From the sequence record OP778610: a stretch of DNA of 64,000 bases. One strand, 5' to 3'. Both the position numbers and the translations under genes were made by a program. This document shows, one piece after another, positions 1 to 64,000 of this stretch. The notes under the pieces were generated by a model. It did no database searches and was not told the origin of the DNA. It saw only the letters and a list, made by a program, of their open reading frames with translations. Each line of letters begins with the position of its first letter. Within the stretch, counting starts at the first letter, position 1. Source of the stretch: Escherichia phage W70.

Positions 1-892
1 GGTTTCAGGGATAGGCAACATTGATCAAGTCATCACCGATGATATCCGTGCTGGTAAAGTGACTTCCGGTAACACTGTTATCACTCGCACTGTCGGGTCT
101 AATGACCCTGCTCTTGAAGTTCGTGGACCAGGTGAGATTCAGGGCGACCTTAATGTAACCGGAACTGTAACTGGTAACATCGACCTTAGCTCTCAGGACG
201 TTAACGTTGCTTCTATGACCTCAACGGGAACAATAAATGCCCTTTCCATTGAGTCTCGTACATCGGTAATTGGATTATCTGGTACATTCGGTGAAGATTA
301 TGAAGGTGCACCTACATACGGGATAACTTCTCTTTCCGGCGCAAACATCAACAAGAACCTTCGAGTTGGTGGAAACCTGACTGTTGTTGGTAACATCTCT
401 GGCAATATCGACTTGTCTGGAAAGGCGATCGAGCCTGCATCTTTGTCTACCACGACAGCTACGTTAACGACGGCGAACATAACAGACCTGACTGTAACTG
501 GTCAGTTTAATATCCCGACTGTACCGTTAAATGTTCAATCCCTTAGTTCTGAAAACGCTATTTCCGCAAGCAAGTTCAGCACCACACCAAAAGAAGTAAG
601 CACCACCTCTTCTTCTTATATCCCAGACGGCTCAACGAGCATATATAACGTAAACGTTATAAATGATGTTGAAGTGAAAGCGCCGATTGGCCTGTTGAGT
701 TCAGGAAAAGGTGAGTCAGTATTCCTCTTCTTTGAACAGGATGGTACTGGTGGACATGCGGTAACATTCGGATCGGAGTTTGTTGTGCACGGTACTGAAA
801 CCATCAACACAGATGCAAACACTGTATCGGTAGTTAACATGGTTTATCGTGGCAAAGGCCCATTGATTGACGTATTCATCACTCGTCGCTAA
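1..892 (+). CDS. tail fibre-like protein, 5' end outside window
   Basis: Frame open from window edge to stop at 890-892; Thr/Ser/Gly/Asn-rich, repeated GNIDLS segments; terminator follows. Confidence 0.55.
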   Translation, partial: VSGIGNIDQVITDDIRAGKVTSGNTVITRTVGSNDPALEVRGPGEIQGDLNVTGTVTGNIDLSSQDVNVASMTSTGTINALSIESRTSVIGLSGTFGEDYEGAPTYGITSLSGANINKNLRVGGNLTVVGNISGNIDLSGKAIEPASLSTTTATLTTANITDLTVTGQFNIPTVPLNVQSLSSENAISASKFSTTPKEVSTTSSSYIPDGSTSIYNVNVINDVEVKAPIGLLSSGKGESVFLFFEQDGTGGHAVTFGSEFVVHGTETINTDANTVSVVNMVYRGKGPLIDVFITRR

Positions 893-893
893 T

Positions 894-920
894 AGAGGCC
901 CTTCGGGGCCTTTTCTTTTT
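894..920 (+). terminator. intrinsic terminator
   Basis: GC stem gaggccc-ttcg-gggcc followed by T-run, directly after stop. Confidence 0.7.
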
Positions 921-931
921 AGGAGGACAAC

Positions 932-2167
932 ATGATCCCTTTTCCAATTATTAATTTCGGTGGCGGTGTTCCACTACCTGTAGGCGTTACAATCAAGTAT
1001 GCAGTAAGTACCAGCACCGGAAATATTTTTATTCTGCTTACCAATGGGCATCTATATGTAACCGGATCTAATTATCTAAACGGGCTTGGTAAAACAGGGA
1101 CCACAAATAATGCAACTTCGGGATGGTCACTTACTAACACAGGTGTTGAAGAAGTTTATGAGGTAGGAACAGAAAGTACACTGTACGGCGGTGTGTGGGT
1201 TAAGAAAAATAATAACCACTATGAATATATCTCTGCCGTAGTCTTTCCCACTGTTGACACAACTCTCCAAAACAGTTGGAACGTCTTGCCTGAATCCGCA
1301 TACATCGTTGATGGTGTAAATATCTTATCTTCAGCAATACAAATAGCCAGATCATACGCGATCCAACCCGACGGCACTGTTTACAGACTGCTTCCAGAGG
1401 GGCCGCAAGTAGCTTGGCCTGAAAAAACAAAATACCTGTATTTTGCAAACTATAATGCCATTCGTGTCGAGGTGGATGGGACTTTAAAATACCGAGGCGA
1501 CAATGGTGTAGATCAAGTGGCAGGCACTTCTGCCGGAACAACATTATCAACTTGGACAACCATCGGGGATTCTTCTGTAAGGTATATTAGGGCAAAATGT
1601 GCTCGTGGTCAAGTGGCTAACACGAGTGGCGGTTCAGGTGCTCAATCTATTGTACTTGTTGTTGCACAGAGGGAAGATGGGTCATGGGATGCAGTTGGAT
1701 CGACAGCAAGAGCAGGGATAAACTCAACCAACGTCCTCGGTCCTAATTTAGCACCTATGACAAGCATACCTGCGGGGGTTGAAGTTTATGTCACTAACCA
1801 GGTCAGTTATACAAACGCAAGTGTGGGAACAAGGGGAGCATTGCAAGTGTTCATCTCCGATAGGGTTAATGGCATCTATCAATCAACGGGTGGACAAGGT
1901 GGATACACCTATTCTTTATTTAGGAATCTTTCTATAACCACTAATGCAACATCTTTCGATAATATATCTGAAGATATTATAAACGATGGTGGTATCCTTC
2001 ACATGACGGGTTCATTATCCGATACTTTCAAAGTGATTGTTAGTGGTAATGGTAATCTTTACTGGACAGGGAGAGGATATTCAGGGGCTATGTACCCTGC
2101 TGACTTTACGGCCTCTAATACGATAGCTCAGAAGTTTAACTTGGAAGGTATAGTTATTCCAGCATAA
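932..2167 (+). CDS. RCC1-like repeat protein, probable fibre or receptor-binding component
   Basis: AGGAGG RBS 6 nt upstream; repeats such as LYVTGSNYLNGLGKTG and LYWTGRGYSG. Confidence 0.55.
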   Translation: MIPFPIINFGGGVPLPVGVTIKYAVSTSTGNIFILLTNGHLYVTGSNYLNGLGKTGTTNNATSGWSLTNTGVEEVYEVGTESTLYGGVWVKKNNNHYEYISAVVFPTVDTTLQNSWNVLPESAYIVDGVNILSSAIQIARSYAIQPDGTVYRLLPEGPQVAWPEKTKYLYFANYNAIRVEVDGTLKYRGDNGVDQVAGTSAGTTLSTWTTIGDSSVRYIRAKCARGQVANTSGGSGAQSIVLVVAQREDGSWDAVGSTARAGINSTNVLGPNLAPMTSIPAGVEVYVTNQVSYTNASVGTRGALQVFISDRVNGIYQSTGGQGGYTYSLFRNLSITTNATSFDNISEDIINDGGILHMTGSLSDTFKVIVSGNGNLYWTGRGYSGAMYPADFTASNTIAQKFNLEGIVIPA

Positions 2168-2170
2168 AGA

Positions 2171-2201
2171 AAAGGCGCTCAAATGAGCGCCTTTATTTTT
2201 A
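2171..2201. terminator. bidirectional intrinsic terminator
   Basis: Hairpin aggcgctc-aaat-gagcgcct flanked by T-runs on both strands, between convergent genes. Confidence 0.7.
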
Positions 2202-2215
2202 TCTAAATTTTACGA

Positions 2216-3391
2216 TCAAAACGGAATATCGTCGTCAAAATCCATATCATCTACAGACATATTTACATGTCCTTCAATATCAGGGGTAGGTGAATCTTCT
2301 GCTGACGGAGTTAACTGCGGTTCCGGCTCAGGTTTCTTTTCCTCTTGCTTAGGAGTTGAAGCACCGTTACGGATCTTATCTTCCAATTGACAGATGAATC
2401 GGAAATTCTCTTCAGTCTTAGCAATAAAGGTTTCGATATTGTCACGACCCCAACGGGCAGAAAGAATGCCACACTGGCCTAAACGAGCACCGAAAGAGTA
2501 ATCATCCATAGATTTAAACTCTTCACGCAGTTTTGCTTTGATCGAATCCATCGCTGCAAGAACTTGTTCTACGATCACACCCTGATTTGCAATAGTTTCA
2601 TCAGGGAACATTGCATCGGTAATAGATAGTGCATTACCTAAACGAATAGGTAGATCATCTTTACCTTTACCTGAACGTGATCCTGTTCCAGTACTTGCAC
2701 CTTTTGGACCGTAAGCTTTAAAGCCTGTAACCGTACCATCATCTGAACGAACACCTGCAATACGACCACCTTCTGTAATCTGACCCGTCTGTTCATCAGT
2801 GAGGTTTACAGTAACTTCTGTGCCGTCTTCCAGCTTAACAACTACCTTATTGCCTTCGATAGATGTGATATCACCATAAATCTTCTTAGCTGCACCACCA
2901 GACGGCTTTTGCTGCTGTTGGGAACCACTTGATTGCTGCTGTTGCTGACGAGGCTCACGAGCACCGGATGCGTCAGTAATCTTGATACGTGCTTTCTTAC
3001 CTTCTGTAGAAGAACCTTGACTACCATCTTGTTTGGTATAGGTCTTGATAACAACAGGTAAACGAATTTTCATACCCTCTTTAAGATCGGTGTAACCACC
3101 TTCAGGATTTTTAATCTGGAACTGATTCTCATACTTCAGATTTTTAACTTCACCCTCACCAAAAGAAATCCATGCTTGATCTTCACCTTCTTTAAGAAGA
3201 ACCGCATAGCGGTGGGTATTGTTAATGCTTTTCTGCTGACCAGTATTCTTGTCTTTGAAGGTAGTCACTCGTGGGCTACCATCTTCATTAATACGTTTGA
3301 TCATGATACGTTCAATCGTACCTGCTGCAATGTTTACTGTGGTATCGGAAACAGCATCGTATACAGCATTGATAACTTTAACTTCAGACAT
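2216..3391 (-). CDS. single-stranded DNA-binding protein candidate with host-SSB-type C-terminal tip
   Basis: C-terminus DDMDFDDDIPF matches the bacterial SSB tail; Gln/Gly-rich linker (QQQQQSSGSQQQQ); sits in replication array. Confidence 0.55.
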   Translation of the reverse strand: MSEVKVINAVYDAVSDTTVNIAAGTIERIMIKRINEDGSPRVTTFKDKNTGQQKSINNTHRYAVLLKEGEDQAWISFGEGEVKNLKYENQFQIKNPEGGYTDLKEGMKIRLPVVIKTYTKQDGSQGSSTEGKKARIKITDASGAREPRQQQQQSSGSQQQQKPSGGAAKKIYGDITSIEGNKVVVKLEDGTEVTVNLTDEQTGQITEGGRIAGVRSDDGTVTGFKAYGPKGASTGTGSRSGKGKDDLPIRLGNALSITDAMFPDETIANQGVIVEQVLAAMDSIKAKLREEFKSMDDYSFGARLGQCGILSARWGRDNIETFIAKTEENFRFICQLEDKIRNGASTPKQEEKKPEPEPQLTPSAEDSPTPDIEGHVNMSVDDMDFDDDIPF

Positions 3392-3474
3392 TTAAATCTC
3401 CTTTAACTATTGAACACACCACTTAAGGCCGAGAAACTATATTACAACTAACTTATTTGAATTGCAAACAACTT

Positions 3475-3855
3475 TTAGAGATAAACTCGCTTAACTTTTT
3501 CATGAACATTATCAAACAAAGTGTTGATCATCTGCAAGTCTTTAATAAGTTCTTCCGTAAATTGTTCTTCTTTGTGAGCAAACACACGAGAACGGTCAAT
3601 GTTTACAGGATCTGAACTTTGGTCGCCTGACAGATCGAAAATGTCGATACCGATACGAGCACGGCCTTTTTCAATCTTGTTGTTTTCATCAATACCGAAG
3701 ACACTCATGATTTGCATTTCACGATCTTCTTCACTGTTTGTGTAAATGATCGTCGTATTCAAATTCTTAACACCATCGTAAATGTGAATGTTACGTGTCG
3801 CAGAGATAGGAATCCAATCAGCAACCAAATAATCTTTACCGTCGAAAATACTCAT
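3475..3855 (-). CDS. hypothetical protein
   Basis: 126-aa ORF in co-directional array; no motif recognised. Confidence 0.5.
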   Translation of the reverse strand: MSIFDGKDYLVADWIPISATRNIHIYDGVKNLNTTIIYTNSEEDREMQIMSVFGIDENNKIEKGRARIGIDIFDLSGDQSSDPVNIDRSRVFAHKEEQFTEELIKDLQMINTLFDNVHEKVKRVYL

Positions 3856-3909
3856 CTTCTTTCCTCTTTTGTTTAAGTGGGGCCATTATGCCCCACACTT
3901 AACTTTCTG

Positions 3910-4482
3910 TCAAGGACGTTTCGGTGGACTAACGACACCTTTTTTAGATAAAGGTAATTCGTCTGCATCTTTTCCACGGAGAGATTCTAACCACTCATCT
4001 AAAGATAGAGGTACTTTGCCAACACCCTTGGACCATACAGATAAGCAATACAGGTCGTATGCAGATGGGCCAGCATCACCCTTGTCACCATACGGCCCTT
4101 TTAAACTCGCCAACCAATCCTTTTCATTCAGTGGGATAGTGCCTGGATCTTCTTGTCGAAGAACTCTTAGGTATGTTTCATAAGCAGACTCTCCACGGGG
4201 ACCCATTGGACCAGGTAAACCTTGCGGTCCCTTTGCATAGTCTAAATATGCAGACTTTGAACCATCATTGACCACTGAAACTTTATACAATGACCAAGCC
4301 AACAGAACTATCCAACAAGCAAACAATGCAAGCGGGTAAGGGATCATTGAAGTAAAGAATGACAGGGCTAAAATTACAACCTTGTTCTTGTGATCACGAC
4401 GGAAAGCGATGATCACAGGGGCTAACCAGATAGCAAAGATAACCCACGCAGATAAGATAAACAACCAACTAATGTATTCCAT
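3910..4482 (-). CDS. membrane protein with collagen-like G-X-Y triplets
   Basis: Hydrophobic N-terminal half (at least two TM-like stretches); GPQGLPGPMGPRGES and GPYGDKGDAGPS triplets. Confidence 0.55.
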   Translation of the reverse strand: MEYISWLFILSAWVIFAIWLAPVIIAFRRDHKNKVVILALSFFTSMIPYPLALFACWIVLLAWSLYKVSVVNDGSKSAYLDYAKGPQGLPGPMGPRGESAYETYLRVLRQEDPGTIPLNEKDWLASLKGPYGDKGDAGPSAYDLYCLSVWSKGVGKVPLSLDEWLESLRGKDADELPLSKKGVVSPPKRP

Positions 4483-4670
4483 TAAGCCTCCTCAGTATCG
4501 TCTTTAAAGTAATCTAACATCCAACTCTCTACAGGTTTCGCATAGTAACCCGTTCGCCCTTTCTTTTGGAACTCCATAACAATTTCATTTGCAATACCTT
4601 TTGTGATTGCGATCCCGATCAGTGCACCACCAGGCCCCATTACTGCATGTGAACTAAGATCATTACTCAT
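4482..4670 (-). CDS. hypothetical protein
   Basis: 62-aa ORF, start overlaps upstream stop. Confidence 0.4.
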   Translation of the reverse strand: MSNDLSSHAVMGPGGALIGIAITKGIANEIVMEFQKKGRTGYYAKPVESWMLDYFKDDTEEA

Positions 4671-4962
4671 TTTTAACCCCCTTCATTTTATCTCTTAAAC
4701 TTTGAGCATCCCACGTATAACCTGAGGAGATACCTTTTTCACGTTCACTATCTTTGAACTTGCAAATTACAGATTTTGCTTCACCATCAACAACAACCGC
4801 ATAACTGTTGTAGTAATTGTGTTGCTTCTTGCAAAATTCGTGTAACTCCTTGACCTCTATTGGCATCAGAGAAGGTAGATTTTTGTATCGCTTTGTCTGA
4901 TCATCTTCACCCTCTCCGCAACCAACAAGAAGAAGTATACATAAAATGATTAACCTTTTCAA
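4663..4962 (-). CDS. putative lipoprotein
   Basis: N-terminus KRLIILCILLLVGC resembles a lipobox signal; TTG start in track. Confidence 0.5.
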   Translation of the reverse strand: MKRLIILCILLLVGCGEGEDDQTKRYKNLPSLMPIEVKELHEFCKKQHNYYNSYAVVVDGEAKSVICKFKDSEREKGISSGYTWDAQSLRDKMKGVKNE

Positions 4963-5112
4963 TAGCTACCCCCAAAATATTTTGTAGTCTCTACTGCAAA
5001 TATTGTCCCAAGTATGAACCATGTCGCACTTAGCACGTTGAAAGGTAAAAACCTCGATCCTGCAAGAGAAACCATAATAAAAAACGTTACAAAAATCTCT
5101 GGAGGAATCATC
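4963..5112 (-). CDS. small hydrophobic peptide (48 aa)
   Basis: ATG overlaps upstream stop (ATGA); two hydrophobic stretches; below ORF-track cutoff. Confidence 0.3.
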
Positions 5113-5512
5113 ATTGTTTGATAGTCCCTTTGGCGATCATCTCGTCAAGTTCATCTTCCGCACGACACATGATTTGGTAGATAGTTTCTGGATTGTTTAA
5201 GAATTCTGTGTACTTCTTGATACGACAAACTAAACGTGCACGAACTTTACGCTCACGGGCCACATGATTAAAGTAATGTCCCTTTTGTCTGTAGACCCAA
5301 GCATAATATACAGTTTTTGCTCTCTGGCGATCAGAACCTAAACGTTCAGCTAATTCTGTGTACGGGTCATTGTTGGTTGGACCAAACAAAAATATTTCTG
5401 CAAAACTTTCCTTCATGATACGAGCTTCTTCATCCGTAACTCGCGGACATTCTTCAGAACCGTAACGTGGGGTTTTAGTGGCATTTGGCTTCTTAGGGTA
5501 TACTTTACGCAT
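5111..5512 (-). CDS. hypothetical basic protein
   Basis: 133-aa ORF, Arg/Lys-rich. Confidence 0.5.
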   Translation of the reverse strand: MRKVYPKKPNATKTPRYGSEECPRVTDEEARIMKESFAEIFLFGPTNNDPYTELAERLGSDRQRAKTVYYAWVYRQKGHYFNHVARERKVRARLVCRIKKYTEFLNNPETIYQIMCRAEDELDEMIAKGTIKQ

Positions 5513-5579
5513 TTCATCACTCCTCTAATTAAAACTCTTACTCCCGATGTGAGGAGCCTTTCGGCCCCTCCCTTAAATA

Positions 5580-6188
5580 TCAATCACAACTGCTTGAAGA
5601 ACTGCTACTGCTACTATCCGAAGAATAACTATCGTAAGATGATGAGCTATCATACGAACTTGATCGACTTGGAGAACAGTAAGAACTTGAACTACTTGTA
5701 CGATCTTCACTGGATGACATTACGGCAGCATACGTTGCCACACCACCTAAAGCTGCCACCTGAGGATCAACCTGGCTAGTCCCGTACCCGTTTGGGGAGT
5801 CGCTCATCTTACGTGGTGCTGCCCGACGTGCCTGATCAATATACTGTCGCTTTGCCTTCGGCGGTAATTTCTTACCTTGAGCATAGGACGGTAATTCAAC
5901 GCCCTTCAGTTGTTCATCCAAGGACTTAGGCGGTGTAGCCTGAGCTTTTGGGCGTTCAATTGAGATATCTACAACCTTCATTGTTTTATCTTTAAGGTTT
6001 ACCCCTACCAACGCTTCATTTTCCTTTAGTGGTTCTTCTAAAGATCGTGTTTCAACTGGACTGAATTTAACGCTTGCAGTTTCTTGACGTTGTTCAGCTT
6101 GCTTTGCGATATACTTATCGATCGCCGCAGTTTCTACTTCCAGAGGAATAAATAATGATTTTACCCAAGCAACAAACTTCTTGATCAT
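5580..6188 (-). CDS. hypothetical protein with Ser-rich C-terminal tail
   Basis: C-terminal 50 aa almost entirely Ser/Tyr/Asp. Confidence 0.5.
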   Translation of the reverse strand: MIKKFVAWVKSLFIPLEVETAAIDKYIAKQAEQRQETASVKFSPVETRSLEEPLKENEALVGVNLKDKTMKVVDISIERPKAQATPPKSLDEQLKGVELPSYAQGKKLPPKAKRQYIDQARRAAPRKMSDSPNGYGTSQVDPQVAALGGVATYAAVMSSSEDRTSSSSSYCSPSRSSSYDSSSSYDSYSSDSSSSSSSSSCD

Positions 6189-6409
6189 ACTCTTTCTCCT
6201 TTTTCATCAATAACGATTAATGGCTCAATAACTAAAAGGCGCTGCTTCATAAGACTTTTTATAGTCTCATCGATATCAGATAGAAGAATATCTTTTTGAC
6301 TTTCTATCCAATTACGTGCTGCCTTTTCTGAAACAAATGCAATACCTTCTTGACCAATATCCCATTCACAGAATACTTTATACACCATCATCTTCTCCCT
6401 TGTCAACAT
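6185..6409 (-). CDS. hypothetical protein
   Basis: 74-aa ORF. Confidence 0.4.
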   Translation of the reverse strand: MLTREKMMVYKVFCEWDIGQEGIAFVSEKAARNWIESQKDILLSDIDETIKSLMKQRLLVIEPLIVIDEKGERV

Positions 6410-6695
6410 TTTTCGGATTAAGTTTCTTTTCTGCGGCCTTCAAAATAATATCCAGCTTTTCAATTTCCTTATGTAAAGGCTCAGATAATAACTTCTCACC
6501 AAAAAGCCAGAATTTCTTCATGCCTTTCTTAACGCACTTTCCCATAAAGCCCGCGAGGTCTTCTAGTCGCCAAGCAATAAAACTAAATATTGCAGCTAAA
6601 AGGTGAATCAAGGCCAGTAGTAAACGATGCGGGTTTAGTACAGCAAGGCACAGGATCATAAAGATTATTTTAGTAAAACCCCAAATAATTTTCAT
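6378..6695 (-). CDS. hypothetical membrane protein
   Basis: Hydrophobic N-terminus; start uncertain. Confidence 0.35.
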   Translation of the reverse strand: MKIIWGFTKIIFMILCLAVLNPHRLLLALIHLLAAIFSFIAWRLEDLAGFMGKCVKKGMKKFWLFGEKLLSEPLHKEIEKLDIILKAAEKKLNPKNVDKGEDDGV

Positions 6696-7078
6696 TCGTA
6701 ATTGATCTCCACTTTAACAATTTTACCAGTTTTATCATTGAATACTTCAATGTCATAGTATTCAACAACGCCTTCATCATCAAAAGAACTTTTTTGTTTG
6801 CAAGGTGATACCCAAAAACCGTGGATTACTGCCTCCTCCAGTCCGTCGGTATGTGATACAACACTCAATGTTGGGTAAGGGACCATAATAGGTTTTACCT
6901 CACCACAACCACACGTACAGCAAAATACTTCATCTTCTTCCAGTTGGTACAGTCGCTTTTCTGGAACAAAGGTCAGATGCGCCAAAGGATATTTAGAGAC
7001 GATGGCATTAATATAAGGTTTTCCTGCCAAGCTGTCAATAAATTCATTAAACTCTTTTCTATTTTTTGATAAGCTCAT
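6692..7078 (-). CDS. hypothetical Cys-cluster protein
   Basis: CCTCGCGE cysteine cluster. Confidence 0.45.
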   Translation of the reverse strand: MSLSKNRKEFNEFIDSLAGKPYINAIVSKYPLAHLTFVPEKRLYQLEEDEVFCCTCGCGEVKPIMVPYPTLSVVSHTDGLEEAVIHGFWVSPCKQKSSFDDEGVVEYYDIEVFNDKTGKIVKVEINYE

Positions 7079-7311
7079 CGAGTACCTCCAAAAATATTTA
7101 AAGCTTTAGAATAATCAATGTGACCTGGAACAGTGTGGGCCTCTTGTACAAGGCATTGCCGACAAATACGTGACACAACTGTTGTCTTGATCTCTTCTGT
7201 ATCGTAGAAGCGAGACATTACCTTTGTAACTTGATTGCATTGAGTAATAACAAAATCGTGTTTACAACTTGGTTTGTTTTCTTCAGTTTCTTTCTTTTTA
7301 AAAGGCCACAT
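7075..7311 (-). CDS. hypothetical Cys-rich protein
   Basis: CKHDF...CNQ...CRQC pattern. Confidence 0.4.
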   Translation of the reverse strand: MWPFKKKETEENKPSCKHDFVITQCNQVTKVMSRFYDTEEIKTTVVSRICRQCLVQEAHTVPGHIDYSKALNIFGGTR

Positions 7312-7319
7312 GGTGACTC

Positions 7320-7502
7320 CTATTCTTCAACTATTTCGTATTCATCTTTCAAGAGCATAAATTGATAGCCCTTGCCCTTATTCGCAATAATAGTACCAGA
7401 CGCGCTCTCTTTTGTCACGAAAAGAATTGAATCTTTTTGGACACCGTAATACTTAAGTTGCTCAAGCAGTTTGGTCTTTGATTCTAAGATTTTGACTTTC
7501 AT
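7320..7502 (-). CDS. hypothetical protein
   Basis: 60-aa ORF. Confidence 0.35.
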   Translation of the reverse strand: MKVKILESKTKLLEQLKYYGVQKDSILFVTKESASGTIIANKGKGYQFMLLKDEYEIVEE

Positions 7503-7597
7503 TAGATATCAATTACTACGATTTCAAGCATTGAGTTTTCAACAGCTTCCTTATGTTTTGCTGAGTAAAATTTCATTTAATTATCCTCTCTGCCAGT

Positions 7598-7864
7598 TTA
7601 TAATTTTTCTTTGCCTAAAGTAAGACTAATTTCGAAAGTTTTTGTGATAACTTTATCGTCTTTGTCGAAGAAATCAAATTGGACATAACTCTCGGTCGAA
7701 CTGACAACCAGACCTACAGAGACAGTCCCTTCTGGTACGAGAGCCTTATATTCTTCTTTTAGCACAACGTCGTAAAAATACAACGCTCCACAATAAACTT
7801 CATCCCAACCATCAAAAGATTCGATGAAAGCTTTTTCAATACCAACTAAAGTATTTTCTGACAT
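7598..7864 (-). CDS. hypothetical protein
   Basis: 88-aa ORF. Confidence 0.4.
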   Translation of the reverse strand: MSENTLVGIEKAFIESFDGWDEVYCGALYFYDVVLKEEYKALVPEGTVSVGLVVSSTESYVQFDFFDKDDKVITKTFEISLTLGKEKL

Positions 7865-7887
7865 TATATTATCCTCTTCGTTTCAAG

Positions 7888-8154
7888 TTAGATATAGTCT
7901 ACACCAGCTTGTTCCAACAAGTCAAGCCTTAATTTAAGTTCTTTTTCACGATAGTCGGAAACAAGTTTATCCTTTTTCTTTTCTTCTTCGTCGAACTGTT
8001 CGAGTGGAAGAATACGAATAATGTGCTCTGCCTTCATGTAGGACGTTGATCCGATAAGCTGAACATTACCATTTGGTAACAATCGACCCTTGATCACCCG
8101 ATAACGAGGGAACAAGTCATATTTAACAATCGCGGTAACTGCTAGATTACTCAT
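7888..8154 (-). CDS. hypothetical protein
   Basis: 88-aa ORF. Confidence 0.4.
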   Translation of the reverse strand: MSNLAVTAIVKYDLFPRYRVIKGRLLPNGNVQLIGSTSYMKAEHIIRILPLEQFDEEEKKKDKLVSDYREKELKLRLDLLEQAGVDYI

Positions 8155-8524
8155 GTGTATTCTCCATATCGCGAATTCGATCTTCTACCCAACCACGACG
8201 ATAAATGTTGAGGTAAGATTTACCTTTTGAACCATGATGGGCATATTCGTCAAAATCAAAATCAAAAGGCGTCTCGGTGTTAAGACCCGCATCAAAGAAT
8301 TGATTCTTCATTTCGAATTGCACTTTCATGTCTGGATCATTTTTACCTAAAAATGAAGACAAATTAAAACAAAGGCCAGCACCTCGGTAAAAAGCCCCAT
8401 CTTTTGGTGCACCGATATCTAACCATTTTTTATATTCTCGGTAGAAATTCAGAAGTTGCGGACTGCTTTTCATTTTGTTCTCCTCATTTGTTTTGATAGG
8501 ACTACTATAACATAGTCCTATCAA
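8147..8524 (-). CDS. hypothetical protein, paralog of 17859-18155
   Basis: Shares WLD-GAP...GLC...FxDAGL...PFD pattern with 17859-18155. Confidence 0.5.
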   Translation of the reverse strand: MIGLCYSSPIKTNEENKMKSSPQLLNFYREYKKWLDIGAPKDGAFYRGAGLCFNLSSFLGKNDPDMKVQFEMKNQFFDAGLNTETPFDFDFDEYAHHGSKGKSYLNIYRRGWVEDRIRDMENTHE

Positions 8525-8606
8525 CTTGTATACTATTTAATTAAAGATTTTATGAATGCTTGGTAGGACCCTTCTTTAAATACTCATCTGGATAATAAAA
8601 ATCATC

Positions 8607-8984
8607 CTATACTCCAAATGTGGATTTGATTTCAGCAATAACCTCATGCACATTGTTTTCGTTTACTTCAAATGTGTAGGACGTTGGTTTAAGGAACGTC
8701 TGAGGTGAAACATTAACAAAGAATTCAAATTCATCATTAAAAATTTCAAAGTATTTTCCAGGTGTTGATTCTTGGCTTTTGAAAACAGTACCATCTTCCA
8801 TAGTAACAGAAGAAACAGATTTTTCACCAAGGGTGTATGTTTTTAGCTCGTCAACAACGAAACTGGGGCCGTGGCGACGGAGTATTTCAACCATAGTTCG
8901 GTTAGCTCCACAAATACCAGTACGATTAATAAATAACTCTTCACACCGAGGATTGAGAATATAAGTTTTTCCTACTTGCATCAT
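8607..8984 (-). CDS. small-protein family member 1 of 3 (tandem)
   Basis: Starts M-QVGKTY-LNP, HGP-F-V core; similar to the two adjacent genes. Confidence 0.55.
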   Translation of the reverse strand: MMQVGKTYILNPRCEELFINRTGICGANRTMVEILRRHGPSFVVDELKTYTLGEKSVSSVTMEDGTVFKSQESTPGKYFEIFNDEFEFFVNVSPQTFLKPTSYTFEVNENNVHEVIAEIKSTFGV

Positions 8985-8994
8985 TACAATCTCC

Positions 8995-9354
8995 TTATGC
9001 TAAGTTAAATGTGGATTTGATCAGGTCAATAACCTCTTGTGCGTTGCTCTCCGACACAGATACCTGAATAATTTTAAGGTCGCTGACCTCTTCAAAGTAT
9101 TCGAACTCAGATTCACGAAGTTCAAAGTACATTGCCCCACAGCCCACACTGAATGAATCACACCCTACAGCACCATCTTCTGTTGTGATGTTATTAACAT
9201 ACTCATCACCTTCGATCATGCTCATGTTGTTAACAATAAATCGTGGCCCGTGCTCATCCAGAAAAGAAACAATCTCGTGATTGTAACTTGGGTCAGCCTG
9301 AATAAATTCTTCTACGAGTTTTGGATTAAGTTTATAAGTTTTTCCGACTTCCAT
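8995..9354 (-). CDS. small-protein family member 2 of 3
   Basis: MEVGKTYKLNP...HGPRFIVNN...LIKSTFNLA. Confidence 0.55.
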   Translation of the reverse strand: MEVGKTYKLNPKLVEEFIQADPSYNHEIVSFLDEHGPRFIVNNMSMIEGDEYVNNITTEDGAVGCDSFSVGCGAMYFELRESEFEYFEEVSDLKIIQVSVSESNAQEVIDLIKSTFNLA

Positions 9355-9365
9355 CTTTGTTCTCC

Positions 9366-9740
9366 TTACGCCAGGTTAAAGGTAGCTTTAATCAAATCTA
9401 AAGTTTCTTGTGCATTACTACGAGAGACGGCAACCTGAATAATAACAGGGTCTTCATCTTCCCCGACTTCTTTGAAGAAGGGAAATTCACTCTCTGCAAG
9501 TTCAAAGTATACACACTTGTTACCTTCGCAGTCGTGAAAAACGTCACTACCTAAAGTACCATCTTCAAATATGACATTGTTAACATATGCAACATTATCA
9601 TAGAAGTGGGTGGTGTTGACAACAAATTTAGGACCGTGCTTATAAATAAGGTCAACCAATTCTTGATTGTAGCTAGGGTCCATATTGATAAAAGCTTTTT
9701 CTAAGTCTTTATTAAGAATGTAAGTTTTTCCGATTTCCAT
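9366..9740 (-). CDS. small-protein family member 3 of 3
   Basis: Internal start MEIGKTYILNK with GAGGAG RBS; ends LIKATFNLA. Confidence 0.55.
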   Translation of the reverse strand: MEIGKTYILNKDLEKAFINMDPSYNQELVDLIYKHGPKFVVNTTHFYDNVAYVNNVIFEDGTLGSDVFHDCEGNKCVYFELAESEFPFFKEVGEDEDPVIIQVAVSRSNAQETLDLIKATFNLA

Positions 9741-9807
9741 CTTTGCTCTCCTCTTCAGTTGATGGATACATCTTAGTTGATATAGACATGTCTTGTCAAT
9801 AACTTTT

Positions 9808-9843
9808 TGCACATAAAAGAAAACCACCCTTCGGGGTGGTTTA
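9808..9843 (-). terminator. intrinsic terminator
   Basis: Minus-strand stem aaaccacccc-gaag-ggtggttt then T-run, downstream of polymerase exon 2. Confidence 0.6.
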
Positions 9844-9848
9844 AATTA

Positions 9849-10148
9849 CTAGTGGCACGCCCCCCAGTTCATCCCTGTGAGGTATTCACCTGTTATGTGG
9901 ACAGGAGATTTCATCATTCGTGCTGCTTGCTCTACACAACGAACAACCATCTCTCCAACTGGACAATACATGATCGTGTAGATTCCATTCTCATCAGGAT
10001 CACACTTAAACTTCCCTTCTTTCACACAATGACCATCCAAGATCATTTTCTTAGCCAAGCAAGCTTCTACAAATTTCTTCGCGTCAGCTTCGTTGTCAAA
10101 GGTCCAGGTCTTCTTGAACTTGTGCGGTACTTCAAGCTGGTATTCATC
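9849..10148 (-). CDS. DNA polymerase (family A), exon 2
   Basis: DEYQLEV completes motif C when joined to exon 1 (YYH|DE); C-terminus NWGACH like Pol I/T7 ...H terminus. Confidence 0.65.
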   Translation of the reverse strand, partial: DEYQLEVPHKFKKTWTFDNEADAKKFVEACLAKKMILDGHCVKEGKFKCDPDENGIYTIMYCPVGEMVVRCVEQAARMMKSPVHITGEYLTGMNWGACH

Positions 10149-10920
10149 CAAAAGTTTAACGAGGTCGTTACTCTCGCCCACATCATTACATGTTGCCATA
10201 CGTTTTCACATATGGATCGGACTATATCACCATCCTTTTCAGGATGCTCCCCATTTCGACGGCACTTGCTCGCCTACGCCTCTCGGCTAGTCTCTGAACG
10301 TTAGGACCATGTGTAGTCACAAGAGATGTGTGTCCAGTTTTTACGGATTTTTATGGACCTTACCACGTTGTAAGGATAACCCATATCCCGAATCTGTGCA
10401 CTTCCATAACCTTGCCCCAGGAAGTTGCAAATCTCTCTAACCTCTTCTTCGGTAACTATACTTCTGGCGTTATCAACCCCTGTTGCTGAACGACATTTAT
10501 CAGCAAAGGTTTTCTTGATATTTCCACCACGAGTTGTCCATTGGAGGTTTGAATAGTGGTTATTCCTTTTGTCAGGCCACTTATGATCAACCTCCGGCAA
10601 ACCTTCAGGGTTTGGTACAAAACACTCTGCCACCAAAACGTGAACAGCCTTTGTAGTCGTCCTTTTGTTGAGATACAGACTTACAATAAGATACCCACGT
10701 CCATTATCAACTGCCGCCATTGGTTTCCCTCGACGACCTATAATGGTCCCGTCTTCATAAACCTTGTAACCGAAATAATCTTTATATTCCACATGATCCT
10801 CTTCGCTGCTGATTAACATAGTCTCATACTAACTCACACTTGAATTAATATCAACCTTAGTCTTCCAGCAATTAAAGGAGTTTTCGATGTGAGTTACCTC
10901 ACAAAGCCACAATGTTACTT
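10149..10920 (-). mobile_element. group I intron in DNA polymerase gene, HNH-ORF-containing
   Basis: In-frame stop right after exon 1; core elements GACTAGCCGAGAGGCGTAG and GATATAGTCC on minus strand; ends in G before exon 2. Confidence 0.65.
10301..10819 (-). CDS. HNH homing endonuclease (intron-encoded)
   Basis: LPEVDHKWPDKRNNHYSNLQWTT HNH-type motif; lies inside intron. Confidence 0.7.
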   Translation of the reverse strand: MLISSEEDHVEYKDYFGYKVYEDGTIIGRRGKPMAAVDNGRGYLIVSLYLNKRTTTKAVHVLVAECFVPNPEGLPEVDHKWPDKRNNHYSNLQWTTRGGNIKKTFADKCRSATGVDNARSIVTEEEVREICNFLGQGYGSAQIRDMGYPYNVVRSIKIRKNWTHISCDYTWS

Positions 10921-13251
10921 ATGGTAATAGATAATACGTCTAACGCCTTCATCATACCAACCTTTCTTAACCAACTGCCAGTGCAGGAGGATACCCACCA
11001 AGTCAAACAGTGCAGCACCACCATTCTGCTGATAAGCATTAAGCAATGAGTGTTTGGAACGAGTGTAGATCTTACGTCCATCAAGACCGTAGATGAATCG
11101 CTTACCGTTAGCTTCCCAAAACTTCTCTAGTGCTTCTTTACGACCTTTCAAGCCGATGTTGCTATCCCAGAATGCGTCGATTACTGCCTGGGCCTTCTCA
11201 AGAGTGATCCCCAGCATTGATGCAATCTTCGCTGCCTGTGCCCCGTACATAATTCCGTATGTCACACCTTTACCTTCACCACGAGAAACCTTCTTCCCTG
11301 CCGCTTTGGTATACGCTTCTGCGTTTCGGGAGTGAGCATCTCCAGATTCCATGATACGAAGATAAGCACCGCCATCGAAATCATAAGCGCCCCATGCTGC
11401 GATCATACCTTCTAGGTTTGAACCGTCGATACCTACCTGATATTTACCCTCAGAGGCTCTGAATAGTTCACGCATCTCTTTACCGAGAAGAACTTTCTCA
11501 TCCGGCTTAGGTACGTTTGCTACGATCGTATGCTTACGACGACCTGTGTTAGTTATTCCACTATAACGGGCCGGAAGTTTACCGTCAACTCGTAGACGTG
11601 GATGGTTAAGCCATCCGGTATCAACCTTCTCTTCTTTCAGCGGGTCAAGAACAGATCGTCGGTTACGTAAAGACAGCCATTTAACAATCTGTTTAGCCAT
11701 TTCACCATCTACTCGCTCAAGGTTAGGGCAAAGACCCTGTTGATCCTTAAGTTGTGGAGATGTAGGTAATGCACGAGCTTTCTTACGGAAAAACTTGAAC
11801 ATCTTTTCTTTATCTGACCACTGCTTAGGTGTGATCGCCAAGCTTTTCAGAATCAGATCACGATACTCCGTCTGATCCAAATCTTCAATGTATTGACGAA
11901 CAATCAGATCAACTTCACTATCGGGACGTTGTTTCTTGAACTGATCTTTAGTTGCATCCTTTGTACGCCAAATTGTTGGGACCCATCCTGCATCACGGAT
12001 CAGGAACTTCTTAACGTCGTCCTGGTTACCAATACGCATCGGAATCATAATGTCCGGCATCTTTTGTTCTTTGATATCCATCAAAGCACGAGCCATATCT
12101 TCCGGCGGCAAAGGAACAAGCCCTTGCTGCTTAACGTTTTGTGCACGGATAAAATCACCCATTTTGGATTCGTCCTCTACACCGTGTTCAACACAATACT
12201 TGATCGCGGCAGCAGTAAGAGATCCGTCAGCCTTAAACGGCTTACTTGGTGCACCTTTAAATTCCAAGGCTTCCCAATTGATATTATAACCTAACTTCTC
12301 TAACCATTTCCAACCTGTACCGGAAAGAGATCCATCACCCTTGAAAGGTTTGGATGGGAATGTCGGTTGTGCTGATTTCGACATCTCTTTCTTCGGCAAC
12401 TTAGGTTCAACCTCTAACTCAATGTCAGTCATCATCTTATCGATACGATCACGAAGCTTGAGTGCTTTTTCTTCATCAAATGAAACACCCTGAATTTCTT
12501 GCTCAATCATCAGGTAGTCAGTCAACATACCTCGACGCAGGGCATTCTTCCAGTTGATCATTTTATACTTCTTCTGATCTTTGTCTGTTTCATCCTTAAA
12601 CATGAAGCGTTTATCATCCGGCATGGATTCACAGGAGATCTCTTTCATCAGAGCATCCCACACCATTTCGTTGATAATTACGTCTTCAATAATACGATCG
12701 CAATACTTCCAAAGTGGAAGGCCACGCCAATCTTCAATCGCCACTTTCTGGTTAGCTACTCGCATACCCCAAGCTTCAAGCCCGTGTGGCCCTACAGGCT
12801 TCATTTTACCTGTGACGGGGTTCTTTACCATCTCAGGACAACCGCGAGGCAGAGGGCGATCTGGATACAATGTACGGGACATTGAAAGTGTATCGAAGAT
12901 GGTTACTTGTTTACCATTGATCGTCCCCATGCAACCAGGGTCTGCAAACATATCGTAAGTTGTTCCTAGCATCTTCTTAAACAACTGGAGGTCATAGCCG
13001 AAGATGTTGTGGATAGCAACTGCTTTAGGCTCGGTAACGAACCATTCGTTTAATTCTTCAAGGGTGCGGATCTTGAAGTTTTTACCTTTAGATTGGATAA
13101 ATTTAACAGCTTGATCGTAACCTTCTCGCTGTGGATCAAGAAAGATGTTCCAGTTATCTTTTTTGTACTCTTTAAACAAGATGCAGTGGATTAGATCAAC
13201 TTCTGTCAACAGACCATTAGCTTCCGCATCTCCAATAAATAAGCCTTTCAT
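10921..13251 (-). CDS. DNA polymerase (family A), exon 1
   Basis: N-terminal FIGDAEANG 3'-5' exo motif; KKVSRGEGKGVTYGIMYGAQAAKIA resembles motif B; ORF stops one codon after ...YYH. Confidence 0.75.
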
Positions 13252-13288
13252 TTTTTCTCCTTCTTTTAAACTCCAACTAGACTAAAAC

Positions 13289-13325
13289 AAAGCCTAGCCG
13301 GAGGTATGACCCTTCGGCTAGGTTA
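13289..13325 (-). terminator. possible intrinsic terminator
   Basis: Stem cctagccg...cggctagg followed by T-rich run on minus strand. Confidence 0.35.
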
Positions 13326-13417
13326 TCAAAAGTGTCGGTATCCTTCATCAACAAAATAAAGTATTACCAAGATGGCAAACACGACACCCAAGAATATTAA
13401 TCCTAGTGAAGTTGGCA

Positions 13418-13693
13418 TCAGTCTTCTATTACCTCAAATTCATCATTAAAAGCTACGATAGTTTCACCGTAGCCCATGTTTAATCGGGCAGTTGTAGGTT
13501 TGCCATTCCTAGATAGATAGTACACCCTCGCTTCGTAAATGTCACCAACTTTTACACCGTAAGCCTGTAGGTCTTTGTTATTGATATCTTTATTTTCAGC
13601 ATTGATTATTCGAACACTGCTGATCTCTGAGTATACAGAATTATCTTTCATCAGTATTTTTCCTCTGGACGGAAAACTCCACGGCAAGCCCAC
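13418..13693 (-). CDS. hypothetical protein
   Basis: 91-aa ORF. Confidence 0.4.
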   Translation of the reverse strand: MGLPWSFPSRGKILMKDNSVYSEISSVRIINAENKDINNKDLQAYGVKVGDIYEARVYYLSRNGKPTTARLNMGYGETIVAFNDEFEVIED

Positions 13694-13941
13694 ATACTTG
13701 CTTCTTTGAGGCGATCTTTAGCCTTAGATAAGCAATCAGATGCAAAAAGCACGGAATCTAGATCCCCTTCGGGAATCGAAGAGTCATTAGCCAGTCGATT
13801 ATATTCCTCAATAATCTCGTCTTCTAATGCTTTTAAAATAAGACCTAAACGAATTTCAGCATCTTTAATGGCATTCACCTTACCGATTTTTTCATCGGTG
13901 TGTGGTTTGTAGCCCTTAATGTCATCAATAGCCATTACCAA
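13651..13941 (-). CDS. hypothetical protein
   Basis: 96-aa ORF. Confidence 0.4.
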   Translation of the reverse strand: MVMAIDDIKGYKPHTDEKIGKVNAIKDAEIRLGLILKALEDEIIEEYNRLANDSSIPEGDLDSVLFASDCLSKAKDRLKEASMWACRGVFRPEEKY

Positions 13942-14423
13942 TCCTCTTCTGTTTGTTCATACTCGGAAGGGGTGATGAAGTAATTCTGCCCCCGCTTGCA
14001 CTGGTTGAAAGTCCCAACATACCAAGTACCGATATCCATGTTGATGAAAGTTTCTTCTTGAACAAAGATCAGATCAGTAAGATTATTGTCTGATCGTTGG
14101 GTCGCTAACAAAATATGCTCAAAATCTGCTAATGTTATGTTGTAACAGAAACCATCTTCGTCCTCCATAACTGCAACAACAGAGCTACGCCCTTGGGTGA
14201 ATTGACGAAACTGTAAACGTAAATGACGATGTTCATGTTCATTCGTCTTCACCTTTTTCCGATTTTCGAAATATTCTTCGGAATAATTTGGATGCTTTAA
14301 TTTCAGCTTTTCGATCTCTTCGGTAGAAAGAGCATCCTTATCCCAACCAGTAAACCATTTACCGTTATCATTAAATACCGCAGGGTATTTACGCTTACTC
14401 AAATCTTTAAACATTTGAATCAT
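13935..14423 (-). CDS. hypothetical protein
   Basis: 162-aa ORF. Confidence 0.5.
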   Translation of the reverse strand: MIQMFKDLSKRKYPAVFNDNGKWFTGWDKDALSTEEIEKLKLKHPNYSEEYFENRKKVKTNEHEHRHLRLQFRQFTQGRSSVVAVMEDEDGFCYNITLADFEHILLATQRSDNNLTDLIFVQEETFINMDIGTWYVGTFNQCKRGQNYFITPSEYEQTEEDW

Positions 14424-14733
14424 CTCCTTCAGCTAGGCTACGAATATACTTGAAAATTTCTTCATGATCATTACCAAATGCAACATATCCCTTTTCAGCA
14501 TCAAGTCCATAATTATGCTCTATTTTCTCTAAAAAGCAATTTCCGTAAGTAATTTTTTCAACCAGGGGATCGGATTCTGAAAAACCCAACCCAAAAGCTT
14601 TCCAGTGCTCACGTTTAAGCTCCACGTATTCCCACGGTTTATCTCCATCGTGGAATAACACAAGGGTGTCTTGATCTTTCTTTTCTACATTGACATGACC
14701 ATAAAATCCACTGGGCGATTTGTTAAATTTCAT
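14407..14733 (-). CDS. hypothetical protein
   Basis: Internal start chosen to limit overlap with upstream gene. Confidence 0.4.
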   Translation of the reverse strand: MKFNKSPSGFYGHVNVEKKDQDTLVLFHDGDKPWEYVELKREHWKAFGLGFSESDPLVEKITYGNCFLEKIEHNYGLDAEKGYVAFGNDHEEIFKYIRSLAEGDDSNV

Positions 14734-15055
14734 AATCTTCTCCGTAAATATCTTTAATTTTTGAACTGAGGTATCCAGGATCGCAGCCATCATACCACAC
14801 TTCTACGAAAACCTTTTGGGAATCTTTGATGATCTTTGCCCCGACTCTTTCAATCCCCTTGAAGAAAGATTGTAAGATGTAATCATCTAACACGTTTACT
14901 CCATAAGCATCGTGGAGGGATTTTTCATCGTGAACATACACAACCATCTTACCATCATACGTAACTTGAATGCAAGGGTCATCTTCCCAAGTAATAGCCG
15001 GAGAATCCGGCTCAAGCTTTGCAATAACACCAATAGTCAATCGGTTGTCACTCAC
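14723..15055 (-). CDS. hypothetical protein
   Basis: 110-aa ORF. Confidence 0.45.
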   Translation of the reverse strand: MSDNRLTIGVIAKLEPDSPAITWEDDPCIQVTYDGKMVVYVHDEKSLHDAYGVNVLDDYILQSFFKGIERVGAKIIKDSQKVFVEVWYDGCDPGYLSSKIKDIYGEDYEI

Positions 15056-16269
15056 TCTTTACCCCCTGCGATGCGTAACATTTGGATAGTTTTCTCCAGT
15101 TCTTTACGAGGTTTGGCAACTAAACGACGTTCGTGTCGCTTCAGGAAGCCTTCTAAGAACTCTAACGGTTTAAAGGATAACACTTCCTGTACTGATTCGT
15201 CAACAGCATACTCTTTCTGGACCATACGATAAACCGGATTTTTTACAGTTACAGGAGTATAACCCTTACTGATCGCCATTTGGGTAACAACACGCTTCTT
15301 GCCATCGGTCCATGAGTCATCGATCGGGAAAGAATCTTTACCGTATTTTTCAGAGAATAACTTAACTGCTGTTTTTGTCAAGTCATCCTGATCTTCTTGT
15401 GTTCGACTTTGACCCCAATAATAACCACCAGAGGTCTTAGCACGACGTTCCGAGAACAAAGCAAGGTCATCGTACTGCTCAAGAGCTAAACGCGCCAGAA
15501 GCTCGATATCGTCGCTTTCTGACAGCAGTCGGTTTGCTTCGTACTTAACTTCAAAAGTATTTGCACTATCACGATCACGGTCAAGGGTGAAAGCTTCTGG
15601 CTTGAAGTCGTAATCGAATTTAAAATTACCTGGAACACGAGTAACGAACAGTCCATTTACAAACAGGTTGCAGTCACCGCCTGTGATAGATCCATCCTCT
15701 TCTTCATTTTGGTATTCGTCCGCAGCATTATACAGTTTAGTATAAGCTTTGCCGCGATCATTCTGAATAACGACTGTACGTTCAGTGGTTGGCGCATAGT
15801 TATTCATAATTTCAGACATAGCACAATGAGGGATGTTTTCAATGATCACAGTTACAGTATTTGAATCACGGCCTGACAAAGCCTTTTCATGGATATCTAC
15901 CGCCAAAATATTCTGTTCGTATACTGTATCATAAACCATATTTGGAATCCAAAGATCATTACCATTTTCGATAACAATGTCTGCACCTTCACGAACAAGC
16001 ACCAGAAGACCTACTTTCAGACCTTCACCAAACTTACCGATCTTGCTGTCATCATCACGTTTGGTTGAAACACCCATCAAAAGGCCGGAAACGGGAACAA
16101 CACCGCCACGAGAGATGATTGTGATCTTACCTTGATTACTATCATCTTTACTAAAATAAATATTGAAATCTTCTGTATCGATAGCATTTTGCATTAGTTC
16201 ACGAGCACCTTGCCACCATGACCAGTGACTGACGTAATTTTCAGTGATGCTCAATTTAATCTGTTTCAT
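15052..16269 (-). CDS. GHKL-family ATPase-like protein
   Basis: N-box-like RELMQNAIDT and G2-box-like GKFGEGLKVG near N-terminus; start overlaps upstream stop. Confidence 0.5.
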   Translation of the reverse strand: MKQIKLSITENYVSHWSWWQGARELMQNAIDTEDFNIYFSKDDSNQGKITIISRGGVVPVSGLLMGVSTKRDDDSKIGKFGEGLKVGLLVLVREGADIVIENGNDLWIPNMVYDTVYEQNILAVDIHEKALSGRDSNTVTVIIENIPHCAMSEIMNNYAPTTERTVVIQNDRGKAYTKLYNAADEYQNEEEDGSITGGDCNLFVNGLFVTRVPGNFKFDYDFKPEAFTLDRDRDSANTFEVKYEANRLLSESDDIELLARLALEQYDDLALFSERRAKTSGGYYWGQSRTQEDQDDLTKTAVKLFSEKYGKDSFPIDDSWTDGKKRVVTQMAISKGYTPVTVKNPVYRMVQKEYAVDESVQEVLSFKPLEFLEGFLKRHERRLVAKPRKELEKTIQMLRIAGGKE

Positions 16270-16281
16270 TTATTTGCCCTC

Positions 16282-16998
16282 TTATTTGTTGTATTGATAA
16301 ATTGCTTCAGCCAAGCCCCGTGGGGTTAATGACCGGATCATCTTAGTTCTTGCTGACTTACCACCCAACTTATTCTGCTGATCTGACCAACCAGGTGCAA
16401 CAGGAACCGGAGAGGTTTTTGGAATTATAAACCCATTCCCTGTCCAAAGTCCAGTCTTTTTAGGATAAGCATCCCGTGGTTTAATGTACTGAGGAAAATA
16501 AGGGTTAACATCATTTACCGGAAGATAACCACCATATTCCCAAGGGTTGAAATATACCGTAGGCTTTCGCCATTGTCCAGCTAAAACACTAACGGGGTTC
16601 TCGATCATGTAAGGACAATCAAAAACAAATTCCGCAAGCCAAGCTGCAATCTTTGCAGTTCTTACCGCCTTGATCTGGAAGAAAGGATCTTTTGCTTTCT
16701 TTGATGCAAAGTGACGCGAACCACTGACAGCCATATCAGTACATGGAGGGTAGGCAAGGATCAGGTCCGGTGATGGCAATCCTAAGTTCTCTACATTCTC
16801 CATCCATTCAATATCGATAAAAGCGTTAACGTAAGTGATGTTGGGATGAATTTCCTTTACACCTTCATAATCCCCGTGATCAGCATCGTCATAGTTGAAG
16901 CAGTAGCATTTGTGCCCTGCTTTTGCCCAAGGAAGAACATCAATACCTGAACCAGAAAAGAGACTCCAGATAATCTTTTTATTCATCGTAGCATCCAA
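16282..16998 (-). CDS. minimal DNA (cytosine-5)-methyltransferase-like protein
   Basis: Motif I LFSGSG; motif IV PPCT-DMAVSG (PC catalytic dyad, Thr in place of Gln); motif VI ENP; only 238 aa. Confidence 0.5.
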   Translation of the reverse strand: MDATMNKKIIWSLFSGSGIDVLPWAKAGHKCYCFNYDDADHGDYEGVKEIHPNITYVNAFIDIEWMENVENLGLPSPDLILAYPPCTDMAVSGSRHFASKKAKDPFFQIKAVRTAKIAAWLAEFVFDCPYMIENPVSVLAGQWRKPTVYFNPWEYGGYLPVNDVNPYFPQYIKPRDAYPKKTGLWTGNGFIIPKTSPVPVAPGWSDQQNKLGGKSARTKMIRSLTPRGLAEAIYQYNK

Positions 16999-17291
16999 AT
17001 AGTGGTTAATTTACAAATACACCAGAAAATCCCGATCAGTGTAGCCAGAGTAATAACACAAGTCAATGCTATAGGTAAGAATATTGTCATAATCACTGCA
17101 AAGACTGAAATACCTACGCTTGCAATAAGATCCGGTACGAAATAGTGAAATGGATCTCTTGCCTTTTTAATGTTGTCCCATGTTATTACTACGGAGCTAA
17201 GGACGAGCCAGAATAAAAAGTACAAAATGCAAGGAAATAAAGTCATGTGTGACTTAACCATATCAAACCACATGTTGTAGAATTCAATCAT
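16983..17291 (-). CDS. small membrane protein
   Basis: Three hydrophobic stretches. Confidence 0.45.
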   Translation of the reverse strand: MIEFYNMWFDMVKSHMTLFPCILYFLFWLVLSSVVITWDNIKKARDPFHYFVPDLIASVGISVFAVIMTIFLPIALTCVITLATLIGIFWCICKLTTIWMLR

Positions 17292-17611
17292 TCAGTTTTC
17301 CTCGGTACAGATGCAATAACAGCCTTTTCGACGAGACATACAATAAATCTCCCAATCCCTGCCAAAAGGAGAGCAAAGACTGTAAAAGGCAACCCATAAA
17401 TAAGAACCAAAATCATCAATCCAAAACAAGCGGAAAACAGGACTTCTGTGCCTAGCCACATTTTGGAGTAATTGATATAATTATGTCGCAATTTTAAAAA
17501 CAGTCCAGCAATAGAGCCTACAGAAAATATACCAATCAACCAAGGTGCAGTTACAAATGAACGACTGAACCCTTCCCAAAAAACAAAAACATTAATGATT
17601 GCTTCGATCAT
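17288..17611 (-). CDS. small membrane protein
   Basis: Hydrophobic throughout. Confidence 0.45.
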   Translation of the reverse strand: MIEAIINVFVFWEGFSRSFVTAPWLIGIFSVGSIAGLFLKLRHNYINYSKMWLGTEVLFSACFGLMILVLIYGLPFTVFALLLAGIGRFIVCLVEKAVIASVPRKTE

Positions 17612-17862
17612 AAACCATACCTCGCTTCATATAAGAATTCATCAAGATCTTTACTGTCGTCGGAACCTTCTACTGTCAATGGCATCAGGTGTTCTTTGAA
17701 ATAATAGCAAAGACTGCCGGAACTCGTTTCTACTAAACAGGTTGTTTTACAAACCATTTTAACCTTTACCGATAGTCCCGCATCTTCGTGACTGTGGACC
17801 ATTGCAAGACAACCATCATAAAGCTTATCTTCGTAAGGTAAGCAAGGATCTGGATTTTTCAT
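17608..17862 (-). CDS. hypothetical protein
   Basis: 84-aa ORF. Confidence 0.4.
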   Translation of the reverse strand: MKNPDPCLPYEDKLYDGCLAMVHSHEDAGLSVKVKMVCKTTCLVETSSGSLCYYFKEHLMPLTVEGSDDSKDLDEFLYEARYGL

Positions 17863-18155
17863 CGTGAACTTTCCTCCTCTGCATGTTTACGTACCCAAGC
17901 TACACGGGCCGGATTGAGGTGTTTCTTAGTGTCTTTATGATATGTATACCGACCTTTATCAAAAGGGAACTCGCAGCACAGTCCAGCGTCGGTAAACTGT
18001 TGTTGCATCTCTTCAGACAAATCAAAATTATAGTCCGGCCAATGGTCCAGTGAGTAACATAACCCCTTACGACGATTAAACGGATCGCGGTCAGGTGCGC
18101 CTTCGTCAAGCCACGCGGCATAGGCTTTATAGAATGCTTTAAGTTGCTCGCTCAT
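17859..18155 (-). CDS. hypothetical protein, paralog of 8147-8524
   Basis: AWLDEGAP...GLCYSL...FTDAGL...FPFD. Confidence 0.5.
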   Translation of the reverse strand: MSEQLKAFYKAYAAWLDEGAPDRDPFNRRKGLCYSLDHWPDYNFDLSEEMQQQFTDAGLCCEFPFDKGRYTYHKDTKKHLNPARVAWVRKHAEEESSR

Positions 18156-18551
18156 TTATTTCTCCTCTGCATATGCAATCTTAGTCATGTAGTCAATACA
18201 ATCATATTGAACATTGTGGCTATTAAAAACAGCCTTGCCTTTGTAAATAACTTCCCAATAATTAATACTTTCAATTTCGGAAAGGTAGGCAACACACTCC
18301 CCCTTCGGATTAATAAGTTCAACCTGCTCAGTTTCTCGTAATTTCCAACCAGTAGGCAACTGAACAACTTGTTCCTTAAAAATCACAATATTGTCACGGT
18401 AACCCGTTGCCCTTTTAAATGCTCGGAGTAATTCTTTGTATTCACGATATTTCACATAAAGGCCGTCCTCTGATTTTTCCATACGGGCTTCATTGATATT
18501 GCAATTACCATCCATATCTCCAACCAGGTCATAACGATATACAGGTTTCAT
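18156..18551 (-). CDS. hypothetical protein
   Basis: 131-aa ORF. Confidence 0.5.
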   Translation of the reverse strand: MKPVYRYDLVGDMDGNCNINEARMEKSEDGLYVKYREYKELLRAFKRATGYRDNIVIFKEQVVQLPTGWKLRETEQVELINPKGECVAYLSEIESINYWEVIYKGKAVFNSHNVQYDCIDYMTKIAYAEEK

Positions 18552-18760
18552 TTTTTAACTTTCTCCTTTTTCTCAGGTTTTACATCGCAAACTTTTTGTT
18601 GATAACTGATCGGTGTTACATAACGCCACGTCTTTTTAAGGTTCTCAACGAGGATTCTCATTTGTTCCTCATCAGCACCCCAACCTGCGGTATGTGCTAT
18701 TTCATCAACACTCATTTGGCATTTAACGTACCATCTTGTAACTGTCTTTGATTGTATCAT
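18548..18760 (-). CDS. hypothetical protein
   Basis: 70-aa ORF. Confidence 0.4.
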   Translation of the reverse strand: MIQSKTVTRWYVKCQMSVDEIAHTAGWGADEEQMRILVENLKKTWRYVTPISYQQKVCDVKPEKKEKVKK

Positions 18761-18786
18761 TTGTGTTTCCTTGAGGTCAAGAAATT

Positions 18787-19083
18787 TTATTTAATACCAA
18801 GTTCTTTTGCACTGTAAATATCGTTACCTTCATAACCTTTGTAGTAGATCAGAATATCTTTGACAATCTCTCCTGTCGGTCCGCTCCGGCGGGTACGTGG
18901 TCGTGGTGAGTTTACCAAATAAACTTCACCACGAGTATTTATTTTTGTTGTACGGTGACCTTCGACGAAGGTCAATGTTGTATATGCAGGAACCTTGACA
19001 AGAACCTCTACCTGATCGCCAGCAGTATTCTGTTGTTCATTTGCCATATCGTCTTTAACAACAGTGGTCATAAGTTTGGTCAT
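18787..19083 (-). CDS. hypothetical protein
   Basis: 98-aa ORF. Confidence 0.45.
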   Translation of the reverse strand: MTKLMTTVVKDDMANEQQNTAGDQVEVLVKVPAYTTLTFVEGHRTTKINTRGEVYLVNSPRPRTRRSGPTGEIVKDILIYYKGYEGNDIYSAKELGIK

Positions 19084-19085
19084 TT

Positions 19086-19352
19086 TTATTCTCCTTTGTT
19101 CAGTGTGGATACGAATTCGATATAAGATTCTGCATTTCGTTTATGATAAATCTGAGGATAGCTGTCGGTTACTTTGCCGTATTTGATGTATCGCTCAAGC
19201 ATACCGACAACACCACCACCAATGGAATGCACAACAACACCTTCTTCACCAACAAAGGTAACCACTTCTACGAATGGACTGTTATCATAAGAACGATTTA
19301 CAATCAGATCGCCGACTTCAAATTCGATTTTATCATTTTGTGAGTAGTGCAT
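19086..19352 (-). CDS. hypothetical protein
   Basis: 88-aa ORF. Confidence 0.45.
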   Translation of the reverse strand: MHYSQNDKIEFEVGDLIVNRSYDNSPFVEVVTFVGEEGVVVHSIGGGVVGMLERYIKYGKVTDSYPQIYHKRNAESYIEFVSTLNKGE

Positions 19353-19414
19353 TTGTTTCTCCTTTCTGTTTGGTATGGGGGAAGTATAGGGGAGTTTAGG
19401 AGGGGTGTCAATAG

Positions 19415-19442
19415 AAAAACCGCCCGAAGGCGGTTTATTTTG
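19415..19442 (-). terminator. intrinsic terminator
   Basis: Stem aaccgcc-ttcg-ggcggtt then T-run on minus strand; same hairpin recurs at 53504. Confidence 0.65.
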
Positions 19443-19449
19443 AAAAATA

Positions 19450-19971
19450 TCAGAAAGGTGCTTCGTCGTCGAAATCTACATCTTCAACTTCCGGTACATC
19501 AGGAATGTCACCTGCGGATTCAACGATACTCTGTTGTTCCCACGTAGGTTCCTCTGAAGGTTGGTCCATTTCTTCCATAACCTTCTTGATCTCTTCCTCT
19601 TGCTCACGCAGGAAGTTATCATCCGGCTCAGGAATATCTTCCTCTTTAATATCTGAACGAGTGAGATCACTGTTTTGTTCAGACAGAGGTTGAATCTCTG
19701 CTGCTTTAGGCTTAAAGTCTGGAGAACGATGATCATCTTCTGGATGAGCGGCATACCACTCACGAAGAGTTTCATAAGGACTCTCTAAGAAGCCCTCTGG
19801 CGGTTCCAGATAATCACCCGTATCAATGTCATAGAACACAGGGAATTTACCAGCACGACCGTGTTTACGGTCATCCAGAATAACAAAGTAAGAAGTGTTA
19901 CGTTGTTTCATCGGGAGTTCTGGATCTTTGTTACGTTCAATTCCCCACATATAGTAAGTATTCTTTATGTC
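19450..19971 (-). CDS. primase-helicase (T7 gp4-like), exon 3 with acidic C-terminal tail
   Basis: GIERNKDPE...VILDDRKHGRAGKFPVFYDIDTGDYLEP parallels T7 gp4 C-terminal region; ends DVDFDDEAPF. Confidence 0.6.
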   Translation of the reverse strand, partial: DIKNTYYMWGIERNKDPELPMKQRNTSYFVILDDRKHGRAGKFPVFYDIDTGDYLEPPEGFLESPYETLREWYAAHPEDDHRSPDFKPKAAEIQPLSEQNSDLTRSDIKEEDIPEPDDNFLREQEEEIKKVMEEMDQPSEEPTWEQQSIVESAGDIPDVPEVEDVDFDDEAPF

Positions 19972-20808
19972 CAGGCTACTCGCTAGGTAGCCTCGGTGTG
20001 CTAAGACACCCGCCCATACTTTCATACAGGAACAGACTATATCATCACCTTTCGGTGCTCTCCACTTCGGAACCGCTTGGTCCCTACGCCTTTCGGCTAG
20101 TCGTTGAAGATTTTGCATATTCAGGATACATGGTCCAAGTATACAGATTGGCAATTTCTTTCCAATCCCTTTTGCTTCGGATGTTTAGAACAACCGCCCT
20201 TTTAACTTGAATGCCACTACTTTCGGCTATTCTCTTTGCAGTCCATCCCTCTGAAAGTAACTGGCATATCTTATGCACGTCGTTTTCAGAAAGTCCGGTA
20301 CTGTAATGATCTTGCCCTCTAATTGGTAATTTGTTTTCTATCGAGTGTCGAAGATTTTCCTCTTCTGTTACCCACTCAAGGTTATCTTTATGATTGTTCA
20401 ACTTATTACCGTCTTTATGATTTACCTCTGGTAAATTTAAAGGGTTTGGTATATAAGCCTTCGCGACCATCCTGTGAACATACTCAGGCTTCCGCTTACC
20501 ATTTAAGATAACATTAACAACAAAATACCCTGTACCCTTACTTAATGAATTTTTAAGGAATCTTCCTGAAAATTCACTAAAAACTTGTCCATCTTCAGTG
20601 ATAAAGTATGGACTGTTTTCTTCTATTCTTACCATAAGTCCCCTCTTTCATGGGACCAAGATCTAGAATATGCAACTTTCCTGCTGATTACCCAATCCTG
20701 TACCTTTTTAAACATTCACGCTTGCCTTTGCAGACTACGTTGTAGTGTTACAGGCTCTAAGGGCTTCCCAGCAATTCAAAGAGTTTTAGATGCGCTCTAC
20801 TGCTGTTA
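19972..20808 (-). mobile_element. group I intron in primase-helicase gene, HNH-ORF-containing
   Basis: Stop directly after exon 2; core GACTAGCCGAAAGGCGTAG and GATATAGTCTG; 3' boundary approximate. Confidence 0.6.
20084..20635 (-). CDS. HNH homing endonuclease (intron-encoded)
   Basis: LPEVNHKDGNKLNNHKDNLEWVT HNH-type motif. Confidence 0.7.
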   Translation of the reverse strand: MVRIEENSPYFITEDGQVFSEFSGRFLKNSLSKGTGYFVVNVILNGKRKPEYVHRMVAKAYIPNPLNLPEVNHKDGNKLNNHKDNLEWVTEEENLRHSIENKLPIRGQDHYSTGLSENDVHKICQLLSEGWTAKRIAESSGIQVKRAVVLNIRSKRDWKEIANLYTWTMYPEYAKSSTTSRKA

Positions 20809-21399
20809 ACGCATCATTGCACGGCTACCAGCAAACTGCGCTGACTGGACTTGACCACCAAATTCATGAGGCTTGCCAGATTCAGGCTTATTAAGGTGAC
20901 AGAAGCAATAATAAGTAAAGCCAAGCTCTTTTGCCAGTTTGGAGATCTCATCCGAGAATCGTTCCAGTTCCTGGTTAGCTTCAGAAGCACTCATACCTTG
21001 CACAAGACGAGTGATCGGGTCAATAAAGATATCTTCACAACCTTCTACGATCACTGCGTGACGGATAGCACCTTTCAGTTCATCCCATACTGCACGACCA
21101 TAGTTGTTATAATAGATAACACTATCACCAACTTCATCAGTAGCTTTGATCAGTTCTTCTTGCTTAAAGTATCCACGTTGACCTTCAAAAACTTCATTGC
21201 CCCAAATGTCACGGTAAGTTCCATCTTCTTGAGGAATCATTACCTTTTCGGCATTAACAAAGTCTTTATGATAACGCTTACCTGCGATCTTCTTACAAGT
21301 GATCTCGTTCTCTTCTTCAAACTTAAACACCGCAGCTTTTGACTTTTCAATACCCGTGATGTGTTCAACCATTTGGTTAAGAAGTTCAGACTTGCCCAT
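20809..21399 (-). CDS. primase-helicase, exon 2 (helicase core)
   Basis: Starts MGKS (Walker A remainder); IFIDPITRL Walker B-like; FCHLNK and QFAGSRAMM helicase motifs. Confidence 0.65.
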
Positions 21400-21688
21400 T
21401 TTCACCGTTATGTTCGACAGGGTTCGCTACTCCCTGCCCGTTCTCTTACGAACTGCTACATGTCCCCATGCAGACCAGACTATATCTTCAACCTGTTTCC
21501 AGGTGCTATGCACTTCGGACCGCTTGGCCCTACTCTACTCGATTCAAGAGTCTAGCTCTTGTCTTTCGATAGTCGTTGCTCCTTCCTTTTTCAAGGCTTG
21601 GATCAGGATTACGTGTTCTACGCTTCCCCTGAGTTCACATAGTATTTAGTCGAGGCATCTCTGCCAAGGCTGGCTAGACTTAATGTTT
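21400..21688 (-). mobile_element. group I intron in primase-helicase gene, ORF-less
   Basis: About 290 nt between exon 1 ...IGAG and exon 2 MGKS...; core GCTAGACTC and GAAGATATAGTCTGG; no ORF. Confidence 0.6.
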
Positions 21689-22624
21689 ACCAGCACCGAT
21701 GAAGTAACCTTCACCTGGACGACGACCCAAGGTAAGCTTGGTCATGGTGGGCCAAGGGAACTTCTTGCCGAGTTTAGGGATCTCATGTGCCTTTTCGCGG
21801 AACTGTGAATAAGTCGAGAAACCATCAGGCACATATTCTTTTGGCTTCATTGCAGCCCAAAACAACTGATCAGAAAGACCTTTGTTATACATATCGCAAG
21901 GGTCCATATCTTCTGGAATATCCACGACCTTCATTTGTGGAATTACAGAGTATACCGCTGCAACTGCATCTTTACCTTTCATGATCCCTTTGGCCTTCTC
22001 TGCTTCTGTCGCACGGTCAGCATCGAAAGCTACGATAATCTCTTCAAACTTACTCAGAAGCTTATAGTTATTCTTCTGTGATAAGTTTTGCACGGCATTG
22101 GATGTACCGTTAGAGATAGATACAACTGTGAAGTTTGGTTTACGAGTGGAACCATCCTTCGGTTTGTACTTCTCTGTCAATACCTGCCACAAGATTGCAG
22201 CATCGTATTCACCTTCAGTGATAAAGATCATACGTTTGGAAGACTTGTTTGCACCTTCCAGACCAAACATATCACAGGCTACAGATTGGAAACCGATAGT
22301 TGTAAAGTGCCCTTTCTGTTGCTTAGGGATCGTAAGATCACGCTTTTTAAAACCTACAACCTTACCTTCCAATGTGTACGGAAAATAATGTGCTTCTGGA
22401 GTCATACCGTCTTTAGCTGACAACTTGGTACGAATACCAAATCGTTTAGCTGTCTTTTCGTCGATACCACGCTCAGGGATACTTTTACACGGGTAAGTCA
22501 ATACATCTTCAACTGTTTCTTCCACACGAGACACACCGCCGCCATAATTACGTGCCACCGAAGCTTTAGGGTTTTTATGTCCAAACTTATAACCGCCAAA
22601 CAAACTTTCGCCAATAGTGCTCAT
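21689..22624 (-). CDS. primase-helicase, exon 1 (TOPRIM primase domain)
   Basis: TOPRIM motifs ITEGEYDA and FDADRA; ends GEGYFIGAG (start of Walker A). Confidence 0.7.
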
Positions 22625-22781
22625 TACTGCTCCTTGATCATCGTCGCCAAATAAATAGTGTTACCGTTTGAATTAATGCCTGCTGTTACAGGACCCATCA
22701 ATTTATAACCATAATCGTAATGCTTCAGTATATATTTTTGAAGAGACAACAAATTTGTATACGATAGGATCTTAATGTCCA

Positions 22782-23090
22782 TCAAAAACCCCCAGTTTCT
22801 TCATCAAATGCCTGACTTACTTGTGCATCACGAACACGTTCTTCAATACAACGATACACTACTTCATACGGGATATCAAGAGCAATTTCTTCACCATCCT
22901 CATAAACAGTGATTGAAAAAATATCTAAGTAATCTTCGGCATCCCAATCCGACTCCGCATCTGGAATACCTTTGTACATAACAACCTCTGCTTCAACAAC
23001 TACCTCTTTACCGATCGCTTTATGAAAATGTGTGAATTCGAAGTTTACTGTACGCATTTTATTTTCTCCTGATAATTTATATTTATTCAA
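22782..23090 (-). CDS. hypothetical protein
   Basis: 102-aa ORF. Confidence 0.45.
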   Translation of the reverse strand: MNKYKLSGENKMRTVNFEFTHFHKAIGKEVVVEAEVVMYKGIPDAESDWDAEDYLDIFSITVYEDGEEIALDIPYEVVYRCIEERVRDAQVSQAFDEETGGF

Positions 23091-23093
23091 TTC

Positions 23094-23285
23094 TTACTTT
23101 TTGGAAATGATATGCTCTTCACGAACTTGAAGCTTAGTTCCATCTGTCATTTCGACAAGATAAGCATTGCAAAGGATGTATTCCTGTAGCAACAAGATCT
23201 TACCATCACCTTTCTTACCGTACTTTTCGTCAACTTGGTCGAAACTTACTTCATCGTTGATTGCATATTTAAACACATTGTTCAT
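23094..23285 (-). CDS. hypothetical protein
   Basis: 63-aa ORF. Confidence 0.4.
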   Translation of the reverse strand: MNNVFKYAINDEVSFDQVDEKYGKKGDGKILLLQEYILCNAYLVEMTDGTKLQVREEHIISKK

Positions 23286-23485
23286 GCGTATTCAACCTCG
23301 CTGATCATTTCAAAACCATCATTTTGGATTAACGTTTTAACAAAGCCAATATTACCTTCTTCTATTCCTCTATGCAACCACATATACCCTTCAGCACAGT
23401 AAAGATTAACACCGTAACCTAGTTTAGCTGCCCGTTCAAAATCACCACTTTCTTTCTTAACCAAACAACGAACCATCTTTTTCAT
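23282..23485 (-). CDS. hypothetical protein
   Basis: 67-aa ORF. Confidence 0.4.
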   Translation of the reverse strand: MKKMVRCLVKKESGDFERAAKLGYGVNLYCAEGYMWLHRGIEEGNIGFVKTLIQNDGFEMISEVEYA

Positions 23486-23649
23486 CAGTCTTTCCCCTTA
23501 TGATCAGGAACAACGTGTTTATTGATTACCTTAACAAGACGTTCCCGTAATTGTTGTGTATGACCATACTTTGAAACAGTTTCCACAATCTCACCAATGT
23601 ACTTATTGAACAGATGAGGTGGAATTTTTAACTTTTCAAGTTGGTCCAT
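23485..23649 (-). CDS. hypothetical protein
   Basis: Internal Met start to avoid overlap. Confidence 0.3.
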   Translation of the reverse strand: MDQLEKLKIPPHLFNKYIGEIVETVSKYGHTQQLRERLVKVINKHVVPDHKGKD

Positions 23650-23650
23650 A

Positions 23651-23875
23651 TCAATCCTCAATAATTTCAAGCTTACCGTTAATAGTATACAGAGTTGTCG
23701 CCTTCTCTTCAACAACTTTTAACGCGTTAATGACAGAATCATAAAACTCTTCAGATTCCTTAACTTCTTGTTTGCACTTCTTGATATGGTCGGCACTAAT
23801 ATCACGAAGACTCAACAGTTGTGCACGATTAAGTACAGACAAGTCTACAGAAAAATCATCAACTTTAAAACTCAT
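23651..23875 (-). CDS. hypothetical protein
   Basis: 74-aa ORF. Confidence 0.4.
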   Translation of the reverse strand: MSFKVDDFSVDLSVLNRAQLLSLRDISADHIKKCKQEVKESEEFYDSVINALKVVEEKATTLYTINGKLEIIED

Positions 23876-23957
23876 ATTTAATCTCCTTGTTTGTGTTCAG
23901 TTACTTTATCACTTTGAGAGAAAGATGCAACAAGATTATTGCATCTTTTTTAATTAT

Positions 23958-25316
23958 TTACTGATTGTTGAAAATGCTCGGGAACTTCTCGTGATAGAAG
24001 TCTACAACATCCTGATCAACGATGATATCTTTTACTCGCAGACGCTTCATCAGGCGAAGACCTTCTACGGATGTGGCACGAGATAGCATGACGTAGGCTT
24101 GCCCAGGTGTAAAAGTACCAAAACCAAGATCAATATTTACTTTACCCAAGGTAAGACCCTGCGCTTTATGACCCGTGATCGCATAGCCTAACTTAAATGG
24201 GTACTGGATATACTCACCGATAGATTTATCGACAAGAACAGTTTTTTCAACCATCTTCTTGATCGTCTTTTTGGTTCCGTCAGGCATATCCACCTCTTCC
24301 TCTTCAAGCATCATCTTTTTCTCAGGTACTTGAGCAACGTTGTTCCATGTTGCAGGGCCGATTGGAACCATCTTGCCATCGATATCTACAACAACAAATG
24401 TTTTTGCGATACGACGAACAATACCGACTGTACCGTTGACATAATCAGGCACTTTCTTCTTCTGATCATTGTCGTTAACAACAATCATTACTTTAAGACC
24501 TTCCTTGAGAAAGAGTTTTTCATTAACTGGACGTTCAACAAACTCACCAGTGATACGGGCATTGAATTCATGCTGTTCAGCATTAATCTTTGCGTACTCT
24601 TTGTTGTTGATCTCTTCTGCCAGCTTGTTTGTGGTAGTTAAAGTTACTGCCCCGTCAAGTGGACGACCAAAGCAACGCTGGTTAAAGAAGTTAACAGCAT
24701 CAGGGATGTTTTTCCCGATACGAATATTGTTCAGGTGTTCTGCAAACACTGGATCACTTTGGCGATGAACTTTAGGAAGATAAGCATAGGTCAGATTCAA
24801 AGATTCCCAAGTTTCACACCCAAAAGGAATTTCTTTCCCGTGCAGTTCACGGAACAAAGGAACCTCTTCTTTCTTAAGTACAGGCTTGATCTGGAAGCCG
24901 TCACCAAACATGATGATCTGGAGTCCACCAAAAGGCTTATCGGATTTACGATGGTGGCGAAGTTTCATATCGATTTCTTTCAGTTTGTCACTTCGAGTCA
25001 TACCGATCTCATCGAACACGATACCATCGAGTGCATCAGATGCCATAAGCATAGCTGCCTTTTTAGATTTTGCCTTATAATCCTCGGAAGTTGTGACACC
25101 AAAGGTTAAACCAAACGCTTTATGAGTCGTAACACCACGGATGTTTAATGATGCCACGCCTGTTGGACCAACAAACAGAAAACTATCAGCAAAGAAGTCA
25201 CGCAGTGCTGCGATCATCATACTTTTACCACTACCACCAGGTCCGGTGATAAAAACGTTTTCCCCATTCATGATTGCTTGCATTGCCGCTTCGTTACCGA
25301 TCACTGTCTTAGTCAT
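23958..25316 (-). CDS. Dda/RecD-like superfamily-1 DNA helicase
   Basis: Walker A GPGGSGKS, Walker B IVFDEIGM, GDGFQIKPV motif. Confidence 0.75.
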   Translation of the reverse strand: MTKTVIGNEAAMQAIMNGENVFITGPGGSGKSMMIAALRDFFADSFLFVGPTGVASLNIRGVTTHKAFGLTFGVTTSEDYKAKSKKAAMLMASDALDGIVFDEIGMTRSDKLKEIDMKLRHHRKSDKPFGGLQIIMFGDGFQIKPVLKKEEVPLFRELHGKEIPFGCETWESLNLTYAYLPKVHRQSDPVFAEHLNNIRIGKNIPDAVNFFNQRCFGRPLDGAVTLTTTNKLAEEINNKEYAKINAEQHEFNARITGEFVERPVNEKLFLKEGLKVMIVVNDNDQKKKVPDYVNGTVGIVRRIAKTFVVVDIDGKMVPIGPATWNNVAQVPEKKMMLEEEEVDMPDGTKKTIKKMVEKTVLVDKSIGEYIQYPFKLGYAITGHKAQGLTLGKVNIDLGFGTFTPGQAYVMLSRATSVEGLRLMKRLRVKDIIVDQDVVDFYHEKFPSIFNNQ

Positions 25317-25506
25317 TATTTAGTTCCTCATATTCGTATGGGTAGATTTGATACTCTTTGTTGTCTTTTAGTGCGACGGCTGTAACACTTTCAACGTAAA
25401 AATCATCATCATAGTGTATTTCCTCAATTACGAGAATATCACCTTTCTTTGGATGATCATCACGATCACTGAAATCATTTAATAGCTTTATTTTTACGTT
25501 TTTCAT
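25309..25506 (-). CDS. hypothetical protein
   Basis: 65-aa ORF. Confidence 0.4.
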   Translation of the reverse strand: MKNVKIKLLNDFSDRDDHPKKGDILVIEEIHYDDDFYVESVTAVALKDNKEYQIYPYEYEELNND

Positions 25507-25687
25507 ACAACATCTCCGCTGCTACAAGTGATAAGATCATTGCCATATACATCACAATAGAGGTCACACTGATTTGAATGAATAGTTCATCAGTAACATG
25601 ATTGAAGTAAACATTCTTTACATATCGAACCCCTATAAGCCAAAATGCCATCACCACAGCAAATGTTAGTATCATACGTTTTATCAT
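25475..25687 (-). CDS. small two-TM membrane protein (holin-like candidate)
   Basis: Two hydrophobic segments, charged C-terminus; immediately downstream of hydrolase gene. Confidence 0.35.
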   Translation of the reverse strand: MIKRMILTFAVVMAFWLIGVRYVKNVYFNHVTDELFIQISVTSIVMYMAMILSLVAAEMLYEKRKNKAIK

Positions 25688-26199
25688 TTCTTCTTCTCCT
25701 CTTTGTCTTTATAAAAGATGTGATTTTCTATGGTTACTGTTCTTTTTAGAAGTTTACGCCAAACGGGTTTAACCTTCTTCGTATGATAATACAGAGATCC
25801 ATATGTCGGGTCAAACCTTTTGTACAAAATCTCGTTATTTTTTAGCTTATGTACGAATTTTGATATACTAAGAGCACCCTCCCAAGAATCTTTATCTGTT
25901 ATATTATAGGAAGATTTGGTTAGTGTCCACGAGAACTGAGAGGCTTGATACACAACACCCTTCATAGTGGTTGGGAACTTATCATGCTTCATACGATTCA
26001 TAGTTACGAATGCAACAGCCATTTGACCATTGACCGTTTCTCCTCTCGCTTCCATATAAACATTGCAAGCTAAGGCATTAATAGAGTTATCCTTTTTAGT
26101 GCATTTGTGGATAACTTTCTGTGCTCTCTCTTTGGCATAAGTAACGCCTGGTGCCAGAGACAGAGTACAAATAAAACTATATAATACTAATTTCTTCAT
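25684..26199 (-). CDS. secreted cell-wall hydrolase (SleB/Hydrolase_2-like)
   Basis: Signal peptide MKKLVLYSFICTLSLAPGVTYA; NVYMEARGE...AVAFVTMNR motif. Confidence 0.55.
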   Translation of the reverse strand: MKKLVLYSFICTLSLAPGVTYAKERAQKVIHKCTKKDNSINALACNVYMEARGETVNGQMAVAFVTMNRMKHDKFPTTMKGVVYQASQFSWTLTKSSYNITDKDSWEGALSISKFVHKLKNNEILYKRFDPTYGSLYYHTKKVKPVWRKLLKRTVTIENHIFYKDKEEKKK

Positions 26200-26245
26200 T
26201 TTCCCTCCAATTGAGGACCCAGCTTATCACTGGGTCGCTCTCTTG

Positions 26246-26632
26246 TCAACTACCTTCTGTATGCTTTTTAATTTGGTCAGCGATCCCTTTCCATAGGCCG
26301 TTAAGGAAAGGGTTGCTTGTGATTACCTCGCCTAACCAGGGGCCGTACAGGCGATATACGTAGTCATCTGTGATCGCATAGATACTTCCATCCCGTACAG
26401 CCAGTCCACGCACAAGAGATGTTGTTACACGACGGCCTGCGAATCCAGTTTTTTGATATTCAACTTCTGTATTCTCAATATAACCGACCAAATTCACAAG
26501 GTTTTGTGTCCCATCAATTGTAAAACCACACTTATTTTCAAGATCTTCTGAAATAGTGCTGATCCCTTCTAGTGAGAAGTTGCCACCGAACTTTAGGCCA
26601 TACTTAGCTGCAAGTTTATCGTGCGCTGTCAT
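26246..26632 (-). CDS. hypothetical protein
   Basis: 128-aa ORF. Confidence 0.5.
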   Translation of the reverse strand: MTAHDKLAAKYGLKFGGNFSLEGISTISEDLENKCGFTIDGTQNLVNLVGYIENTEVEYQKTGFAGRRVTTSLVRGLAVRDGSIYAITDDYVYRLYGPWLGEVITSNPFLNGLWKGIADQIKKHTEGS

Positions 26633-26823
26633 TTTACACTTTCCTTGATCAGTTGTTCAAAAGTTTCAACGGTCTGTGTGACATGTGCTGTACTTCCATC
26701 ACGGAAGACAACAACGGTACTTTCTTCCCCAAAATGATTACCTTCACGAAAGAGAAGAATCTCTTCTACTCGTAGTGCAACTTTAAGACCACCTTCACCT
26801 GCCAGATTTGCTTTTACGAACAT
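26629..26823 (-). CDS. hypothetical protein
   Basis: 64-aa ORF. Confidence 0.4.
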   Translation of the reverse strand: MFVKANLAGEGGLKVALRVEEILLFREGNHFGEESTVVVFRDGSTAHVTQTVETFEQLIKESVK

Positions 26824-27014
26824 TATAAACCTCCCATGCTACGAAGAATAACATCTTTCATACGAATAAGGATTTCATTCTTATCCACTTCAGGAAAAAT
26901 TTCAACTAGTTTAATAAGTAAACTTCTTCCACTTTTGTACTCACCTGATCTTGCAAGGTGCAGGACAGTTCTTGCAAACTCTAACTCATCTAGAGGTACT
27001 TTTCCTTCAACCAT
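26823..27014 (-). CDS. hypothetical protein
   Basis: 63-aa ORF. Confidence 0.4.
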   Translation of the reverse strand: MVEGKVPLDELEFARTVLHLARSGEYKSGRSLLIKLVEIFPEVDKNEILIRMKDVILRSMGGL

Positions 27015-27259
27015 TCCGCAGCCTCCTTTAAGTTATCAAACACCTTATAAGCAACGCCTGTGTATTCTGAATCCCAATCATCACTTGGATCATAATCCTC
27101 GTTAATTTCTTCCACATCCACATGATACTTACCTTCATAGTCTTTTTCAACAAGAATACGAAGATCGTGGTAGACAGAAGCTTCAATCTGATCGGCTATT
27201 TTGTCAAAGTAATCTCGATCTGTCATATCATACCCCGCAGCGTTGGAGGAAAGCCTCAC
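26990..27259 (-). CDS. hypothetical acidic protein
   Basis: 89-aa ORF. Confidence 0.4.
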   Translation of the reverse strand: MRLSSNAAGYDMTDRDYFDKIADQIEASVYHDLRILVEKDYEGKYHVDVEEINEDYDPSDDWDSEYTGVAYKVFDNLKEAAEWLKEKYL

Positions 27260-27479
27260 AGATACATAAGAAATCTTCCCTTTCTATATTTTTGATATCC
27301 ATACCAATCTCTTTGAACAGTTTGGGAAGATCAAGAACCTTTGCGTCCTTGTGCAACTTAAAATAACCATCCTTGTCATAAGGGATCTTTTCAAGAAAGA
27401 GAATATCTGGATTATCAGAGCCTTTTGTTTTTGTTGCTAAGTAATCATAAATATCTTCACGAGGTACTGGCTTCTTCAT
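27228..27479 (-). CDS. hypothetical protein
   Basis: 83-aa ORF. Confidence 0.4.
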   Translation of the reverse strand: MKKPVPREDIYDYLATKTKGSDNPDILFLEKIPYDKDGYFKLHKDAKVLDLPKLFKEIGMDIKNIEREDFLCICEAFLQRCGV

Positions 27480-27480
27480 A

Positions 27481-27912
27481 TTATTCTCCTGTTAAATTTA
27501 ACTTGTCGCCTTTCCGCATTTCAAGAAAGGCTTTCAGATCTCCAAACTTGGTTTCAGCAAATGCAGAACCTGCCGGAGCTTTGTTATAATCCCAGTTATC
27601 TTTGGCCTCGTCAATATCACCATGTAGGTTCGTGAACTCATTTTTGAACTCGCGCACAGACCACTTGACAGAACGATGACGAGTAGGGATATAGTTGGAA
27701 ACAGAGGCATAACTAAGTCGCTTCTGAACCTCATCAATAATACCCTTTACCTTCAACTCGAACAACTTCCGAAACACGGGGTGGATAAGGTCGTCAGGGG
27801 CATCTACATACACACGAGTAAGCCCAGGGTGGTGATTGAAGCTGACCTCAATCTTGTTGCGACTCTTACCTTCCCGTACTGTTACCATATATTTACCGAT
27901 TTCAAATTTCAT
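27481..27912 (-). CDS. hypothetical protein
   Basis: 143-aa ORF. Confidence 0.5.
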   Translation of the reverse strand: MKFEIGKYMVTVREGKSRNKIEVSFNHHPGLTRVYVDAPDDLIHPVFRKLFELKVKGIIDEVQKRLSYASVSNYIPTRHRSVKWSVREFKNEFTNLHGDIDEAKDNWDYNKAPAGSAFAETKFGDLKAFLEMRKGDKLNLTGE

Positions 27913-27955
27913 CTATAAAGCCCTCTCTGTTTCCAATGAGGGCAGAATACATGAC

Positions 27956-28150
27956 TTACTCTACCGAGTCAACCGTTTCAACAAAGATAATCTTACCATA
28001 TTTCAGCTTTCGACGGTTGTCACCTTTGTGGGTGTGGACCACAGGGTTAAATGACCCAATATCATTGCAGTGTTTCCAGCCAGAACGGGTAGAAAACTGC
28101 TTAACGATAGCCGAAAAGTCTTCCGGCTTTAACTCAATCATATGCTCCAT
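27956..28150 (-). CDS. hypothetical protein
   Basis: 64-aa ORF. Confidence 0.4.
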   Translation of the reverse strand: MEHMIELKPEDFSAIVKQFSTRSGWKHCNDIGSFNPVVHTHKGDNRRKLKYGKIIFVETVDSVE

Positions 28151-28188
28151 TACATCTCCTTTCGTGGTAAACTTCTTTACAAGATTAT

Positions 28189-28584
28189 TTACTCGTCAAC
28201 AACTTTCCAACTCCAAAGATAACCATCTTTAGGCATAGTTGAACCTTTAACAAATACGGTTGCGTTATAAAGATCATCTTCGTTCGGCAAATCTTCTAAA
28301 AGTTTAAACTCAATATTGTTATACTCATTATAGATAATTTGTGCACGAAGTCTCTTTCCTACTCGGACAGAACTAGTTTCTGATCGAATACATTCAATAA
28401 GGTAGCCCTTTTCATAAGAAACTTCTTCACGAGATACCTTATAAACCCTAACCAATGCAGGAAATTCTTTTTGTATTTTCAAAGCTGTATGCTGCGCTTC
28501 TTGTTCACTATCATAGCCTTTGAAAAATTTAAAAACTTCACCTTCCCACTTGATCCAGACTTCATATTCTTTTTCCATATTCAC
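28189..28584 (-). CDS. hypothetical protein
   Basis: 131-aa ORF. Confidence 0.5.
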   Translation of the reverse strand: MNMEKEYEVWIKWEGEVFKFFKGYDSEQEAQHTALKIQKEFPALVRVYKVSREEVSYEKGYLIECIRSETSSVRVGKRLRAQIIYNEYNNIEFKLLEDLPNEDDLYNATVFVKGSTMPKDGYLWSWKVVDE

Positions 28585-28587
28585 CTC

Positions 28588-28905
28588 TTAAGAAATAAGT
28601 TGGATTTTTGGACCTTTTTCTTTTTCTGCTTGACGCAGGCGATCACGAACATACAGTTCGATATCAGTTGGTCGCCACAATTCAACGATGACCACATCAA
28701 AACGATTTTCGTGAGCACCAGGTTGTTTATTCATGTGACTTGCCATCAGGTCTGCACTCTCTTGATCAGCAAATACAGCTTTCGCTACGATTGTTTTACC
28801 GTCTTCAGTTTGTCCCATACTCATGCTCGGGATGTTGTGACCTGCATCATTATCACGAATGGCAAACACAAGGGTAGTTTCAGCATTTTTCAGAAAGTCA
28901 GTCAT
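28588..28905 (-). CDS. hypothetical protein
   Basis: 105-aa ORF. Confidence 0.45.
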   Translation of the reverse strand: MTDFLKNAETTLVFAIRDNDAGHNIPSMSMGQTEDGKTIVAKAVFADQESADLMASHMNKQPGAHENRFDVVIVELWRPTDIELYVRDRLRQAEKEKGPKIQLIS

Positions 28906-29119
28906 TAATAATCTCCACGTCAGAATTGATATCAGTTTTATAAAAAAGTCCCAGAGTTTCTGCGACCTCTATGAAAACAGCATCTCCAGATACAACAGCA
29001 TCAGAAGTTGCGTATACTTTATTATAAATCGGTTGTCCTGTAAAGTCCCGATCGACAATATATTTAAACTTTTGGCCTTTCTTTACATCACGGGCCTTGA
29101 TCAGTTTAACATTAATCAT
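28898..29119 (-). CDS. hypothetical protein
   Basis: 73-aa ORF. Confidence 0.4.
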   Translation of the reverse strand: MINVKLIKARDVKKGQKFKYIVDRDFTGQPIYNKVYATSDAVVSGDAVFIEVAETLGLFYKTDINSDVEIIND

Positions 29120-29807
29120 CGGTACTCCCTATTTGTAATGGTACAATACCTAAAGCTTCCAAGCCTGCCTCTACAACCTTACGATTTACAGAAGCTTCGA
29201 ACTCTGCTTGTGCTTTCGCCTTAACAACCTCGGAGTTTTCCTTAAACACGTTGATCGCATGTTGAGTGATATCCGGCAGCTTTGAATGAACACGAGTGAT
29301 CTTATTCTTAAGTTCAGTCAATTCTTTCTTTGTTGCCTTACCTTTCTCAATAAGTTGCTGGACTTCAATTACGGCTTCCAGATGGTCCTTTAAAAGATCT
29401 TTTAAGTCTTTATCCACGTTCAAGCCGATCATGTCAGAACTATTTTGTTGTCCCTCAATGCCAGGAACATATCCATCGCCCTTGATATATCTTAATGTAA
29501 TTGGTACGCCTTGTCCACTATGAGATGCAACTAACTCTGCCCATTGGTAAGATGTTAATTCAATCTCAATGATACGAGAGTTTCGTGACGTATAATAAGA
29601 CGGCAAACCATAAGAGATCTCCTGGTATGCGGTATCAATACGTAAACAAACACGTTGATTGTGGGTAGTATCTGATCCGAACATTTCCACATTCCCACCA
29701 GTTGGGTGAGTGATTGATGCCAACCCATAAGCTGGATGTGTCTGGATTACACGTTCAAATACCCCAGCTTCAGACAATTTTACTTCGGGCTTCATTACGT
29801 TTCTCAT
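29112..29807 (-). CDS. hypothetical protein
   Basis: 231-aa ORF. Confidence 0.5.
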   Translation of the reverse strand: MRNVMKPEVKLSEAGVFERVIQTHPAYGLASITHPTGGNVEMFGSDTTHNQRVCLRIDTAYQEISYGLPSYYTSRNSRIIEIELTSYQWAELVASHSGQGVPITLRYIKGDGYVPGIEGQQNSSDMIGLNVDKDLKDLLKDHLEAVIEVQQLIEKGKATKKELTELKNKITRVHSKLPDITQHAINVFKENSEVVKAKAQAEFEASVNRKVVEAGLEALGIVPLQIGSTDD

Positions 29808-29815
29808 AAAATCCC

Positions 29816-30016
29816 CTATTTTATTTTTACAATGTGTTTAGAAGTTCTTCGGATTCTTTGGGTCCTTGTCCAAGTTGGGTCAACATACTCTATTTCTGCC
29901 AGACCCTTACTCGGGATGATTCTGGTGATAATACCCTTAAATATAGTTTTACGATCGTCATATGTAAAAGCTACTTTGTCACCAACTTTGATCTCTGTAC
30001 CCATTAAATCTTTCAA
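29816..30016 (-). CDS. hypothetical protein
   Basis: 66-aa ORF. Confidence 0.4.
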   Translation of the reverse strand: MKDLMGTEIKVGDKVAFTYDDRKTIFKGIITRIIPSKGLAEIEYVDPTWTRTQRIRRTSKHIVKIK

Positions 30017-30020
30017 ATCA

Positions 30021-30245
30021 TCAACCCCGTCTTTCTTTCAATTCCTGTAAGAACAACTCATCAGCAAGATTATTTAAACTTTCTGCCAGATTGCGAGCTT
30101 GTTCACGAGTGACACGAATACCAACAGAATCACAACCTTCGCGATCACAATAGTCAATACCGATTAGGATTTTACCTTTTTCAGTTGAAGGCGTAATATT
30201 AATTTCTGCCTGATAATCTACGCCAATGTCCTGGAATGTCATCAT
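30021..30245 (-). CDS. hypothetical protein
   Basis: 74-aa ORF. Confidence 0.4.
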   Translation of the reverse strand: MMTFQDIGVDYQAEINITPSTEKGKILIGIDYCDREGCDSVGIRVTREQARNLAESLNNLADELFLQELKERRG

Positions 30246-30399
30246 TTTGTGTATACCTCTTGTATTTCTGCGATTAATGTTTCAGAGGAACTGGCAATCT
30301 CTGCTCGGACTTCCTCTGCTTTTTCTTTGTCTTCAAATAAGGTTGGATGAATTTGAGCATCCTCTCCACAATACAGACACAGTATAGCATAATACTTCA

Positions 30400-30762
30400 T
30401 TACTCGTTACCTTTTTCTTCTTCATGCGGTTTAACAATAATCTCTTCAATAATCTTAGGGTCAATGCTTTTAGTATACATAAAAGTATAAAGCGCCGTTT
30501 TCAAAGATGCACGTTTACCATAGTAATGATCTGTGATGCCATTCTGTTTTGACAGTTTATGAATCTCCACTATTTTACTTTCAACTTCTTCGTTGGAGAT
30601 CTCTATATACTCGACTGCTGACATGCGTTCGATAAATATTGCATTAAGACCGTATAACTTGGCATCTCGCTCCACGTACTCTTTAAATCGCTGCCACTCT
30701 ACCTCATCTTTGATAAGGTCTGCGATCTTAAAGATTACTGGATGTTTGTGTGATTCAGTCAT
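30400..30762 (-). CDS. hypothetical protein
   Basis: 120-aa ORF. Confidence 0.5.
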   Translation of the reverse strand: MTESHKHPVIFKIADLIKDEVEWQRFKEYVERDAKLYGLNAIFIERMSAVEYIEISNEEVESKIVEIHKLSKQNGITDHYYGKRASLKTALYTFMYTKSIDPKIIEEIIVKPHEEEKGNE

Positions 30763-30817
30763 TTATTTCTCCTCGTTTGTTTTGATAGGGTCATATTACA
30801 TGACCCTTGATATAGTG

Positions 30818-31075
30818 TCAACTAAAAATTAAAGAAACAACGTGGTAAATTACTTGAGGGACGATGATCAGGAAGTACAGATCAACAAATCCCGAGAGAA
30901 AGTGATAAGCCTTCAGCTTTGTACGTTTACCTTTGTAAAAATCATAGATGATTTTGAAATATTTATAAAGATTCCTTAAAAGTCCAAAACCGATCAACCC
31001 CAATCCCGTAAGAACCACAACAAACAATGAAAACTGCACGTCCGCACTAAAAACACCAATAATAAGATCTAACAT
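30818..31075 (-). CDS. small membrane protein
   Basis: Two hydrophobic stretches. Confidence 0.45.
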   Translation of the reverse strand: MLDLIIGVFSADVQFSLFVVVLTGLGLIGFGLLRNLYKYFKIIYDFYKGKRTKLKAYHFLSGFVDLYFLIIVPQVIYHVVSLIFS

Positions 31076-31350
31076 TAAATTTCCTCCAAATCAGACTCTA
31101 CAATATAGATACCTGGTGAAACTCTATAAGCCCAAGTGTTAAAAGTACAAGAATACATAATTCCTTTTACTCTGTAAGTTTTATTTGCAAACTGGCTCAC
31201 AGGGTTAGTGACTTTCACCATTGTGTCACTTGCAAACTTTGGCATACCATGCTGTGAAATTGCTTCACGATCAATCTTATAAACATCTCTCCCAAAGAAC
31301 TTTTCCAGTGGGCAAAGATTATTCTCAAAATCAGTACCCATAGTCAACAT
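31075..31350 (-). CDS. hypothetical protein
   Basis: 91-aa ORF. Confidence 0.4.
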   Translation of the reverse strand: MLTMGTDFENNLCPLEKFFGRDVYKIDREAISQHGMPKFASDTMVKVTNPVSQFANKTYRVKGIMYSCTFNTWAYRVSPGIYIVESDLEEI

Positions 31351-31597
31351 TTCCTGTAATTACCGAAGTGCTTTTGGTTGTCTTGCCATTTGAAGTCTGA
31401 ACATGAGTATCTGCATGAGGGCAATATACTACATTTAGATTCACATGACTCGGACCAGATTCAAGACGATAAATCTTACAACCTGCCTTTTCCATTTCTT
31501 GTGGCAAAACATAACCGAAAGTCTTATCGACAGCCGACTTTTGATCACAACCAGAAATGAAACACAGCATAAAAATCGCAGCAATAATCTTTTTCAT
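31331..31597 (-). CDS. putative lipoprotein
   Basis: N-terminus MKKIIAAIFMLCFISGC (lipobox-like). Confidence 0.55.
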   Translation of the reverse strand: MKKIIAAIFMLCFISGCDQKSAVDKTFGYVLPQEMEKAGCKIYRLESGPSHVNLNVVYCPHADTHVQTSNGKTTKSTSVITGNVDYGY

Positions 31598-31944
31598 TTT
31601 ACCTCCATCATAAACACTTTAACTTTTCGTATCTCTAATCTTACTTTATTAGAGCCTTGAAGTCTATTTCTTTTTTCAACCGCATCATTAATATCACCAT
31701 AAAAGTAGTGATCCTTGCCTATTGTCGGTATTCCATTACCGCCTTGCATAGCCAGTGTATACATTTCCTTTCCACCTTGCAACCCTTTTGATACCTTTTC
31801 TTCAAAATATTTATTGAATTGGGTTGGTGAGGTATCAATCTTTGCATCTTCTTCCCATCCCATAACTTTATCCCAAAAACGGTCAATCTTGTCAAGAACT
31901 TTATTACTAATCTTTTTAATCTTCTTCAACATAATCTTCCCCAT
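31594..31944 (-). CDS. hypothetical protein
   Basis: 116-aa ORF. Confidence 0.45.
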   Translation of the reverse strand: MGKIMLKKIKKISNKVLDKIDRFWDKVMGWEEDAKIDTSPTQFNKYFEEKVSKGLQGGKEMYTLAMQGGNGIPTIGKDHYFYGDINDAVEKRNRLQGSNKVRLEIRKVKVFMMEVK

Positions 31945-32404
31945 TATTTATTTGGATACCGAAACGATTTTCGTTAGTGGAAAAGAAACCATTTTCCATG
32001 CGGCGAATCTCTTCTTTCATCACTTCCTGCATCGTTAATTTAAGGATTTCTTTGTTTAATTTTGGCTTAACTTCATGAAGCTTGTCAAGAAGTTTTTCCA
32101 TTTCTTCTTTTACTTTTTCTTCCTCATTTTCTATTTCTAATTGGTCCATCGCATCTTTGCAAACACAGCAATGACCTATTACTCTTAAAATGTGGTTTTG
32201 TATAGGTAATGCTTTTCTACCACAATAACCACAAAGAATAGAACCACCAGAGTTTCGGGCATCCACTGTCAATGTAGGTTTGGCCCCTTTTGCCTGAGAA
32301 TGCCAAGTCTTTTTGCCTTGGTAATCATACATAAAGAATTCATAGGATCTCTCATCAACGTGATCTTCGAGCATATGTAAAGTTCGTGTATTGAAATGTT
32401 TCAT
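31916..32404 (-). CDS. hypothetical zinc-ribbon protein
   Basis: CGYCG...HCCVC cysteine pairs. Confidence 0.5.
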   Translation of the reverse strand: MKHFNTRTLHMLEDHVDERSYEFFMYDYQGKKTWHSQAKGAKPTLTVDARNSGGSILCGYCGRKALPIQNHILRVIGHCCVCKDAMDQLEIENEEEKVKEEMEKLLDKLHEVKPKLNKEILKLTMQEVMKEEIRRMENGFFSTNENRFGIQINNGEDYVEED

Positions 32405-32526
32405 CTTTAAACCTCTCGTCGTTTGTATGAGCTAACTATACGAGAACTTGAGAGGAAGATCAATACTTGATTTGCATTTTATTTTCATTATACTGTGCAC
32501 ATCTAAAACGAGAAGGAGTGTAATAA
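32405..32526. promoter_or_regulatory. divergent promoter region
   Basis: AT-rich 120-bp gap between divergent gene arrays; TTGATT...TATACT-like elements; GGAG RBS before 32527. Confidence 0.4.
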
Positions 32527-33090
32527 ATGAGTCAAGATAAAGAGTTAGCCATTGCAATATCGACAGCAGCTTCTGCACACGTTAACCAGGTAGATAAAGG
32601 AGGGAATATCTACATCCTTCATCCTTTACAGGTGATGCAGACACTGCAACAAAAAGGAAGAGAGGATTTAATGGCAGCAGGTGTTTTGCACGACGTGATT
32701 GAAGACACTAATCTCACTATGGTAGATCTCTTTAGAATGGGTATTTCAGAAAGAACTCTGGAGATTGTCGATGCAGTAACAAAGAAACGTAAGCAATCTT
32801 CATCTGATTACCTAGAGGGGATTTTAGAGAGTGAGGGTGCTTGTCATGTTAAGCTTGCGGATCTTAAACACAACTTAGATATTCTGCGAACTTGTAGCAC
32901 CACAGAAAAAGACTTGCAACGGGTCAGGAAGTATGTAACAATGCACTTGTTGATTACGGAGATGGTTGATTGGTATGAAAGTATCGGAAGGTATCTCGAT
33001 TATTGTGATTCTTTTGCCTATTCTAGCTATCTCGACGAACGTAAAGAATTTGTTCAGAAACTTATTAAAAAATGGAAGGAGTTTAAATGA
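32527..33090 (+). CDS. small alarmone hydrolase (SpoT/Mesh1-type HD-domain (p)ppGpp hydrolase)
   Basis: IYILHPLQV and AAGVLHDVIEDT motifs; 187 aa single-domain. Confidence 0.7.
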   Translation: MSQDKELAIAISTAASAHVNQVDKGGNIYILHPLQVMQTLQQKGREDLMAAGVLHDVIEDTNLTMVDLFRMGISERTLEIVDAVTKKRKQSSSDYLEGILESEGACHVKLADLKHNLDILRTCSTTEKDLQRVRKYVTMHLLITEMVDWYESIGRYLDYCDSFAYSSYLDERKEFVQKLIKKWKEFK

Positions 33091-33620
33091 AAAAGGTATT
33101 GAGTATTGAGCCGTTCACAACAACATACTTTGACGATTTGGAACGTCATGGTGATTATGGGGTACAAGACGCTGATGGTTGGAAAGAATTCCCTGAAGAA
33201 ACAAAAGGTGACATTACAAAGCTCGGTTGTAAGATCAATGGTGAAGAACCGAAAGGTGTTTACACCATGTTTTCTTTCCTTGAAGCTATGAATCCAACAT
33301 ACAAGGGGGATAGACAATTCGGTTTTTCTTTTGCATCATTCCTTACTTGCAGTTGTGGTCACGGGGGTTGTGCAGGCTATCATGATAATGTGGTTATTCG
33401 ACGTAAAAAGAACACGGTGATGGTCGTAGGGAAAAAGGAAGATGGTTACAACGAAGGTGTTGTATTGACAGGGGAGTCTGTTGTATACTTCGATAAAGAG
33501 CAATGGGACAGCGTTCTGGACCACTACCTTAAACTCTTTAAAGAAAATCCAGATGGTGTTTTTGAAGATACAGGTTTTATGTTCACTGGTCGTTGGGGGA
33601 CTAAAAATTTTTCAAAATAA
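33087..33620 (+). CDS. hypothetical Cys-rich protein
   Basis: Start overlaps hydrolase stop; CSCGHGGCAGYHD cluster. Confidence 0.5.
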   Translation: MKKVLSIEPFTTTYFDDLERHGDYGVQDADGWKEFPEETKGDITKLGCKINGEEPKGVYTMFSFLEAMNPTYKGDRQFGFSFASFLTCSCGHGGCAGYHDNVVIRRKKNTVMVVGKKEDGYNEGVVLTGESVVYFDKEQWDSVLDHYLKLFKENPDGVFEDTGFMFTGRWGTKNFSK

Positions 33621-33690
33621 CTTAAAAACTGGTTGACTTAAGAAATAGAAAAGATATACTTATCACATCAAAAACAAGAGGAGATATAAA

Positions 33691-34920
33691 ATGCAAGCAA
33701 CTTATCAACGTATGGACCAAACCATGTTCAAAAAACGTATCAGTATCCGTGATATGGAACCACTGATCCGTCTGGGCGCTTCCATCGGTAAGACCGTGTT
33801 CTTTTTTGGTGGTGCAGGTCTTGGTAAGTCTGAAAAAGTAAAACAGATCGCGGACTCTATGTTCCCACATCGTGTAGGCAATAACCTGTGTGATGTTCGT
33901 CTGTCTGATAAAGAGCCACAAGATATTGCAGGCATTCCGATTCCGATCTCTTATCCAGATCCAAAGACTGGTGAAGAAGTTACCCGTACTGTATATGCTG
34001 TTCCAAACTTCTGGCCTACCGATCCTGATTGGGAAGGTATCGTGTTCCTGGATGAACTGCCGAACGCACCATTGGGTACTCAGCACTCTGCATATCAGGT
34101 TATTCTTGATCACGTTGCAGGTGAGCATAAGTTCCCGAAAGGTACTGTGTTTGTAGGTGCGGGTAACCGTGATACTGATGGAGCAGGGACAACATCTATG
34201 CCTGGTCCACTGGTTAACCGTATGATCATCGCCGAGGTTGATTATAATCTGGATGTGTGGATCGAAGATTATGCGATTCCGTTCCGTCTGCATCCGAACA
34301 TTATTGGTTTCTTGAAGCAGTTTCCAGAGCATTTCTATACTGGTGACGTAGAAAACCGAAGCACTCCGGTTTATTCATCTCCTCGTCAATGGAAAACAGC
34401 ATCTGACATTCTGTATAAGTACGATGCTGGCGAGATTAATGAATTTATCGCAGAGGTTGCCCTGGCAGGTACAGTTGGTGAAGGCTTGGAAGTACAGATC
34501 CTTGCTTACCATTTACGTGCTAAAGAACTTCCTCCGATTGAAGATATCTTTAGTGGTGCAGTTAAAGAACATAAACTTGATCGCAGTAAGAACGACCTTG
34601 TTTACGTACTGGCACAAACTGGTCTGCGTCGTATGGAAGATGAAGTTATGGATAACGATATGACTGATGATAAGTTCCTTGAACGTGCAGGTAACTTCCT
34701 TACGTTCATGTACAATAACTATTATGCAAACAACAAGGATACGATGATTGCTTTGATCTTGGGCGTGTTCCGTGGTCCAAACGATAAGCCATCTATCCTG
34801 ACTGTTAACCCGAAACGTCAGAAAATGATTCCGCTCATGCGTAAAAGTTGCCCGACTGTTTCTGCCGCAGTTATGGAATACATGACTCGCTATGGTCAAC
34901 TGATTAAAGAATTCGAATAA
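33691..34920 (+). CDS. MoxR-like AAA+ ATPase
   Basis: Walker A GGAGLGKS, Walker B VFLDELPNA, GAGNRDTDG. Confidence 0.65.
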   Translation: MQATYQRMDQTMFKKRISIRDMEPLIRLGASIGKTVFFFGGAGLGKSEKVKQIADSMFPHRVGNNLCDVRLSDKEPQDIAGIPIPISYPDPKTGEEVTRTVYAVPNFWPTDPDWEGIVFLDELPNAPLGTQHSAYQVILDHVAGEHKFPKGTVFVGAGNRDTDGAGTTSMPGPLVNRMIIAEVDYNLDVWIEDYAIPFRLHPNIIGFLKQFPEHFYTGDVENRSTPVYSSPRQWKTASDILYKYDAGEINEFIAEVALAGTVGEGLEVQILAYHLRAKELPPIEDIFSGAVKEHKLDRSKNDLVYVLAQTGLRRMEDEVMDNDMTDDKFLERAGNFLTFMYNNYYANNKDTMIALILGVFRGPNDKPSILTVNPKRQKMIPLMRKSCPTVSAAVMEYMTRYGQLIKEFE

Positions 34921-35000
34921 TCTCTTGACAACGAAAAACAGTTAACTTAATATAAGGGCATCTCGAAAGAGGTGTCCTTTTTTAATTTGGAGAAAATGAA

Positions 35001-36539
35001 ATGGCAAAACTTACGATTGAAGAAAGCAATATGATTGAAATGCAAGTCTCTGAAGCAGAGCGTATCATCGAGGCTGCTAGTCTACAACTGATGCGGTTTA
35101 AGCCCTTCTACGGGGTAATGCTTTCTTCTATGCCTGTTAAAAAGGCGACGGAGTGGTGTAGTACAATGGCGACTGATGGACGTAACCTGTATTACCATCC
35201 AGAGTTCGTTGCAGGTATGACAGAAGAACGTAAAAAATTGGTACTTGATCGACTTTCCAAAACTGAGAAAGATCCTAAAAAGCTGAAAGAGTCCACTGAG
35301 TTTATTAATGTCTTCTATCGTCGCAAGACTGCCCGTGAGCTTGCTCTTATTCTTGAGCACGAATGTGATCATGTGATCTCTGATCATGCCTCTCGTGGTA
35401 AAGGATTTAATCATGAACTTTACAACATTGCGGCTGACCATCGTATCAATACAACGGCTGTGCTTATTCACCAAAAAGGGGATGAGTTAGGTAAAGCATG
35501 GTTCCCTGCCGGAGAGAGAACAGTATTTGATAAGAATGCTGAGTTTGGATTTATGGCCTGGTCTTACTGTGATTTCCGATTCAAAGATATGTATACTGAG
35601 CAGATCTATGAAATCCTGAATAAAGAGCAAGATGATAAAGAAAAATCCAAAGGACAAGGTTCTGGTTCTGGAAGTGGAGAGGGTGATGGTGAAGAGGGTG
35701 ATCAAGGTCGTAAAGGTGTTGATCAGCACATGGACCAGAACGGCGATCCAGAAGATTCAGAAGGCGATAGTGTCGAAGATGCGTTAGGAATCGACCGTAA
35801 AGCGAAGCCTAAGCAAACAGCAGAGGAACGCCAGTATAACGATGGGGTTATGCGTCGAGCCATTGAGAATGCCGTACAGGCAGCAGGAAGCGGTGCGCCG
35901 GAAGATGCTCGTCGTTTTGTAGAAGCAGCAGGTAAACCAAAGATTAACTATCTTCGTTTGTTGCGTAAAACTATTGAACGTCTGTTTAAAGATGATGTAT
36001 CATATCGTCGTTTGTCACGCCGTAGTCACTCGTTAACTCGAACTCTTCGTAGTTCTGGTTACTTGTCTGGACGACAGACGATTGGTTTACCATCGAAGAA
36101 CAAACAGAAGACTATTCGTGCGGGTGTCTTCTTCGACGTATCGGGATCATTTAACGATGATCTATTGCGTCCAACAATGCGTGAGATTCGTGGATTATGT
36201 AATCTTTACGACGAATTTGAGGTCACGATGGCTTGCTGGTCAACAAAGGTTGGTAACATCGAGACGTATACGAAAAGAAACGTTGGTGAGATTGCTGACT
36301 ATAAGATCAAAACGACATTTGGTACGGATGTTTCTTGTGTGTTTGAAGCATTAGATGAAATGGAAGACCCTATGGATCAGATCATCATCTATACTGACGG
36401 TTACTTTGCTGATGTATCCCAAAAGAAAGATTGGGCCAAAAAGTATGGTAAGAATGTTCTTTGGATCATCCTGGGCCGTGGGTCTTCGTTCACCCCACCT
36501 TTCGGCAAGGCAATTGATTTTGACAAGTATCTTAAATAA
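35001..36539 (+). CDS. putative metallopeptidase-vWA domain protein
   Basis: HExxH in ILEHECDHV; acidic Gly/Ser linker; C-terminal FFDVSGSFNDD MIDAS-like motif. Confidence 0.6.
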   Translation: MAKLTIEESNMIEMQVSEAERIIEAASLQLMRFKPFYGVMLSSMPVKKATEWCSTMATDGRNLYYHPEFVAGMTEERKKLVLDRLSKTEKDPKKLKESTEFINVFYRRKTARELALILEHECDHVISDHASRGKGFNHELYNIAADHRINTTAVLIHQKGDELGKAWFPAGERTVFDKNAEFGFMAWSYCDFRFKDMYTEQIYEILNKEQDDKEKSKGQGSGSGSGEGDGEEGDQGRKGVDQHMDQNGDPEDSEGDSVEDALGIDRKAKPKQTAEERQYNDGVMRRAIENAVQAAGSGAPEDARRFVEAAGKPKINYLRLLRKTIERLFKDDVSYRRLSRRSHSLTRTLRSSGYLSGRQTIGLPSKNKQKTIRAGVFFDVSGSFNDDLLRPTMREIRGLCNLYDEFEVTMACWSTKVGNIETYTKRNVGEIADYKIKTTFGTDVSCVFEALDEMEDPMDQIIIYTDGYFADVSQKKDWAKKYGKNVLWIILGRGSSFTPPFGKAIDFDKYLK

Positions 36540-36548
36540 GGAGGGTCT

Positions 36549-36920
36549 TTGAGCGAGTATACTTACAAGTTGTCAGTTGGTAGGCGTGGTGTGGTTATGA
36601 CTATCAACATGATTAATGAGAGTGCGGAGGCTGTGAAGTGGTGGGCCTCCACCTTTAATGGGAAAGGTTTTACTTTATCGCGTCATAAGATTGAATCAGG
36701 AAAGCCGATAGATCTTGTCAAGGAGGACACTTTCTTGTATCCTGATCGTATCAGTGATGAAGACATTGATTTCCTGTCTGCCACGGTTGGTAGTTTGTTG
36801 GATGAAGAGCCGGATATTATAAGGTTGCTCTCTTTGCTTACGGCAATGTGGTCAGCAGGTCATGACGAGGAAAGTATGCACACGATGGTAAGGAATACGT
36901 TGAGACGTTGGTCTAAGTAA
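36549..36920 (+). CDS. hypothetical protein
   Basis: 123-aa ORF. Confidence 0.45.
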   Translation: MSEYTYKLSVGRRGVVMTINMINESAEAVKWWASTFNGKGFTLSRHKIESGKPIDLVKEDTFLYPDRISDEDIDFLSATVGSLLDEEPDIIRLLSLLTAMWSAGHDEESMHTMVRNTLRRWSK

Positions 36921-37240
36921 CAACATTTCCTTTATGCCCGTTTAGGCATACAATACTATATTAGATGATAAACCCCTCAACCTGCTCGGTTGCTTCGACG
37001 GGGTTTATATATCTATTAAAAAATTAACCACACTCACATTCGTTCGGTACTTAATTTTTTAAGTCCCCACAAAATTGTGTTGACACCACAATAGAACACA
37101 TGTAGAGTTAACAACAGAAGGAAAGTTACTTGGATAAGTTTTACGTATACTGTCTAACATTGGGATTGATACTCTTGATCGTTGGATCAATAGGTAAAGT
37201 TTTACTCAATAGTTTTGGAATTTATTAAGAGGAGATCGTA

Positions 37241-37483
37241 ATGAGAGTACGTCAACATCGTGGTACACTGATTGAGAGTTTGAAGACTGTTAAACAGATC
37301 GATAGTACAAAACAGGCTCTTGTGGATCATATCAATAAAGAGTTAGGTAAACCGTTTAACTTCTCTGTTGATTCGATCAGTATTGTGGAAAAGGGAGTTG
37401 ATGAGCGTATCAACTGGAACAACCATCTGATCCTGATTGATGGTTTTGGTGTATTTGGTTATTGTGATCAACATCCTGTTTAA
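37241..37483 (+). CDS. hypothetical protein
   Basis: GAGGAG RBS upstream. Confidence 0.5.
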   Translation: MRVRQHRGTLIESLKTVKQIDSTKQALVDHINKELGKPFNFSVDSISIVEKGVDERINWNNHLILIDGFGVFGYCDQHPV

Positions 37484-37603
37484 GAGGTGGTTATGGGTAT
37501 TAAATGGTGGTTGTTTGTAGTTCCTGCAAATGATAATGCAGGTGGTGATGGTAAACGTGCAGTCGCACAAACCTATGTCTATGGTCGTCGTTGAGGAGTT
37601 ATT

Positions 37604-38011
37604 ATGGATGCTTTTTTGAGTATGGTGTTTGCACTGACAGTGGTTGATTGGGTATTTATCGGTATCTATTTGCTGTGTATTCCTTTTGTGGTCTGGTTCT
37701 ACATTGACCTTTTGGCAGGTACTGGCAAGGTAAGTGGGATGGACTACTTCATGTTTATTGTTGTGATCCTGATGGGGCCTTTAGCTTTGTTGTCTTTCCT
37801 TATTGCAAACATTGTGGTAAGAGGGGGCGCTATCAAACAAGCCATTCTTTTAAAGGTGAGTGGAACTGATATCGGTAAGAAGATCATTGTCTGGAACATT
37901 ACACGTAAGCTTAAGAAGACTGATACCAAATGGGTTAATCCTTTAGAGCGAGCCGTTCAGAAACGTCACAAAGTCTTAATAGGGAGAAAACATGGGAAAT
38001 GCAATCCGTAA
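37604..38011 (+). CDS. membrane protein
   Basis: Three hydrophobic segments. Confidence 0.5.
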   Translation: MDAFLSMVFALTVVDWVFIGIYLLCIPFVVWFYIDLLAGTGKVSGMDYFMFIVVILMGPLALLSFLIANIVVRGGAIKQAILLKVSGTDIGKKIIVWNITRKLKKTDTKWVNPLERAVQKRHKVLIGRKHGKCNP

Positions 38012-38152
38012 AATCAAGTGGAAGTTTTGGGAATACGCGCTGGTTGTTGCTGGATATCTTTTCGGATACGGTCATGAAGTGTACTATGGTGTGAAGCATA
38101 ATCGAAACATGGCGTACTTCGCGTGGAAGTTTCCAGAGCGTAAGGAAAAGAA

Positions 38153-38674
38153 ATGAAAGTCACAGAAAGCTTAGTTAAAAAGGTTCGAATAGAAGAACTC
38201 CAGGAAGAAAGACTCGACCCTATCGAGGTTATCATTGAGAACTACGAGAATGGCAGAGGTAAGCTTATAGTCACCTCAAGTGGCAAGTCTTGGGTAGGCC
38301 AATGGAATGCAATGGGAGGTAGTGTAGAGTCCTTCATCCAACGTGTAGATAATGACTACCTTATCGGATGTATGGGTCGAGCGCCTAAATTTATTGAAGA
38401 TAAGGATGAAGATCCTGTTTTCATTAAGAAGATGATCTTGAAGTATCGTCGGAATGATTCGATAACCGAAGAAAAGGCGAGAAGGGCTTGGGATTATATA
38501 GATACATATTCCCCTGATCGTGATGATATCTTTTATTGGGTTCCTTTTGCGCTTCAACCCCTGAAGGAGTTGGAAGAGCCTTGGTATCTTGACTGGCCTA
38601 CAAAAGTCAATACGGAGTATGTACACCAAAGTAAGATCCTAGATATTGTTCGTAAAGCAATAAGGCCAAATTAA
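38153..38674 (+). CDS. hypothetical protein
   Basis: 173-aa ORF. Confidence 0.5.
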   Translation: MKVTESLVKKVRIEELQEERLDPIEVIIENYENGRGKLIVTSSGKSWVGQWNAMGGSVESFIQRVDNDYLIGCMGRAPKFIEDKDEDPVFIKKMILKYRRNDSITEEKARRAWDYIDTYSPDRDDIFYWVPFALQPLKELEEPWYLDWPTKVNTEYVHQSKILDIVRKAIRPN

Positions 38675-38745
38675 TAACGAGAAGGGGTTGACGAGAGTCG
38701 CCCCTTGAGTTAAACTTCAGTTATCAAAACAAAGAGGAGAAAGAA

Positions 38746-39369
38746 ATGGCTATATATGCAAAACTGAAAGAAAGTAAGAAAAGTTATTTTATTTCGATGG
38801 ACCCATCTAACCGACGTATGATTGAAAATCATGGTGATCGATTCATTGTTCGACCTTCTGAGAATAACGATTCTTACTTACGTCCGGTGGGTCCACGTAT
38901 TGAGGGTCAGTTCTTAACATCCCGAGATATCGAAGAGTATTTTACATTCTTTCCTGAATGGTCAGCAGAGTCAGCAGAATACATCGTTAACTTGGCGATC
39001 CCGCAGGGTCAAGTGTCTATTGATGATCAGTATCTGTTGGGTGATTTAACTGGGGACTATAGAATTAAAACAAGCCACCCGAATATGTGGCGACTGTATA
39101 ACAACTCTACTAACCCTGATGATTATGTCCTAATCAAGCAGAGTAATTTGGAGAAATATTTTACCTTGCAAGAAGACTCCTTAAAGAAAGCACTGAAGAA
39201 GTTTGACAATTACACCCCTGCACCTGTAGAAAAAGAACAGGAAGTTGTAGATACGGATGTTTTTGAAGTGAACATTAAGCGCACAGTCAGGGTTAAGGAT
39301 GCGGAAGTCACAGAGGACAATCTGGATCAATTCATTGCACAGCTTACTAAACTGGTTAAAGGAGAATAA
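38746..39369 (+). CDS. hypothetical protein
   Basis: GAGGAG RBS; 207 aa. Confidence 0.55.
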   Translation: MAIYAKLKESKKSYFISMDPSNRRMIENHGDRFIVRPSENNDSYLRPVGPRIEGQFLTSRDIEEYFTFFPEWSAESAEYIVNLAIPQGQVSIDDQYLLGDLTGDYRIKTSHPNMWRLYNNSTNPDDYVLIKQSNLEKYFTLQEDSLKKALKKFDNYTPAPVEKEQEVVDTDVFEVNIKRTVRVKDAEVTEDNLDQFIAQLTKLVKGE

Positions 39370-39372
39370 AAG

Positions 39373-39687
39373 ATGATTATCGATGAAAGAACGCAAGTAG
39401 TTATTGACAAGACTTTCAGTGTACGTAAAAGTATCATTGCAGACATTAGTCTTGAGCGTATCACCGAGGAGGGTATTGATACTTCTGTAAACTACCCATT
39501 GGTGGAAGAAGACTTCTTACGTAAAATTATGAAGCAAAGTTTTACCGATCATGTGCAGGTAGAAACTAACGAAGAGATGTGGTTAGTCTTTAAACTATCT
39601 GCCGATACTGATCACGAACAAGAATTCAATGCGGCATTGGCATGGATTCTTAAATACTGTAATGACAATGATCTGGAGGTGATGTAA
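39373..39687 (+). CDS. hypothetical acidic protein
   Basis: 104-aa ORF. Confidence 0.5.
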   Translation: MIIDERTQVVIDKTFSVRKSIIADISLERITEEGIDTSVNYPLVEEDFLRKIMKQSFTDHVQVETNEEMWLVFKLSADTDHEQEFNAALAWILKYCNDNDLEVM

Positions 39688-39914
39688 TGCACAAGCTTCC
39701 AAAGAACTTTCGATTCTATCGTGATCTGAAATTAAAGTCTGTACTGTTTGTCGAGAATTTAGAGTTAGAGGAGTTTTATGGTTTTGAATGGTACAAAGGG
39801 GATATGGGAGAGATGAACTTAGAGAATGTTCTCAAATTTTGGGGCAATGATGATGGGGAAGGATACAGCCCCACACCAAAACACGAGCTTTCCCTTGTTG
39901 AGATCAGACAGTAA
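39687..39914 (+). CDS. hypothetical protein
   Basis: Start overlaps upstream stop. Confidence 0.45.
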   Translation: MHKLPKNFRFYRDLKLKSVLFVENLELEEFYGFEWYKGDMGEMNLENVLKFWGNDDGEGYSPTPKHELSLVEIRQ

Positions 39915-40019
39915 CAAAAGAAGGGGCCTAAACAGGCCCCTGTAAGCATAAACAAGCACAAGACGATAAATGACCTTACCAAAGATAAAAGGTCCTCACA
40001 AACGCATACAGGAGCTTAC

Positions 40020-40838
40020 ATGGCCTATCGTAAATTTGACCCACTAATCATTTATGAAGTTGTCCCAATGAGTGTCTCCAATCCTCATGGTTTGCAATCA
40101 CCTACTCCACTTGACCATAAGACAATGATCAGGAATGCAGAGTACACCTTAAGAGATCTTGAGAACGAAGAGATTGAAAGTGCTGTGCATGGATTGAAAG
40201 ACCTGATCCGTGAACTTGATACGGATGATTCTGTTCAAGAATATATTGAAAAGTCAGAGGCGCTAATCACGAAGTTTCATGAGTACCGCACTAAGGTATC
40301 GCGTATTCTTGATGAAGCTTTTGATCCTTCATCAAAAGACCCGATAAATGATGACAAGGCAATAACCTTACTCAGCCAAATAGCTGACGCTACTGACAGC
40401 ATGGACCCTGGTTTTGTAAGGGCTGATCATACCTGTGTAGATCAGTTTCCTTTAGCCTATCTTAAATCCAAAAAAGCATTCGGTAGTCTGGCTTTTGTCT
40501 GGGAGTATGAGAAAGATTCCCTTACTCGTTACATCAATCGGGTAGGTAAGAAAGATACTTCAGTTACGTTAAATATCTTTTGTGATGGTTCCTTGATGGT
40601 CCATAACAACTGGACAAAAGAGAGCATCCTCTTTGGTAAAGAAAGAGATCAGAAATTTAAACTAGTAAACTATATCCGTTTCGCAACAGAGGATAGTAAA
40701 ATGGGTAAGTCATTTAAAGAGGAGGACTTTAAAACTTTCTTTGAGGATTGGCTTTCCCCAACAGAAGAAGAGATCCAACTCTTCAAGGCTGTGAATGGGG
40801 ATGTTTCATTTGACCTGTACACACTCTTTAACGAGTGA
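40020..40838 (+). CDS. hypothetical protein
   Basis: 272-aa ORF. Confidence 0.55.
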   Translation: MAYRKFDPLIIYEVVPMSVSNPHGLQSPTPLDHKTMIRNAEYTLRDLENEEIESAVHGLKDLIRELDTDDSVQEYIEKSEALITKFHEYRTKVSRILDEAFDPSSKDPINDDKAITLLSQIADATDSMDPGFVRADHTCVDQFPLAYLKSKKAFGSLAFVWEYEKDSLTRYINRVGKKDTSVTLNIFCDGSLMVHNNWTKESILFGKERDQKFKLVNYIRFATEDSKMGKSFKEEDFKTFFEDWLSPTEEEIQLFKAVNGDVSFDLYTLFNE

Positions 40839-41136
40839 TATTTGTTTGCTAAAACAAATTCAGATTTCAGATCCAAAATCTATTTGAGATATTTCCCTGT
40901 GATATTTGTTTCATGGGGAATTTTCAGATTTCAATTTGAAATTCTATTTGAGATAAATTTAAGACTCTTGCCACCGTGTCACATCCATACTGTTTCATTC
41001 CTGCATACCCCGCACCACTAGATCAACTAAGCTGATGCCTCGCTTACAGACACACCCTTCAGATTCAATACGTTACTGCTCCAGTATACATACGATACAA
41101 AGCAAACATACGACACTCATGACCAGAATAATTTGA

Positions 41137-41303
41137 GAACTTGAGAGGTTTTTCATTTTTGAGATCGTAACCTGAAAACTGTGCACGAGAACTTGAGAGG
41201 TTTTTCGATACAGAGATTAGGAACTTGAGAGGTTTTTCATTTTTAAGTTTGCATTTGAAATTGAGAACTTGAGCTACAGGCCAGATACTTGAGGGGTTTT
41301 TCA
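41137..41303. repeat. direct-repeat (iteron-like) array, consensus GAACTTGAGAGGTTTTTCA
   Basis: Copies at 41137, 41189, 41221, partial 41265, variant 41285; irregular spacing. Confidence 0.7.
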
Positions 41304-41666
41304 AATTTCAGTTTCATTTCAAAATTGGAAAATTTTTTATATCCACAAAAATATAGGGCTTGTCAAGGTCTTTGATAAGAAATTTTCAGGAGGTGAGAAT
41401 TATTCTCATTTGCAGAATAACGGGCAGGGGTGGTGATTGCTTCGTGAAACCGTCCTCATCACCATGAATATATAATAGCACCGTTTTTGATTAGAAAGCA
41501 ACAACATTTTAAAAATATTTTTCGGTAAATTTTGGCCGAGCCACCGGCGATCCACCTTACAACCTGGCGGCGATGCCTGGTATGTTAGCCCCGCCTTTAC
41601 GCCGTGGGGATGGCGATTGTTTTCCTATGTAAGCATTATGGCCCCCTGGCGGGGCCGTTGTCAAGA

Positions 41667-41933
41667 TTATTTTTTGTTTTCTTGCCAGGCCAGGACACCT
41701 AACCAAAAAATAGGATAACCGCGTTTATCTTTTGGTATGTTGCTTTCCCCGCCACCGCCTTGCATCCATTCTACGCCACTGTTAAACATTTCAAGCTGAT
41801 AAAGGTCGGTTATCTTTGTATCCTTAAGGTTAAGGATTGTTTCAACCTTTAAGCCTGTTGCACTCGCCACTTGGTGGACCGTTCCACCTTGCCATTTTAA
41901 AGCGTGCATGAGGTGTAGTGTAGTAGTTGTCAT
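41667..41933 (-). CDS. hypothetical protein
   Basis: Isolated minus-strand ORF. Confidence 0.4.
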   Translation of the reverse strand: MTTTTLHLMHALKWQGGTVHQVASATGLKVETILNLKDTKITDLYQLEMFNSGVEWMQGGGGESNIPKDKRGYPIFWLGVLAWQENKK

Positions 41934-42043
41934 GTTGTGTTGCCCTTTCTTTTGTTGTGCGCCCTGGTTGTCGCGGTAAAAAGACTATAAATGATCTTCC
42001 TTTATATAGCAAGGAAAAAGAAATTAAAAAAGATTAAAAATAA

Positions 42044-42072
42044 TGTTGACGTAGTGAATCTGGTAGCGTAGT
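42044..42072 (+). promoter_or_regulatory. sigma70-like promoter
   Basis: TTGACG, 17-bp spacer, TAGTAT. Confidence 0.5.
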
Positions 42073-42131
42073 ATTCATCTCATCGAACGGCGACATGCCA
42101 ACAAGTAAACAAATAAAAGGGCAACAACAAA

Positions 42132-42317
42132 ATGAATAAAAGAATTACAAACGTAAATCCTGGCGAACGTTTCCAACATGAGGGGCATTTGCACACTGTA
42201 GTAAGCAACAAAGAGCATACTGTAAGAGTAAATAGAAATATCTTGCAACTTCGCGATCGTTTTGGTATCGTACAGACTTACACTTTCGAAGCAAATAAAA
42301 CAGTTAAAACTTTCTGA
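42132..42317 (+). CDS. hypothetical protein
   Basis: 61-aa ORF. Confidence 0.45.
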   Translation: MNKRITNVNPGERFQHEGHLHTVVSNKEHTVRVNRNILQLRDRFGIVQTYTFEANKTVKTF

Positions 42318-42328
42318 GGATTTTTAAA

Positions 42329-42664
42329 ATGGCACTAGTCACTAAGTATTTCATTGAAGGCCAGCAAGCGGCGCAACAAGGTTACAGCCGTGTTACTCGT
42401 TACAAGAAAGAAGAAAACAAGATTGAATTTTTCAAGGGTTACGATAGTGTAAACCGTGATGCAATGGTCCTACGCTTCGAATCCGATCCAGTGGGCAAGC
42501 CTGTTACCTCTTACCAGGCATCACCGCAGATTGTTTATGTTGGTACTGTTAAAGAATGTAACGACAAGTTAATCACTTTGAAGCAGGCCGATCGTGCGGG
42601 TTACTTTGTTGTTTACACTGCTGACGGTAAGCCTTACCAGTACGAAAGCAAATATTTTAAATAA
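42329..42664 (+). CDS. hypothetical protein
   Basis: 111-aa ORF. Confidence 0.5.
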   Translation: MALVTKYFIEGQQAAQQGYSRVTRYKKEENKIEFFKGYDSVNRDAMVLRFESDPVGKPVTSYQASPQIVYVGTVKECNDKLITLKQADRAGYFVVYTADGKPYQYESKYFK

Positions 42665-42672
42665 AAAGTATT

Positions 42673-42727
42673 GACAGAAAGAAAGAAGTAAATTAAATTA
42701 TACCACGTAACGCCGCAATCGTGCGGC
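42673..42727 (+). promoter_or_regulatory. promoter plus 5' hairpin cassette
   Basis: TTGACA, 17-bp spacer, TAAATT; hairpin gccgca-atcg-tgcggc. Confidence 0.5.
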
Positions 42728-42754
42728 AATAAAAACTGATAGGAATTGAACAAA

Positions 42755-42967
42755 ATGGCTAAAATCATCATTAAAAAATCCCGTGTATCTTCTGTTGCTC
42801 GCGTCGAAATGGTAAACACTATGCCAGGTTACCGGACTCGCGAGGAAGCCCGAAGCGTTGCAAAACAGATTAAAGCCCGTGGCTTAACTGTAAGTGCACC
42901 GACCAAAACACAAGAAGGATGGAAGGTATCTATTAAATCCGGTACACTGTCGATCAATAAACACTAA
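42755..42967 (+). CDS. hypothetical basic protein
   Basis: ATG at 42755 preferred over TTG at 42746. Confidence 0.45.
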   Translation: MAKIIIKKSRVSSVARVEMVNTMPGYRTREEARSVAKQIKARGLTVSAPTKTQEGWKVSIKSGTLSINKH

Positions 42968-43030
42968 TAGCCAAAACATTAACGGGGCAACTTTGCCCCT
43001 CACTAAATAACATTATCCAGGAGTATTAAC

Positions 43031-43189
43031 ATGACTAGCCAAAACACTAACATTGAAAAAATCAACATTACTAAAGAGCGTAAAGCATGGAATGAAACAT
43101 TAAATCTGAAAGGTAAGAAGCTGAATAAAACTAAACGCGATCGCAGTACAAAGCGGGCCTTTTGTGAATTTACAGCGGATCAAGAATGA
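43031..43189 (+). CDS. small ORF (52 aa)
   Basis: AGGAG RBS 7 nt upstream; overlaps next start; below ORF-track cutoff. Confidence 0.35.
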   Translation: MTSQNTNIEKINITKERKAWNETLNLKGKKLNKTKRDRSTKRAFCEFTADQE

Positions 43190-43485
43190 TGATTAAAGTT
43201 ATTGCACTTACTGCCTTATTGTGTATACCATTTTTGGCGCACGGTACTAAGTTTTACGGTGCTAACTTGATAGATTGTAAAGCTCATATGCTGGACCATG
43301 AAACAGGCAACAAATTTGTTAAGCCTTTCCAGATCAATCCGGCGGTGTTTACTGACGGTGTTTTATATCAGGAAGGTAAAGCCAGTACGCTGATAATCCA
43401 TTACGATCCAGCGACAAAGAAAGGTAGTTTATCAATCCAGGTTGAAGGCGCGGAAGAGTTTTCAGGTAAAATAATCTGCAATTAA
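43186..43485 (+). CDS. secreted or periplasmic protein
   Basis: N-terminal signal-like MIKVIALTALLCIPFLAHG. Confidence 0.5.
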   Translation: MMIKVIALTALLCIPFLAHGTKFYGANLIDCKAHMLDHETGNKFVKPFQINPAVFTDGVLYQEGKASTLIIHYDPATKKGSLSIQVEGAEEFSGKIICN

Positions 43486-43545
43486 TATGTTAAGGCCCGC
43501 CATTGTGCGGGCCTTTCTTTTATGAAAATAATTTTGAAAATGTTG

Positions 43546-43614
43546 TTGACAGCACCGATTAAAAGCGTATGATGTATTACATCAGGACGGGGAACCAAAC
43601 AAGTAACTCCCCGT
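43546..43614 (+). promoter_or_regulatory. promoter plus hairpin with no downstream ORF
   Basis: TTGACA then -10-like, hairpin acgggga...tccccgt; no start codon before next promoter. Confidence 0.35.
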
Positions 43615-43663
43615 TAAGTAGTCCAGGAGTAAGACATACGAAAACCTCCCCTGATAAAATAGT

Positions 43664-43722
43664 TTGACAATAGTTTTTAGTACTGTATAATACATTACAT
43701 CAAGGGGAGAATAGTTCTCCCC
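43664..43722 (+). promoter_or_regulatory. promoter plus 5' hairpin cassette
   Basis: TTGACA, 16 bp, TATAAT, hairpin GGGGAGAA-tag-TTCTCCCC. Confidence 0.6.
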
Positions 43723-43742
43723 ACATCAAAGGAATCAAAACA

Positions 43743-43970
43743 ATGGCTATCGTAATCACTCGCGTATCTGGTACAGTTGGCAATGCGGCAGTAGTAGCGG
43801 TTATCACTAATAAGAAAGGTGCGGAACTACATTTTGCAATGTATAACTGGTCAGTTGATGAGTTTGGTCAGTACGCTAGTGTAGAATACATTGAAACCTA
43901 TCAAGTGCCGTCGATTAGTTTAACTGATTTGGGCGTTGAGCGTATCCTTTGCCTGGATGAATTAAATTAA
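43743..43970 (+). CDS. hypothetical protein
   Basis: 75-aa ORF after cassette. Confidence 0.5.
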   Translation: MAIVITRVSGTVGNAAVVAVITNKKGAELHFAMYNWSVDEFGQYASVEYIETYQVPSISLTDLGVERILCLDELN

Positions 43971-43977
43971 AAAAGTA

Positions 43978-44038
43978 CTTGCAAAGTAAAACGAATAACG
44001 TATAATACATTACATCAAGGGGAGAAATGATTCTCCCC
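43978..44038 (+). promoter_or_regulatory. promoter plus 5' hairpin cassette
   Basis: TTGCAA, 17 bp, TATAAT, hairpin GGGGAGAA-atga-TTCTCCCC. Confidence 0.55.
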
Positions 44039-44055
44039 ACTAAGAGGAAACTAAG

Positions 44056-44196
44056 ATGAAAACTTGCCAGTGTGGTAAAAAGTCTATTGCTGGTCTGCGT
44101 CGCGGTGTTGCTTTATGCCAGTATCATTACAATAGTCAAGTATGGGGTAAAACGTGGGCTGACCAGGTTGAAGCAGCAAAGAAAGCAAAAAAGTAA
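44056..44196 (+). CDS. small Cys-containing ORF (46 aa)
   Basis: Follows cassette; CQCG...CQYH; below track cutoff. Confidence 0.35.
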   Translation: MKTCQCGKKSIAGLRRGVALCQYHYNSQVWGKTWADQVEAAKKAKK

Positions 44197-44253
44197 TTGA
44201 CAGCAGGAAGAAAAAGAGTAAACTGTATTACGTAGGGCGGCAATAGCGCCGCC
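44197..44253 (+). promoter_or_regulatory. promoter plus 5' hairpin cassette
   Basis: TTGACA, TAAACT, hairpin GGGCGGC-aata-GCGCCGCC. Confidence 0.5.
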
Positions 44254-44274
44254 ACATCAAAGAGAGAAATCAAA

Positions 44275-44493
44275 ATGGCTAATATCCGCACACTGTTAAA
44301 AAATGCAAAAGAAGTTTTATTTTCTGACGATGAATATTTTAATCGCAATATCAAAGGCGTTCGGAACATTAAGGATATAAAGGAATTATTTGGAATCAAA
44401 GGTAACGTATATCGTAAAGGATTGCACGGTAATAATTTTGAATATAAGTTGGCTGATAGTGATTATAATTTTACACTGACCATCATTAGTTGA
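44275..44493 (+). CDS. hypothetical protein
   Basis: 72-aa ORF. Confidence 0.45.
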   Translation: MANIRTLLKNAKEVLFSDDEYFNRNIKGVRNIKDIKELFGIKGNVYRKGLHGNNFEYKLADSDYNFTLTIIS

Positions 44494-44512
44494 AAGTTTT
44501 AATCTAGCGCTA

Positions 44513-44541
44513 TTGACTTAAGCCGATAGTGCTGGCATAAT
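44513..44541 (+). promoter_or_regulatory. sigma70-like promoter (no hairpin)
   Basis: TTGACT, 17 bp, CATAAT. Confidence 0.5.
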
Positions 44542-44573
44542 AACTTTTATCAAGAACATCAAAGGAAAGTAAA

Positions 44574-44786
44574 ATGGCTATCATTACTAAAATCAAAGTA
44601 AACAAAACACTGGTTAAGCTGGAAGAAGTGAAAGCAGGTTATAAAGTATCTTGGTGTGGCATGTATCGGATGTTCACAGATATAGACGATGCAATCAATT
44701 ACTACACTAACACGATTAAAAACTTTGTTCGTGCTGATGTGATTATTGCAGTGGAAGCACATAAAGCATCGAAAGAAAGTAAGTAA
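44574..44786 (+). CDS. hypothetical protein
   Basis: 70-aa ORF. Confidence 0.45.
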   Translation: MAIITKIKVNKTLVKLEEVKAGYKVSWCGMYRMFTDIDDAINYYTNTIKNFVRADVIIAVEAHKASKESK

Positions 44787-44805
44787 AATTATTACCACAG
44801 TACTA

Positions 44806-44834
44806 TTGACAACTACTGATAGTACTGACATAAT
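44806..44834 (+). promoter_or_regulatory. sigma70-like promoter (no hairpin)
   Basis: TTGACA, 17 bp, CATAAT; near-duplicate of 44513 promoter. Confidence 0.5.
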
Positions 44835-44879
44835 AACTTTTATTAAGTACTACAAATCAAACAAAGAGAGAATACAATC

Positions 44880-45119
44880 ATGGCTAACAACAAAACTTTT
44901 AACGGTCACAAAAACAAAACTCATTGGAATGTTTCCTTGTGGATTAATAACGATGCATCACTGTATCGACTGGCTAATGATTTCATCGTCGCTAACACTA
45001 ATCGTAACGATGCGGCCCGTCATATGATGTTATTTTTAGAACAAACCGGACAACATAAAACACCGGACGGATTCAAGTATAGTACTACTGCAATCCGTGC
45101 CGCGATGGTTGGGATGTAA
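44880..45119 (+). CDS. hypothetical protein
   Basis: 79-aa ORF. Confidence 0.45.
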   Translation: MANNKTFNGHKNKTHWNVSLWINNDASLYRLANDFIVANTNRNDAARHMMLFLEQTGQHKTPDGFKYSTTAIRAAMVGM

Positions 45120-45176
45120 TATTCAGTACTGAATCAATGGCGGGGAATAGTTCCCGCCTTTACTGAGGATTATCTA

Positions 45177-45461
45177 ATGAGCAAAGTAATTAATAGTAAA
45201 GTACTGAGTAAAACATTAACACTCACTGAGTGCACCAATGGCTTTTGGCTATACGATTCTACCCGTGGCATGAATATAGCTATGCAAGCGAAATCAGAGG
45301 AGGCTGCATTTGTTGAAGCCCTGGGATACTATCAGAGACGTCTACAGGAAGTAGAAAACAATTACACCAGCCTTAAAGCGAAAGTAGACCATTTCATCGG
45401 GCAAGTGGTAGAAGATGATGAGGATGGTCACTATTGCGAACGCTGCGGATCTTACAGCTAA
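45177..45461 (+). CDS. hypothetical protein
   Basis: Preceded by hairpin GGCGGGGAA-tag-TTCCCGCC at 45139-45158. Confidence 0.45.
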   Translation: MSKVINSKVLSKTLTLTECTNGFWLYDSTRGMNIAMQAKSEEAAFVEALGYYQRRLQEVENNYTSLKAKVDHFIGQVVEDDEDGHYCERCGSYS

Positions 45462-45469
45462 AAAAGTAG

Positions 45470-45527
45470 TTGACACAAAGAAACAAAACAAGTAAATTAA
45501 TCACATCAGGCGGGGAATGGACCCGCT
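45470..45527 (+). promoter_or_regulatory. promoter plus 5' hairpin cassette
   Basis: AAAAGTAGTTGACA, 17 bp, TAAATT, hairpin GGCGGGGAATGGACCCGC. Confidence 0.6.
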
Positions 45528-45548
45528 AAAAGAGAAGAGAGAAATCAA

Positions 45549-45881
45549 ATGAGCTTTTTATCTATCGTACAGACTAACTTTGAAAATGATTTCATTGCTC
45601 AAGCTATCAACATCGACAAAGGTATCCCAAATATCAATTTTGGTTACAATAGCGGTGGTTATGAAAGATACCAGTATTTTGTAACTGACGATGGAAGTGT
45701 TTTAGGTATCAATACAGTGATGGCTAATATCCAAAACATTAATTTCAATGATCCCGATGAGCGCTCATTTTATATCGTCGGTATCCAGGTAAACTATGAA
45801 GATGATACGTTAACCGATGATTACACAGGTGAAGTATTAGAAAGTGTTTACGGTGATGAATCAGAAGAAGAAGAAGAATAA
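45549..45881 (+). CDS. hypothetical acidic protein
   Basis: C-terminus SEEEEE. Confidence 0.45.
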   Translation: MSFLSIVQTNFENDFIAQAINIDKGIPNINFGYNSGGYERYQYFVTDDGSVLGINTVMANIQNINFNDPDERSFYIVGIQVNYEDDTLTDDYTGEVLESVYGDESEEEEE

Positions 45882-45896
45882 GATTAGAAAAAGTAG

Positions 45897-45955
45897 TTGA
45901 CGGAAAGAGTATAAAGAAGTAAGATAATTAACGAATAGGGGGAAACATCTTCCCC
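45897..45955 (+). promoter_or_regulatory. promoter plus 5' hairpin cassette
   Basis: AAAAGTAGTTGACG, 17 bp, TAAGAT, hairpin GGGGGAA-acatc-TTCCCCC. Confidence 0.55.
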
Positions 45956-45980
45956 CATAAACAAAAAGAGAGATTGAAAA

Positions 45981-46163
45981 ATGACAGAACTGATTGCAAC
46001 TACAAAGATCGAAGGCGTTAACGATGTTACTTTGTCCTATGATCCTTCTACTCTGGTTTATGTTGTGAAATATGGCAGAATGATCGCAGAACTTGATTGC
46101 ATTGATGAGGCTTTCGAAAAATATTTCGAACTTATCAATATTGCTTATGATGACTACCGTTAA
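45981..46163 (+). CDS. hypothetical protein
   Basis: 60-aa ORF. Confidence 0.4.
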   Translation: MTELIATTKIEGVNDVTLSYDPSTLVYVVKYGRMIAELDCIDEAFEKYFELINIAYDDYR

Positions 46164-46193
46164 TATACAACGTAAAAATAGAAAGGTGATAAA

Positions 46194-46403
46194 ATGATCA
46201 ATGAAAAAACAATCAATGATGTTCGCGAGGAAGTTTTAGCCGTTGCTGTAGAATCGGGTGCACGTCAGGCATTTTGGAAAGCTACTGATCTTTACCCCGA
46301 GCAAGCCGAAAATATTCTTAATCAGGTCAGCGTTAAACTTGAACAAATAGGCAAACTGAAAACAAGTGAGCGCCTCGACCAAATCATTAAAGAAAGTTTT
46401 TGA
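46194..46403 (+). CDS. hypothetical protein
   Basis: 69-aa ORF. Confidence 0.4.
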   Translation: MINEKTINDVREEVLAVAVESGARQAFWKATDLYPEQAENILNQVSVKLEQIGKLKTSERLDQIIKESF

Positions 46404-46441
46404 TTGACTTTTAACATTGCCCCTATTAGTATTCAGGGGCA
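46404..46441 (+). promoter_or_regulatory. sigma70-like promoter with overlapping hairpin
   Basis: TTGACT, 17 bp, TAGTAT; inverted repeat GCCCCT...AGGGGC. Confidence 0.45.
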
Positions 46442-46467
46442 AGATTAAAAGAAACAAGGACACAAAG

Positions 46468-46779
46468 ATGAACGATATTGTTAGCATTATAGGTTTACTG
46501 GGCGTAGGCTACGTCGCCACATCAATTACAATGAGTTACTTCAATAAAAGGCGTGATAAAATGTTTTGTTACTTTGAATACCGTTACCGTGGTAAGGTTG
46601 GATCATCCCGTGACTATGGTCCGATGTTAGAGATTGATGCGGTTGGCGCTATGCAGTATCGCCAGTCACTAGGGGCTGAAATAATTTTTGAAGTGTACCG
46701 CAGTACAGAAGAAGAGATCCACGACATTATTGACGAGCGTCAATATTACCACGAACAACAAACTAAACGCAGGGCTTAA
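46468..46779 (+). CDS. membrane-anchored protein
   Basis: ATG at 46468 with hydrophobic N-terminus IVSIIGLLGVGYVATSI. Confidence 0.45.
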   Translation: MNDIVSIIGLLGVGYVATSITMSYFNKRRDKMFCYFEYRYRGKVGSSRDYGPMLEIDAVGAMQYRQSLGAEIIFEVYRSTEEEIHDIIDERQYYHEQQTKRRA

Positions 46780-46966
46780 CATATGACTAATACAAACCGA
46801 CAAAAAATCATCAAAACTAAAAAACTTGATTTCAATACTTATCAAGAATGCAAGAAGAAAGTAAAAGATAAGCGAGAGAACAAGCGGCACGAATGGATAA
46901 GCAATACAATCGATCTTTAATATCAACCTAAGCCCACTATGTGGGCTTTTCTTATGGAGAACAGAC

Positions 46967-47194
46967 ATGATTAATATTCTTTCACTTACAGAAGTGATCC
47001 GCTTCCTCAAAAACAACGCCCTGGGAACGTCTATAACGTATCTAATCCCGCAAGGTAAGGATTATGCCAGCGTTACACGTTCAATCACTGCTACGGCTTC
47101 CAGAGAAGAAATAAAGGTCAGCGTAAGCCAATTGTTGATTGTTGATCCGTCATCTTGCGAGACTATCCAGGCAGTAAAGATAATTAGAAAATAA
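46967..47194 (+). CDS. hypothetical protein
   Basis: Terminator-like hairpin agcccac-tatg-tgggct precedes. Confidence 0.4.
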   Translation: MINILSLTEVIRFLKNNALGTSITYLIPQGKDYASVTRSITATASREEIKVSVSQLLIVDPSSCETIQAVKIIRK

Positions 47195-47279
47195 TTTAAA
47201 AAACTTCTTGCATCCATTATTGAGAAGATGTACATTAGTTTCATCAAGACGAGATGATGACAATCAAAAGGTGATTACT

Positions 47280-47573
47280 ATGTTATACGAAGTTTTTGCG
47301 GGATTTTGTTTTTATGGTGCTGCCGCCGTTCGCCAATGTGATGATTATGTAGTTGAGTCATTCGATGATCCTTTGGCGTGTGAGATTGTTACTACGGCGT
47401 ATGAGCAAGATCGCCGTTGGATTAATCCGGCCTGTATCGCATCGCCTGAGGTTGAACCTATGCCGGAAGGTGAGGAATTAACAGAGGAAGACTTGCAAGA
47501 AGTAAAAGAAGTTATGAGCTACATGATTGATAATCTGGACGCTGAAAACTTACAACGGGCTTTGCAAAAATAA
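47280..47573 (+). CDS. hypothetical acidic protein
   Basis: ATG at 47280 within listed ORF 47208-47573. Confidence 0.4.
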   Translation: MLYEVFAGFCFYGAAAVRQCDDYVVESFDDPLACEIVTTAYEQDRRWINPACIASPEVEPMPEGEELTEEDLQEVKEVMSYMIDNLDAENLQRALQK

Positions 47574-47586
47574 TTTGAAAAAGTAG

Positions 47587-47643
47587 TTGACTCAAAGAAG
47601 CAAAACAAGTAAATTATTCACATCAGGCGGGGAATGGCCCCGC
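47587..47643 (+). promoter_or_regulatory. promoter plus 5' hairpin cassette
   Basis: AAAAGTAGTTGACT, 17 bp, TAAATT, hairpin GGCGGGGAATGGCCCCGC; near-duplicate of 45470 cassette. Confidence 0.6.
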
Positions 47644-47659
47644 TAAACAAAAAGAGATT

Positions 47660-48040
47660 ATGAAAATGGCTAAAAATACTAACGTTTGTGATTACGCTAA
47701 CCTGGTTACTCTGAATGCAGATTCTAAAATTAAACTAAGCGAGGTTGAAGCTATTCATATTCTGGCCCGTCGTTGGTTCCAACAATCATACGGCAATACT
47801 TATTTCTCTTTAAGTGTAGACGTGGAGATCGCTGGTAAATTGGTTCAAGTGGTTAGCGTGCCGTTCCAATATGGTTATGGTGATCATTTCGATACCGTGG
47901 CACTAGAAGAATTTAGCAAGGTTATCAACATGGAAGGCAAGGAGTTTTCACGCGGTAGCTATCTATCCCGTTTTTGCCGTGACAACAATATCCCTGTTTA
48001 TTCGAACGCCGTTGATGTTAAACGCAAAAAAGATATGTAA
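47660..48040 (+). CDS. hypothetical protein
   Basis: 126-aa ORF. Confidence 0.5.
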   Translation: MKMAKNTNVCDYANLVTLNADSKIKLSEVEAIHILARRWFQQSYGNTYFSLSVDVEIAGKLVQVVSVPFQYGYGDHFDTVALEEFSKVINMEGKEFSRGSYLSRFCRDNNIPVYSNAVDVKRKKDM

Positions 48041-48046
48041 TTATTA

Positions 48047-48106
48047 TTGACAGTACAAAGAAAACGAGTAAACTGTATTACATAGAAAGCGGGAACACTT
48101 CCCGCT
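48047..48106 (+). promoter_or_regulatory. promoter plus 5' hairpin cassette
   Basis: TTGACA, 16 bp, TAAACT, hairpin AGCGGGAA-cac-TTCCCGCT. Confidence 0.55.
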
Positions 48107-48127
48107 TATATTCTAGGAGTAAGAGAA

Positions 48128-48481
48128 ATGATCGAACAAATCAAAACTACGACGGCTAATGTAACGGGAACGGTAGCACACTTTACTAGTGATGAATCGC
48201 GGGGCGTTCCCTATTGTGCTGTACATGTAAACACTGAGGGTAACTACTGGTTTACGGTTTACGGATCATATTCATTTGGACGGCCAGGGCATCAAAAAAT
48301 TCTGGATAAAGTACAACCAACGGGTAAAAATATTACCGCTGAGATGTTTAATAAATCACTTGCAAAGTTAAAAGCACTGAAAGATTTTGGCTTTAAAGAT
48401 CTAGTTATCAAACGTGATGAAAAATTCCGCTTCCGTAATGATCTGGCAAATCGCTACTATGAAATCTATGAAGCACTTTAA
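48128..48481 (+). CDS. hypothetical protein
   Basis: 117-aa ORF. Confidence 0.5.
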   Translation: MIEQIKTTTANVTGTVAHFTSDESRGVPYCAVHVNTEGNYWFTVYGSYSFGRPGHQKILDKVQPTGKNITAEMFNKSLAKLKALKDFGFKDLVIKRDEKFRFRNDLANRYYEIYEAL

Positions 48482-48484
48482 TAA

Positions 48485-58543: not shown

Positions 58544-58724
58544 AAGTCATAAATGCTTGATCAACCATATCTTTCCACTCAGGGTAGAGAGCACAAATCA
58601 TGATGTAGACCTCTTCATCAATGTCTTCACACTCCTCCATTTCCAAATACTCTACCACAGGTATGGGCAGAAGGCAATTTATTTCTTTACCCCTGAATTT
58701 CAGACCCTTAACTAATTTTAGCAT
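58509..58724 (-). CDS. hypothetical protein
   Basis: 71-aa ORF. Confidence 0.4.
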   Translation of the reverse strand: MLKLVKGLKFRGKEINCLLPIPVVEYLEMEECEDIDEEVYIMICALYPEWKDMVDQAFMTFGGWCNESSDR

Positions 58725-58725
58725 A

Positions 58726-58965
58726 TCAATCCTTAATCACGTAGAATCCTGATTCGTTCATCAGGACAAAGGACTTGCCGAAGAAATCCTTACGATTATC
58801 CAAAACAAGGTAGAATCTTCGCTCAGACGAGAGGTGATGTGGGTCAGCCATATAGCTTACCCTCGCCGTCATGCCCTTATTCTTCCCTCTTGTGATCCTT
58901 ACCCTTGTACCATTCTCATATTTAATATCCACCGAACCTCCATCGCAACTCTTTATGAATCTCAT
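58726..58965 (-). CDS. hypothetical protein
   Basis: 79-aa ORF. Confidence 0.4.
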   Translation of the reverse strand: MRFIKSCDGGSVDIKYENGTRVRITRGKNKGMTARVSYMADPHHLSSERRFYLVLDNRKDFFGKSFVLMNESGFYVIKD

Positions 58966-59425
58966 CCAACCCTGGTTTCAGTTTTGGAAGATCTCTTATA
59001 AACTCAGGATAGAGGACATTAACGAAGTCAATCTCATCATCTGTGGGTTTTTGAATATCTTCGAAATACTCGTCAAGATTGAATATCTGCCAATCCTTAC
59101 ACCCTGCCTTTCGGACACCCATGAAGATTTCATTGTTACAGGTAGCCATCCAGGAGATCCTAGATCCTTTACCATTCGCATTCGGCAATGTTGAAACACA
59201 GAAGCGTGGTACTTCCTGAACCTTAAAACCCTCGTCATAGTATCCACGACCACGTTGAAATTTAAACTTGGTCTTTCCCACTCTTTGACTAATCTTCATA
59301 TCTCGGCGAAAGCTGTGGTCCCCCGTATAGATCAGTTGACGAAGACACTGAGTATATCTGATCTTTTTCCAATTCCAATCTCGAATGAGTATTTCATAGA
59401 CTTCCTTAAATGCTTCATACGCCAT
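58922..59425 (-). CDS. hypothetical protein
   Basis: 167-aa ORF. Confidence 0.5.
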   Translation of the reverse strand: MAYEAFKEVYEILIRDWNWKKIRYTQCLRQLIYTGDHSFRRDMKISQRVGKTKFKFQRGRGYYDEGFKVQEVPRFCVSTLPNANGKGSRISWMATCNNEIFMGVRKAGCKDWQIFNLDEYFEDIQKPTDDEIDFVNVLYPEFIRDLPKLKPGLDEIHKELRWRFGGY

Positions 59426-59654
59426 CGGAGGATTCCTTATCTAGAGCACCAACAATCTCGAACTTTGCTACGCCTAAAACAACCACATGACCCAAGGATT
59501 GTACACCTGTCCACGGAGTACCATTCCTCTTAGGTCGCTTACCAGTTACATCGCAGAAATCATTCCGCATTTCTGTTGCATCAAACAACTCGCCTTTCGG
59601 AAAAACATCTTTGAAGTCAGCGATCACGTTAAGACATTTCAGTTTCATATTCAA
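59415..59654 (-). CDS. hypothetical protein
   Basis: 79-aa ORF. Confidence 0.4.
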   Translation of the reverse strand: MNMKLKCLNVIADFKDVFPKGELFDATEMRNDFCDVTGKRPKRNGTPWTGVQSLGHVVVLGVAKFEIVGALDKESSDGV

Positions 59655-59991
59655 ACACTCCTCTCTCTAATCTTTGTTTGGCAAGTAACTCCCTTTGTGC
59701 TCTAAGTGGCATCCTGAAAAATATCACAACATTCTCCAAATCCGCTGCCCGTTTTTTAAGCCCTTTGGTGAATTTACCTTCCCGCTTAATTGCATCATAT
59801 ATACCCCTGTACTCCTCTTCAATGGAGTTGTCTTCAAATATCTGGTTGGATACCATACTATCAATCTCCATACCGAGAGCTTCAAAGCTATACCAGTCTA
59901 CATGTTCTTCTGTAACAGGACCTCTTTCTTTGTACACTTGTCCAGTTATTTCATTAACTACGATCGTTGTCATTGGAGTATCTCCTTGCAT
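59629..59991 (-). CDS. hypothetical protein
   Basis: 120-aa ORF. Confidence 0.45.
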   Translation of the reverse strand: MQGDTPMTTIVVNEITGQVYKERGPVTEEHVDWYSFEALGMEIDSMVSNQIFEDNSIEEEYRGIYDAIKREGKFTKGLKKRAADLENVVIFFRMPLRAQRELLAKQRLERGVFEYETEMS

Positions 59992-60298
59992 TATACGGCA
60001 TCCTGAAAAAGTTTAAAAGGTTGTAGATAGCAGCAACCCTCTCTCTTACCTTTTCGTCAGAGAAACAATCAGGACCTTCGCTGCAAAGTTTAAAATCTAT
60101 ATCTTCCCACTCAGCGACCACAGATTCGTCTTCGAAAACTCCCTTTTCAAACATCATTCGAATCTCCATCTCCATACCCTTGAAGATTGTAAAAGTAACA
60201 TCTTCAGGATCAAGGTATGATACATTGTCTATAAAGAGGCCCCTTTCGGGATAAATGACCATATGCAAAATAATCCTCCTGTGTCCAATATAATCCAC
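59954..60298 (-). CDS. hypothetical acidic protein
   Basis: 114-aa ORF. Confidence 0.45.
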   Translation of the reverse strand: MDYIGHRRIILHMVIYPERGLFIDNVSYLDPEDVTFTIFKGMEMEIRMMFEKGVFEDESVVAEWEDIDFKLCSEGPDCFSDEKVRERVAAIYNLLNFFRMPYNARRYSNDNDRS

Positions 60299-60386
60299 CC
60301 AGAAGCGATTTTGACGAGGTTTTCTTAAGATAATGATAAATCACCTTACCTCGTCGTAGACCTCGTTAGAATCGTTCTGAGAGCGT

Positions 60387-60719
60387 TTAAGCCATACCGA
60401 GCAAATTCATCTCTTTTAACAGGCCTTCCAAGGTAGCATTAAACAACACTGGCTTACCTTCCTCCAGCTTATTGAAGAAGATTTCATGAGTCTCATTGTC
60501 TATCTTCGCCATCTCTTTTACCACTTCTTCTGACAAAAAGATATCGCTACCTCTTAACCCAGGGAACATTAAGAGGATTGCCGTTTTTGAATCAGTTGCC
60601 CAACCCTTTCCACCATCCAGACTGAATACCTTGATCATCATTTTACTCCAAATTAGCCAGTGCAGTTCGGACTTCAAGAAGAGTTGCCTCTCTTGACTCA
60701 TTTCTTTCCGAGAAATCAC
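60387..60719 (-). CDS. hypothetical protein
   Basis: 110-aa ORF. Confidence 0.4.
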   Translation of the reverse strand: MISRKEMSQERQLFLKSELHWLIWSKMMIKVFSLDGGKGWATDSKTAILLMFPGLRGSDIFLSEEVVKEMAKIDNETHEIFFNKLEEGKPVLFNATLEGLLKEMNLLGMA

Positions 60720-60939
60720 GAATTATCATCTTGTACTTCATTTCTTCTTCAGTACGGAGAATCTTCTGTTCGATCAACTTGTAAACTTTGTCCGCTCTTT
60801 CTGGAAACAACGCTGCAAAGAGATTCCAGTCTTCCAATCGACCTTCGTAAGACTCTCCAGAGGTAAAGTACCGATCTCTTTCGATGCTGTCAACAAAATA
60901 ATAACCGAATTCACCATAACGCCAAGTTTCATTTTTCAT
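60643..60939 (-). CDS. hypothetical protein, family with 61101-61340
   Basis: YFTSGESYEGRLEDWNLFAALFPERADKV. Confidence 0.45.
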   Translation of the reverse strand: MKNETWRYGEFGYYFVDSIERDRYFTSGESYEGRLEDWNLFAALFPERADKVYKLIEQKILRTEEEMKYKMIIRDFSERNESREATLLEVRTALANLE

Positions 60940-61098
60940 TTGATGTACCGCGCCGCAGCAGTGCCGATAAGGAATCCAGCAGGAACTGCGACGATGATAG
61001 CTTCAACCATTTTCAGGTCCGCTGCAACACAAGCTGCACCAACAACAACAGAACCAGCCCAGATAGCAATTACACGTTTCAAAAATTTAGTATTCATT
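60940..61098 (-). CDS. small membrane peptide (53 aa)
   Basis: Hydrophobic; below track cutoff. Confidence 0.3.
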
Positions 61099-61100
61099 CG

Positions 61101-61340
61101 TTAGTCTCCTGATTTTGTTAAGTTTTCTTTTATTTTTACGTATTCAATTAAAGAGTTTGCAAGTTCACCATCGATTTTCTCACAAACCATTAGTATCTCT
61201 CTTACCTTTTCGGGATGAACAGACTCATAAAAGTTCCAATCCTCTGTTCTTCCTTCTGGAGTTTTAGAAGTGAAGTATTCTTCTCTGTCTTGCTCCGGTA
61301 AGAGATAATATACAAGATTCAGCCTTTTATCGTCAAGCAC
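61101..61340 (-). CDS. hypothetical protein, family with 60643-60939
   Basis: YFTSKTPEGRTEDWNFYESVHPEKV. Confidence 0.45.
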   Translation of the reverse strand: MLDDKRLNLVYYLLPEQDREEYFTSKTPEGRTEDWNFYESVHPEKVREILMVCEKIDGELANSLIEYVKIKENLTKSGD

Positions 61341-61349
61341 TTTATCACC

Positions 61350-61724
61350 TTATTCGTAAAAAAGTTTATCCGCTTGCTCATTCAACCAACCCTGGCGAAA
61401 AGCCCCCTTGAGTACCTCTGCCCACTTCGGATTTGCTGCCTCTAAGAGAAGAATTTCTTCTTTCTCTATGTTCATAGGATCAGCAAAGAAATCCAAAATC
61501 TGTTCATTAAATATACCCTCTATCAAGATCCCTTTATATTTCAACGTCAAACGTTTTGTCATAAAACCTTGAGATAACAAAGCCTCCTCCACATCGAGTT
61601 TCGTAGTTGGAGGGTTTGGAAAAGGAAAGCCCGTCATAGGTGTTGGCGATGCACCTGTCTTCACAAAGGTATTCCCTCCAGTATTATTGAAGAAACCTTT
61701 CGCATTTTTATCATAAAGCGACAT
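61350..61724 (-). CDS. hypothetical protein
   Basis: 124-aa ORF. Confidence 0.45.
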   Translation of the reverse strand: MSLYDKNAKGFFNNTGGNTFVKTGASPTPMTGFPFPNPPTTKLDVEEALLSQGFMTKRLTLKYKGILIEGIFNEQILDFFADPMNIEKEEILLLEAANPKWAEVLKGAFRQGWLNEQADKLFYE

Positions 61725-61727
61725 ATT

Positions 61728-62165
61728 TCATACCCCCTCTTGAATTTTTATCTCTGCCTCGTCCAAAGCTTCACCCATTGCAAGGATATACCTTGAAATT
61801 TCAGGAAACAACGCTTCAAACATCTCTATCTCTTCTTCAAGTATATCCGTTGGATCGAGGAAATACTCTTCAAGGACTATCCGCTTTGTCCCACTCTTGT
61901 TGCCATAAGTAACAAAAACGAAACGATCAGGTTTGCCAATAGAATCTTTGGAGGTTCTCCATTGGAAAAGATGCCTGTTTGAACTTATGTTTATCCTTTT
62001 GTCAGCCTTGTCCAGCGGGATTCTAAAACTTACGGATGTTGACATTCCTTCGGATTGAGTCCATTTTTCACTCTTCTTAAAAATATTGTTCCGGTATCTG
62101 TTTTTACCTAAGGCATTAAAAGTCCACTGCCTGCTCAATCTCTCGATTATCTCTTTAGTTTTCAA
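61728..62165 (-). CDS. hypothetical protein
   Basis: 145-aa ORF. Confidence 0.45.
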   Translation of the reverse strand: MKTKEIIERLSRQWTFNALGKNRYRNNIFKKSEKWTQSEGMSTSVSFRIPLDKADKRINISSNRHLFQWRTSKDSIGKPDRFVFVTYGNKSGTKRIVLEEYFLDPTDILEEEIEMFEALFPEISRYILAMGEALDEAEIKIQEGV

Positions 62166-62683
62166 AACGGTATGTCCTCGTCAACAATAAATTTTATAGC
62201 ATTCTTTACAGCCGCTTTATTCAGATGTTGAACACGCTGGAAGAACATTAGGTTCAAGTCAAGAAGAATATCATCATCTCCGTACAACGCCGTGAAAAGA
62301 TCAAGCTCTTCATCTGTCGGATGCGTGGGATTCTCAAATAAGCCCTCAAACACCACCTGGGCCTCATTTCTTTTAGCCAGCGTGGTTGAGTCTCGATAGA
62401 TATTTAATACCGTGTGTACATCATCTACGCTTAGGATTTTGACACATTCCAGATCTCCTGTGTCACCATCGAGATAAAGAGTGATCGCAGGAGTTGACCA
62501 ATTTGATTCACTTATTGCATAAACGTAGATGCTTTTGCGATTACCAACTGCAATAGACTCTTCAATTTTCTTTTCTGCCGCCTTAAAGAAAGGTTGGTGT
62601 TTGATCCAATGCTCCCAACCAATCCAACGAGCACCCTTACCATACGCATTCAGCACATGATTCTCAATGTTACGTTTACTCAT
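62162..62683 (-). CDS. hypothetical protein with SSB-tail-like C-terminus
   Basis: Ends IVDEDIPF, close to bacterial SSB tip DDDIPF. Confidence 0.5.
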   Translation of the reverse strand: MSKRNIENHVLNAYGKGARWIGWEHWIKHQPFFKAAEKKIEESIAVGNRKSIYVYAISESNWSTPAITLYLDGDTGDLECVKILSVDDVHTVLNIYRDSTTLAKRNEAQVVFEGLFENPTHPTDEELDLFTALYGDDDILLDLNLMFFQRVQHLNKAAVKNAIKFIVDEDIPF

Positions 62684-62695
62684 TTAAAACCCCCA

Positions 62696-62730
62696 TAAAA
62701 GAAAAGCCAGCCACCTTTCGGTGACTGGCC
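62696..62730 (-). terminator. intrinsic terminator
   Basis: Minus-strand stem gccagtcacc-gaaa-ggtggctggc then T-run. Confidence 0.55.
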
Positions 62731-62735
62731 TAGAG

Positions 62736-63203
62736 TTAGCTACTAATCACCACGAATGCAGTAACTATAGCATACAGAAATCCAATTGCAACAAAAATTA
62801 TCATAATGGGGTCAGAGGTTACTCGCTTAAGTTTTCCTAAGAAAGTTGATCGGTATTTGTGTTCCTTCTCCATTTTGTTTATCAAAATGATGAAAGAGTT
62901 GATATGAATATCTTCAGCACTCTCTGCAAAAGGTGTGTACTTGAACGTACCTTCTGTATTTGCAACAAAGCTGCGATGATACTTTTTACCGTCATAACTT
63001 TCTATAAGAAGACCATCCTTTGTCACCCGATAACTGACTGAACGGAACTTGTCATAAAAAACGTATGCCCTGAATCCATCTTGATCGGGAACAGCCTTTC
63101 TGACGTAGCCGTCAAAAAACTCCAATCTCTTTCCAGAATTCAGTTCCAAGTTGTCAGCTAACATAGGGAGTTGACTTACGTATGTAAAGTACATAATGAT
63201 CAT
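62736..63203 (-). CDS. membrane-anchored protein
   Basis: C-terminal hydrophobic segment IMIIFVAIGFLYAIVTAFVVI. Confidence 0.45.
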   Translation of the reverse strand: MIIMYFTYVSQLPMLADNLELNSGKRLEFFDGYVRKAVPDQDGFRAYVFYDKFRSVSYRVTKDGLLIESYDGKKYHRSFVANTEGTFKYTPFAESAEDIHINSFIILINKMEKEHKYRSTFLGKLKRVTSDPIMIIFVAIGFLYAIVTAFVVISS

Positions 63204-63395
63204 CCTTCCACTAAGCTGAAATCATTTTATCATATTATGAAAAAATACAACAGCGAAGATCGGTCATGAACACTATGTTGTTAATTTTTACAACAGGACT
63301 CCAAAAAAGTATTTAAATCACTTAAATCGATTTTAATACATAGAAAATACCTATGGACCAGATCTGACCCATAGGCTATACCTTAATGTGAAATT

Positions 63396-63992
63396 TTATT
63401 CATTTCCCCGATATTTTTGAATTGCGATCGAAGTCCTTGGTTCAGCCAGTCCAGTTCCATATGCATACCATTTGCCAGTGAGTGTTTTTCGAGCACCGTA
63501 GGACCCAATCTCCATGTCGTCACAATAAACATCGTAACCGATCGGGGTCTTAACTAAAAAGAGTACATTACGAGGAATCCCTAAGAGGGTAAACATCGAT
63601 ATGGCATCTTTTGCGATCTCGTGAGAAATCTTCTCTGCATTCTTTTTACTGGTTGCACTTCTAAACAGTTCCATCTTTAAGAAGATATTGAAATGAATAT
63701 CATCAAGAACCATCTCATCACGGAAGCATGGGGTCACAGCCATCCAACTGCCATCTTCCAACTTCCCTTCTTTGTCGAGTTGGAGGAATGATTGCTCTGC
63801 GGAAGCCACTGCATATTTCCCGTTCTGGACAATTCGAAGATCAGTAACATCTTCGGGGCATGTATGGTCCATAGCATCATCATCCACATAGCTTGGGACA
63901 ACCTTATCATTGAAACCTTTACATTTCCACCAACTGTGGGCATCAATAAACAATGTGAAGTCGATGTTTGACATTTTAGCCTCGCTTACCAT
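63396..63992 (-). CDS. hypothetical protein
   Basis: 198-aa ORF; start near window edge. Confidence 0.45.
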   Translation of the reverse strand: MVSEAKMSNIDFTLFIDAHSWWKCKGFNDKVVPSYVDDDAMDHTCPEDVTDLRIVQNGKYAVASAEQSFLQLDKEGKLEDGSWMAVTPCFRDEMVLDDIHFNIFLKMELFRSATSKKNAEKISHEIAKDAISMFTLLGIPRNVLFLVKTPIGYDVYCDDMEIGSYGARKTLTGKWYAYGTGLAEPRTSIAIQKYRGNE

Positions 63993-64000
63993 TCTGGAAT

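Follow-up and report, generated by a model that had tools for sequence, protein, structure and literature searches.

A compact Dcm-like cytosine methyltransferase gene and an adjoining stand-alone GHKL-fold gene in a Vequintavirinae-like Escherichia phage

Two adjacent minus-strand genes of Escherichia phage W70, found in the 64-kb stretch of DNA analysed here (the window), are probably independent and only happen to adjoin within a single long early/middle transcription unit, one encoding a compact C5 methylase, the other a stand-alone GHKL-fold protein. An earlier note, made from the sequence alone, had assigned the two products to the C5 methyltransferase and GHKL folds, and both assignments hold. 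The note had also viewed the genes as a coupled modification or anti-restriction system of open chemistry, and this view is contradicted by the phyletic pattern of the two families and by the 5-methylcytosine (5mC) reported for the related Dcm of phage K42. The attractive reading of the locus as a methyltransferase plus MORC-like ATPase system is corrected here as unsupported.

Gene models and transcription unit

Positions 14500-17500 of the window are 98.4% identical to Escherichia phage UPEC06, a member of the Vequintavirinae with a genome of 143 kb, and phages A73, LTH01, A7_1 and A5-4 provided further close matches. The source of the DNA is a Vequintavirinae-like E. coli myophage. Direct reading of the sequence confirmed the two minus-strand ORFs of 238 aa (16282..16998) and 405 aa (15052..16269), the 12-nt gap between them, and all the motifs quoted in the earlier note. 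The TTG at 16998 is the mechanical start of the longer ORF version only. The methylase gene most likely spans 16282..16986 (minus strand) and encodes 234 aa from the ATG at 16986, because the stop of the gene upstream falls within an ATGA overlap at 16983-16986, and the UPEC06 counterpart is annotated as a 705-bp "DNA cytosine methyltransferase". The intergenic spacer (16270..16281, minus strand) reads GAGGGCAAATAA, in which GAGGG resembles a Shine-Dalgarno sequence for the GHKL gene. The latter spans 15052..16269 on the same strand.

A consensus scan of the minus strand revealed a terminator-like hairpin (19436..19417) followed by a sigma-70-like promoter, TTGACA-17-TATACT (19411..19383), and no further minus-strand terminator-like sites between this pair and position 13000. 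The hairpin and promoter likely mark the start of a long leftward unit in which both genes reside. The unit includes more than 12 genes and is not a two-gene operon: about ten small genes lie upstream of the methylase and GHKL genes, several downstream. An Acb2-type anti-defence (sponge) gene is found in the same unit, 1.1 kb downstream of the GHKL gene. The region sits between helicase/primase and DNA polymerase genes, and inherited synteny within a stretch of accessory genes offers the best account of why the two genes adjoin.

The compact methylase

The methylase matches phrog_757, annotated as 'DNA methyltransferase', over its full length (residues 3-237, E 3.6e-78), and features all four signatures of this family, FPPCTDLAVSG, ENPV, RDAYxKKT and RSxTPRGFA. 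Conservation was assessed in an alignment of 72 family members. The catalytic cysteine C82 of motif IV (P80-P81-C82-T83; 16738..16749, minus strand) is invariant and T83 is conserved in at least 90% of the sequences. In motif VI (E129-N130-P131; 16594..16602, minus strand) E129 and P131 are invariant, N130 is conserved in at least 90%. Residues P148, Y174, W181 and P189 are also invariant. The SAM-binding loop of motif I (FxGxG) is intact in the window protein as F-S-G-S-G, and is degenerate in some distant members. Canonical motifs VIII (QxRxR) and X (GNxVP) were not recognisable in the methylase; the family-conserved stretches RDAYxKKT and RSxTPRGFA occupy their places, and about 30 variable residues (183-212) are found where the target-recognition domain (TRD) would lie.

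The search of a database clustered at 90% identity yielded 2325 homologues at E <= 0.001, which form 1016 clusters at 50% identity. The 120 homologues listed measure 150–262 aa, mostly 226–260 aa, and the window protein falls within the 210–260 aa range of the compact Dcm-like phage family. Matches were found by tblastn in 1520 of 50,697 phage records, which include Dhillonvirus, Drexlerviridae, Vequintavirus, Klebsiella siphoviruses and large 160-kb myoviruses; many of the homologues are annotated as "Dcm-like C5 cytosine methyltransferase". The small size and the Thr replacing the Gln of the usual PCQ motif had been noted earlier as oddities. Judging from the aligned sequences, both are defining traits of the family. 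The window methylase is a further member of this well-populated group, with nothing unusual about it, and few accessory gene families are commoner in enterobacterial phages than the compact Dcm-like methylases.

Profile searches approached the C5 methyltransferase class without entering it. The Pfam model DNA_methylase (PF00145) covered residues 11-109 only and scored 21.3 bits (E 2e-4), just below the gathering cut-off of 22; TIGR00675 scored 16.3 against a cut-off of 100.65. The profile built on the 72 sequences retrieved no significant C5 methyltransferase among PDB sequences (M.HaeIII, E 0.96), and phmmer searches of PDB sequences with either single protein of the pair gave nothing meaningful. 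Because the methylase sequence is too divergent, its relationship was resolved by fold search alone: the protein has the C5 methyltransferase fold, DNMT3A/B being the best structural matches. PADLOC was also run on both proteins. The methylase gave weak MTase_II/DruM matches only (E >= 1e-3) and the GHKL protein a non-significant match to TmtA, and neither was retained as a component of a known defence system. The phage methylase is about 90–100 residues shorter than M.HhaI, and differs from the class of M.HhaI, M.HaeIII and DNMT3 in that neither a TRD nor the consensus of motifs VIII and X is recognisable. E. coli Dcm, an EcoRII-type enzyme acting at CCWGG, measures 472 aa, is extended at its N terminus and has a large TRD. 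The phage protein is half as long and distant from it in sequence, but presumably methylates the same site to the same product (C-5mC-WGG), as the analogy of K42 Dcm suggests.

Phage K42 is a 95.4%-identical relative of the BASEL phage KarlJaspers (Bas06), and mutations by which it escapes retron Ec86 (Retron-Eco1) were mapped to its 711-bp dcm gene (bioRxiv 10.1101/2023.08.16.553469, preprint). Expressed alone from a plasmid, K42 Dcm was reported to give rise to 5mC, measured by LC-MS on msDNA and not on phage DNA; the mutant C82A/E128A/K175A/K176A was inactive, and the Dcm-dependent Ec86 response needed CCWGG in the msDNA stem (bioRxiv 10.1101/2023.08.16.553469). The KarlJaspers dcm gene (MZ501090, 40087-40797, 711 bp) encodes a protein 55% identical to the window methylase over the full length (E 1e-87). 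The two measure 236 and 234 aa, respectively, and share the PPCTD catalytic loop, which reads PPCTDL in KarlJaspers Dcm. C82, E128, K175 and K176 of K42 Dcm correspond to C82, E129, K176 and K177 of the window methylase, in the same catalytic layout, and the RS(L)TPRG motif at the C terminus is common to the K42, KarlJaspers and window proteins. The genes reside in different hosts, a Vequintavirinae-like myovirus (window) and Drexlerviridae siphoviruses (K42 and KarlJaspers). The most divergent region between the window methylase and KarlJaspers Dcm, which includes an indel, is the putative specificity segment at about 183-212.

The altered catalytic motif had been thought to leave the chemistry open. 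Since the K42/KarlJaspers relative, itself of the PPCTDL type, is reported to make 5mC and has its catalytic residues arranged alike, the chemistry can no longer be called seriously open, and the family is by analogy assigned the formation of 5-methylcytosine in DNA. The fold and the conserved residues suggest that Cys82 of PCT would attack C6 of a flipped-out cytosine, that Glu129 of ENP would protonate N3 of the target, and that the methyl group would pass from SAM to C5 of the cytosine. The short segment connecting the core to the C-terminal helix (about 183-215) may stand in for the TRD, as in DNMT3. It is improbable that the protein does something else, such as the transfer of another group (e.g. 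carboxymethyl, from Cx-SAM), the modification of RNA or tRNA in the manner of Dnmt2, or the binding of DNA as a dead enzyme. The LC-MS result obtained with the K42 homologue and the inactivity of its catalytic-residue mutant speak against these alternatives, as does the intact motif I of the window protein. Invariance of C82, E129 and P131 in 72 diverse members is at odds with a dead enzyme. DNMT3A/B, the best structural matches, are active with a PCN motif.

Target sites and restriction

The likeliest target of the methylase would be the Dcm site CCWGG, as suggested by the K42 homologue and by the site statistics of the window, yet specificity may not transfer from one protein to the other because segment 183-212 is divergent. 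Occurrences were compared to expectations from a maximum-order Markov model of the 64-kb window. Several restriction palindromes have been purged: CTGCAG (11.5 expected), GGATCC (8.5), GGTACC (9.0) and TCCGGA (14.3) are all absent, and AGGCCT occurs once (11.0 expected). GATC is found 366 times (361 expected). CCWGG has been kept for the most part, at 72 sites against 92.7 expected, and CCSGG is reduced to a single occurrence (25.1 expected). CCWGG sites are kept, and CCSGG sites are missing, also in fragments of KarlJaspers and DanielBernoulli. Dcm-type methylation at CCWGG also blocks enzymes cutting CCNGG there. The pattern is suggestive of CCWGG sites shielded by Dcm-type methylation, and of selection against the CCSGG subset, which could not be protected. 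Host Dcm alone could account for the retention of CCWGG. Certrevirus-like loci exhibit the reverse pattern, CCWGG being depleted; such counts therefore mirror pressure from the host, and are no proof of the specificity of the enzyme.

Methylation at CCWGG would shield the phage DNA from restriction enzymes of the EcoRII and CCNGG types, and its price would be sensing by retron Ec86/Eco1, as the K42 homologue and the site counts suggest. Vequintavirinae were "exceptionally susceptible" to the restriction-modification systems tested in the BASEL study (PMC8594841), hence any protection conferred by the methylase must be narrow. The gene probably provides Dcm-type protection from EcoRII/CCNGG-type restriction, and probably sensitises the phage to retron Ec86 in E. 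coli hosts of the B/BL21 type. Both effects are relevant to the choice of hosts in phage therapy.

The GHKL-fold protein

The 405-aa protein corresponds to phrog_6077 (E 1.9e-125), a family of unknown function. It has a Bergerat fold, and its motifs were compared in an alignment of 74 distinct family members. The N-box ExxxNxxD, which holds the catalytic Glu and the Mg-binding Asn, is present as R23-E24-L-M-Q27-N28-A-I-D31 (16177..16203, minus strand); R23, E24, Q27, N28 and D31 are found in all 74 sequences. The G2 box GxxGxG is present as G78-K-F-G81-E82-G83-L-K85 (16015..16038, minus strand), in which G78 and G83 are invariant, and G81, E82 and K85 are conserved in at least 97% of the members. 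G66 and K70 are also fully conserved. The G1 box DxGxG is missing. The window protein reads S53-R-G-G-V at this position, and the glycines are poorly conserved across the family too. S53 (16111..16113, minus strand) takes the place of the adenine-contacting Asp; two independent alignments agree in pairing it with the Asp of VVDNGIG in Topo VI-B and of IVDTGPG in P0181, the most distant family member. In GHKL ATPases, the Asp of the G1 box binds adenine N6. This position is occupied by Ser in 51 members, Asn in 19, Thr in 4, and Asp in none. The consistent loss of the Asp is the only feature of the family that is mildly surprising. A family-specific motif, L229-D-R231-D232-R233 (15571..15585, minus strand), was also identified, in which D232 and R233 are conserved in 74 and R231 in 73 of the 74 sequences.

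No Pfam model reached its cut-off with the window protein. With the HATPase_c profile, a check proposed earlier, the distant member P0181 passed the cut-off (28.0 bits, cut-off 26.4). In NCBIfam, the sacsin N-terminal ATP-binding-like domain was hit at E 1.5e-5 (25.4 bits, cut-off 50), and the family profile matched weakly Topo VI-B and MORC2 (E 0.08–0.5). The structural model had no specific similarity to the GHKL and S5 domains of MORC above that to other GHKL clades. Profile searches gathered at least 312 members, of which the 120 listed stand alone and measure about 244–464 aa (mostly 330–410 aa); nearly all of these are unnamed. Some homologues carry PF25856 as a precomputed Pfam accession. 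The few "bacterial" members lie amid arrays of small phage-type genes. In contrast to the Hsp90 N-domain, Topo II, GyrB, Topo VI-B, MutL and MORC, the phage proteins never have the G1 Asp. They also differ from GHKL/GHL ATPases in lacking Toprim, nuclease, CW and coiled-coil domains, and in two features unique to the phage family, a helical domain at the C terminus and the invariant LDRDR motif. The protein belongs to an uncharacterised GHKL clade restricted to phages, whose nucleotide pocket is conserved but departs from the canonical form.

The probable role of the protein, proposed at low confidence, is that of a switch which binds and hydrolyses a nucleotide to change conformation or to dimerise, and which may act in host takeover or replication with no involvement of the methylase. 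It may bind no nucleotide at all, because the G1 Asp is lost. A ligand other than ATP is possible because the Glu, the Asn and the G2 box are invariant, and Ser, Asn or Thr always replaces the G1 Asp. That the clade recognises such a ligand (a guanine or an immune signalling nucleotide) and forms a new host-takeover or counter-defence factor is a long shot, and a partnership with the methylase confined to this lineage is less likely still. A survey of the literature for phage GHKL anti-defence proteins retrieved nothing relevant. This widespread, unnamed, phage-restricted family, consistently deprived of the G1-box Asp, is the part of the locus that merits modest follow-up.

T4 rIIA likewise is a phage-encoded protein with a GHKL domain, and rIIA proteins (Foldseek E about 1e-7), along with a phage 'HSP90 family' protein, are the closest viral folds outside the family, T4 rIIA being the best such match among viral structure models. 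Some GHKL homologues are annotated as 'RIIA lysis inhibitor' or 'chaperon protein', and the Acb2-type gene lies nearby. On these grounds the window protein might be regarded as a truncated rIIA-like or Hsp90-like factor, i.e. a protector from abortive infection or a chaperone, rather than a nucleotide switch acting on DNA. We consider this unlikely. TM-scores with rIIA are only about 0.4; T4 rIIA measures 725 aa, and has a canonical DFGPG G1 box, never found in the family; and the similarity to Hsp90 is confined to the shared GHKL core. Relationship to T4 rIIA was rejected at the sequence level, where hhalign assigned it a probability of 8%.

Neighbours, probably not a system

The two families differ markedly in their spread. 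The GHKL family was found in 100 phage records, the methylase family in 1520; among records of Escherichia phages the figures are 8 and 575, respectively. Methylase homologues were identified near the GHKL gene (±4–6 kb) in 3 of 83 loci, the UPEC06 locus itself being left out of the count, and no GHKL homologue was found near the methylase in 80 IMG/VR methylase loci (700 kb in total). GHKL homologues 69–71% identical to the window protein reside in the Certrevirus phages phiTE, DU_PP_I and DU_PP_IV. A cytosine methylase is present in CB7 and CR3/8/9, and absent from phiTE, DU_PP_I and DU_PP_IV (PMC7344957); at the phiTE locus, no methylase adjoins the GHKL gene. Phage LNA4 carries both genes, separated by 103 kb in its linear record and by 44 kb when the genome is treated as circular. 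Conserved linkage of the GHKL gene to restriction-modification or methylase genes is thus lacking in the 83 loci.

The hypothesis to be weighed against that of independent neighbours is that the two genes form a module, either a MORC/MutL-like, ATP-driven clamp directing a methylase devoid of a TRD, or an anti-restriction pair. Prokaryotic MORC-like GHKL proteins accompany restriction-modification modules, and the earlier note had cast the GHKL protein as such a companion. Only 12 nt separate the two genes, which are probably co-transcribed, and three CR9/Certrevirus-like contigs (L005, L007 and L008) have a methylase homologue, 46% identical to that of the window, just upstream (0.3–1.2 kb) of their GHKL gene. 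This co-location indicates that the neighbourhood predates the present phage lineage, and the two genes may be weakly linked in function. Set against a module are the rarity of co-occurrence, the unequal spread of the families, the GHKL genes of phages deprived of the methylase, the lack of any specific MORC affinity in the GHKL model, the predicted transcription of both genes within a much longer unit, and the finding that K42 Dcm works alone from a plasmid (bioRxiv 10.1101/2023.08.16.553469). A module is largely refuted by the phyletic pattern, and we hold it to be very improbable; the methylase and GHKL genes are neighbours, and are not supported as a system. Clustering of the genes flanking the GHKL gene in 84 loci revealed no conserved neighbour family, and the "families" most frequently scored in that clustering correspond to antisense ORFs located inside the GHKL gene itself.

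Restriction-site usage and related methylase loci

The window strongly avoids several restriction palindromes. By observed over expected counts (maximum-order Markov model), CTGCAG (0/11.5), GGATCC (0/8.5), GGTACC (0/9.0) and TCCGGA (0/14.3) are missing altogether, AGGCCT (1/11.0) and ATGCAT (3/14.5) are rare, and CCSGG (1/25.1) is found only at 53811. CCWGG, the Dcm site (72/92.7), and GATC (366/361) are retained. The reverse bias is found in three Certrevirus/CR9-like IMG/VR contigs, in which a GHKL gene is preceded upstream by a homologue of the window methylase (methylase coordinates: L005, 4139-4798; L007, 5072-5734; L008, 5052-5711): in their flanks CCWGG measures about 0.4 of expectation, and CCSGG exceeds 1. 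The methyltransferase homologues are only 45-46% identical to the window enzyme, the GHKL proteins encoded beside them 69-74% identical to the window GHKL protein. The opposite bias may reflect a different specificity of the methylase, or a different restriction pressure in the hosts.

Genes flanking the methylase and GHKL genes

Two small ORFs encoding strongly hydrophobic products of 102 and 107 aa (16983..17291 and 17288..17611, both minus strand) adjoin the methylase gene directly upstream, through overlaps of the ATGA type. Both probably encode membrane proteins; neither has a Pfam match, and only one of the two matches a PHROG, of unknown function. On the other side, downstream of the GHKL gene at a distance of 1.1 kb and in the same transcription unit, resides a 96-aa ORF (13651..13941, minus strand) that matches the Acb2/Tad1 hairpin domain (Pfam PF24729, 60.8 bits against a cut-off of 27, E 1.5e-16). 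Its product is likely an anti-CBASS/anti-Thoeris cyclic-nucleotide sponge. In precomputed annotations, the Pfam accession PF25856.2 is assigned to many homologues of the GHKL protein (P0151, P0173, P0176, P0333-P0342 and others).

A presumed region of small genes and two interrupted replication genes

In the interval 40838..49955, about 9 kb long, both strands lack ORFs of at least 130 aa, and tRNA genes are absent; very small early genes are presumably packed closely together here.

Comparison with the close relative UPEC06, in which the DNA polymerase is intact (876 aa), revealed that the polymerase gene of the window is split by a 772-bp insertion (10149..10920) into a 778-aa N-terminal ORF (10915..13251) and a 116-aa C-terminal ORF (9849..10199), both on the minus strand. 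The insertion carries, on the same strand, a 172-aa HNH_3 endonuclease-like ORF (10301..10819; E 3e-5, just below cut-off). Rfam detected no intron at this insertion, which may be either an intron or a free-standing homing endonuclease.

In the primase/helicase, the Toprim-like part is separated from the DnaB_C-like part by a group I catalytic intron (21456..21721, minus strand; Rfam RF00028, 70.4 bits against 50, E 8e-16). The intron is flanked by ORFs at 21680..22624, 20806..21405, 20084..20635 and 19450..20154. The ORF at 20084..20635 is a second HNH_3 ORF (34.5 bits), and holds apart the DnaB_C part and the C-terminal primase/helicase fragment.

Follow-up and report, generated by a model that had tools for sequence, protein, structure and literature searches.

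How a single replication protein can be encoded across three separate open reading frames is the question raised by a minus-strand locus of Escherichia phage W70 (sequence record OP778610). The window, that is, the whole 64,000-nt stretch of DNA that was analysed, carries these frames in series (22624..21680, 21405..20806 and 20154..19450 in the open reading frame listing), and the original prediction held that they encode successive parts of one primase-helicase interrupted by two group I introns. A single alignment to T7 gp4 crosses both junctions and bears this out, establishing 22624..19450 (minus strand) as a single T7 gp4-like helicase gene with a TOPRIM domain and two phase-0 group I introns. 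The gene is an essential replicative gene, and judged from its sequence the three frames are very probably its exons, joined when two subgroup IA-like introns splice themselves out.

One helicase gene in three exons

The exact junctions were set by alignment to the uninterrupted gene of phage A73, which gives the following arrangement:

21689..22624, minus strand: exon 1, 312 codons, N-terminal region and TOPRIM domain, ending ...GEGYFIGAG and matching the A73 coding sequence A73_82 to the last base
21406..21688, minus strand: intron 1, 283 nt, ORF-less, phase 0, between G312 and V313 inside Walker A (GAG/VKMGKS)
20809..21405, minus strand: exon 2, 199 codons, VKMGKS...QFAGSRAMMR, from the rest of Walker A to the first half of motif H4
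19963..20808, minus strand: intron 2, 846 nt, phase 0, between R511 and N512 in helicase motif H4 (AMMR/NTYY)
19450..19962, minus strand: exon 3, 170 codons plus stop, from NTYYMWGIERNK... to the acidic C-terminal tail ...DVDFDDEAPF
19417..19436, minus strand: terminator-like hairpin and T-run, directly 3' of the stop codon

Conceptual excision of both introns yields 681 amino acids, the same length as the uninterrupted A73 protein, from which the spliced product departs at 10 positions (about 98.5% identity). The predicted joins, GGU/GUG between exons 1 and 2 and CGU/AAU between exons 2 and 3, are both in frame, the last nucleotide of exon 2 being the U at 20809. Comparison with A73 places the ends of exons 1 and 2 where the original prediction had them. 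Its junctions, offered as accurate within a few nucleotides, hold at the 5' ends of the introns but miss the 3' ends by 6 nt (intron 1) and 9 nt (intron 2); the limits of 21400-21688 and 19972-20808 are corrected to 21688-21406 and 20808-19963. The P-loop first proposed, GAGMGKS, lacked the residues VK and is replaced by GAGVKMGKS, and exon 3, previously begun at GIERNK, starts at NTYYMWGIERNK in the A73 alignment. Terminator-like sites were found inside neither intron 1 nor intron 2.

The spliced product aligns with structures of T7 gp4 (5ikn, 1.9e-20; 6n7i, 5.6e-20) in a single stretch, residues 51-529, so that the comparison proposed at the outset was run and gave ~1e-20 across both junctions; T7 itself was matched at 2e-15. 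Exon 1 aligns with the RNA-polymerase/TOPRIM part of gp4, where the two anticipated TOPRIM motifs line up with their T7 counterparts (ITEGEYDA with VTEGEIDM, FDADRA with FDMDEA) and the structure alignment includes the catalytic Glu and DxD of the domain; Pfam Toprim_2 is weak, at 17.3 bits below the cutoff of 22.1. The superfamily 4 (DnaB-like) helicase domain, with Walker A and motif H4, is present: Pfam DnaB_C scores 31.9 bits, above the cutoff of 27, and the motifs MGKS, CHL..P and GS....ERN are covered in the gp4 structure alignment. The acidic tail, with its terminal Phe, is also as predicted. In T7 gp4, an acidic tail ending in an aromatic residue contacts the polymerase, and by this precedent the W70 tail may do the same. 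The N-terminal Cys4 zinc-binding domain of T7 gp4A was not found; the first 50 residues hold one Cys and no CxxC, and the alignment opens at gp4 residue 83. This domain of gp4 serves in template recognition by the primase, and with the domain absent, the primase function of the W70 protein is putative only; by sequence, the protein appears to resemble the gp4B form.

Anatomy of the two introns

Both introns, kept 597 nt apart by exon 2, are preceded by U at -1 and end in G, and excision of each restores the A73 frame. P7.1 and P7.2 lie between the 5' strand of P7 and the 3' strand of P3 in both, which is the mark of subgroup IA; judged by this layout, both introns are subgroup IA-like, as had been proposed. 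Of the core elements thought to be shared, GATATAGTC occurs in both introns; in the P7 5' strand, GACTAG is confined to intron 2 and intron 1 reads GACTAT. The structural elements are as follows:

21669..21694, minus strand: P1 of intron 1, 6 bp; exon GCUGGU (21694-21689) pairs with guide GCCAGC (21674-21669)
21585..21596, minus strand: P6a of intron 1, a CCUU-GAAA-AAGG mini-hairpin
21478..21574, minus strand: catalytic core of intron 1; P7 is GACUA (21574-21570) with UAGUC (21482-21478)
Inside P7 of intron 1, minus strand: P7.1 (21569-21539), P7.2 (21530-21517), P3 3' strand (21510-21506) and P8 (21504-21491)
20789..20815, minus strand: P1 of intron 2, 7 bp; exon GAUGCGU (20815-20809) pairs with guide GCGCAUC (20795-20789), the splice-site pair being a U-G wobble
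20113..20675, minus strand: P6 of intron 2, 10 bp; UUGCAUAUUC (20675-20666) pairs with GAAUAUGCAA (20122-20113) and closes the ORF loop
20084..20635, minus strand: HNH homing-endonuclease ORF, 183 aa, in the P6 loop of intron 2
20035..20102, minus strand: core of intron 2; P7 is GACUA (20102-20098) with UAGUC (20039-20035)
Inside P7 of intron 2, minus strand: P7.1, P7.2, P3 3' strand GGAGAG (20063-20058) and P8

Intron 1, foreseen as an ORF-less insert of about 290 nt, is matched over its full length by the Rfam model RF00028 (model positions 1-253), and the covariance-model search suggested for it gave 70.4 bits against a gathering threshold of 50 (E=8e-16 for the whole window). Every helix is complementary, and the minimum-free-energy fold recovers P1-P9.2; the coordinates of the P7 5' strand and P7.1 come from a hand reading of the sequence. 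At the 5' splice site, the exon U at 21689 stands in the U-G wobble of P1; an in-frame stop follows after 3 codons (AAA CAT TAA), and the last base is the G at 21406. A by-eye search revealed no convincing P10 pairing. Across six related introns, 97% of 330 cells are paired and compensatory changes affect 21 of 55 pairs, P3 included, even with P8 kept in the count, where gap placement in three sequences spoils the helix and lowers the score; P7, being invariant, is uninformative in this respect. Such values were matched by none of 500 shuffles, and pairing falls to 26-42% in slid controls.

Intron 2 opens with an in-frame UAA and ends in the G at 19963. A second intervening sequence of about 840 nt with an HNH endonuclease had been predicted, and the ORF indeed matches Pfam HNH_3 (34.5 bits, cutoff 24.8; 1.6e-8; residues 52-96). 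GAGGGG lies 6 nt upstream of its AUG, and its last ~17 codons overlap the P6 3' strand, J6/7, P7 and P7.1. The covariance-model search succeeded here in part: the 3' core aligns to RF00028 with high posterior probability, but the score of 25.3 bits is below the gathering threshold of 50 (E=0.0013 locally). A control scan, run with the gathering threshold on nine IMG/VR loci and the ORF-bearing relatives, gave no hit either, not even for intron 1 copies that bear the ORF but match the 70-bit copy at about 99% in the core; ORF inserts thus depress the score, and the 550-nt ORF in P6 and the long P5 extension suffice to explain the low score of intron 2. Helices P1 and P3-P9.2 are complementary, and the ORF-trimmed RNA (z=-4.25) folds to recover P1, P4-P6 and P7.1-P9.2. 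A speculative P10 would be formed by a 4-bp UACU/AGUA pairing, which uses a window-specific U at +3. Among four homologs at one site, three of them from metagenomic phages, 98.8% of 256 cells are paired over 64 pairs, 9 of them compensatory, with none of 500 shuffles reaching this level; P7.2 and P9.2, dropped from the count owing to gap placement and judged by eye, are swapped wholesale between homologs.

The window also holds a DNA polymerase intron. An eight-sequence alignment of the intron 1 family with intron 2 and this polymerase intron misaligned the 5' halves, and the two intron families were therefore analysed separately. In each, covariation among the relatives supports a predicted group I structure.

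Distribution, mobility and competing explanations

Phages A73 and LTH01 are without either intron, and A7_1, A5-4 and UPEC06 carry intron 1 with a 467-nt P6a insert holding an HNH ORF; outside P6a, the intron 1 cores of W70 and A7_1 differ by one base. Intron 2 is absent from all 42 of 42 related phage-database records. A nucleotide search of the phage genome collection with intron 2 returned short core matches only (at most 28% coverage), tblastn with its HNH protein in that collection gave nothing above 43% identity, and an exact-match search of IMG/VR for the exon 2/intron 2 junction gave nothing. Closer relatives of the HNH protein came from a large protein collection only; they are 71-77% identical and occupy the identical site in metagenomic phages (at least three other contigs), and in one metagenomic phage the two sites are both occupied by the corresponding introns. 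Exon flanks are essentially identical among the intron 1-bearing phages, whereas intron-less A73 shows 23 mismatches in the ~180 nt that flank junction 1, its rate elsewhere being about 2-3 per 60 nt. Over 6000-15500 the window matches A73 at 100% identity, but over 20750-22500 it follows A7_1 instead (98-100%). The intron 2-bearing allele has its own synonymous changes at +3, +9, +12 and +21. From such patterns we infer that both introns are mobile DNA elements.

In gp4-like genes, at least three further sites carry related introns. Unreported examples were found in the primase-helicase genes of Klebsiella phages vB_Kp_Z1 and Roth32, Vibrio phage JSF38 and Erwinia phage VL73 (Autographiviridae), and in IMG/VR 3300031942_000080. 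These belong to the intron 1 lineage, with a 3' domain about 85% identical, shared helices and compensatory changes, and all have an HNH gene in P6a. Two also lie inside Walker A: relative to the window site, insertion is 8 nt downstream in Kp_Z1 (GAGTGV/GKT) and 12 nt downstream in L019 (GAGVKMG/KS), while JSF38 and VL73 are interrupted in the primase-helicase linker.

In outlining a mechanism, we infer splicing, the activity and target of the endonuclease, and the direction of ORF change. One pre-mRNA would cover the whole gene, and each intron would be removed by guanosine-initiated, two-step transesterification, in which the internal guide pairs with the last 6-7 exon bases to form P1, the U-G wobble marks the cleavage site, and docking of the terminal intron G leads to exon ligation. 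Splicing would thereby rebuild the Walker A loop and motif H4; unspliced RNA could give truncated protein only, because a stop lies 0-3 codons into each intron. The HNH enzyme of intron 2 presumably cuts intron-less alleles in mixed infections, after which repair would copy intron 2 with some flanking exon; the patchy occurrence among relatives and the altered exon flanks speak indirectly for such cleavage. Intron 1 is the same intron as the HNH-bearing copy of A7_1-type phages, its P6a reduced here to a GAAA-capped mini-hairpin, and ORF-less as it is, it could still splice, but its movement would depend on ordinary recombination or an endonuclease acting in trans.

It is very unlikely that the gene is truly fragmented, with unspliced inserts and a helicase built from two or three separate polypeptides, as is said to be the case for NrdA of Aeromonas phage Aeh1, which mobE reportedly splits into separately translated polypeptides. 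A possible start codon is present in each of the fragment ORFs, exon 2 beginning GUG AAA AUG, and one HNH intron of Certrevirus CB7 is reported to have failed to splice by RT-PCR (PMC7344957), so that intron anatomy alone is no proof of splicing. Yet both inserts have complete, covarying group I cores, with the P1 U-G pair and the terminal G at exactly the points that restore the A73 frame; the first break would split a P-loop, which is unlikely to be functional in two pieces; and the 5' end of exon 3 has no plausible start codon, the listed ORF beginning 192 nt upstream in the intron. That one intron, most likely intron 2, has decayed and left the helicase a pseudogene in this phage is hardly to be expected either. 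Its sub-threshold RF00028 score and the lack of a close copy in the phage genome collection would fit, but ORF-bearing copies of the well-scoring intron 1 fail Rfam too, the core helices of intron 2 are all intact, and diverged versions with compensatory changes persist at this site in no fewer than three other phage contigs; the exons, moreover, are strongly conserved, as the protein identity to A73 indicates, and W70 is a cultured, plaque-forming isolate (PMC11370258). Assembly or chimera artefacts are exceedingly improbable: an independent Logan contig (SRR31617738) carries the intron 2 region at 98.9% identity, the HNH protein matches at 100% an NCBI entry named 'HNH homing endonuclease [Escherichia phage W70]', the order W70_66 helicase, W70_67 HNH, W70_68 helicase stands in the gene table published for W70, and homologous arrangements exist in other assemblies.

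A further alternative concerns history only, namely that ORF-less intron 1 is ancestral and that an HNH gene invaded P6a in the A7_1/A5-4/UPEC06 lineage. Endonuclease ORFs are well known to invade introns, and the P6a junction is not that of a simple deletion, the window reading CCTTGAAAAAGG where a clean deletion would leave CCTTGAGAGG. We nevertheless consider this history unlikely: the window core is one base away from that of A7_1 outside P6a, yet the HNH proteins of the A7_1 and UPEC06 copies are only 85% identical, and the same HNH lineage resides in L019 (70-73% identity), which together indicate that the intron already bore an ORF before the window and A7_1 diverged. The mini P6a thus most likely arose by loss of the HNH ORF, as far as the sequences can be read. 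We would raise, as a tentative and somewhat doubtful extension, that the gp4-gene introns form one mobile family capable of short-range retargeting: related ribozymes are found at three positions, all no more than 12 nt from the Walker A codons, two of them with 70-73% identical HNH genes, a further position lies in the linker, and the guide sequence of each matches its own 5' exon. Retargeting might proceed by ectopic site-shifting, through reverse splicing or imprecise endonuclease-driven transposition, with repair of the guide. Intron 1 may in turn have dispensed with its own endonuclease because, 597 bp from intron 2, it could ride the co-conversion tract of the intron 2 HNH enzyme, the two homing as a unit.

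Known systems and consequences for annotation

The td, nrdB and sunY introns of phage T4 are group I introns of subgroup IA2 with an endonuclease ORF in a peripheral loop, the td and sunY enzymes being of the GIY-YIG type. The W70 introns are alike in having P7.1 and P7.2, an ORF in the P6/P6a loop and an ORF 3' end that runs into the core, and also in their location at conserved codons of a DNA-metabolism gene, presence or absence among relatives, and flanking signatures of co-conversion; they differ in their host gene, a gp4-like primase-helicase, in their HNH endonuclease, and in that two of them share one gene. Bonocora and Shub reportedly described group I introns in the DNA polymerase genes of T7-like phages; both cases involve a T7-type replication gene, here a gp4 homolog in a ~140-kb myovirus. 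Group I introns that carry HNH genes are a classical finding in the replication genes of phages. Inteins, for their part, target the P-loop of DnaB and gp41-type helicases (see also PMC4760082), and the W70 gene is similar in that a superfamily 4 replicative helicase has a selfish element in its Walker A codons. Inteins, however, leave at the protein level, whereas the elements here would leave at the RNA level, as their ribozyme structure indicates; an intein reading was ruled out by the stops at the intron starts and the lack of any continuous, in-frame read-through. A counterpart from a related phage group is CB7, also with several HNH introns per genome, in terL, nrdA, nrdB and DNA polymerase (two in the last), for which RT-PCR showed splicing (PMC7344957). 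The CB7 primase-helicase gene, in contrast, is uninterrupted and does not figure among the intron targets in that report (PMC7344957), and a literature search on introns in primase-helicase genes turned up no paper describing them. The type of element is well known, and its insertion sites in the primase-helicase gene appear, as far as that search goes, to be new.

These interruptions bear directly on how the phages have been described. The 2024 description of the W70 group never mentions introns; it counts one helicase as peculiar to A73 and two as peculiar to W70, and reads this as evidence that their replication strategies differ (PMC11370258). In its Table S5, W70_66 and W70_68 appear as primase/helicases of W70 alone, separated by the HNH gene W70_67 (PMC11370258); W70_66 is exon 3 and W70_68 is exon 2 of the gene that is uninterrupted in A73. 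The same fragmentation recurs in the GenBank records of A7_1, A5-4, UPEC06 and several Autographiviridae, with the consequence that orthogroup and core-genome analyses of these phages miscount. Near-identical cultured phages of E. coli K-12, W70, A73, A7_1 and A5-4 differ in three introns, those in Walker A (with or without an ORF, or absent), in H4 and in DNA polymerase, and so offer a ready system for studying homing, co-conversion, the loss of endonuclease ORFs and the fitness cost of introns. They also add to the cases of selfish elements settled at the most conserved catalytic codons of a gene; the site in this instance, a superfamily 4 helicase P-loop, is more familiar as a target of inteins.

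Layout of the interrupted primase-helicase gene

The minus strand from 22624 to 19450 contains three ORFs whose products end in GAGKH, AMMR and DEAPF, respectively, with a 183-aa ORF between the second and third of these helicase ORFs. The nearest phage genomes are those of the E. coli Vequintavirinae A7_1, A5-4, UPEC06, A73 and LTH01, and in both A73 (A73_82) and LTH01 the primase/helicase is a single uninterrupted gene of 2046 nt. BLAST comparison of the window with A73 returned three blocks that are contiguous in A73, and the few ambiguous junction bases were settled by the group I convention that U precedes the 5' splice site and that the intron ends in G.

Exons and introns of the primase-helicase gene
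Exon 1, 22624-21689, minus, 312 codons
Intron 1, 21688-21406, minus, 283 nt
Exon 2, 21405-20809, minus, 199 codons
Intron 2, 20808-19963, minus, 846 nt
Exon 3, 19962-19450, minus, 170 codons plus stop

Joined, the exons encode 681 aa, the length of the A73 protein, from which they differ at 10 positions. Both introns are in phase 0, with an in-frame stop at or near each intron start. The original prediction of a three-exon primase-helicase with two group I introns was right, with minor boundary corrections: against the A73-based junctions its intron 3' ends were 6 and 9 nt off, the rebuilt P-loop is GAGVKMGKS and not GAGMGKS, and exon 3 starts at NTYYMWGIERNK rather than where it had been placed. 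We infer that both introns are spliced and that the HNH protein is active as an endonuclease.

As had been proposed, the spliced protein aligned to T7 gp4, in a single alignment of residues 51-529 that spans both junctions (5ikn, 1.9e-20; 6n7i, 5.6e-20). In it, ITEGEYDA and FDADRA match the TOPRIM Glu and DxD motifs, MGKS matches the Walker A lysine motif, and GSRAMMR/NTYY at junction 2 stands opposite T7 GSGALRQ/LSDT, or gp4 Q494/L495 by chain offsets. That position is presumably within helicase motif 4, to judge from the T7 motif-4 mutants R487C, G488D and S496F. With Pfam, DnaB_C exceeded its cutoff and Toprim_2 was weak. The N-terminus of the spliced protein (window 22475-22624) has no Cys4 zinc ribbon, and for this reason the W70 protein, a putative primase, resembles gp4B; Autographiviridae homologs, in contrast, carry the Cys4 zinc-binding domain (e.g. 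CPAC...C.H in Kp_Z1). A small ORF just upstream of the helicase gene (22785-22624) is also devoid of Cys. The helicase stop codon is followed by a terminator-like hairpin, a feature found in neither intron 1 nor intron 2. Directly past this terminator is a strong sigma-70-like promoter match (19383-19411, minus; TTGACA, 17-nt spacer, TATACT; 11/12), which suggests a transcription-unit boundary.

Ribozyme cores and intron-encoded HNH proteins

Covariance-model hits had been anticipated for both introns. Intron 1 matched the Rfam group I model RF00028 at 21721-21456 (minus, 70.4 bits, E=8e-16), the sole above-threshold Rfam match in the whole window. Intron 2 was also found (20301-20013), but at 25.3 bits (E=0.0013) and only in a permissive scan of 19400-22700, with its 3' part (CAACGACUA...GAUAUAGUC...) aligned at high posterior probability and its 5' part poorly aligned. 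The gathering threshold is missed as well by the ORF-bearing intron 1 of A7_1 and UPEC06 and by the Kp_Z1, JSF38 and VL73 introns; because ORF-bearing relatives of intron 1 fall short too, the low score is not evidence against intron 2.

Helices of introns 1 and 2
P1: intron 1, GCUGGU with GCCAGC, U-G at splice site; intron 2, GAUGCGU with GCGCAUC
P2: intron 1, 4 bp, GAGA loop; intron 2, none found
P3: intron 1, CUAUGUG with UGCAUAG; intron 2, CUCUUU with GGAGAG
P4: intron 1, present; intron 2, UGCUG with CAGCA
P5: intron 1, present; intron 2, long P5 extension
P6: intron 1, present; intron 2, UUGCAUAUUC with GAAUAUGCAA, 10 bp, encloses HNH ORF
P6a: intron 1, CCUU-GAAA-AAGG
P7: both introns, GACUA with UAGUC
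P7.1, P7.2: present in both
P8: intron 1, GAAA loop; intron 2, present
P9, P9.1, P9.2: present in both

Every intron 1 helix is fully complementary, and the unconstrained minimum-free-energy fold gives these helices except for the P3/P7 pseudoknot, P7 not being formed. In A7_1, A5-4 and UPEC06 the P6a loop of intron 1 holds 467 additional nt coding for a 165-aa HNH protein, the final codons of which cross P6a', P7 and P7.1; outside this loop, the window and A7_1 introns differ at one base. An ORF-trimmed alignment of six introns (the window, A7_1, UPEC06, Klebsiella vB_Kp_Z1, Vibrio JSF38 and Erwinia VL73) showed standard pairs in 97% of 330 pair cells and both-side changes in 21 of 55 pairs, values reached by none of 500 shuffles, and pairing fell to 26-42% when partners were slid by 1-3 columns.

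With GAAA in place of its P6 loop, intron 2 folds at -103 kcal/mol (z=-4.25 vs shuffles), and this fold gives back every non-pseudoknotted helix. The product of its HNH ORF matches the NCBI entry 'HNH homing endonuclease [Escherichia phage W70]' at 100% identity and has relatives at 70-79% identity in metagenome assemblies. In the metagenomic loci L021, L023 and L025/L026 such relatives lie at exactly the site of intron 2, with the exon ending in ...AUGAUGCGU and the intron in ...GGACAAUAAG, followed by AAC ACN UAY UAY AUG. Across the four-member alignment of this family, pairing is kept in 98.8% of 256 pair cells, with 9 compensatory pairs in P5, P5a, P5 sub-helices, P6, P9 and P9.1; no shuffle in 500 was as good, and slid controls were 30-48% paired. 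P7.2 and P9.2 have wholly different yet complementary sequences among the members. The likely ribosome-binding site of the HNH ORF, GAGGGG, lies within a possible hairpin, GUCCC...GGGAC (20620-20665, minus), which, if formed, would resemble the structure-masked starts of T4 intron ORFs.

Elsewhere in the window, a third group I intron (RF00028, 39.7 bits, E=1.2e-6) interrupts the DNA polymerase gene, its junction being set from the uninterrupted polymerase of A7_1.

The DNA polymerase gene and its intron
Exon 1, 13251-10921, minus
Intron, 10920-10149, minus, 772 nt
HNH ORF of the intron, 10819-10301, minus
Exon 2, 10148-9849, minus

This intron, 100% identical in A73 and missing in A7_1, has U at -1 and G at 10149, a core like that of intron 2 (no P2; P3 of CUCCUU with GGGGAG) and a seemingly weak P1 of about 4 bp. 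Just downstream of the polymerase gene, three adjoining ORFs of about 120-150 aa (8607-9827, minus) share starts (M.VGKTY.LNP) and ends (IKSTF(N/G)) and are, from these sequences, evident paralogs forming a tandem gene family. A weak Rfam Trp_leader match at 43437-43520 (plus, 28.2 bits vs 41, E=0.14) is most likely due to chance.

Distribution and mobility

Both sites are covered uninterrupted in 39 of 42 related phage records; site 1, in Walker A, is interrupted in A7_1, A5-4 and UPEC06 only, and site 2, in motif H4, in none of the 42. The 149-kb contig L021 carries a second intron, with a different HNH, at the window's Walker A site and therefore has introns at both sites, so the three-exon arrangement is not unique to W70. 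Related introns interrupt primase-helicase genes at further points, and the guide sequence of each is complementary to its own exon.

Further insertion points of related introns (slash, insertion point)
vB_Kp_Z1 and Roth32: GAGTGV/GKT, 8 nt downstream of the window's site
IMG/VR contig L019: GAGVKMG/KS, 12 nt downstream of the window's site
JSF38 and VL73: FVDA/WWQP, primase-helicase linker

The HNH of L019 shares 70-73% identity with those of A5-4 and UPEC06, and by their cores the JSF38 and VL73 introns are members of the intron 1 lineage. These two linker-site introns (L007 1852-2591; L008 1853-2591) have in common with intron 2 (window 20789-20815) the 5' exon heptamer, GAUGCGU, as well as the guide, GCGCAU, a match that could be fortuitous or could stem either from exchange between lineages of introns or from retargeting to a site of matching sequence.

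At junction 1, the window's version of the exon sequence is common to the intron-carrying phages. A73 departs from it by 23 changes within about 180 nt, and those around the site are all synonymous; from 12 nt downstream, A5-4 follows A73 instead, a switch that marks a tract boundary. At junction 2, AAT ACT TAC TAT ... A occurs in the window alone, and A7_1 and UPEC06 have A at -1, where U is required. The window is 98-100% identical to A7_1 over exon 2, intron 1 and exon 1, and 100% identical to A73 over 6000-15500, with a mosaic beyond. Arrival of the intron by recombination with a donor resembling A7_1 would be expected to leave this pattern of exon flanks and mosaic, and general mosaicism could also account for it. 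Over 6000-30000 as a whole, segments are closest to A73 or A7_1 by turns (25750-26500 matches A7_1 at about 100% identity and A73 at 84-89%), which points to recent recombination among co-circulating Septuagintavirus phages.

Published annotation and significance

HNH-bearing group I introns in phage genes for replication and nucleotide metabolism are classical; the split helicase belongs to this known type of element and will not surprise a specialist. In the related Certrevirus phage CB7, RT-PCR demonstrated splicing of HNH introns in terL, pol, nrdA and nrdB (PMC7344957); its primase-helicase is intact, whereas that of W70 carries two introns. Our literature searches found no description of introns in gp4-like primase-helicase genes. 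The words 'intron', 'homing' and 'HNH' are absent from the main text of the paper covering W70, A73, A7_1 and A5-4 (genus Septuagintavirus); in its supplementary table, the primase/helicases W70_66 and W70_68 and the HNH W70_67 are entered as exclusive to W70, and the helicase A73_82 as exclusive to A73 (PMC11370258). W70_66, W70_67 and W70_68 match the order exon 3, HNH, exon 2 exactly. In the A7_1 GenBank record (L002 2755-3258), A71_175 is annotated inside intron 1 on the strand opposite to the 165-aa HNH ORF that A5-4 and UPEC06 annotate there, and is probably a mis-call. The published inference on the W70 and A73 helicases (PMC11370258) needs correcting. Useful features are the intron sites, in the Walker A and H4 motifs of a helicase like gp4, and the variation that exists naturally between cultured phages that are nearly identical.

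Follow-up and report, generated by a model that had tools for sequence, protein, structure and literature searches.

A predicted exported SleB-type hydrolase and an overlapping two-helix membrane protein in Escherichia phage W70 as a possible accessory muralytic module

The closest described counterpart of the gene pair considered here belongs to Pectobacterium phage CB7, for which Buttimer et al. published the pair CB7_83/CB7_82 in 2020, regarding the small protein as a class II holin candidate and reporting that expression of CB7_83 is toxic (PMC7344957). In Aeromonas phage ASG01, the Cwh protein described by Li et al. in 2024, which combines a signal peptide with a Hydrolase_2 domain, needs no holin to lyse E. 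coli from within, and its Cys and active-site mutants are inactive (PMC10975977). In Bacillus, YpeB keeps SleB inactive at a membrane, and E203, R222, Y278, and H301 are groove residues of B. subtilis SleB (PMC13556211). The SleB glutamate has been described as catalytic, and the SleB-fold T6SS effector T6EC3, acting in the periplasm, makes E. coli cells round up and burst in a glutamate-dependent manner (PMC11148199). For Vequintavirinae and T5-like phages, genome papers describe a second endolysin alongside the SleB-like hydrolase.

Our analysis concerns a window of 64,000 nucleotides, the whole stretch of DNA analyzed, from Escherichia phage W70 (OP778610), a Vequintavirinae phage of the rV5 group that infects E. 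coli and is close to A73 and A7_1. A preliminary description had proposed a candidate lysis pair in the window, namely a secreted SleB-like hydrolase and a small protein with two transmembrane (TM) segments, and its coordinates proved exact against the list of open reading frames (ORFs). Both genes are on the minus strand. The hydrolase gene (25684..26199; Pfam PF07486, SleB fold, dN/dS) encodes 171 aa and a predicted exported protein, and the second gene (25475..25687; ORF, hydropathy, charge, dN/dS) encodes a 70-aa two-TM protein predicted to lie in the inner membrane in the N-in/C-in orientation, with the basic C-tail YEKRKNKAIK. As the preliminary description had stated, the hydrolase TGA overlaps the ATG of the 70-aa ORF, and direct reading gives the sequence ATGA (25684..25687, minus strand), an arrangement implying probable translational coupling. 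GAGGAG within the last hydrolase codons provides the Shine-Dalgarno sequence of the 70-aa ORF, and the same −4 overlap at the hydrolase stop occurs in many relatives. The Shine-Dalgarno sequence of the hydrolase itself, GGAGGG (26203..26208, minus strand), was also read directly, and its GGAG is invariant in the alignment of relatives.

The pair is followed on the same strand by a 65-aa ORF (25309..25506; phrog_14198, E = 3e-10; synteny), which overlaps the 70-aa membrane gene by 32 nt within the same unit and has orthologs of 62–64 aa at the same position in relatives. Its end is overlapped by 8 nt by the start of a PIF1/Dda-like helicase (23958..25316, minus strand; Pfam PIF1, E = 6e-22; phrog_30356, E = 1.8e-236), the final gene of this overlapping four-gene unit. 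A stem-loop directly past the helicase stop (23918..23951, minus strand; terminator scan, fold −13.4 kcal/mol, z = −4.7) is likely the end of the unit. The order of hydrolase, small membrane ORF, 62–65-aa ORF, and PIF1 helicase is repeated in divergent relatives.

This layout closely resembles that of CB7 (CB7_83/CB7_82) and of Cronobacter phage CR3 (CR3_087 and a 'membrane protein'), which belong to Certrevirus in the same subfamily and carry the genes at the same locus, 5' of the PIF1 helicase. In these phages, as here, a SleB-like hydrolase with a signal peptide has its stop overlapped by a two-TM N-in/C-in ORF (62–65 aa in CB7 and CR3), and a separate T5-Lys-like M15 peptidase and terminase-adjacent spanins, which the phage of the window is expected to share, accompany it, with no rIIA/B. 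The finding is not new, since the same pair and interpretation were published for this sister genus in 2020. However, the hydrolase of the window is only about 50–57% identical to those of CB7 and CR3, and its 70-aa partner has a long basic C-tail that the Certrevirus partners do not possess. The positional equivalents in relatives belong to phrog_10205 ('membrane protein'), to which homology of the 70-aa protein was undetected (hhalign probability 8%, no PHROG hit); position and topology are the only features common to it and the Certrevirus partners.

The hydrolase matches Pfam Hydrolase_2 (PF07486) across the entire profile (1–100 of 100) with E = 2e-23 and 83.3 bits, against a cutoff of 27, and a PHROG search assigned it to PHROG 938. 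No N-terminal PG_binding_1 domain was detected by Pfam, and the protein consists of the catalytic domain alone. The motif N46-V-Y-M-E50-A-R-G-E54 ... N68-R69, which had led the preliminary description to a secreted SleB-like enzyme, is present. Its catalytic part (26038..26064, minus strand) was located by alignment to the YGESRGE motif found in SleB of B. cereus and B. anthracis, and N68-R69 (25993..25998, minus strand) is assigned to the substrate groove. E50, N68, R69, and H160 are invariant in an alignment of 18 diverse homologs, and E50 and R69 are so in a further homolog alignment as well. The spacing from E50 to R69 equals that from E203 to R222 in B. subtilis SleB, and Y137/Y138 may be compared with its groove residue Y278. 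The AlphaFold2 model (pLDDT 87.5) retrieved only the SleB catalytic domains 4F55 and 4FET in a Foldseek search of the PDB (E about 1e-6, TM (target) 0.73). These two are matched in sequence and not just in fold, the Glu of YGESRGE aligning with E50, which appears to be the counterpart of the SleB catalytic glutamate. Compared with UPEC06 and LTH01, dN/dS is about 0.03 for the hydrolase and about 0.07 for the 70-aa gene (dS up to 0.76), and both genes are under purifying selection. The assignment of the earlier reading is thus borne out by the Pfam match, the SleB fold, and the invariant E50, N68, and R69, and the hydrolase/membrane pair is confirmed as real and conserved.

With Bacillus SleB, a spore cortex lytic transglycosylase whose partner YpeB is membrane-anchored, the phage enzyme shares the catalytic domain and the groove residues, and in both systems a gene for a membrane protein comes directly after that for the enzyme. 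In contrast to SleB/YpeB, the phage enzyme is without an N-terminal peptidoglycan-binding domain, and its partner is a 70-aa helical hairpin rather than a PepSY protein. Bacillus SleB prefers the muramic-delta-lactam cortex, which E. coli does not have, a point that weighs against the accessory reading preferred below. The cortex cannot be the substrate of the phage enzyme, unlike that of the Bacillus protein.

The hydrolase begins with MKK-LVLYSFICTLSL-APGVTYA, followed by KE, in which inspection and hydropathy distinguish n-, h-, and c-regions and a small −3/−1 site. The predicted signal peptide comprises residues 1–22 (MKKLVLYSFICTLSLAPGVTYA; 26134..26199, minus strand; inspection, hydropathy, relatives), with cleavage before KE. 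The cleavage-site region is conserved in relatives as ...ALA followed by KE, and residues 1–15 have a pLDDT below 50 in the model. The signal peptide is kept in all lineages examined, comprising the window clade, Certrevirus-like contigs, rV5-like, T5-like, and phi92-like phages, and aquatic contigs, with the exception of Pakpunavirus, whose homolog has an uncharged N-terminal TM (signal-anchor-like) segment. The classic signal peptide of the preliminary description agrees with these observations. The enzyme would accordingly get to the periplasm via Sec, with no need for a holin, and the earlier suggestion of Sec rather than holin export finds support in the signal features. The homolog ASG01 Cwh lyses E. 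coli alone (PMC10975977). The phage enzyme shares with Cwh a signal peptide, here a predicted one, a single Hydrolase_2 domain, and conserved Glu and Cys residues, which Cwh needs for its activity. Compared by description, Cwh differs in being the sole lysis gene reported in its phage, in having no described membrane partner, and in the location of its cysteines; in our hydrolase, the Cys33/Cys45 pair is invariant inside the window clade. Two other readings of the N-terminus were rejected. For a SAR endolysin, inspection shows a Leu-rich h-region (LVLYSFICTLSL) followed by P-G and a T-Y-A/A-L-A site; for a lipoprotein, Cys11 lies within SFIC, with no lipobox, and is not conserved in relatives.

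Hydropathy reveals two hydrophobic segments in the 70-aa protein, corresponding to TM helix 1 (residues 5–20; 25628..25675, minus strand), which ends near W16, invariant in the partner-family alignment, and TM helix 2 (residues 36–60; 25508..25582, minus strand). The N-terminus carries a charge of +2, the loop is net 0, and the C-tail has +5/−1, a distribution that predicts the N-in/C-in orientation by the positive-inside rule. On hydropathy and the positive-inside rule alone, its size, two TM domains, predicted topology, and charged C-tail resemble those of a class II holin. Its start may be dual (MIKRM, with M1 and M5), a feature repeated as MIKM in one relative (L094). No family match was found for the protein in Pfam or PHROGs, including PepSY, and neither it nor its positional equivalents matched a holin family in Pfam, in PHROGs, or in a profile search for entries named holin. 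In the two-helix partner family, the best-conserved part is the periplasmic loop, with the motif W..G.K...FFPE, and not the helices.

Directly 5' of the hydrolase is a sigma-70-type promoter, TTGACA-17 nt-TAAGCT (26221..26249, minus strand; pattern match, conservation), in which a TG precedes the −10 hexamer at a distance of one base. The relaxed pattern gave 42 matches in the window versus 13.4 expected. Ten relatives retain TTGAC and the −10, and in these the spacing stays at 16–17 nt despite a variable loop length. A stricter consensus scan omitted this promoter, whose −10 TAAGCT matches at 3 of 6 positions. The weakness of this hexamer counts against the accessory reading that we prefer below, as does a generic promoter scan of the window, which gave no enrichment over shuffles. 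The exact CB7 early-promoter consensus GTTGAC-N16-20-TAWAAT had no match in the window. The −10 hexamer is situated in the loop of a 7-bp hairpin, GACCCAG/CTGGGTC (26216..26236, minus strand; covariation, RNA fold), which is fully paired in all 10 sequences; one pair changes from GC to AU by compensation, and the sense strand also shows G-U wobbles. The hairpin has an RNA fold of −21.4 kcal/mol (z = −4.3) and is followed by a T-rich tail in Certrevirus-like relatives; it probably terminates or attenuates transcripts arriving from upstream.

The pair would therefore head its own unit, co-transcribed with the PIF1 helicase, and the conserved sigma-70-type promoter, together with reading-through into the helicase gene, points to early or middle rather than late expression. 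The location of the pair in an early array, as proposed in the preliminary description, fits this picture. When considered as a lysis cassette, the unit lies in the replication array with a sigma-70-type promoter, which argues against placement as a late class II holin gene. The literature search found no usable Vequintavirinae transcriptomics.

Other lysis genes were found away from the pair. The close relative UPEC06 encodes a separate 127-aa endolysin (Peptidase_M15_4/phrog_465), without a TM segment or signal and predicted to be cytoplasmic, and its i- and o-spanin genes adjoin the terminase, away from the hydrolase pair. The M15 endolysin of the relatives is located about 12 kb outside the window; given the nucleotide similarity of about 90% to UPEC06 and the synteny, the source phage is expected to carry it as well. 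A screen of ten further small membrane proteins in the genome gave no match to a holin family. The annotation of PP430345 (LTH01) is nearly all 'hypothetical' and contains no lysis-gene information.

Homologs of the hydrolase occur in 1286 phage records. In 43 of 61 non-redundant loci, a small TM ORF starts within −30 to +80 nt of the hydrolase stop, as compared with 13% of control ORFs. Two unrelated types of partner follow exported hydrolases: the two-helix type and, in aquatic T4-like contigs, a one-helix type whose periplasmic domain carries the motif DRKLMAANIE..GIDPL.VRCSY..DD..C. The partner gene reads as frameshifted in CR9, a viable phage; two related contigs (L017, L022) do not have it, another (L007) has a replacement, and rV5-, T5-, and phi92-like phages retain the hydrolase without such a partner. 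The stop of the hydrolase gene in rV5-like phages overlaps rIIA, whose T4 counterpart has an early, membrane-associated function. As a search of the window together with the remainder of UPEC06 found no rIIA, the hydrolase-rIIA link of the rV5 type is not applicable here.

We propose, with confidence that is about evenly balanced, that the pair forms a muralytic module with an export route of its own, accessory to the principal lysis cassette and distinct from it. The 171-aa hydrolase would carry a cleavable Sec signal peptide when made and be freed into the periplasm, where a Cys33-Cys45 disulfide probably stabilizes it. There it may cut the glycan strands of peptidoglycan at a SleB-type (lytic-transglycosylase-like) site formed by E50, R69, and H160; use of E. 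coli peptidoglycan as a substrate is suggested by the homolog experiments. The 70-aa inner-membrane protein would be translated by coupling from the hydrolase mRNA, so that both are made together. With its own sigma-70-type promoter and continuation into the PIF1 helicase, the enzyme would be expressed by host RNA polymerase along with replication genes, well before lysis. Most likely, the enzyme would act on the sacculus from its periplasmic face while infection proceeds, weakening or remodeling it, and the later action of the cytoplasmic M15 endolysin, holin, and spanins may then bring about lysis more quickly or more reliably. The partner most likely tunes the enzyme: it could depolarize the membrane in the manner of a holin or pinholin and so unleash the enzyme, or it could face the periplasm and tether or inhibit it. 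Since a hydrolase freely active in the periplasm would be dangerous early on, the accessory model must assume low activity or restraint. Moreover, with no other holin recognizable in the genome, the 70-aa protein could be the true holin and the pair more central than accessory.

Phage 21 has the pinholin/SAR-endolysin pair S21/R21, and Lys44 of Oenococcus phage fOg44 is a Sec-exported endolysin paired with a holin. In these systems, as predicted here, the muralytic enzyme crosses the membrane by host Sec, and the small two-TM protein could likewise be a depolarizing trigger. The pair might then be a genuine lysis timer and effector, in which a restrained periplasmic endolysin is unleashed when a class II holin or pinholin collapses the membrane potential, a reading that we judge to be unlikely. 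It accords with a protein that is small, has two TM segments, a predicted N-in/C-in topology, and a strongly basic C-tail, and adjoins a muralytic gene, as well as with the possible dual start and the lack of another recognizable holin in the genome. It is also the view of the CB7 authors, and the ASG01 homolog is sufficient for lysis. However, at least ten further small membrane proteins are equally without an assigned family, the holin searches gave no match, and the partner family is conserved most in the periplasmic loop. Unlike in S21/R21, the signal looks cleavable rather than of the signal-anchor-release kind, and there is no sequence relationship to S21. The gene order is opposite to that of typical cassettes, and together with the promoter class and co-transcription with the helicase it does not correspond to a late cassette of the S21/R21 or Lys44 type; a second, cytoplasmic endolysin, seen in UPEC06, would require a large-hole holin. 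The partner also appears frameshifted, lost, or replaced in some relatives, and other lineages have the hydrolase alone. For the proposed lysis pair, the holin-like size, topology, and basic tail and the toxic or lytic homologs thus remain in favor, whereas its status as the main pair is not upheld, given the separate M15 endolysin and spanins of UPEC06, the promoter class and the link to the helicase, the missing holin family, and the absence or alteration of the partner in some relatives. The caveat in the preliminary description that a non-lysis role is possible stands, in view of the separate endolysin, the promoter class, and the partner loss.

Such a role would be early and periplasmic, with the wall being remodeled during takeover (cell enlargement, division block, dismantling of envelope machines, or superinfection exclusion) and the partner serving as a tether or immunity-like inhibitor; we consider this rather doubtful. 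The locus position and promoter class agree with it, as do the overlap with rIIA in rV5-like phages, the location of the hydrolase gene of T5-like phages in the early region, and the conservation of the partner families chiefly in their periplasmic parts. Restraint of SleB by YpeB at the membrane (PMC13556211) provides a precedent, as does T6EC3 with its immunity protein T6IC3 (PMC11148199). T6EC3 has the SleB fold of the phage enzyme, is toxic in the periplasm of E. coli through its glutamate, and is encoded alongside a cognate neutralizing protein, the part that the 70-aa protein would play in this reading; delivery route and genetic context differ, and T6IC3 is a soluble periplasmic protein. 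Conversely, a 14-residue loop offers a small surface for enzyme inhibition, many lineages have no partner and an enzyme that is not obviously different, and the homolog experiments gave outright lysis rather than subtle remodeling. It is very improbable that the 70-aa ORF is a chance hydrophobic frame and not a functional gene. Its shortness, the absence of a family match, and tblastn matches in five close phages only would fit a chance frame, but it shows dN/dS of about 0.07 despite the appreciable dS, an ATGA overlap with a GAGGAG Shine-Dalgarno sequence, and equivalents in position and topology in relatives whose hydrolases share only 50–57% identity. Least credible of all is a role of the hydrolase in the virion, as an entry lysin opening the wall for DNA injection. 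A second muralytic enzyme used at entry is common among phages, but a cleavable Sec signal would export the protein from the cytoplasm, where virions are assembled, and the gene is in the replication array rather than a structural module. In the CB7 study, in which 26 virion proteins were identified by mass spectrometry, the gp25-like baseplate protein CB7_28, and not CB7_83, is named as the putative virion-associated lysin (PMC7344957).

A wider proposal, which we put forward tentatively and regard as rather doubtful, is that the small membrane proteins 3' of exported SleB-type hydrolases are not holins. They would instead be convergent periplasm-facing regulators (tether, inhibitor, or releasin-like), represented by the two-helix type here and in Certrevirus and by the one-helix disulfide-domain type in aquatic T4-like phages. 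If this is true, such regulators would let phages use a wall-cutting enzyme early without premature lysis, in a phage equivalent of YpeB-SleB. Besides a conventional endolysin, many large virulent phages with Gram-negative hosts have a Sec-exported SleB-type hydrolase, and the locus described here is a clean and compact example in a genetically tractable E. coli phage. Deciding among lysis priming, early action, and partner gating would clarify how lysis is controlled in these phages, several of which are therapy candidates, and would also identify a holin-independent lytic protein.

The hydrolase (25684..26199, minus strand, 171 aa) and the small two-transmembrane (two-TM) protein (25475..25687, minus strand, 70 aa) are encoded by adjacent genes whose stop and start share the tetranucleotide ATGA at 25684-25687 (minus strand; hydrolase TGA, small-ORF ATG), which bears out the overlapping pair of the preliminary description. 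A purine-rich GAGGAG lies in the final codons of the hydrolase, 8 nt ahead of the small-ORF ATG, a motif and spacing typical of translational coupling. Downstream, a 65-aa ORF (25309..25506, minus strand) shares 32 nt with the 3' part of the small gene, and a gene for a PIF1/Dda-type helicase (23958..25316, minus strand) shares 8 nt with the 65-aa ORF; with all of these overlaps, the four genes form a compact chain. At the DNA level the region matches Escherichia phage A73 with 94.6% identity and A7_1, A5-4, UPEC06 and vB_EcoM-LTH01 with 89-94%; all are Vequintavirinae of unclassified genus with genomes of ~141-145 kb. A7_1 and the window encode identical hydrolases (100%).

Assignment of the hydrolase to the SleB-type enzymes, proposed earlier from its motif, is well supported. 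The protein matches the full Pfam Hydrolase_2 profile (PF07486; E=2e-23, 83.3 bits, cutoff 27) and PHROG 938. Its only PDB sequence matches are the SleB catalytic domains 4F55 and 4FET, in which YGESRGE aligns with its YMEARGE. The AlphaFold2 model (pLDDT 87.5; residues 31-165 mostly >90) retrieved the same two structures alone with Foldseek (E ~1e-6, TM 0.73, target). Residues E50, N68, R69, S90, W147, H160 and Y163 are invariant in 18 diverse homologs, and E50, R69 and H160 remain so in a wider set of 27. These three probably correspond to E203, R222 and H301 among the groove residues of Bacillus subtilis SleB (PMC13556211); the E-to-R spacing is 19 residues in both proteins. No peptidoglycan-binding domain was found at the N-terminus in the Pfam profile search.

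Export by the Sec pathway, also part of the preliminary description, is likewise strengthened by a predicted signal peptide that is kept across lineages. By inspection, residues 1-22 comprise the three Sec signal-peptide regions, MKK, LVLYSFICTLSL and APGVTYA, followed by KE, and the predicted cleavage site is cleaner in relatives (...A-L-A before the cut, K-E after it). The hydrolase starts with a hydrophobic export signal in all lineages examined, namely the window clade, Certrevirus-like contigs, rV5-like FFH2, T5-like 'bastian', phi92-like PD06, aquatic viral contigs and Pakpunavirus phiMK, where the signal is of a signal-anchor-like type. Cys33 and Cys45 are invariant in the window clade and more distant homologs have another conserved cysteine pair; both patterns would fit a periplasmic disulfide. 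The sole cysteine of the signal peptide lies outside any lipobox and is not conserved, and therefore a lipoprotein is unlikely.

The small protein has hydrophobic segments at residues 5-20 and 36-60 (hydropathy). Its charge distribution (N-terminus +2, loop net 0, C-tail +5/-1) predicts an N-in/C-in topology. Compared with UPEC06 and LTH01, the small ORF has a dN/dS of ~0.07 (dS 0.6-0.8) and the hydrolase ~0.03; by this measure the 70-aa ORF is a real gene. Its product begins with MIKRM (25675-25687, minus strand), with a second Met four codons in and two basic residues between, which resembles holin/antiholin dual-start motifs (locus L094 has MIKM); the second Met has no evident Shine-Dalgarno of its own, and the dual start may be due to chance.

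No Pfam or PHROG family was found for the small protein, and tblastn retrieved it from five close phages only. Relatives with 50-57% identical hydrolases have a 61-77-aa two-TM ORF in the same position, usually with a 4-nt overlap (L006, L014, L015, L016, L024, L096, L018, L019, L023); in Salmonella phage SSBI34 it is present as an unannotated ORF. These equivalents, like the CR3 'membrane protein' and CB7_82, belong to phrog_10205 ('membrane protein'). They align collinearly with the small protein; TM1 ends with an invariant Trp, and the loop carries a motif. Homology between the window-clade and Certrevirus-clade partners was not established by profile-profile comparison (probability 8%), and we therefore claim only positional and topological equivalence. 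The Certrevirus-type alignment has several invariant positions between the two predicted helices, a region that we read as a putative periplasmic loop.

Homologs of the hydrolase occur in 1286 phage records. A small TM ORF (≤150 aa, at least one TM segment, start between -30 and +80 nt relative to the hydrolase stop) follows the hydrolase in 43 of 61 non-redundant loci, against 61 of 458 control ORFs (50-150 aa, same loci), a comparison that is not a formal test, as the 43 cases are phylogenetically clustered. The partners are of two unrelated types, the two-helix protein and a single-TM protein of 81-95 aa in aquatic viral contigs, whose gene overlaps the Hydrolase_2 stop (L037, L043, L049, L050, L054, L058, L062, L069, L073, L075, e.g. 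L075:2911-3162, L077, L078, L082, L087, L089, L093). The periplasmic segment of the aquatic protein is highly conserved and contains two cysteines (DRKLMAANIE.AI.KGIDPL.VRCSYA..DD..C; in fuller form DRKLMAANIENAIAKGIDPLxVRCSYAKxDDIxC). The protein had no Pfam or PHROG match, and its family has at least 286 metagenome clusters, all unnamed. A gp59-like neighbour suggests that these contigs may derive from T4-like phages.

The partner is also lost or replaced. Cronobacter phage CR9, a viable isolate, was listed as the exception without a partner (Buttimer et al. 2020, PMC7344957) because its partner gene is split into two frames (L097:3931-4266 and 4005-4130), either by a frameshift or through a sequencing error. 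L017 and L022 have no partner gene, L007 has a 139-aa single-TM protein in its place, rIIA overlaps the hydrolase stop in rV5-like phages, and no membrane gene occupies this position in T5-, phi92- or Pakpuna-like phages. Together these loci are evidence that the partner may not be essential.

The 46-nt spacer ahead of the hydrolase gene contains a predicted promoter, TTGACA-17 nt-TAAGCT (26249..26221, minus strand), with TG one base before a weak -10 hexamer, which sits in the loop of a perfect 7-bp hairpin (26216..26236, minus strand). This block is kept in ten relatives whose proteins have diverged to ~50% identity. All retain TTGAC and a -10 of TAAACT, TATACT or TAAGCT, spaced by 16-17 nt even where the hairpin loop is 2 nt longer. 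Pairing of the stem holds in 100% of cells; one pair shows a compensatory GC-to-AU change, and the sense strand has G-U wobbles (folding energy -21.4 kcal/mol, z=-4.3). In Certrevirus-like relatives, a T-rich tract follows the hairpin. We propose that the hairpin would terminate or attenuate transcripts arriving from upstream, while the overlapping promoter would start the unit without the 5' arm. A GC-rich hairpin also precedes the SleB-like gene in FFH2 (L010:1950-1998), where its form is clearly that of an intrinsic terminator (CCCCGC-TTCG-GCGGGG-ATTTT), and in PD06 (L012:1870-1960), where TTGCAA-17-TACAAT follows; a transcript boundary directly upstream of the SleB-like gene thus recurs.

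With the relaxed pattern TTGAC-N17-20-TAnnnT, the window has 42 matches (13.4 expected), clustered in small-ORF arrays; a generic promoter scan gave no enrichment. A putative early promoter with a similar distribution has been described in Pectobacterium phage CB7 (PMC7344957). A further stem-loop follows the helicase stop, and host sigma-70 polymerase may transcribe all four genes, from hydrolase to helicase, as one unit in early or mid-infection. Elsewhere, a single type of sigma-70-like promoter recurs in the plus-strand small-ORF array at 42000-49800, probably an immediate-early region. The motif consists of TTGACA, an A/G-rich spacer (AAAGAA, for instance) and GTAAACT or GTAAATT, and copies begin, among other sites, at 42671, 44197, 45470, 47587 and 48047. 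The long minus-strand array (~2216-32404) and a plus-strand array diverge at 32404-32527; the first plus-strand gene (32527-33090) is a putative GTP pyrophosphokinase by UPEC06 annotation only.

Is the pair, then, the lysis cassette of the phage? A cytoplasmic endolysin requires a conventional holin, and no holin is annotated. That the 70-aa protein is this holin is favored only by the neighboring hydrolase. Scanning the window and the rest of UPEC06 gave ten or more further small membrane proteins, two of them side by side in the tail-fibre region, without a match to any holin family; the 70-aa protein is therefore one holin candidate among many. The adjacent pair in UPEC06 (L005:33580-33912, 110 aa, one TM plus coiled coil; 33909-34367, 152 aa, four TM) sits amid tail-fibre genes of the late module, outside the window, belongs to PHROGs of unknown function, and provides alternative holin/antiholin candidates for the group.

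No M15 endolysin gene was found in the window. UPEC06 encodes a 127-aa Peptidase_M15_4/phrog_465 endolysin without a hydrophobic segment, flanked by the phoH and glutaredoxin genes and placed ~12 kb past the right end of the window, and an i-spanin/o-spanin pair directly upstream of the terminase. The 'lysis pair' label is supported only in part: enzyme and export support it, whereas the separate endolysin and spanins and the apparently dispensable partner count against it. Our best reading, which we consider about evenly poised, is that the pair would be an accessory muralytic module that provides for its own export and is expressed along with the replication genes; the membrane partner would tune the exported hydrolase.

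Several other window genes encode predicted membrane proteins or lipoproteins. A 190-aa protein (3910-4482, minus strand) starts with two TM helices, after which comes a short GPQGLPGPMGPRG stretch resembling collagen, and has weak PHROG matches to 'immunity to superinfection' (phrog_1039) and tail-fibre families. Two predicted small lipoproteins of the early/replication array (4663-4962 and 31331-31597, minus strand; their signal peptides end in LLVGC and FISGC) may serve, like T5 Llp, in receptor blocking or exclusion. Adjacent overlapping genes at 16983-17291 and 17288-17611 (minus strand) encode ~100-aa multi-TM proteins of similar layout that may be paralogs; UPEC06 has a similar tandem pair (L004:17971-18617).

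For a sister genus, both the pair and the idea of a holin have been published before. CB7 has the same hydrolase/membrane ORF arrangement, a separate T5-Lys-like M15 peptidase, terminase-adjoining spanins and no rIIA/B (Buttimer et al. 2020, PMC7344957). 'Two endolysins' have been noted for Vequintavirinae and T5-like phages in other genome papers, one beside a holin or in the structural module and the SleB-like one in the replication/early region. Cwh of Aeromonas phage ASG01, a 23-aa signal peptide plus a Hydrolase_2 domain, lyses E. coli upon induction without other phage genes, and lysis is weakened or lost when conserved Cys and other residues are mutated (Li et al. 2024, PMC10975977). 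One T6SS effector with a SleB fold shows glutamate-dependent toxicity in the periplasm of E. coli and has an immunity protein (PMC11148199). Added here are the conserved promoter/hairpin, a seemingly dispensable or replaceable partner, a second partner family and a conserved, predicted periplasm-facing partner region, observations that may help in planning decisive experiments.

Follow-up and report, generated by a model that had tools for sequence, protein, structure and literature searches.

The window analysed here is a 64,000-nucleotide stretch of Escherichia phage W70 (sequence record OP778610), a lytic myovirus and Vequintavirinae phage of E. coli that shows 95% identity to phage A73. 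Relatives of the W70 phage include the A73, A7_1, A5-4, and UPEC06 phages, and these are easily grown. Near the middle of the window, gene orientation switches at a divergent intergenic region of 122 nt, downstream of which lie two overlapping forward genes, designated here as ORF1 and ORF2. The features of this locus are as follows:

32463..32435, − strand: mirror promoter candidate in the divergent intergenic region (consensus scan only)
32467..32494, + strand: candidate sigma-70-like promoter, TTGATT-16-TATACT, 5′ of the hydrolase gene (consensus scan only)
32513..32518, + strand: Shine-Dalgarno sequence AAGGAG, 8 nt 5′ of the hydrolase ATG (read from sequence)
32527..33090, + strand: ORF1, putative small alarmone hydrolase, 187 a.a. 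(HD_4, phrog_990, and Aph1 homology)
32689..32709, + strand: HDVIEDT motif of ORF1, metal-binding HD dyad and ED pair (invariant alignment columns)
33074..33081, + strand: Shine-Dalgarno sequence of ORF2, GGAAGGAG, within the 3′ end of the hydrolase gene (read from sequence)
33087..33620, + strand: ORF2, 177 a.a., pI 5.3, PHROG 8242 (annotated function unknown)
33348..33386, + strand: cysteine motif of ORF2, CSCGHGGCAGYHD, residues 88–100 (alignment of 23 family members)
33633..33660, + strand: candidate sigma-70-like promoter, TTGACT-16-TATACT, 10/12 matches, between ORF2 and the MoxR-like ATPase gene (consensus scan only)

As an earlier sequence-only reading of this DNA had described, the stop codon of ORF1 and the start codon of ORF2 share the tetranucleotide ATGA (nt. 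33087–33090). The junction is the same in four related phages (UPEC06, A73, A7_1, and LTH01) with the exception of one upstream base in the LTH01 phage, and the ATGA overlap and internal Shine-Dalgarno sequence are kept in five genomes. The co-transcription and translational coupling proposed in that reading are compatible with this arrangement but would be specific to a small clade, as one or two ORFs lie between the hydrolase and ORF2 in the CR3, SSBI34, and POP15 phages and in contig L011. The immediate neighbours of the hydrolase gene are a 162-a.a. ORF, ORF2, and a MoxR-like ATPase. An annotated promoter is present in the equivalent divergent region of the PVP-SE1 phage, but on the opposite (−) strand. 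No terminator-like site was found 3′ of ORF2, the two intergenic regions displayed no RNA elements or repeats, and the window contained no tRNA genes. Compared to four relatives, dN/dS values were 0.09–0.11 for ORF1 and 0.08–0.09 for ORF2, and both products matched phage protein families strongly (phrog_990, E 2e-53, and PHROG 8242, E 1.9e-56, respectively). Given these low ratios and family matches, we regard both ORFs as real genes under purifying selection, rather than chance ORFs.

The Pfam domain HD_4 (PF13328) was identified in ORF1 with a score of 32 bits (gathering score, 27.2), and a match to TIGR00691 spoT_relA was also obtained. At E ≤ 0.1, HD_4 and HD were the only domains detected, with neither a synthetase (RelA_SpoT) nor a regulatory domain, and matches to models of long RSH proteins were limited to model positions 1–85 and 21–110. 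Using phmmer against solved structures, ORF1 showed similarity to 7SMG, 1VJ7, 7OIW, and 3NR1 (E 3e-19 to 3e-8), with RelSeq matched at E 2e-11 and MESH1 at E 3e-8 to 3e-7. The top relative was Aph1 (PDB 7SMG; E 3e-19), a (p)ppApp-specific hydrolase, aligned over residues 9–143 with 33% identity, and ORF1 runs ~45 a.a. past the C-terminal end of this alignment. A single-sequence AlphaFold2 model of ORF1 had a pLDDT of 45, which is too low for fold comparison.

The two hydrolase signatures quoted in the earlier reading (HP...V and HDVIEDT) were found in ORF1 as LHPLQV at residues 31–36 and HDVIEDT at residues 55–61. Using RelSeq H53, H77/D78, E81/D82, D144, and N148 as the catalytic reference positions, we noted that the corresponding residues of ORF1 (H32, H55, D56, E59, D60, D112, and N116) are invariant across Aph1, RelSeq, and four phage orthologues, leaving the HD dyad (H55/D56) intact under careful alignment. 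With HD_4 above its threshold, the catalytic residues retained, and homology to solved RelA/SpoT-type hydrolases, the call of a phage-encoded small alarmone hydrolase lacking a synthetase domain was borne out. Judged by these alignments, ORF1 is a single-domain, catalytically intact RelA/SpoT-type HD hydrolase, probably of the Aph/PbcSpo type. By analogy with gp220 of the PVP-SE1 phage, it is predicted to hydrolyze nucleotide 3′-pyrophosphates in a Mn2+-dependent manner.

The residues around the active site are informative regarding the substrate. The Aph signature, as defined in Ahmad et al. 2023, is present in ORF1 at five of its six positions (D23, D118, R121, K135, and Y136, equivalent to D24, D116, R119, K133, and Y134 of Aph1). 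The sixth residue, R96, located outside the active site, is replaced by G98 in ORF1; a glycine also occupies this position in three of the four aligned phage orthologues, and the SSBI34 phage has an arginine. D23 stands in place of the guanine-contacting arginine of Rel enzymes (R44 in RelSeq and R43 in TtRel). In Aph1, a D24R/R119A double mutant gains ppGpp activity, and all 12 Aph1 homologues assayed hydrolyzed ppApp, with modest ppGpp activity in only two (PMC10083569). Removal of a 3′-pyrophosphate from tRNA is also within reach of small alarmone hydrolases. On this residue pattern, the substrates of ORF1 are likely adenosine 3′-pyrophosphates, i.e., (p)ppApp and pyrophosphorylated tRNA, rather than ppGpp. 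Given that ATfaRel, a PbcSpo-subfamily member like the PVP-SE1 enzyme, reportedly breaks down ppApp as well as (p)ppGpp, this adenosine selectivity is a prediction from residues only.

A role often proposed in phage genome papers is that such an enzyme acts mainly on (p)ppGpp, suppressing the host stringent response so that rRNA and protein synthesis stay high during infection. Both the homology of ORF1 to Rel/SpoT hydrolase domains and MESH1, extending to the spoT_relA model, and the dual activity of ATfaRel are in keeping with this role. However, ORF1 has the specificity residues of Aph1, among them the ppGpp-excluding D23 and R121, the very pair that had to be changed in Aph1 for ppGpp activity; ten of the 12 assayed Aph homologues lacked ppGpp hydrolysis, and the nearest solved relative, Aph1 itself, is no ppGpp hydrolase. 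We therefore consider a primary ppGpp role unlikely. The earlier reading had offered blunting of the stringent response and protection from alarmone-based toxins side by side, and the latter fits these residues best.

Among relatives of the hydrolase, gp220 of the Salmonella phage PVP-SE1 shares 48% identity with ORF1 over 154 residues (tblastn E 1e-36), along with the catalytic and Aph-type specificity residues. Both phages are Vequintavirinae, and both genes occupy the same slot, 3′ of the divergent promoter region and 5′ of the MoxR ATPase. The gp220 protein is shorter (169 a.a.), lacking the last ~30 residues of ORF1, and its gene is preceded by a 342-a.a. ORF, with no ORF2 homologue near it. 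Jimmy et al. 2020 placed gp220 in the PbcSpo subfamily via subfamily HMMs and phylogeny, and ORF1 is tentatively linked to PbcSpo by proxy through its identity to gp220. When co-expressed in E. coli, the PVP-SE1 hydrolase neutralised CapRel, PhRel2, FaRel2, PhRel, and FaRel (Jimmy et al. 2020; PMC7229694). Stand-alone phage alarmone hydrolases have thus been known since 2020, and ORF1 is of a kind already tested; since neutralisation of toxSAS is already established for a 48%-identical enzyme of another Vequintavirinae phage, the hydrolase itself adds little.

Aph1 of Bacteroides caccae shares with ORF1 the HD fold residues and the five signature residues noted above, including the ppGpp-excluding aspartate and arginine, yet differs in architecture. 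Aph1 is a tetramer of 149 a.a., whereas ORF1 is 187 a.a. long with a C-terminal extension, and so departs from the compact ~150-a.a. form, without an extra C-terminal helix, that permits the Aph1 tetramer. The SSU5 PaSpo, MESH1, and ATfaRel enzymes are, like ORF1, single-domain hydrolases of one superfamily with the same proposed counter-toxin chemistry. SSU5 PaSpo and MESH1 are more distant from ORF1 in sequence, and the PaSpo type has an arginine at the base-contacting position where ORF1 has D23.

ORF2 aligned with PHROG 8242 over nearly its entire length (residues 1–176 against profile positions 1–178 of 181). Members of this family include gp110 of the Cronobacter phage CR3 and EpJSE_00055 of the Escherichia phage JSE, and a CxCGxxGC motif is invariant in them and in ORF2. 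The earlier reading had pointed to a Cys-rich cluster in this protein. The motif, CSCGHGGCAGYHD, is indeed present, but across 23 family members only C88, C90, G91, and C95 are invariant, with G94 and G97 nearly so, and both of its histidines (H92 and H99) vary. The same 23-member alignment yielded no conserved fourth metal ligand beside the three cysteines. A three-cysteine metal site in ORF2 is probable on this pattern of conservation.

ORF2 gave no match in Pfam, NCBIfam, or PADLOC, including to known zinc-finger and Fe-S families (e.g., SWIM, CxCx(n)CxH). Its fold is confidently predicted as alpha/beta, with no match among the solved structures and viral models searched. An exhaustive phmmer search of 1.84 billion representative proteins returned 21 hits, and searching 5.8 billion with a profile gave 31; none had a name or domain. 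The extra region of two longer relatives (314 and 227 a.a.) contained no Pfam domain, and a scan of GTDB, limited by the peptide pattern used, found no relative in bacterial genomes. Two long, repetitive hits of the protein searches, P0006 and P0016, were set aside as artefacts, and gp222 of the PVP-SE1 phage was rejected as a hidden homologue (hhalign probability, 0.1%).

ORF2 homologues were present in 89 phage records, 52 of which are Escherichia phages, mostly Krischvirus; among Escherichia records, an ORF1-type hydrolase was found in 15 and the PaSpo type in four. Most phages with a hydrolase carry no ORF2, and in ~18 lineages ORF2 occurs with no hydrolase nearby. In 16 distinct contexts with no hydrolase within ~5 kb, it adjoins nrdD/nrdG or sits among unrelated small ORFs. 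In the DU_PP_I phage, ORF2 is retained beside a hydrolase reduced to residues 63–185, from which the HD core is gone. Clustering of the neighbours of ORF2 homologues showed that the hydrolase, the ATPase, and a DUF2201 gene recur only as inherited Vequintavirinae synteny; outside this subfamily, only nrdD/nrdG recur near ORF2 (in Krischvirus, Plateaulakevirus, and two IMG/VR contigs). The one unrelated contig that repeats the proximity of the two genes, L031 (87 kb), has a PaSpo-like hydrolase 1.6 kb 5′ of the ORF2 homologue on the same strand, and this hydrolase is of another subfamily, with 44.5% identity to the SSU5 enzyme.

The sequence-only reading had called ORF2 a partner of the hydrolase, and as a functional claim this was not supported by the comparison, with the ORF2 family mostly lacking a hydrolase and the hydrolase mostly lacking ORF2. 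Given the absence of ORF2 near the PVP-SE1 gene, the ~18 hydrolase-less lineages, the DU_PP_I phage, and the ORFs that intervene between the two genes elsewhere, ORF2 does not appear to be an obligate or dedicated partner of the hydrolase. The ATGA coupling and the L031 lineage do still allow for some functional link. One form of such a link is a two-protein unit in which ORF2 would be a metal-binding regulatory or targeting subunit, docked, e.g., on the C-terminal extension of ORF1 and held at a fixed ratio by translational coupling. Beyond the junction kept in five genomes and the L031 contig, the hydrolase-then-ORF2 order persists in Certrevirus, the SSBI34 phage, and contig L011, and the long-tailed hydrolases occur in phages with ORF2, with the shorter PVP-SE1 type found in a phage without it. 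This last correlation is confounded by shared ancestry, however, and by a rough estimate, one additional co-location among ~19 lineages would arise by chance with a probability near 0.1. The PVP-SE1 hydrolase acts alone in E. coli, and the excess of ORF2 over hydrolase records in Escherichia phages, the 16 hydrolase-free contexts, and the retention of ORF2 in the DU_PP_I phage all run counter to a dedicated unit, which we consider quite unlikely.

It is very unlikely, in our estimation, that ORF2 represents a phage-only fold with a three-cysteine metal site acting with hydrolases from at least two subfamilies (Aph/PbcSpo in the W70 phage and PaSpo in L031). Were this so, possible functions of ORF2 would include sensing, guiding the hydrolase to pyrophosphorylated tRNA as an adaptor, and inhibiting toxSAS or other nucleotide-based defences directly; its location beside nrdD/nrdG in T4-like phages would then point to a broader involvement in nucleotide or redox metabolism.

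The characterised proteins closest to ORF1 are the Aph1 enzymes of B. caccae and pneumococcal prophages, which in temperate phages confer immunity to a linked MuF-Apk2 toxin. The pneumococcal prophage hydrolases are 46% identical to ORF1 and come after a gene for a minor head protein and one small ORF, a position that matches the order apk2-iapK-aph1 reported from S. pneumoniae prophages. Self-immunity of this kind, against a (p)ppApp synthetase toxin of the W70 phage itself, is nonetheless scarcely credible: ORF1 stands as an orphan in the genome of a lytic myovirus, where it belongs to an early-type divergent operon away from the head genes; no alarmone-synthetase-like toxin gene is adjacent, with no synthetase domain in the three neighbouring genes scanned; and when the phage collection was searched with an Apk2 toxin domain, within the sensitivity of tblastn, 128 records matched, none of them Escherichia phages or Vequintavirinae, so the genomes of the relatives of the W70 phage were not hit.

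We consider the best explanation of the locus, and a reasonably probable one as a whole, to be an Aph-type hydrolase that counters toxSAS, accompanied by an independent ORF2. ORF1, at the head of a rightward operon, would give rise to an active, stand-alone, Mn2+-dependent 3′-pyrophosphohydrolase with an Aph1-type active site. This enzyme most likely takes the 3′-pyrophosphate off (p)ppApp produced by toxic alarmone synthetases and off tRNA in which CapRel/FaRel2/PhRel-type toxins have pyrophosphorylated the 3′-terminal A. ATP pools and translation would thereby be kept going once a toxSAS defence of the host or of a prophage is triggered. ORF2 would be an accessory protein of the phage in its own right, probably with a metal site formed by three cysteines; it would be dispensable for the hydrolase and coupled to it by happenstance in this clade. 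Within this explanation, we infer the substrate preference, the role in infection, and the binding of metal by ORF2; in the literature searched, we found no experiment with such a phage hydrolase countering toxSAS during actual infection.

ORF2, which is conserved, under selection, and restricted to phages, merits structural and functional study, although this analysis gave no evidence linking it to alarmones. For this Vequintavirinae group of hydrolases, the residue analysis predicts adenosine 3′-pyrophosphates instead of ppGpp as substrates, which moves the expected role from suppression of the stringent response to the countering of toxSAS defences.

ORF1 and ORF2 (187 and 177 a.a, both read from sequence) are transcribed in the forward direction and share the tetranucleotide ATGA (nt. 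33087-33090), which holds the TGA stop codon of ORF1 and the ATG start codon of ORF2. The ORF1 start is preceded by AAGGAG 8 nt upstream, and that of ORF2 by GGAAGGAG (nt. 33074-33081) 5 nt upstream. Gene orientation flips in the gap before ORF1, which therefore opens a rightward block of genes, laid out as follows.

32405-32526, divergent gap of 122 nt where gene orientation flips
32467-32494, promoter-like site before ORF1 (consensus pattern match only)
32527..33090, + strand, ORF1
33087..33620, + strand, ORF2
33633-33660, promoter-like site between ORF2 and the ATPase gene (consensus pattern match only)
33691..34920, + strand, MoxR-like ATPase directly after ORF2 (phrog_1297; annotated as MoxR in the UPEC06 and PVP-SE1 phages)
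35001..36539, + strand, protein of 512 a.a combining DUF2201_N (metallopeptidase) and DUF2201 (VWA-like) domains

A pattern scan of the ORF1-ORF2-ATPase gene region returned no terminator-like site. The ATPase and DUF2201 protein (nt. 33691-36539) are a pair kept across the Vequintavirinae; the PHROGs label of the latter, HNH endonuclease, is unsupported by its Pfam domains.

The window region is 93.5–95.6% identical to five E. coli phages with genomes of ~141–145 kb (A73, A7_1, A5-4, LTH01, and UPEC06); the records of A73, A7_1, LTH01, and UPEC06 place them in the Vequintavirinae. Against four relatives, dN/dS (Nei-Gojobori) was 0.09–0.11 for ORF1, 0.08–0.09 for ORF2, and ~0.02 for the ATPase, and the Shine-Dalgarno-plus-ATGA junction was unchanged in all four; given these low ratios and the shared junction, ORF1 and ORF2 are real genes under selection. 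ORF1 differs from its orthologues in UPEC06 and three other relatives (loci L001, L015, L016, and L017) at a dS of ~0.27, while these four are nearly identical to one another; the ATPase gene, in turn, is near to that of A73 only (dS 0.065 vs. 0.26 for other relatives). The region (nt. 32527-34920) is a mosaic, and these dS patterns point to recombination breakpoints inside the operon.

Elsewhere in the window lies a complete group I intron (Rfam RF00028, 70.4 bits, E 8e-16), with the following layout.

21456-21721, - strand, group I intron
21680..22624, 20806..21405, and 20084..20635, ORFs flanking the intron

Downstream of the intron come an ORF with a DnaB_C helicase domain and then an HNH_3 endonuclease, which suggests a replicative helicase gene split by the intron, with a homing endonuclease next to it.

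The sequence-only reading had identified ORF1 as a small alarmone hydrolase, and the motifs it quoted are present (LHPLQV, residues 31-36; HDVIEDT, residues 55-61). ORF1 matched Pfam HD_4 at 32 bits (gathering score 27.2) and, besides a generic HD model, no other Pfam domain at E ≤ 0.1, indicating that it lacks a synthetase domain. It also matched PHROG 990, metal-dependent phosphohydrolase (2e-53), and its best PDB sequence match was Aph1, a (p)ppApp hydrolase from Bacteroides caccae (7SMG, 3e-19, residues 9-143); next in rank came RelSeq and B. subtilis Rel (hydrolase domains), MESH1, and further small alarmone hydrolases. The residues for metal binding and catalysis (H32, H55/D56, E59/D60, D112, and N116) form invariant columns when ORF1 is aligned with four phage orthologues, Aph1, and RelSeq. 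The HD dyad, whose loss would have undone the assignment, is thus intact, and we have assigned ORF1 by sequence as a phage small alarmone hydrolase, as first proposed. The UPEC06 orthologue (L001, MW250786.1, nt. 6626-7189) is annotated as a GTP pyrophosphokinase, a name belonging to the RelA/SpoT synthetase half that is absent from the protein; the other four close relatives label theirs a hypothetical protein.

ORF2 had been proposed as a Cys-rich partner of the hydrolase, a functional link that we now consider unlikely. The coupling signals are kept in the five close relatives of the W70 phage, and the order hydrolase, ORF2, ATPase recurs in Certrevirus (CR3, POP15), SSBI34, and a 150-kb metagenomic contig; however, one or two small ORFs split the hydrolase and ORF2 in each of these Vequintavirinae relatives outside the close clade, making translational coupling clade-specific. 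The PVP-SE1 phage carries the hydrolase without ORF2, and its enzyme is effective alone in E. coli (Jimmy et al. 2020, PMC7229694). The hydrolase was present in 328 phage records and the ORF2 family in 89 (28 of them full-length matches, all Vequintavirinae-type among the matches listed), while in Escherichia records ORF2 homologues number 52 against only 15 hydrolases of the ORF1 type and four of the PaSpo type. The Krischvirus homologue of ORF2 is flanked by nrdD and nrdG, and that of Plateaulakevirus sits 3 kb downstream of nrdD/nrdG; these anaerobic ribonucleotide reductase genes are the commonest recurrent neighbours of the family outside the Vequintavirinae (loci L002 of phage JSE, L012, L024, L025, and L020 of Aeromonas phage 4L372XY). 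A further 16 distinct contexts from phages, IMG/VR, and metagenomes had no hydrolase in the flank (mostly ~5 kb). In the Pectobacterium phage DU_PP_I (L019, MF979560.1, nt. 1181-2144), the hydrolase is cut to residues 63-185 with its HD core lost, a 203 a.a ORF without a Pfam match occupies the place of its N-terminal half, and the downstream ORF2 homologue is intact: here the hydrolase has been lost naturally and ORF2 retained.

Only one other lineage places a hydrolase close to an ORF2-family gene, an unrelated contig of 87,438 bp (IMG/VR and JGI; L031, identical to L036) whose only gene in common with phages of Aeromonas and Alteromonas is PhoH. Here, a distant ORF2 homologue (163 a.a) has a hydrolase 1.6 kb upstream on the same strand (nt. 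2697-5366), and PhoH lies 1.2 kb downstream. This hydrolase is PaSpo-type (193 a.a, HD_4 60 bits), 44.5% identical to the SSU5 enzyme, with TtRel and MESH1 as best PDB matches, and has an R in place of D at its base-contacting position, a subfamily different from that of ORF1. As the probability of one extra chance co-location among ~19 lineages is near 0.1 by rough estimate, we treat this contig as a lead and not as evidence of function. We have concluded that ORF2 is an accessory gene independent of the hydrolase; that it encodes a new metal-binding protein serving alarmone hydrolases as a cofactor is improbable.

ORF2 matched PHROG 8242, a family of unknown function (1.9e-56), and had no match in Pfam, NCBIfam, or PADLOC. 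An exhaustive phmmer search of 1.84 billion representative proteins gave 21 clusters, two of them repetitive artefacts, and searching 5.8 billion proteins with a profile gave 31 matches, all of them unnamed and lacking a Pfam domain; a pattern-limited scan covering 185,579 species of bacteria and archaea (one genome each) found no relatives. One metagenome contig (L039, ERZ808232 NODE-534) carries two paralogues of the family on the same strand, 1.6 kb apart (nt. 2389-2916 and 4554-5204). The Cys cluster noted earlier, CSCGHGGCAGYHD, is present at residues 88-100, but across 23 aligned sequences three cysteines are invariant while both histidines vary. Besides C88, C90, and C95, only M1 and G91 are invariant, with G94, G97, G120, and Y121 nearly so. 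The site thus reads CxCGxxGC with three conserved ligands; the simplest guess is that it would bind zinc, with water or else a variable or intermolecular ligand filling the remaining position. Run on the family alignment, AlphaFold2 gave a confident model (pLDDT 88.4, pTM 0.85), for which Foldseek found nothing significant in the PDB (best E 1.3) and only unnamed phage proteins in BFVD; the family profile had no matches among PDB sequences. ORF2 is a genuine orphan family, its predicted fold having no significant neighbour in these PDB and BFVD searches.

Regarding substrate, six residues form the Aph signature (D24, R96, D116, R119, K133, and Y134 in Aph1), the first and last four lying near the active site; 12 of 12 assayed Aph1 homologues cleave ppApp, only two with modest ppGpp activity, and Aph1 gains ppGpp hydrolysis by D24R/R119A (Ahmad et al. 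2023, PMC10083569). ORF1 carries the five active-site residues (D23, D118, R121, K135, and Y136), as do all four aligned Vequintavirinae orthologues, whereas the first three positions are R, R, and K in RelSeq. The R96 position is G98 in ORF1 and likewise G in three of the four orthologues (R in SSBI34). Unlike Aph1, ORF1 extends ~45 residues further at the C-terminus. Residues 9-136 are 46% identical to pneumococcal prophage hydrolases whose genes follow one for a minor head protein and then a small ORF, the same arrangement as the apk2-iapK-aph1 order described for S. pneumoniae prophages. Given these Aph-type residues, ORF1 is predicted to prefer adenosine 3′-pyrophosphates; ATfaRel, an enzyme of the PbcSpo subfamily, is reported to degrade both alarmones.

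Stand-alone hydrolases of this kind from the Salmonella phages PVP-SE1 (PbcSpo) and SSU5 (PaSpo) were each able to neutralise every one of the five toxic small alarmone synthetases (toxSAS) tested: CapRel, PhRel2, FaRel2, PhRel, and FaRel (Jimmy et al. 2020, PMC7229694). PVP-SE1, also of the Vequintavirinae, encodes gp220, which shares 48% identity with ORF1 across 154 residues and lies in the same slot, with a divergent promoter region just to its left and the MoxR ATPase to its right. Four of the five toxins pyrophosphorylate the 3′-terminal adenosine of tRNA, which small alarmone hydrolases can reverse, and the fifth makes (pp)pApp; adenosine specificity is therefore compatible with broad toxSAS neutralisation. 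Self-immunity was rejected, since an Apk2 toxin-domain query matched no Escherichia or Vequintavirinae phage among 128 records, leaving ORF1 an orphan hydrolase. Our literature search found no paper in which a phage hydrolase counters a toxSAS during actual infection, and it is from the above that we infer the physiological role of ORF1. This kind of hydrolase is already known and experimentally sampled, and the Aph-like active site is the refinement; given that active site, countering toxSAS and (p)ppApp toxins would be a more likely role for ORF1 than the degradation of ppGpp.
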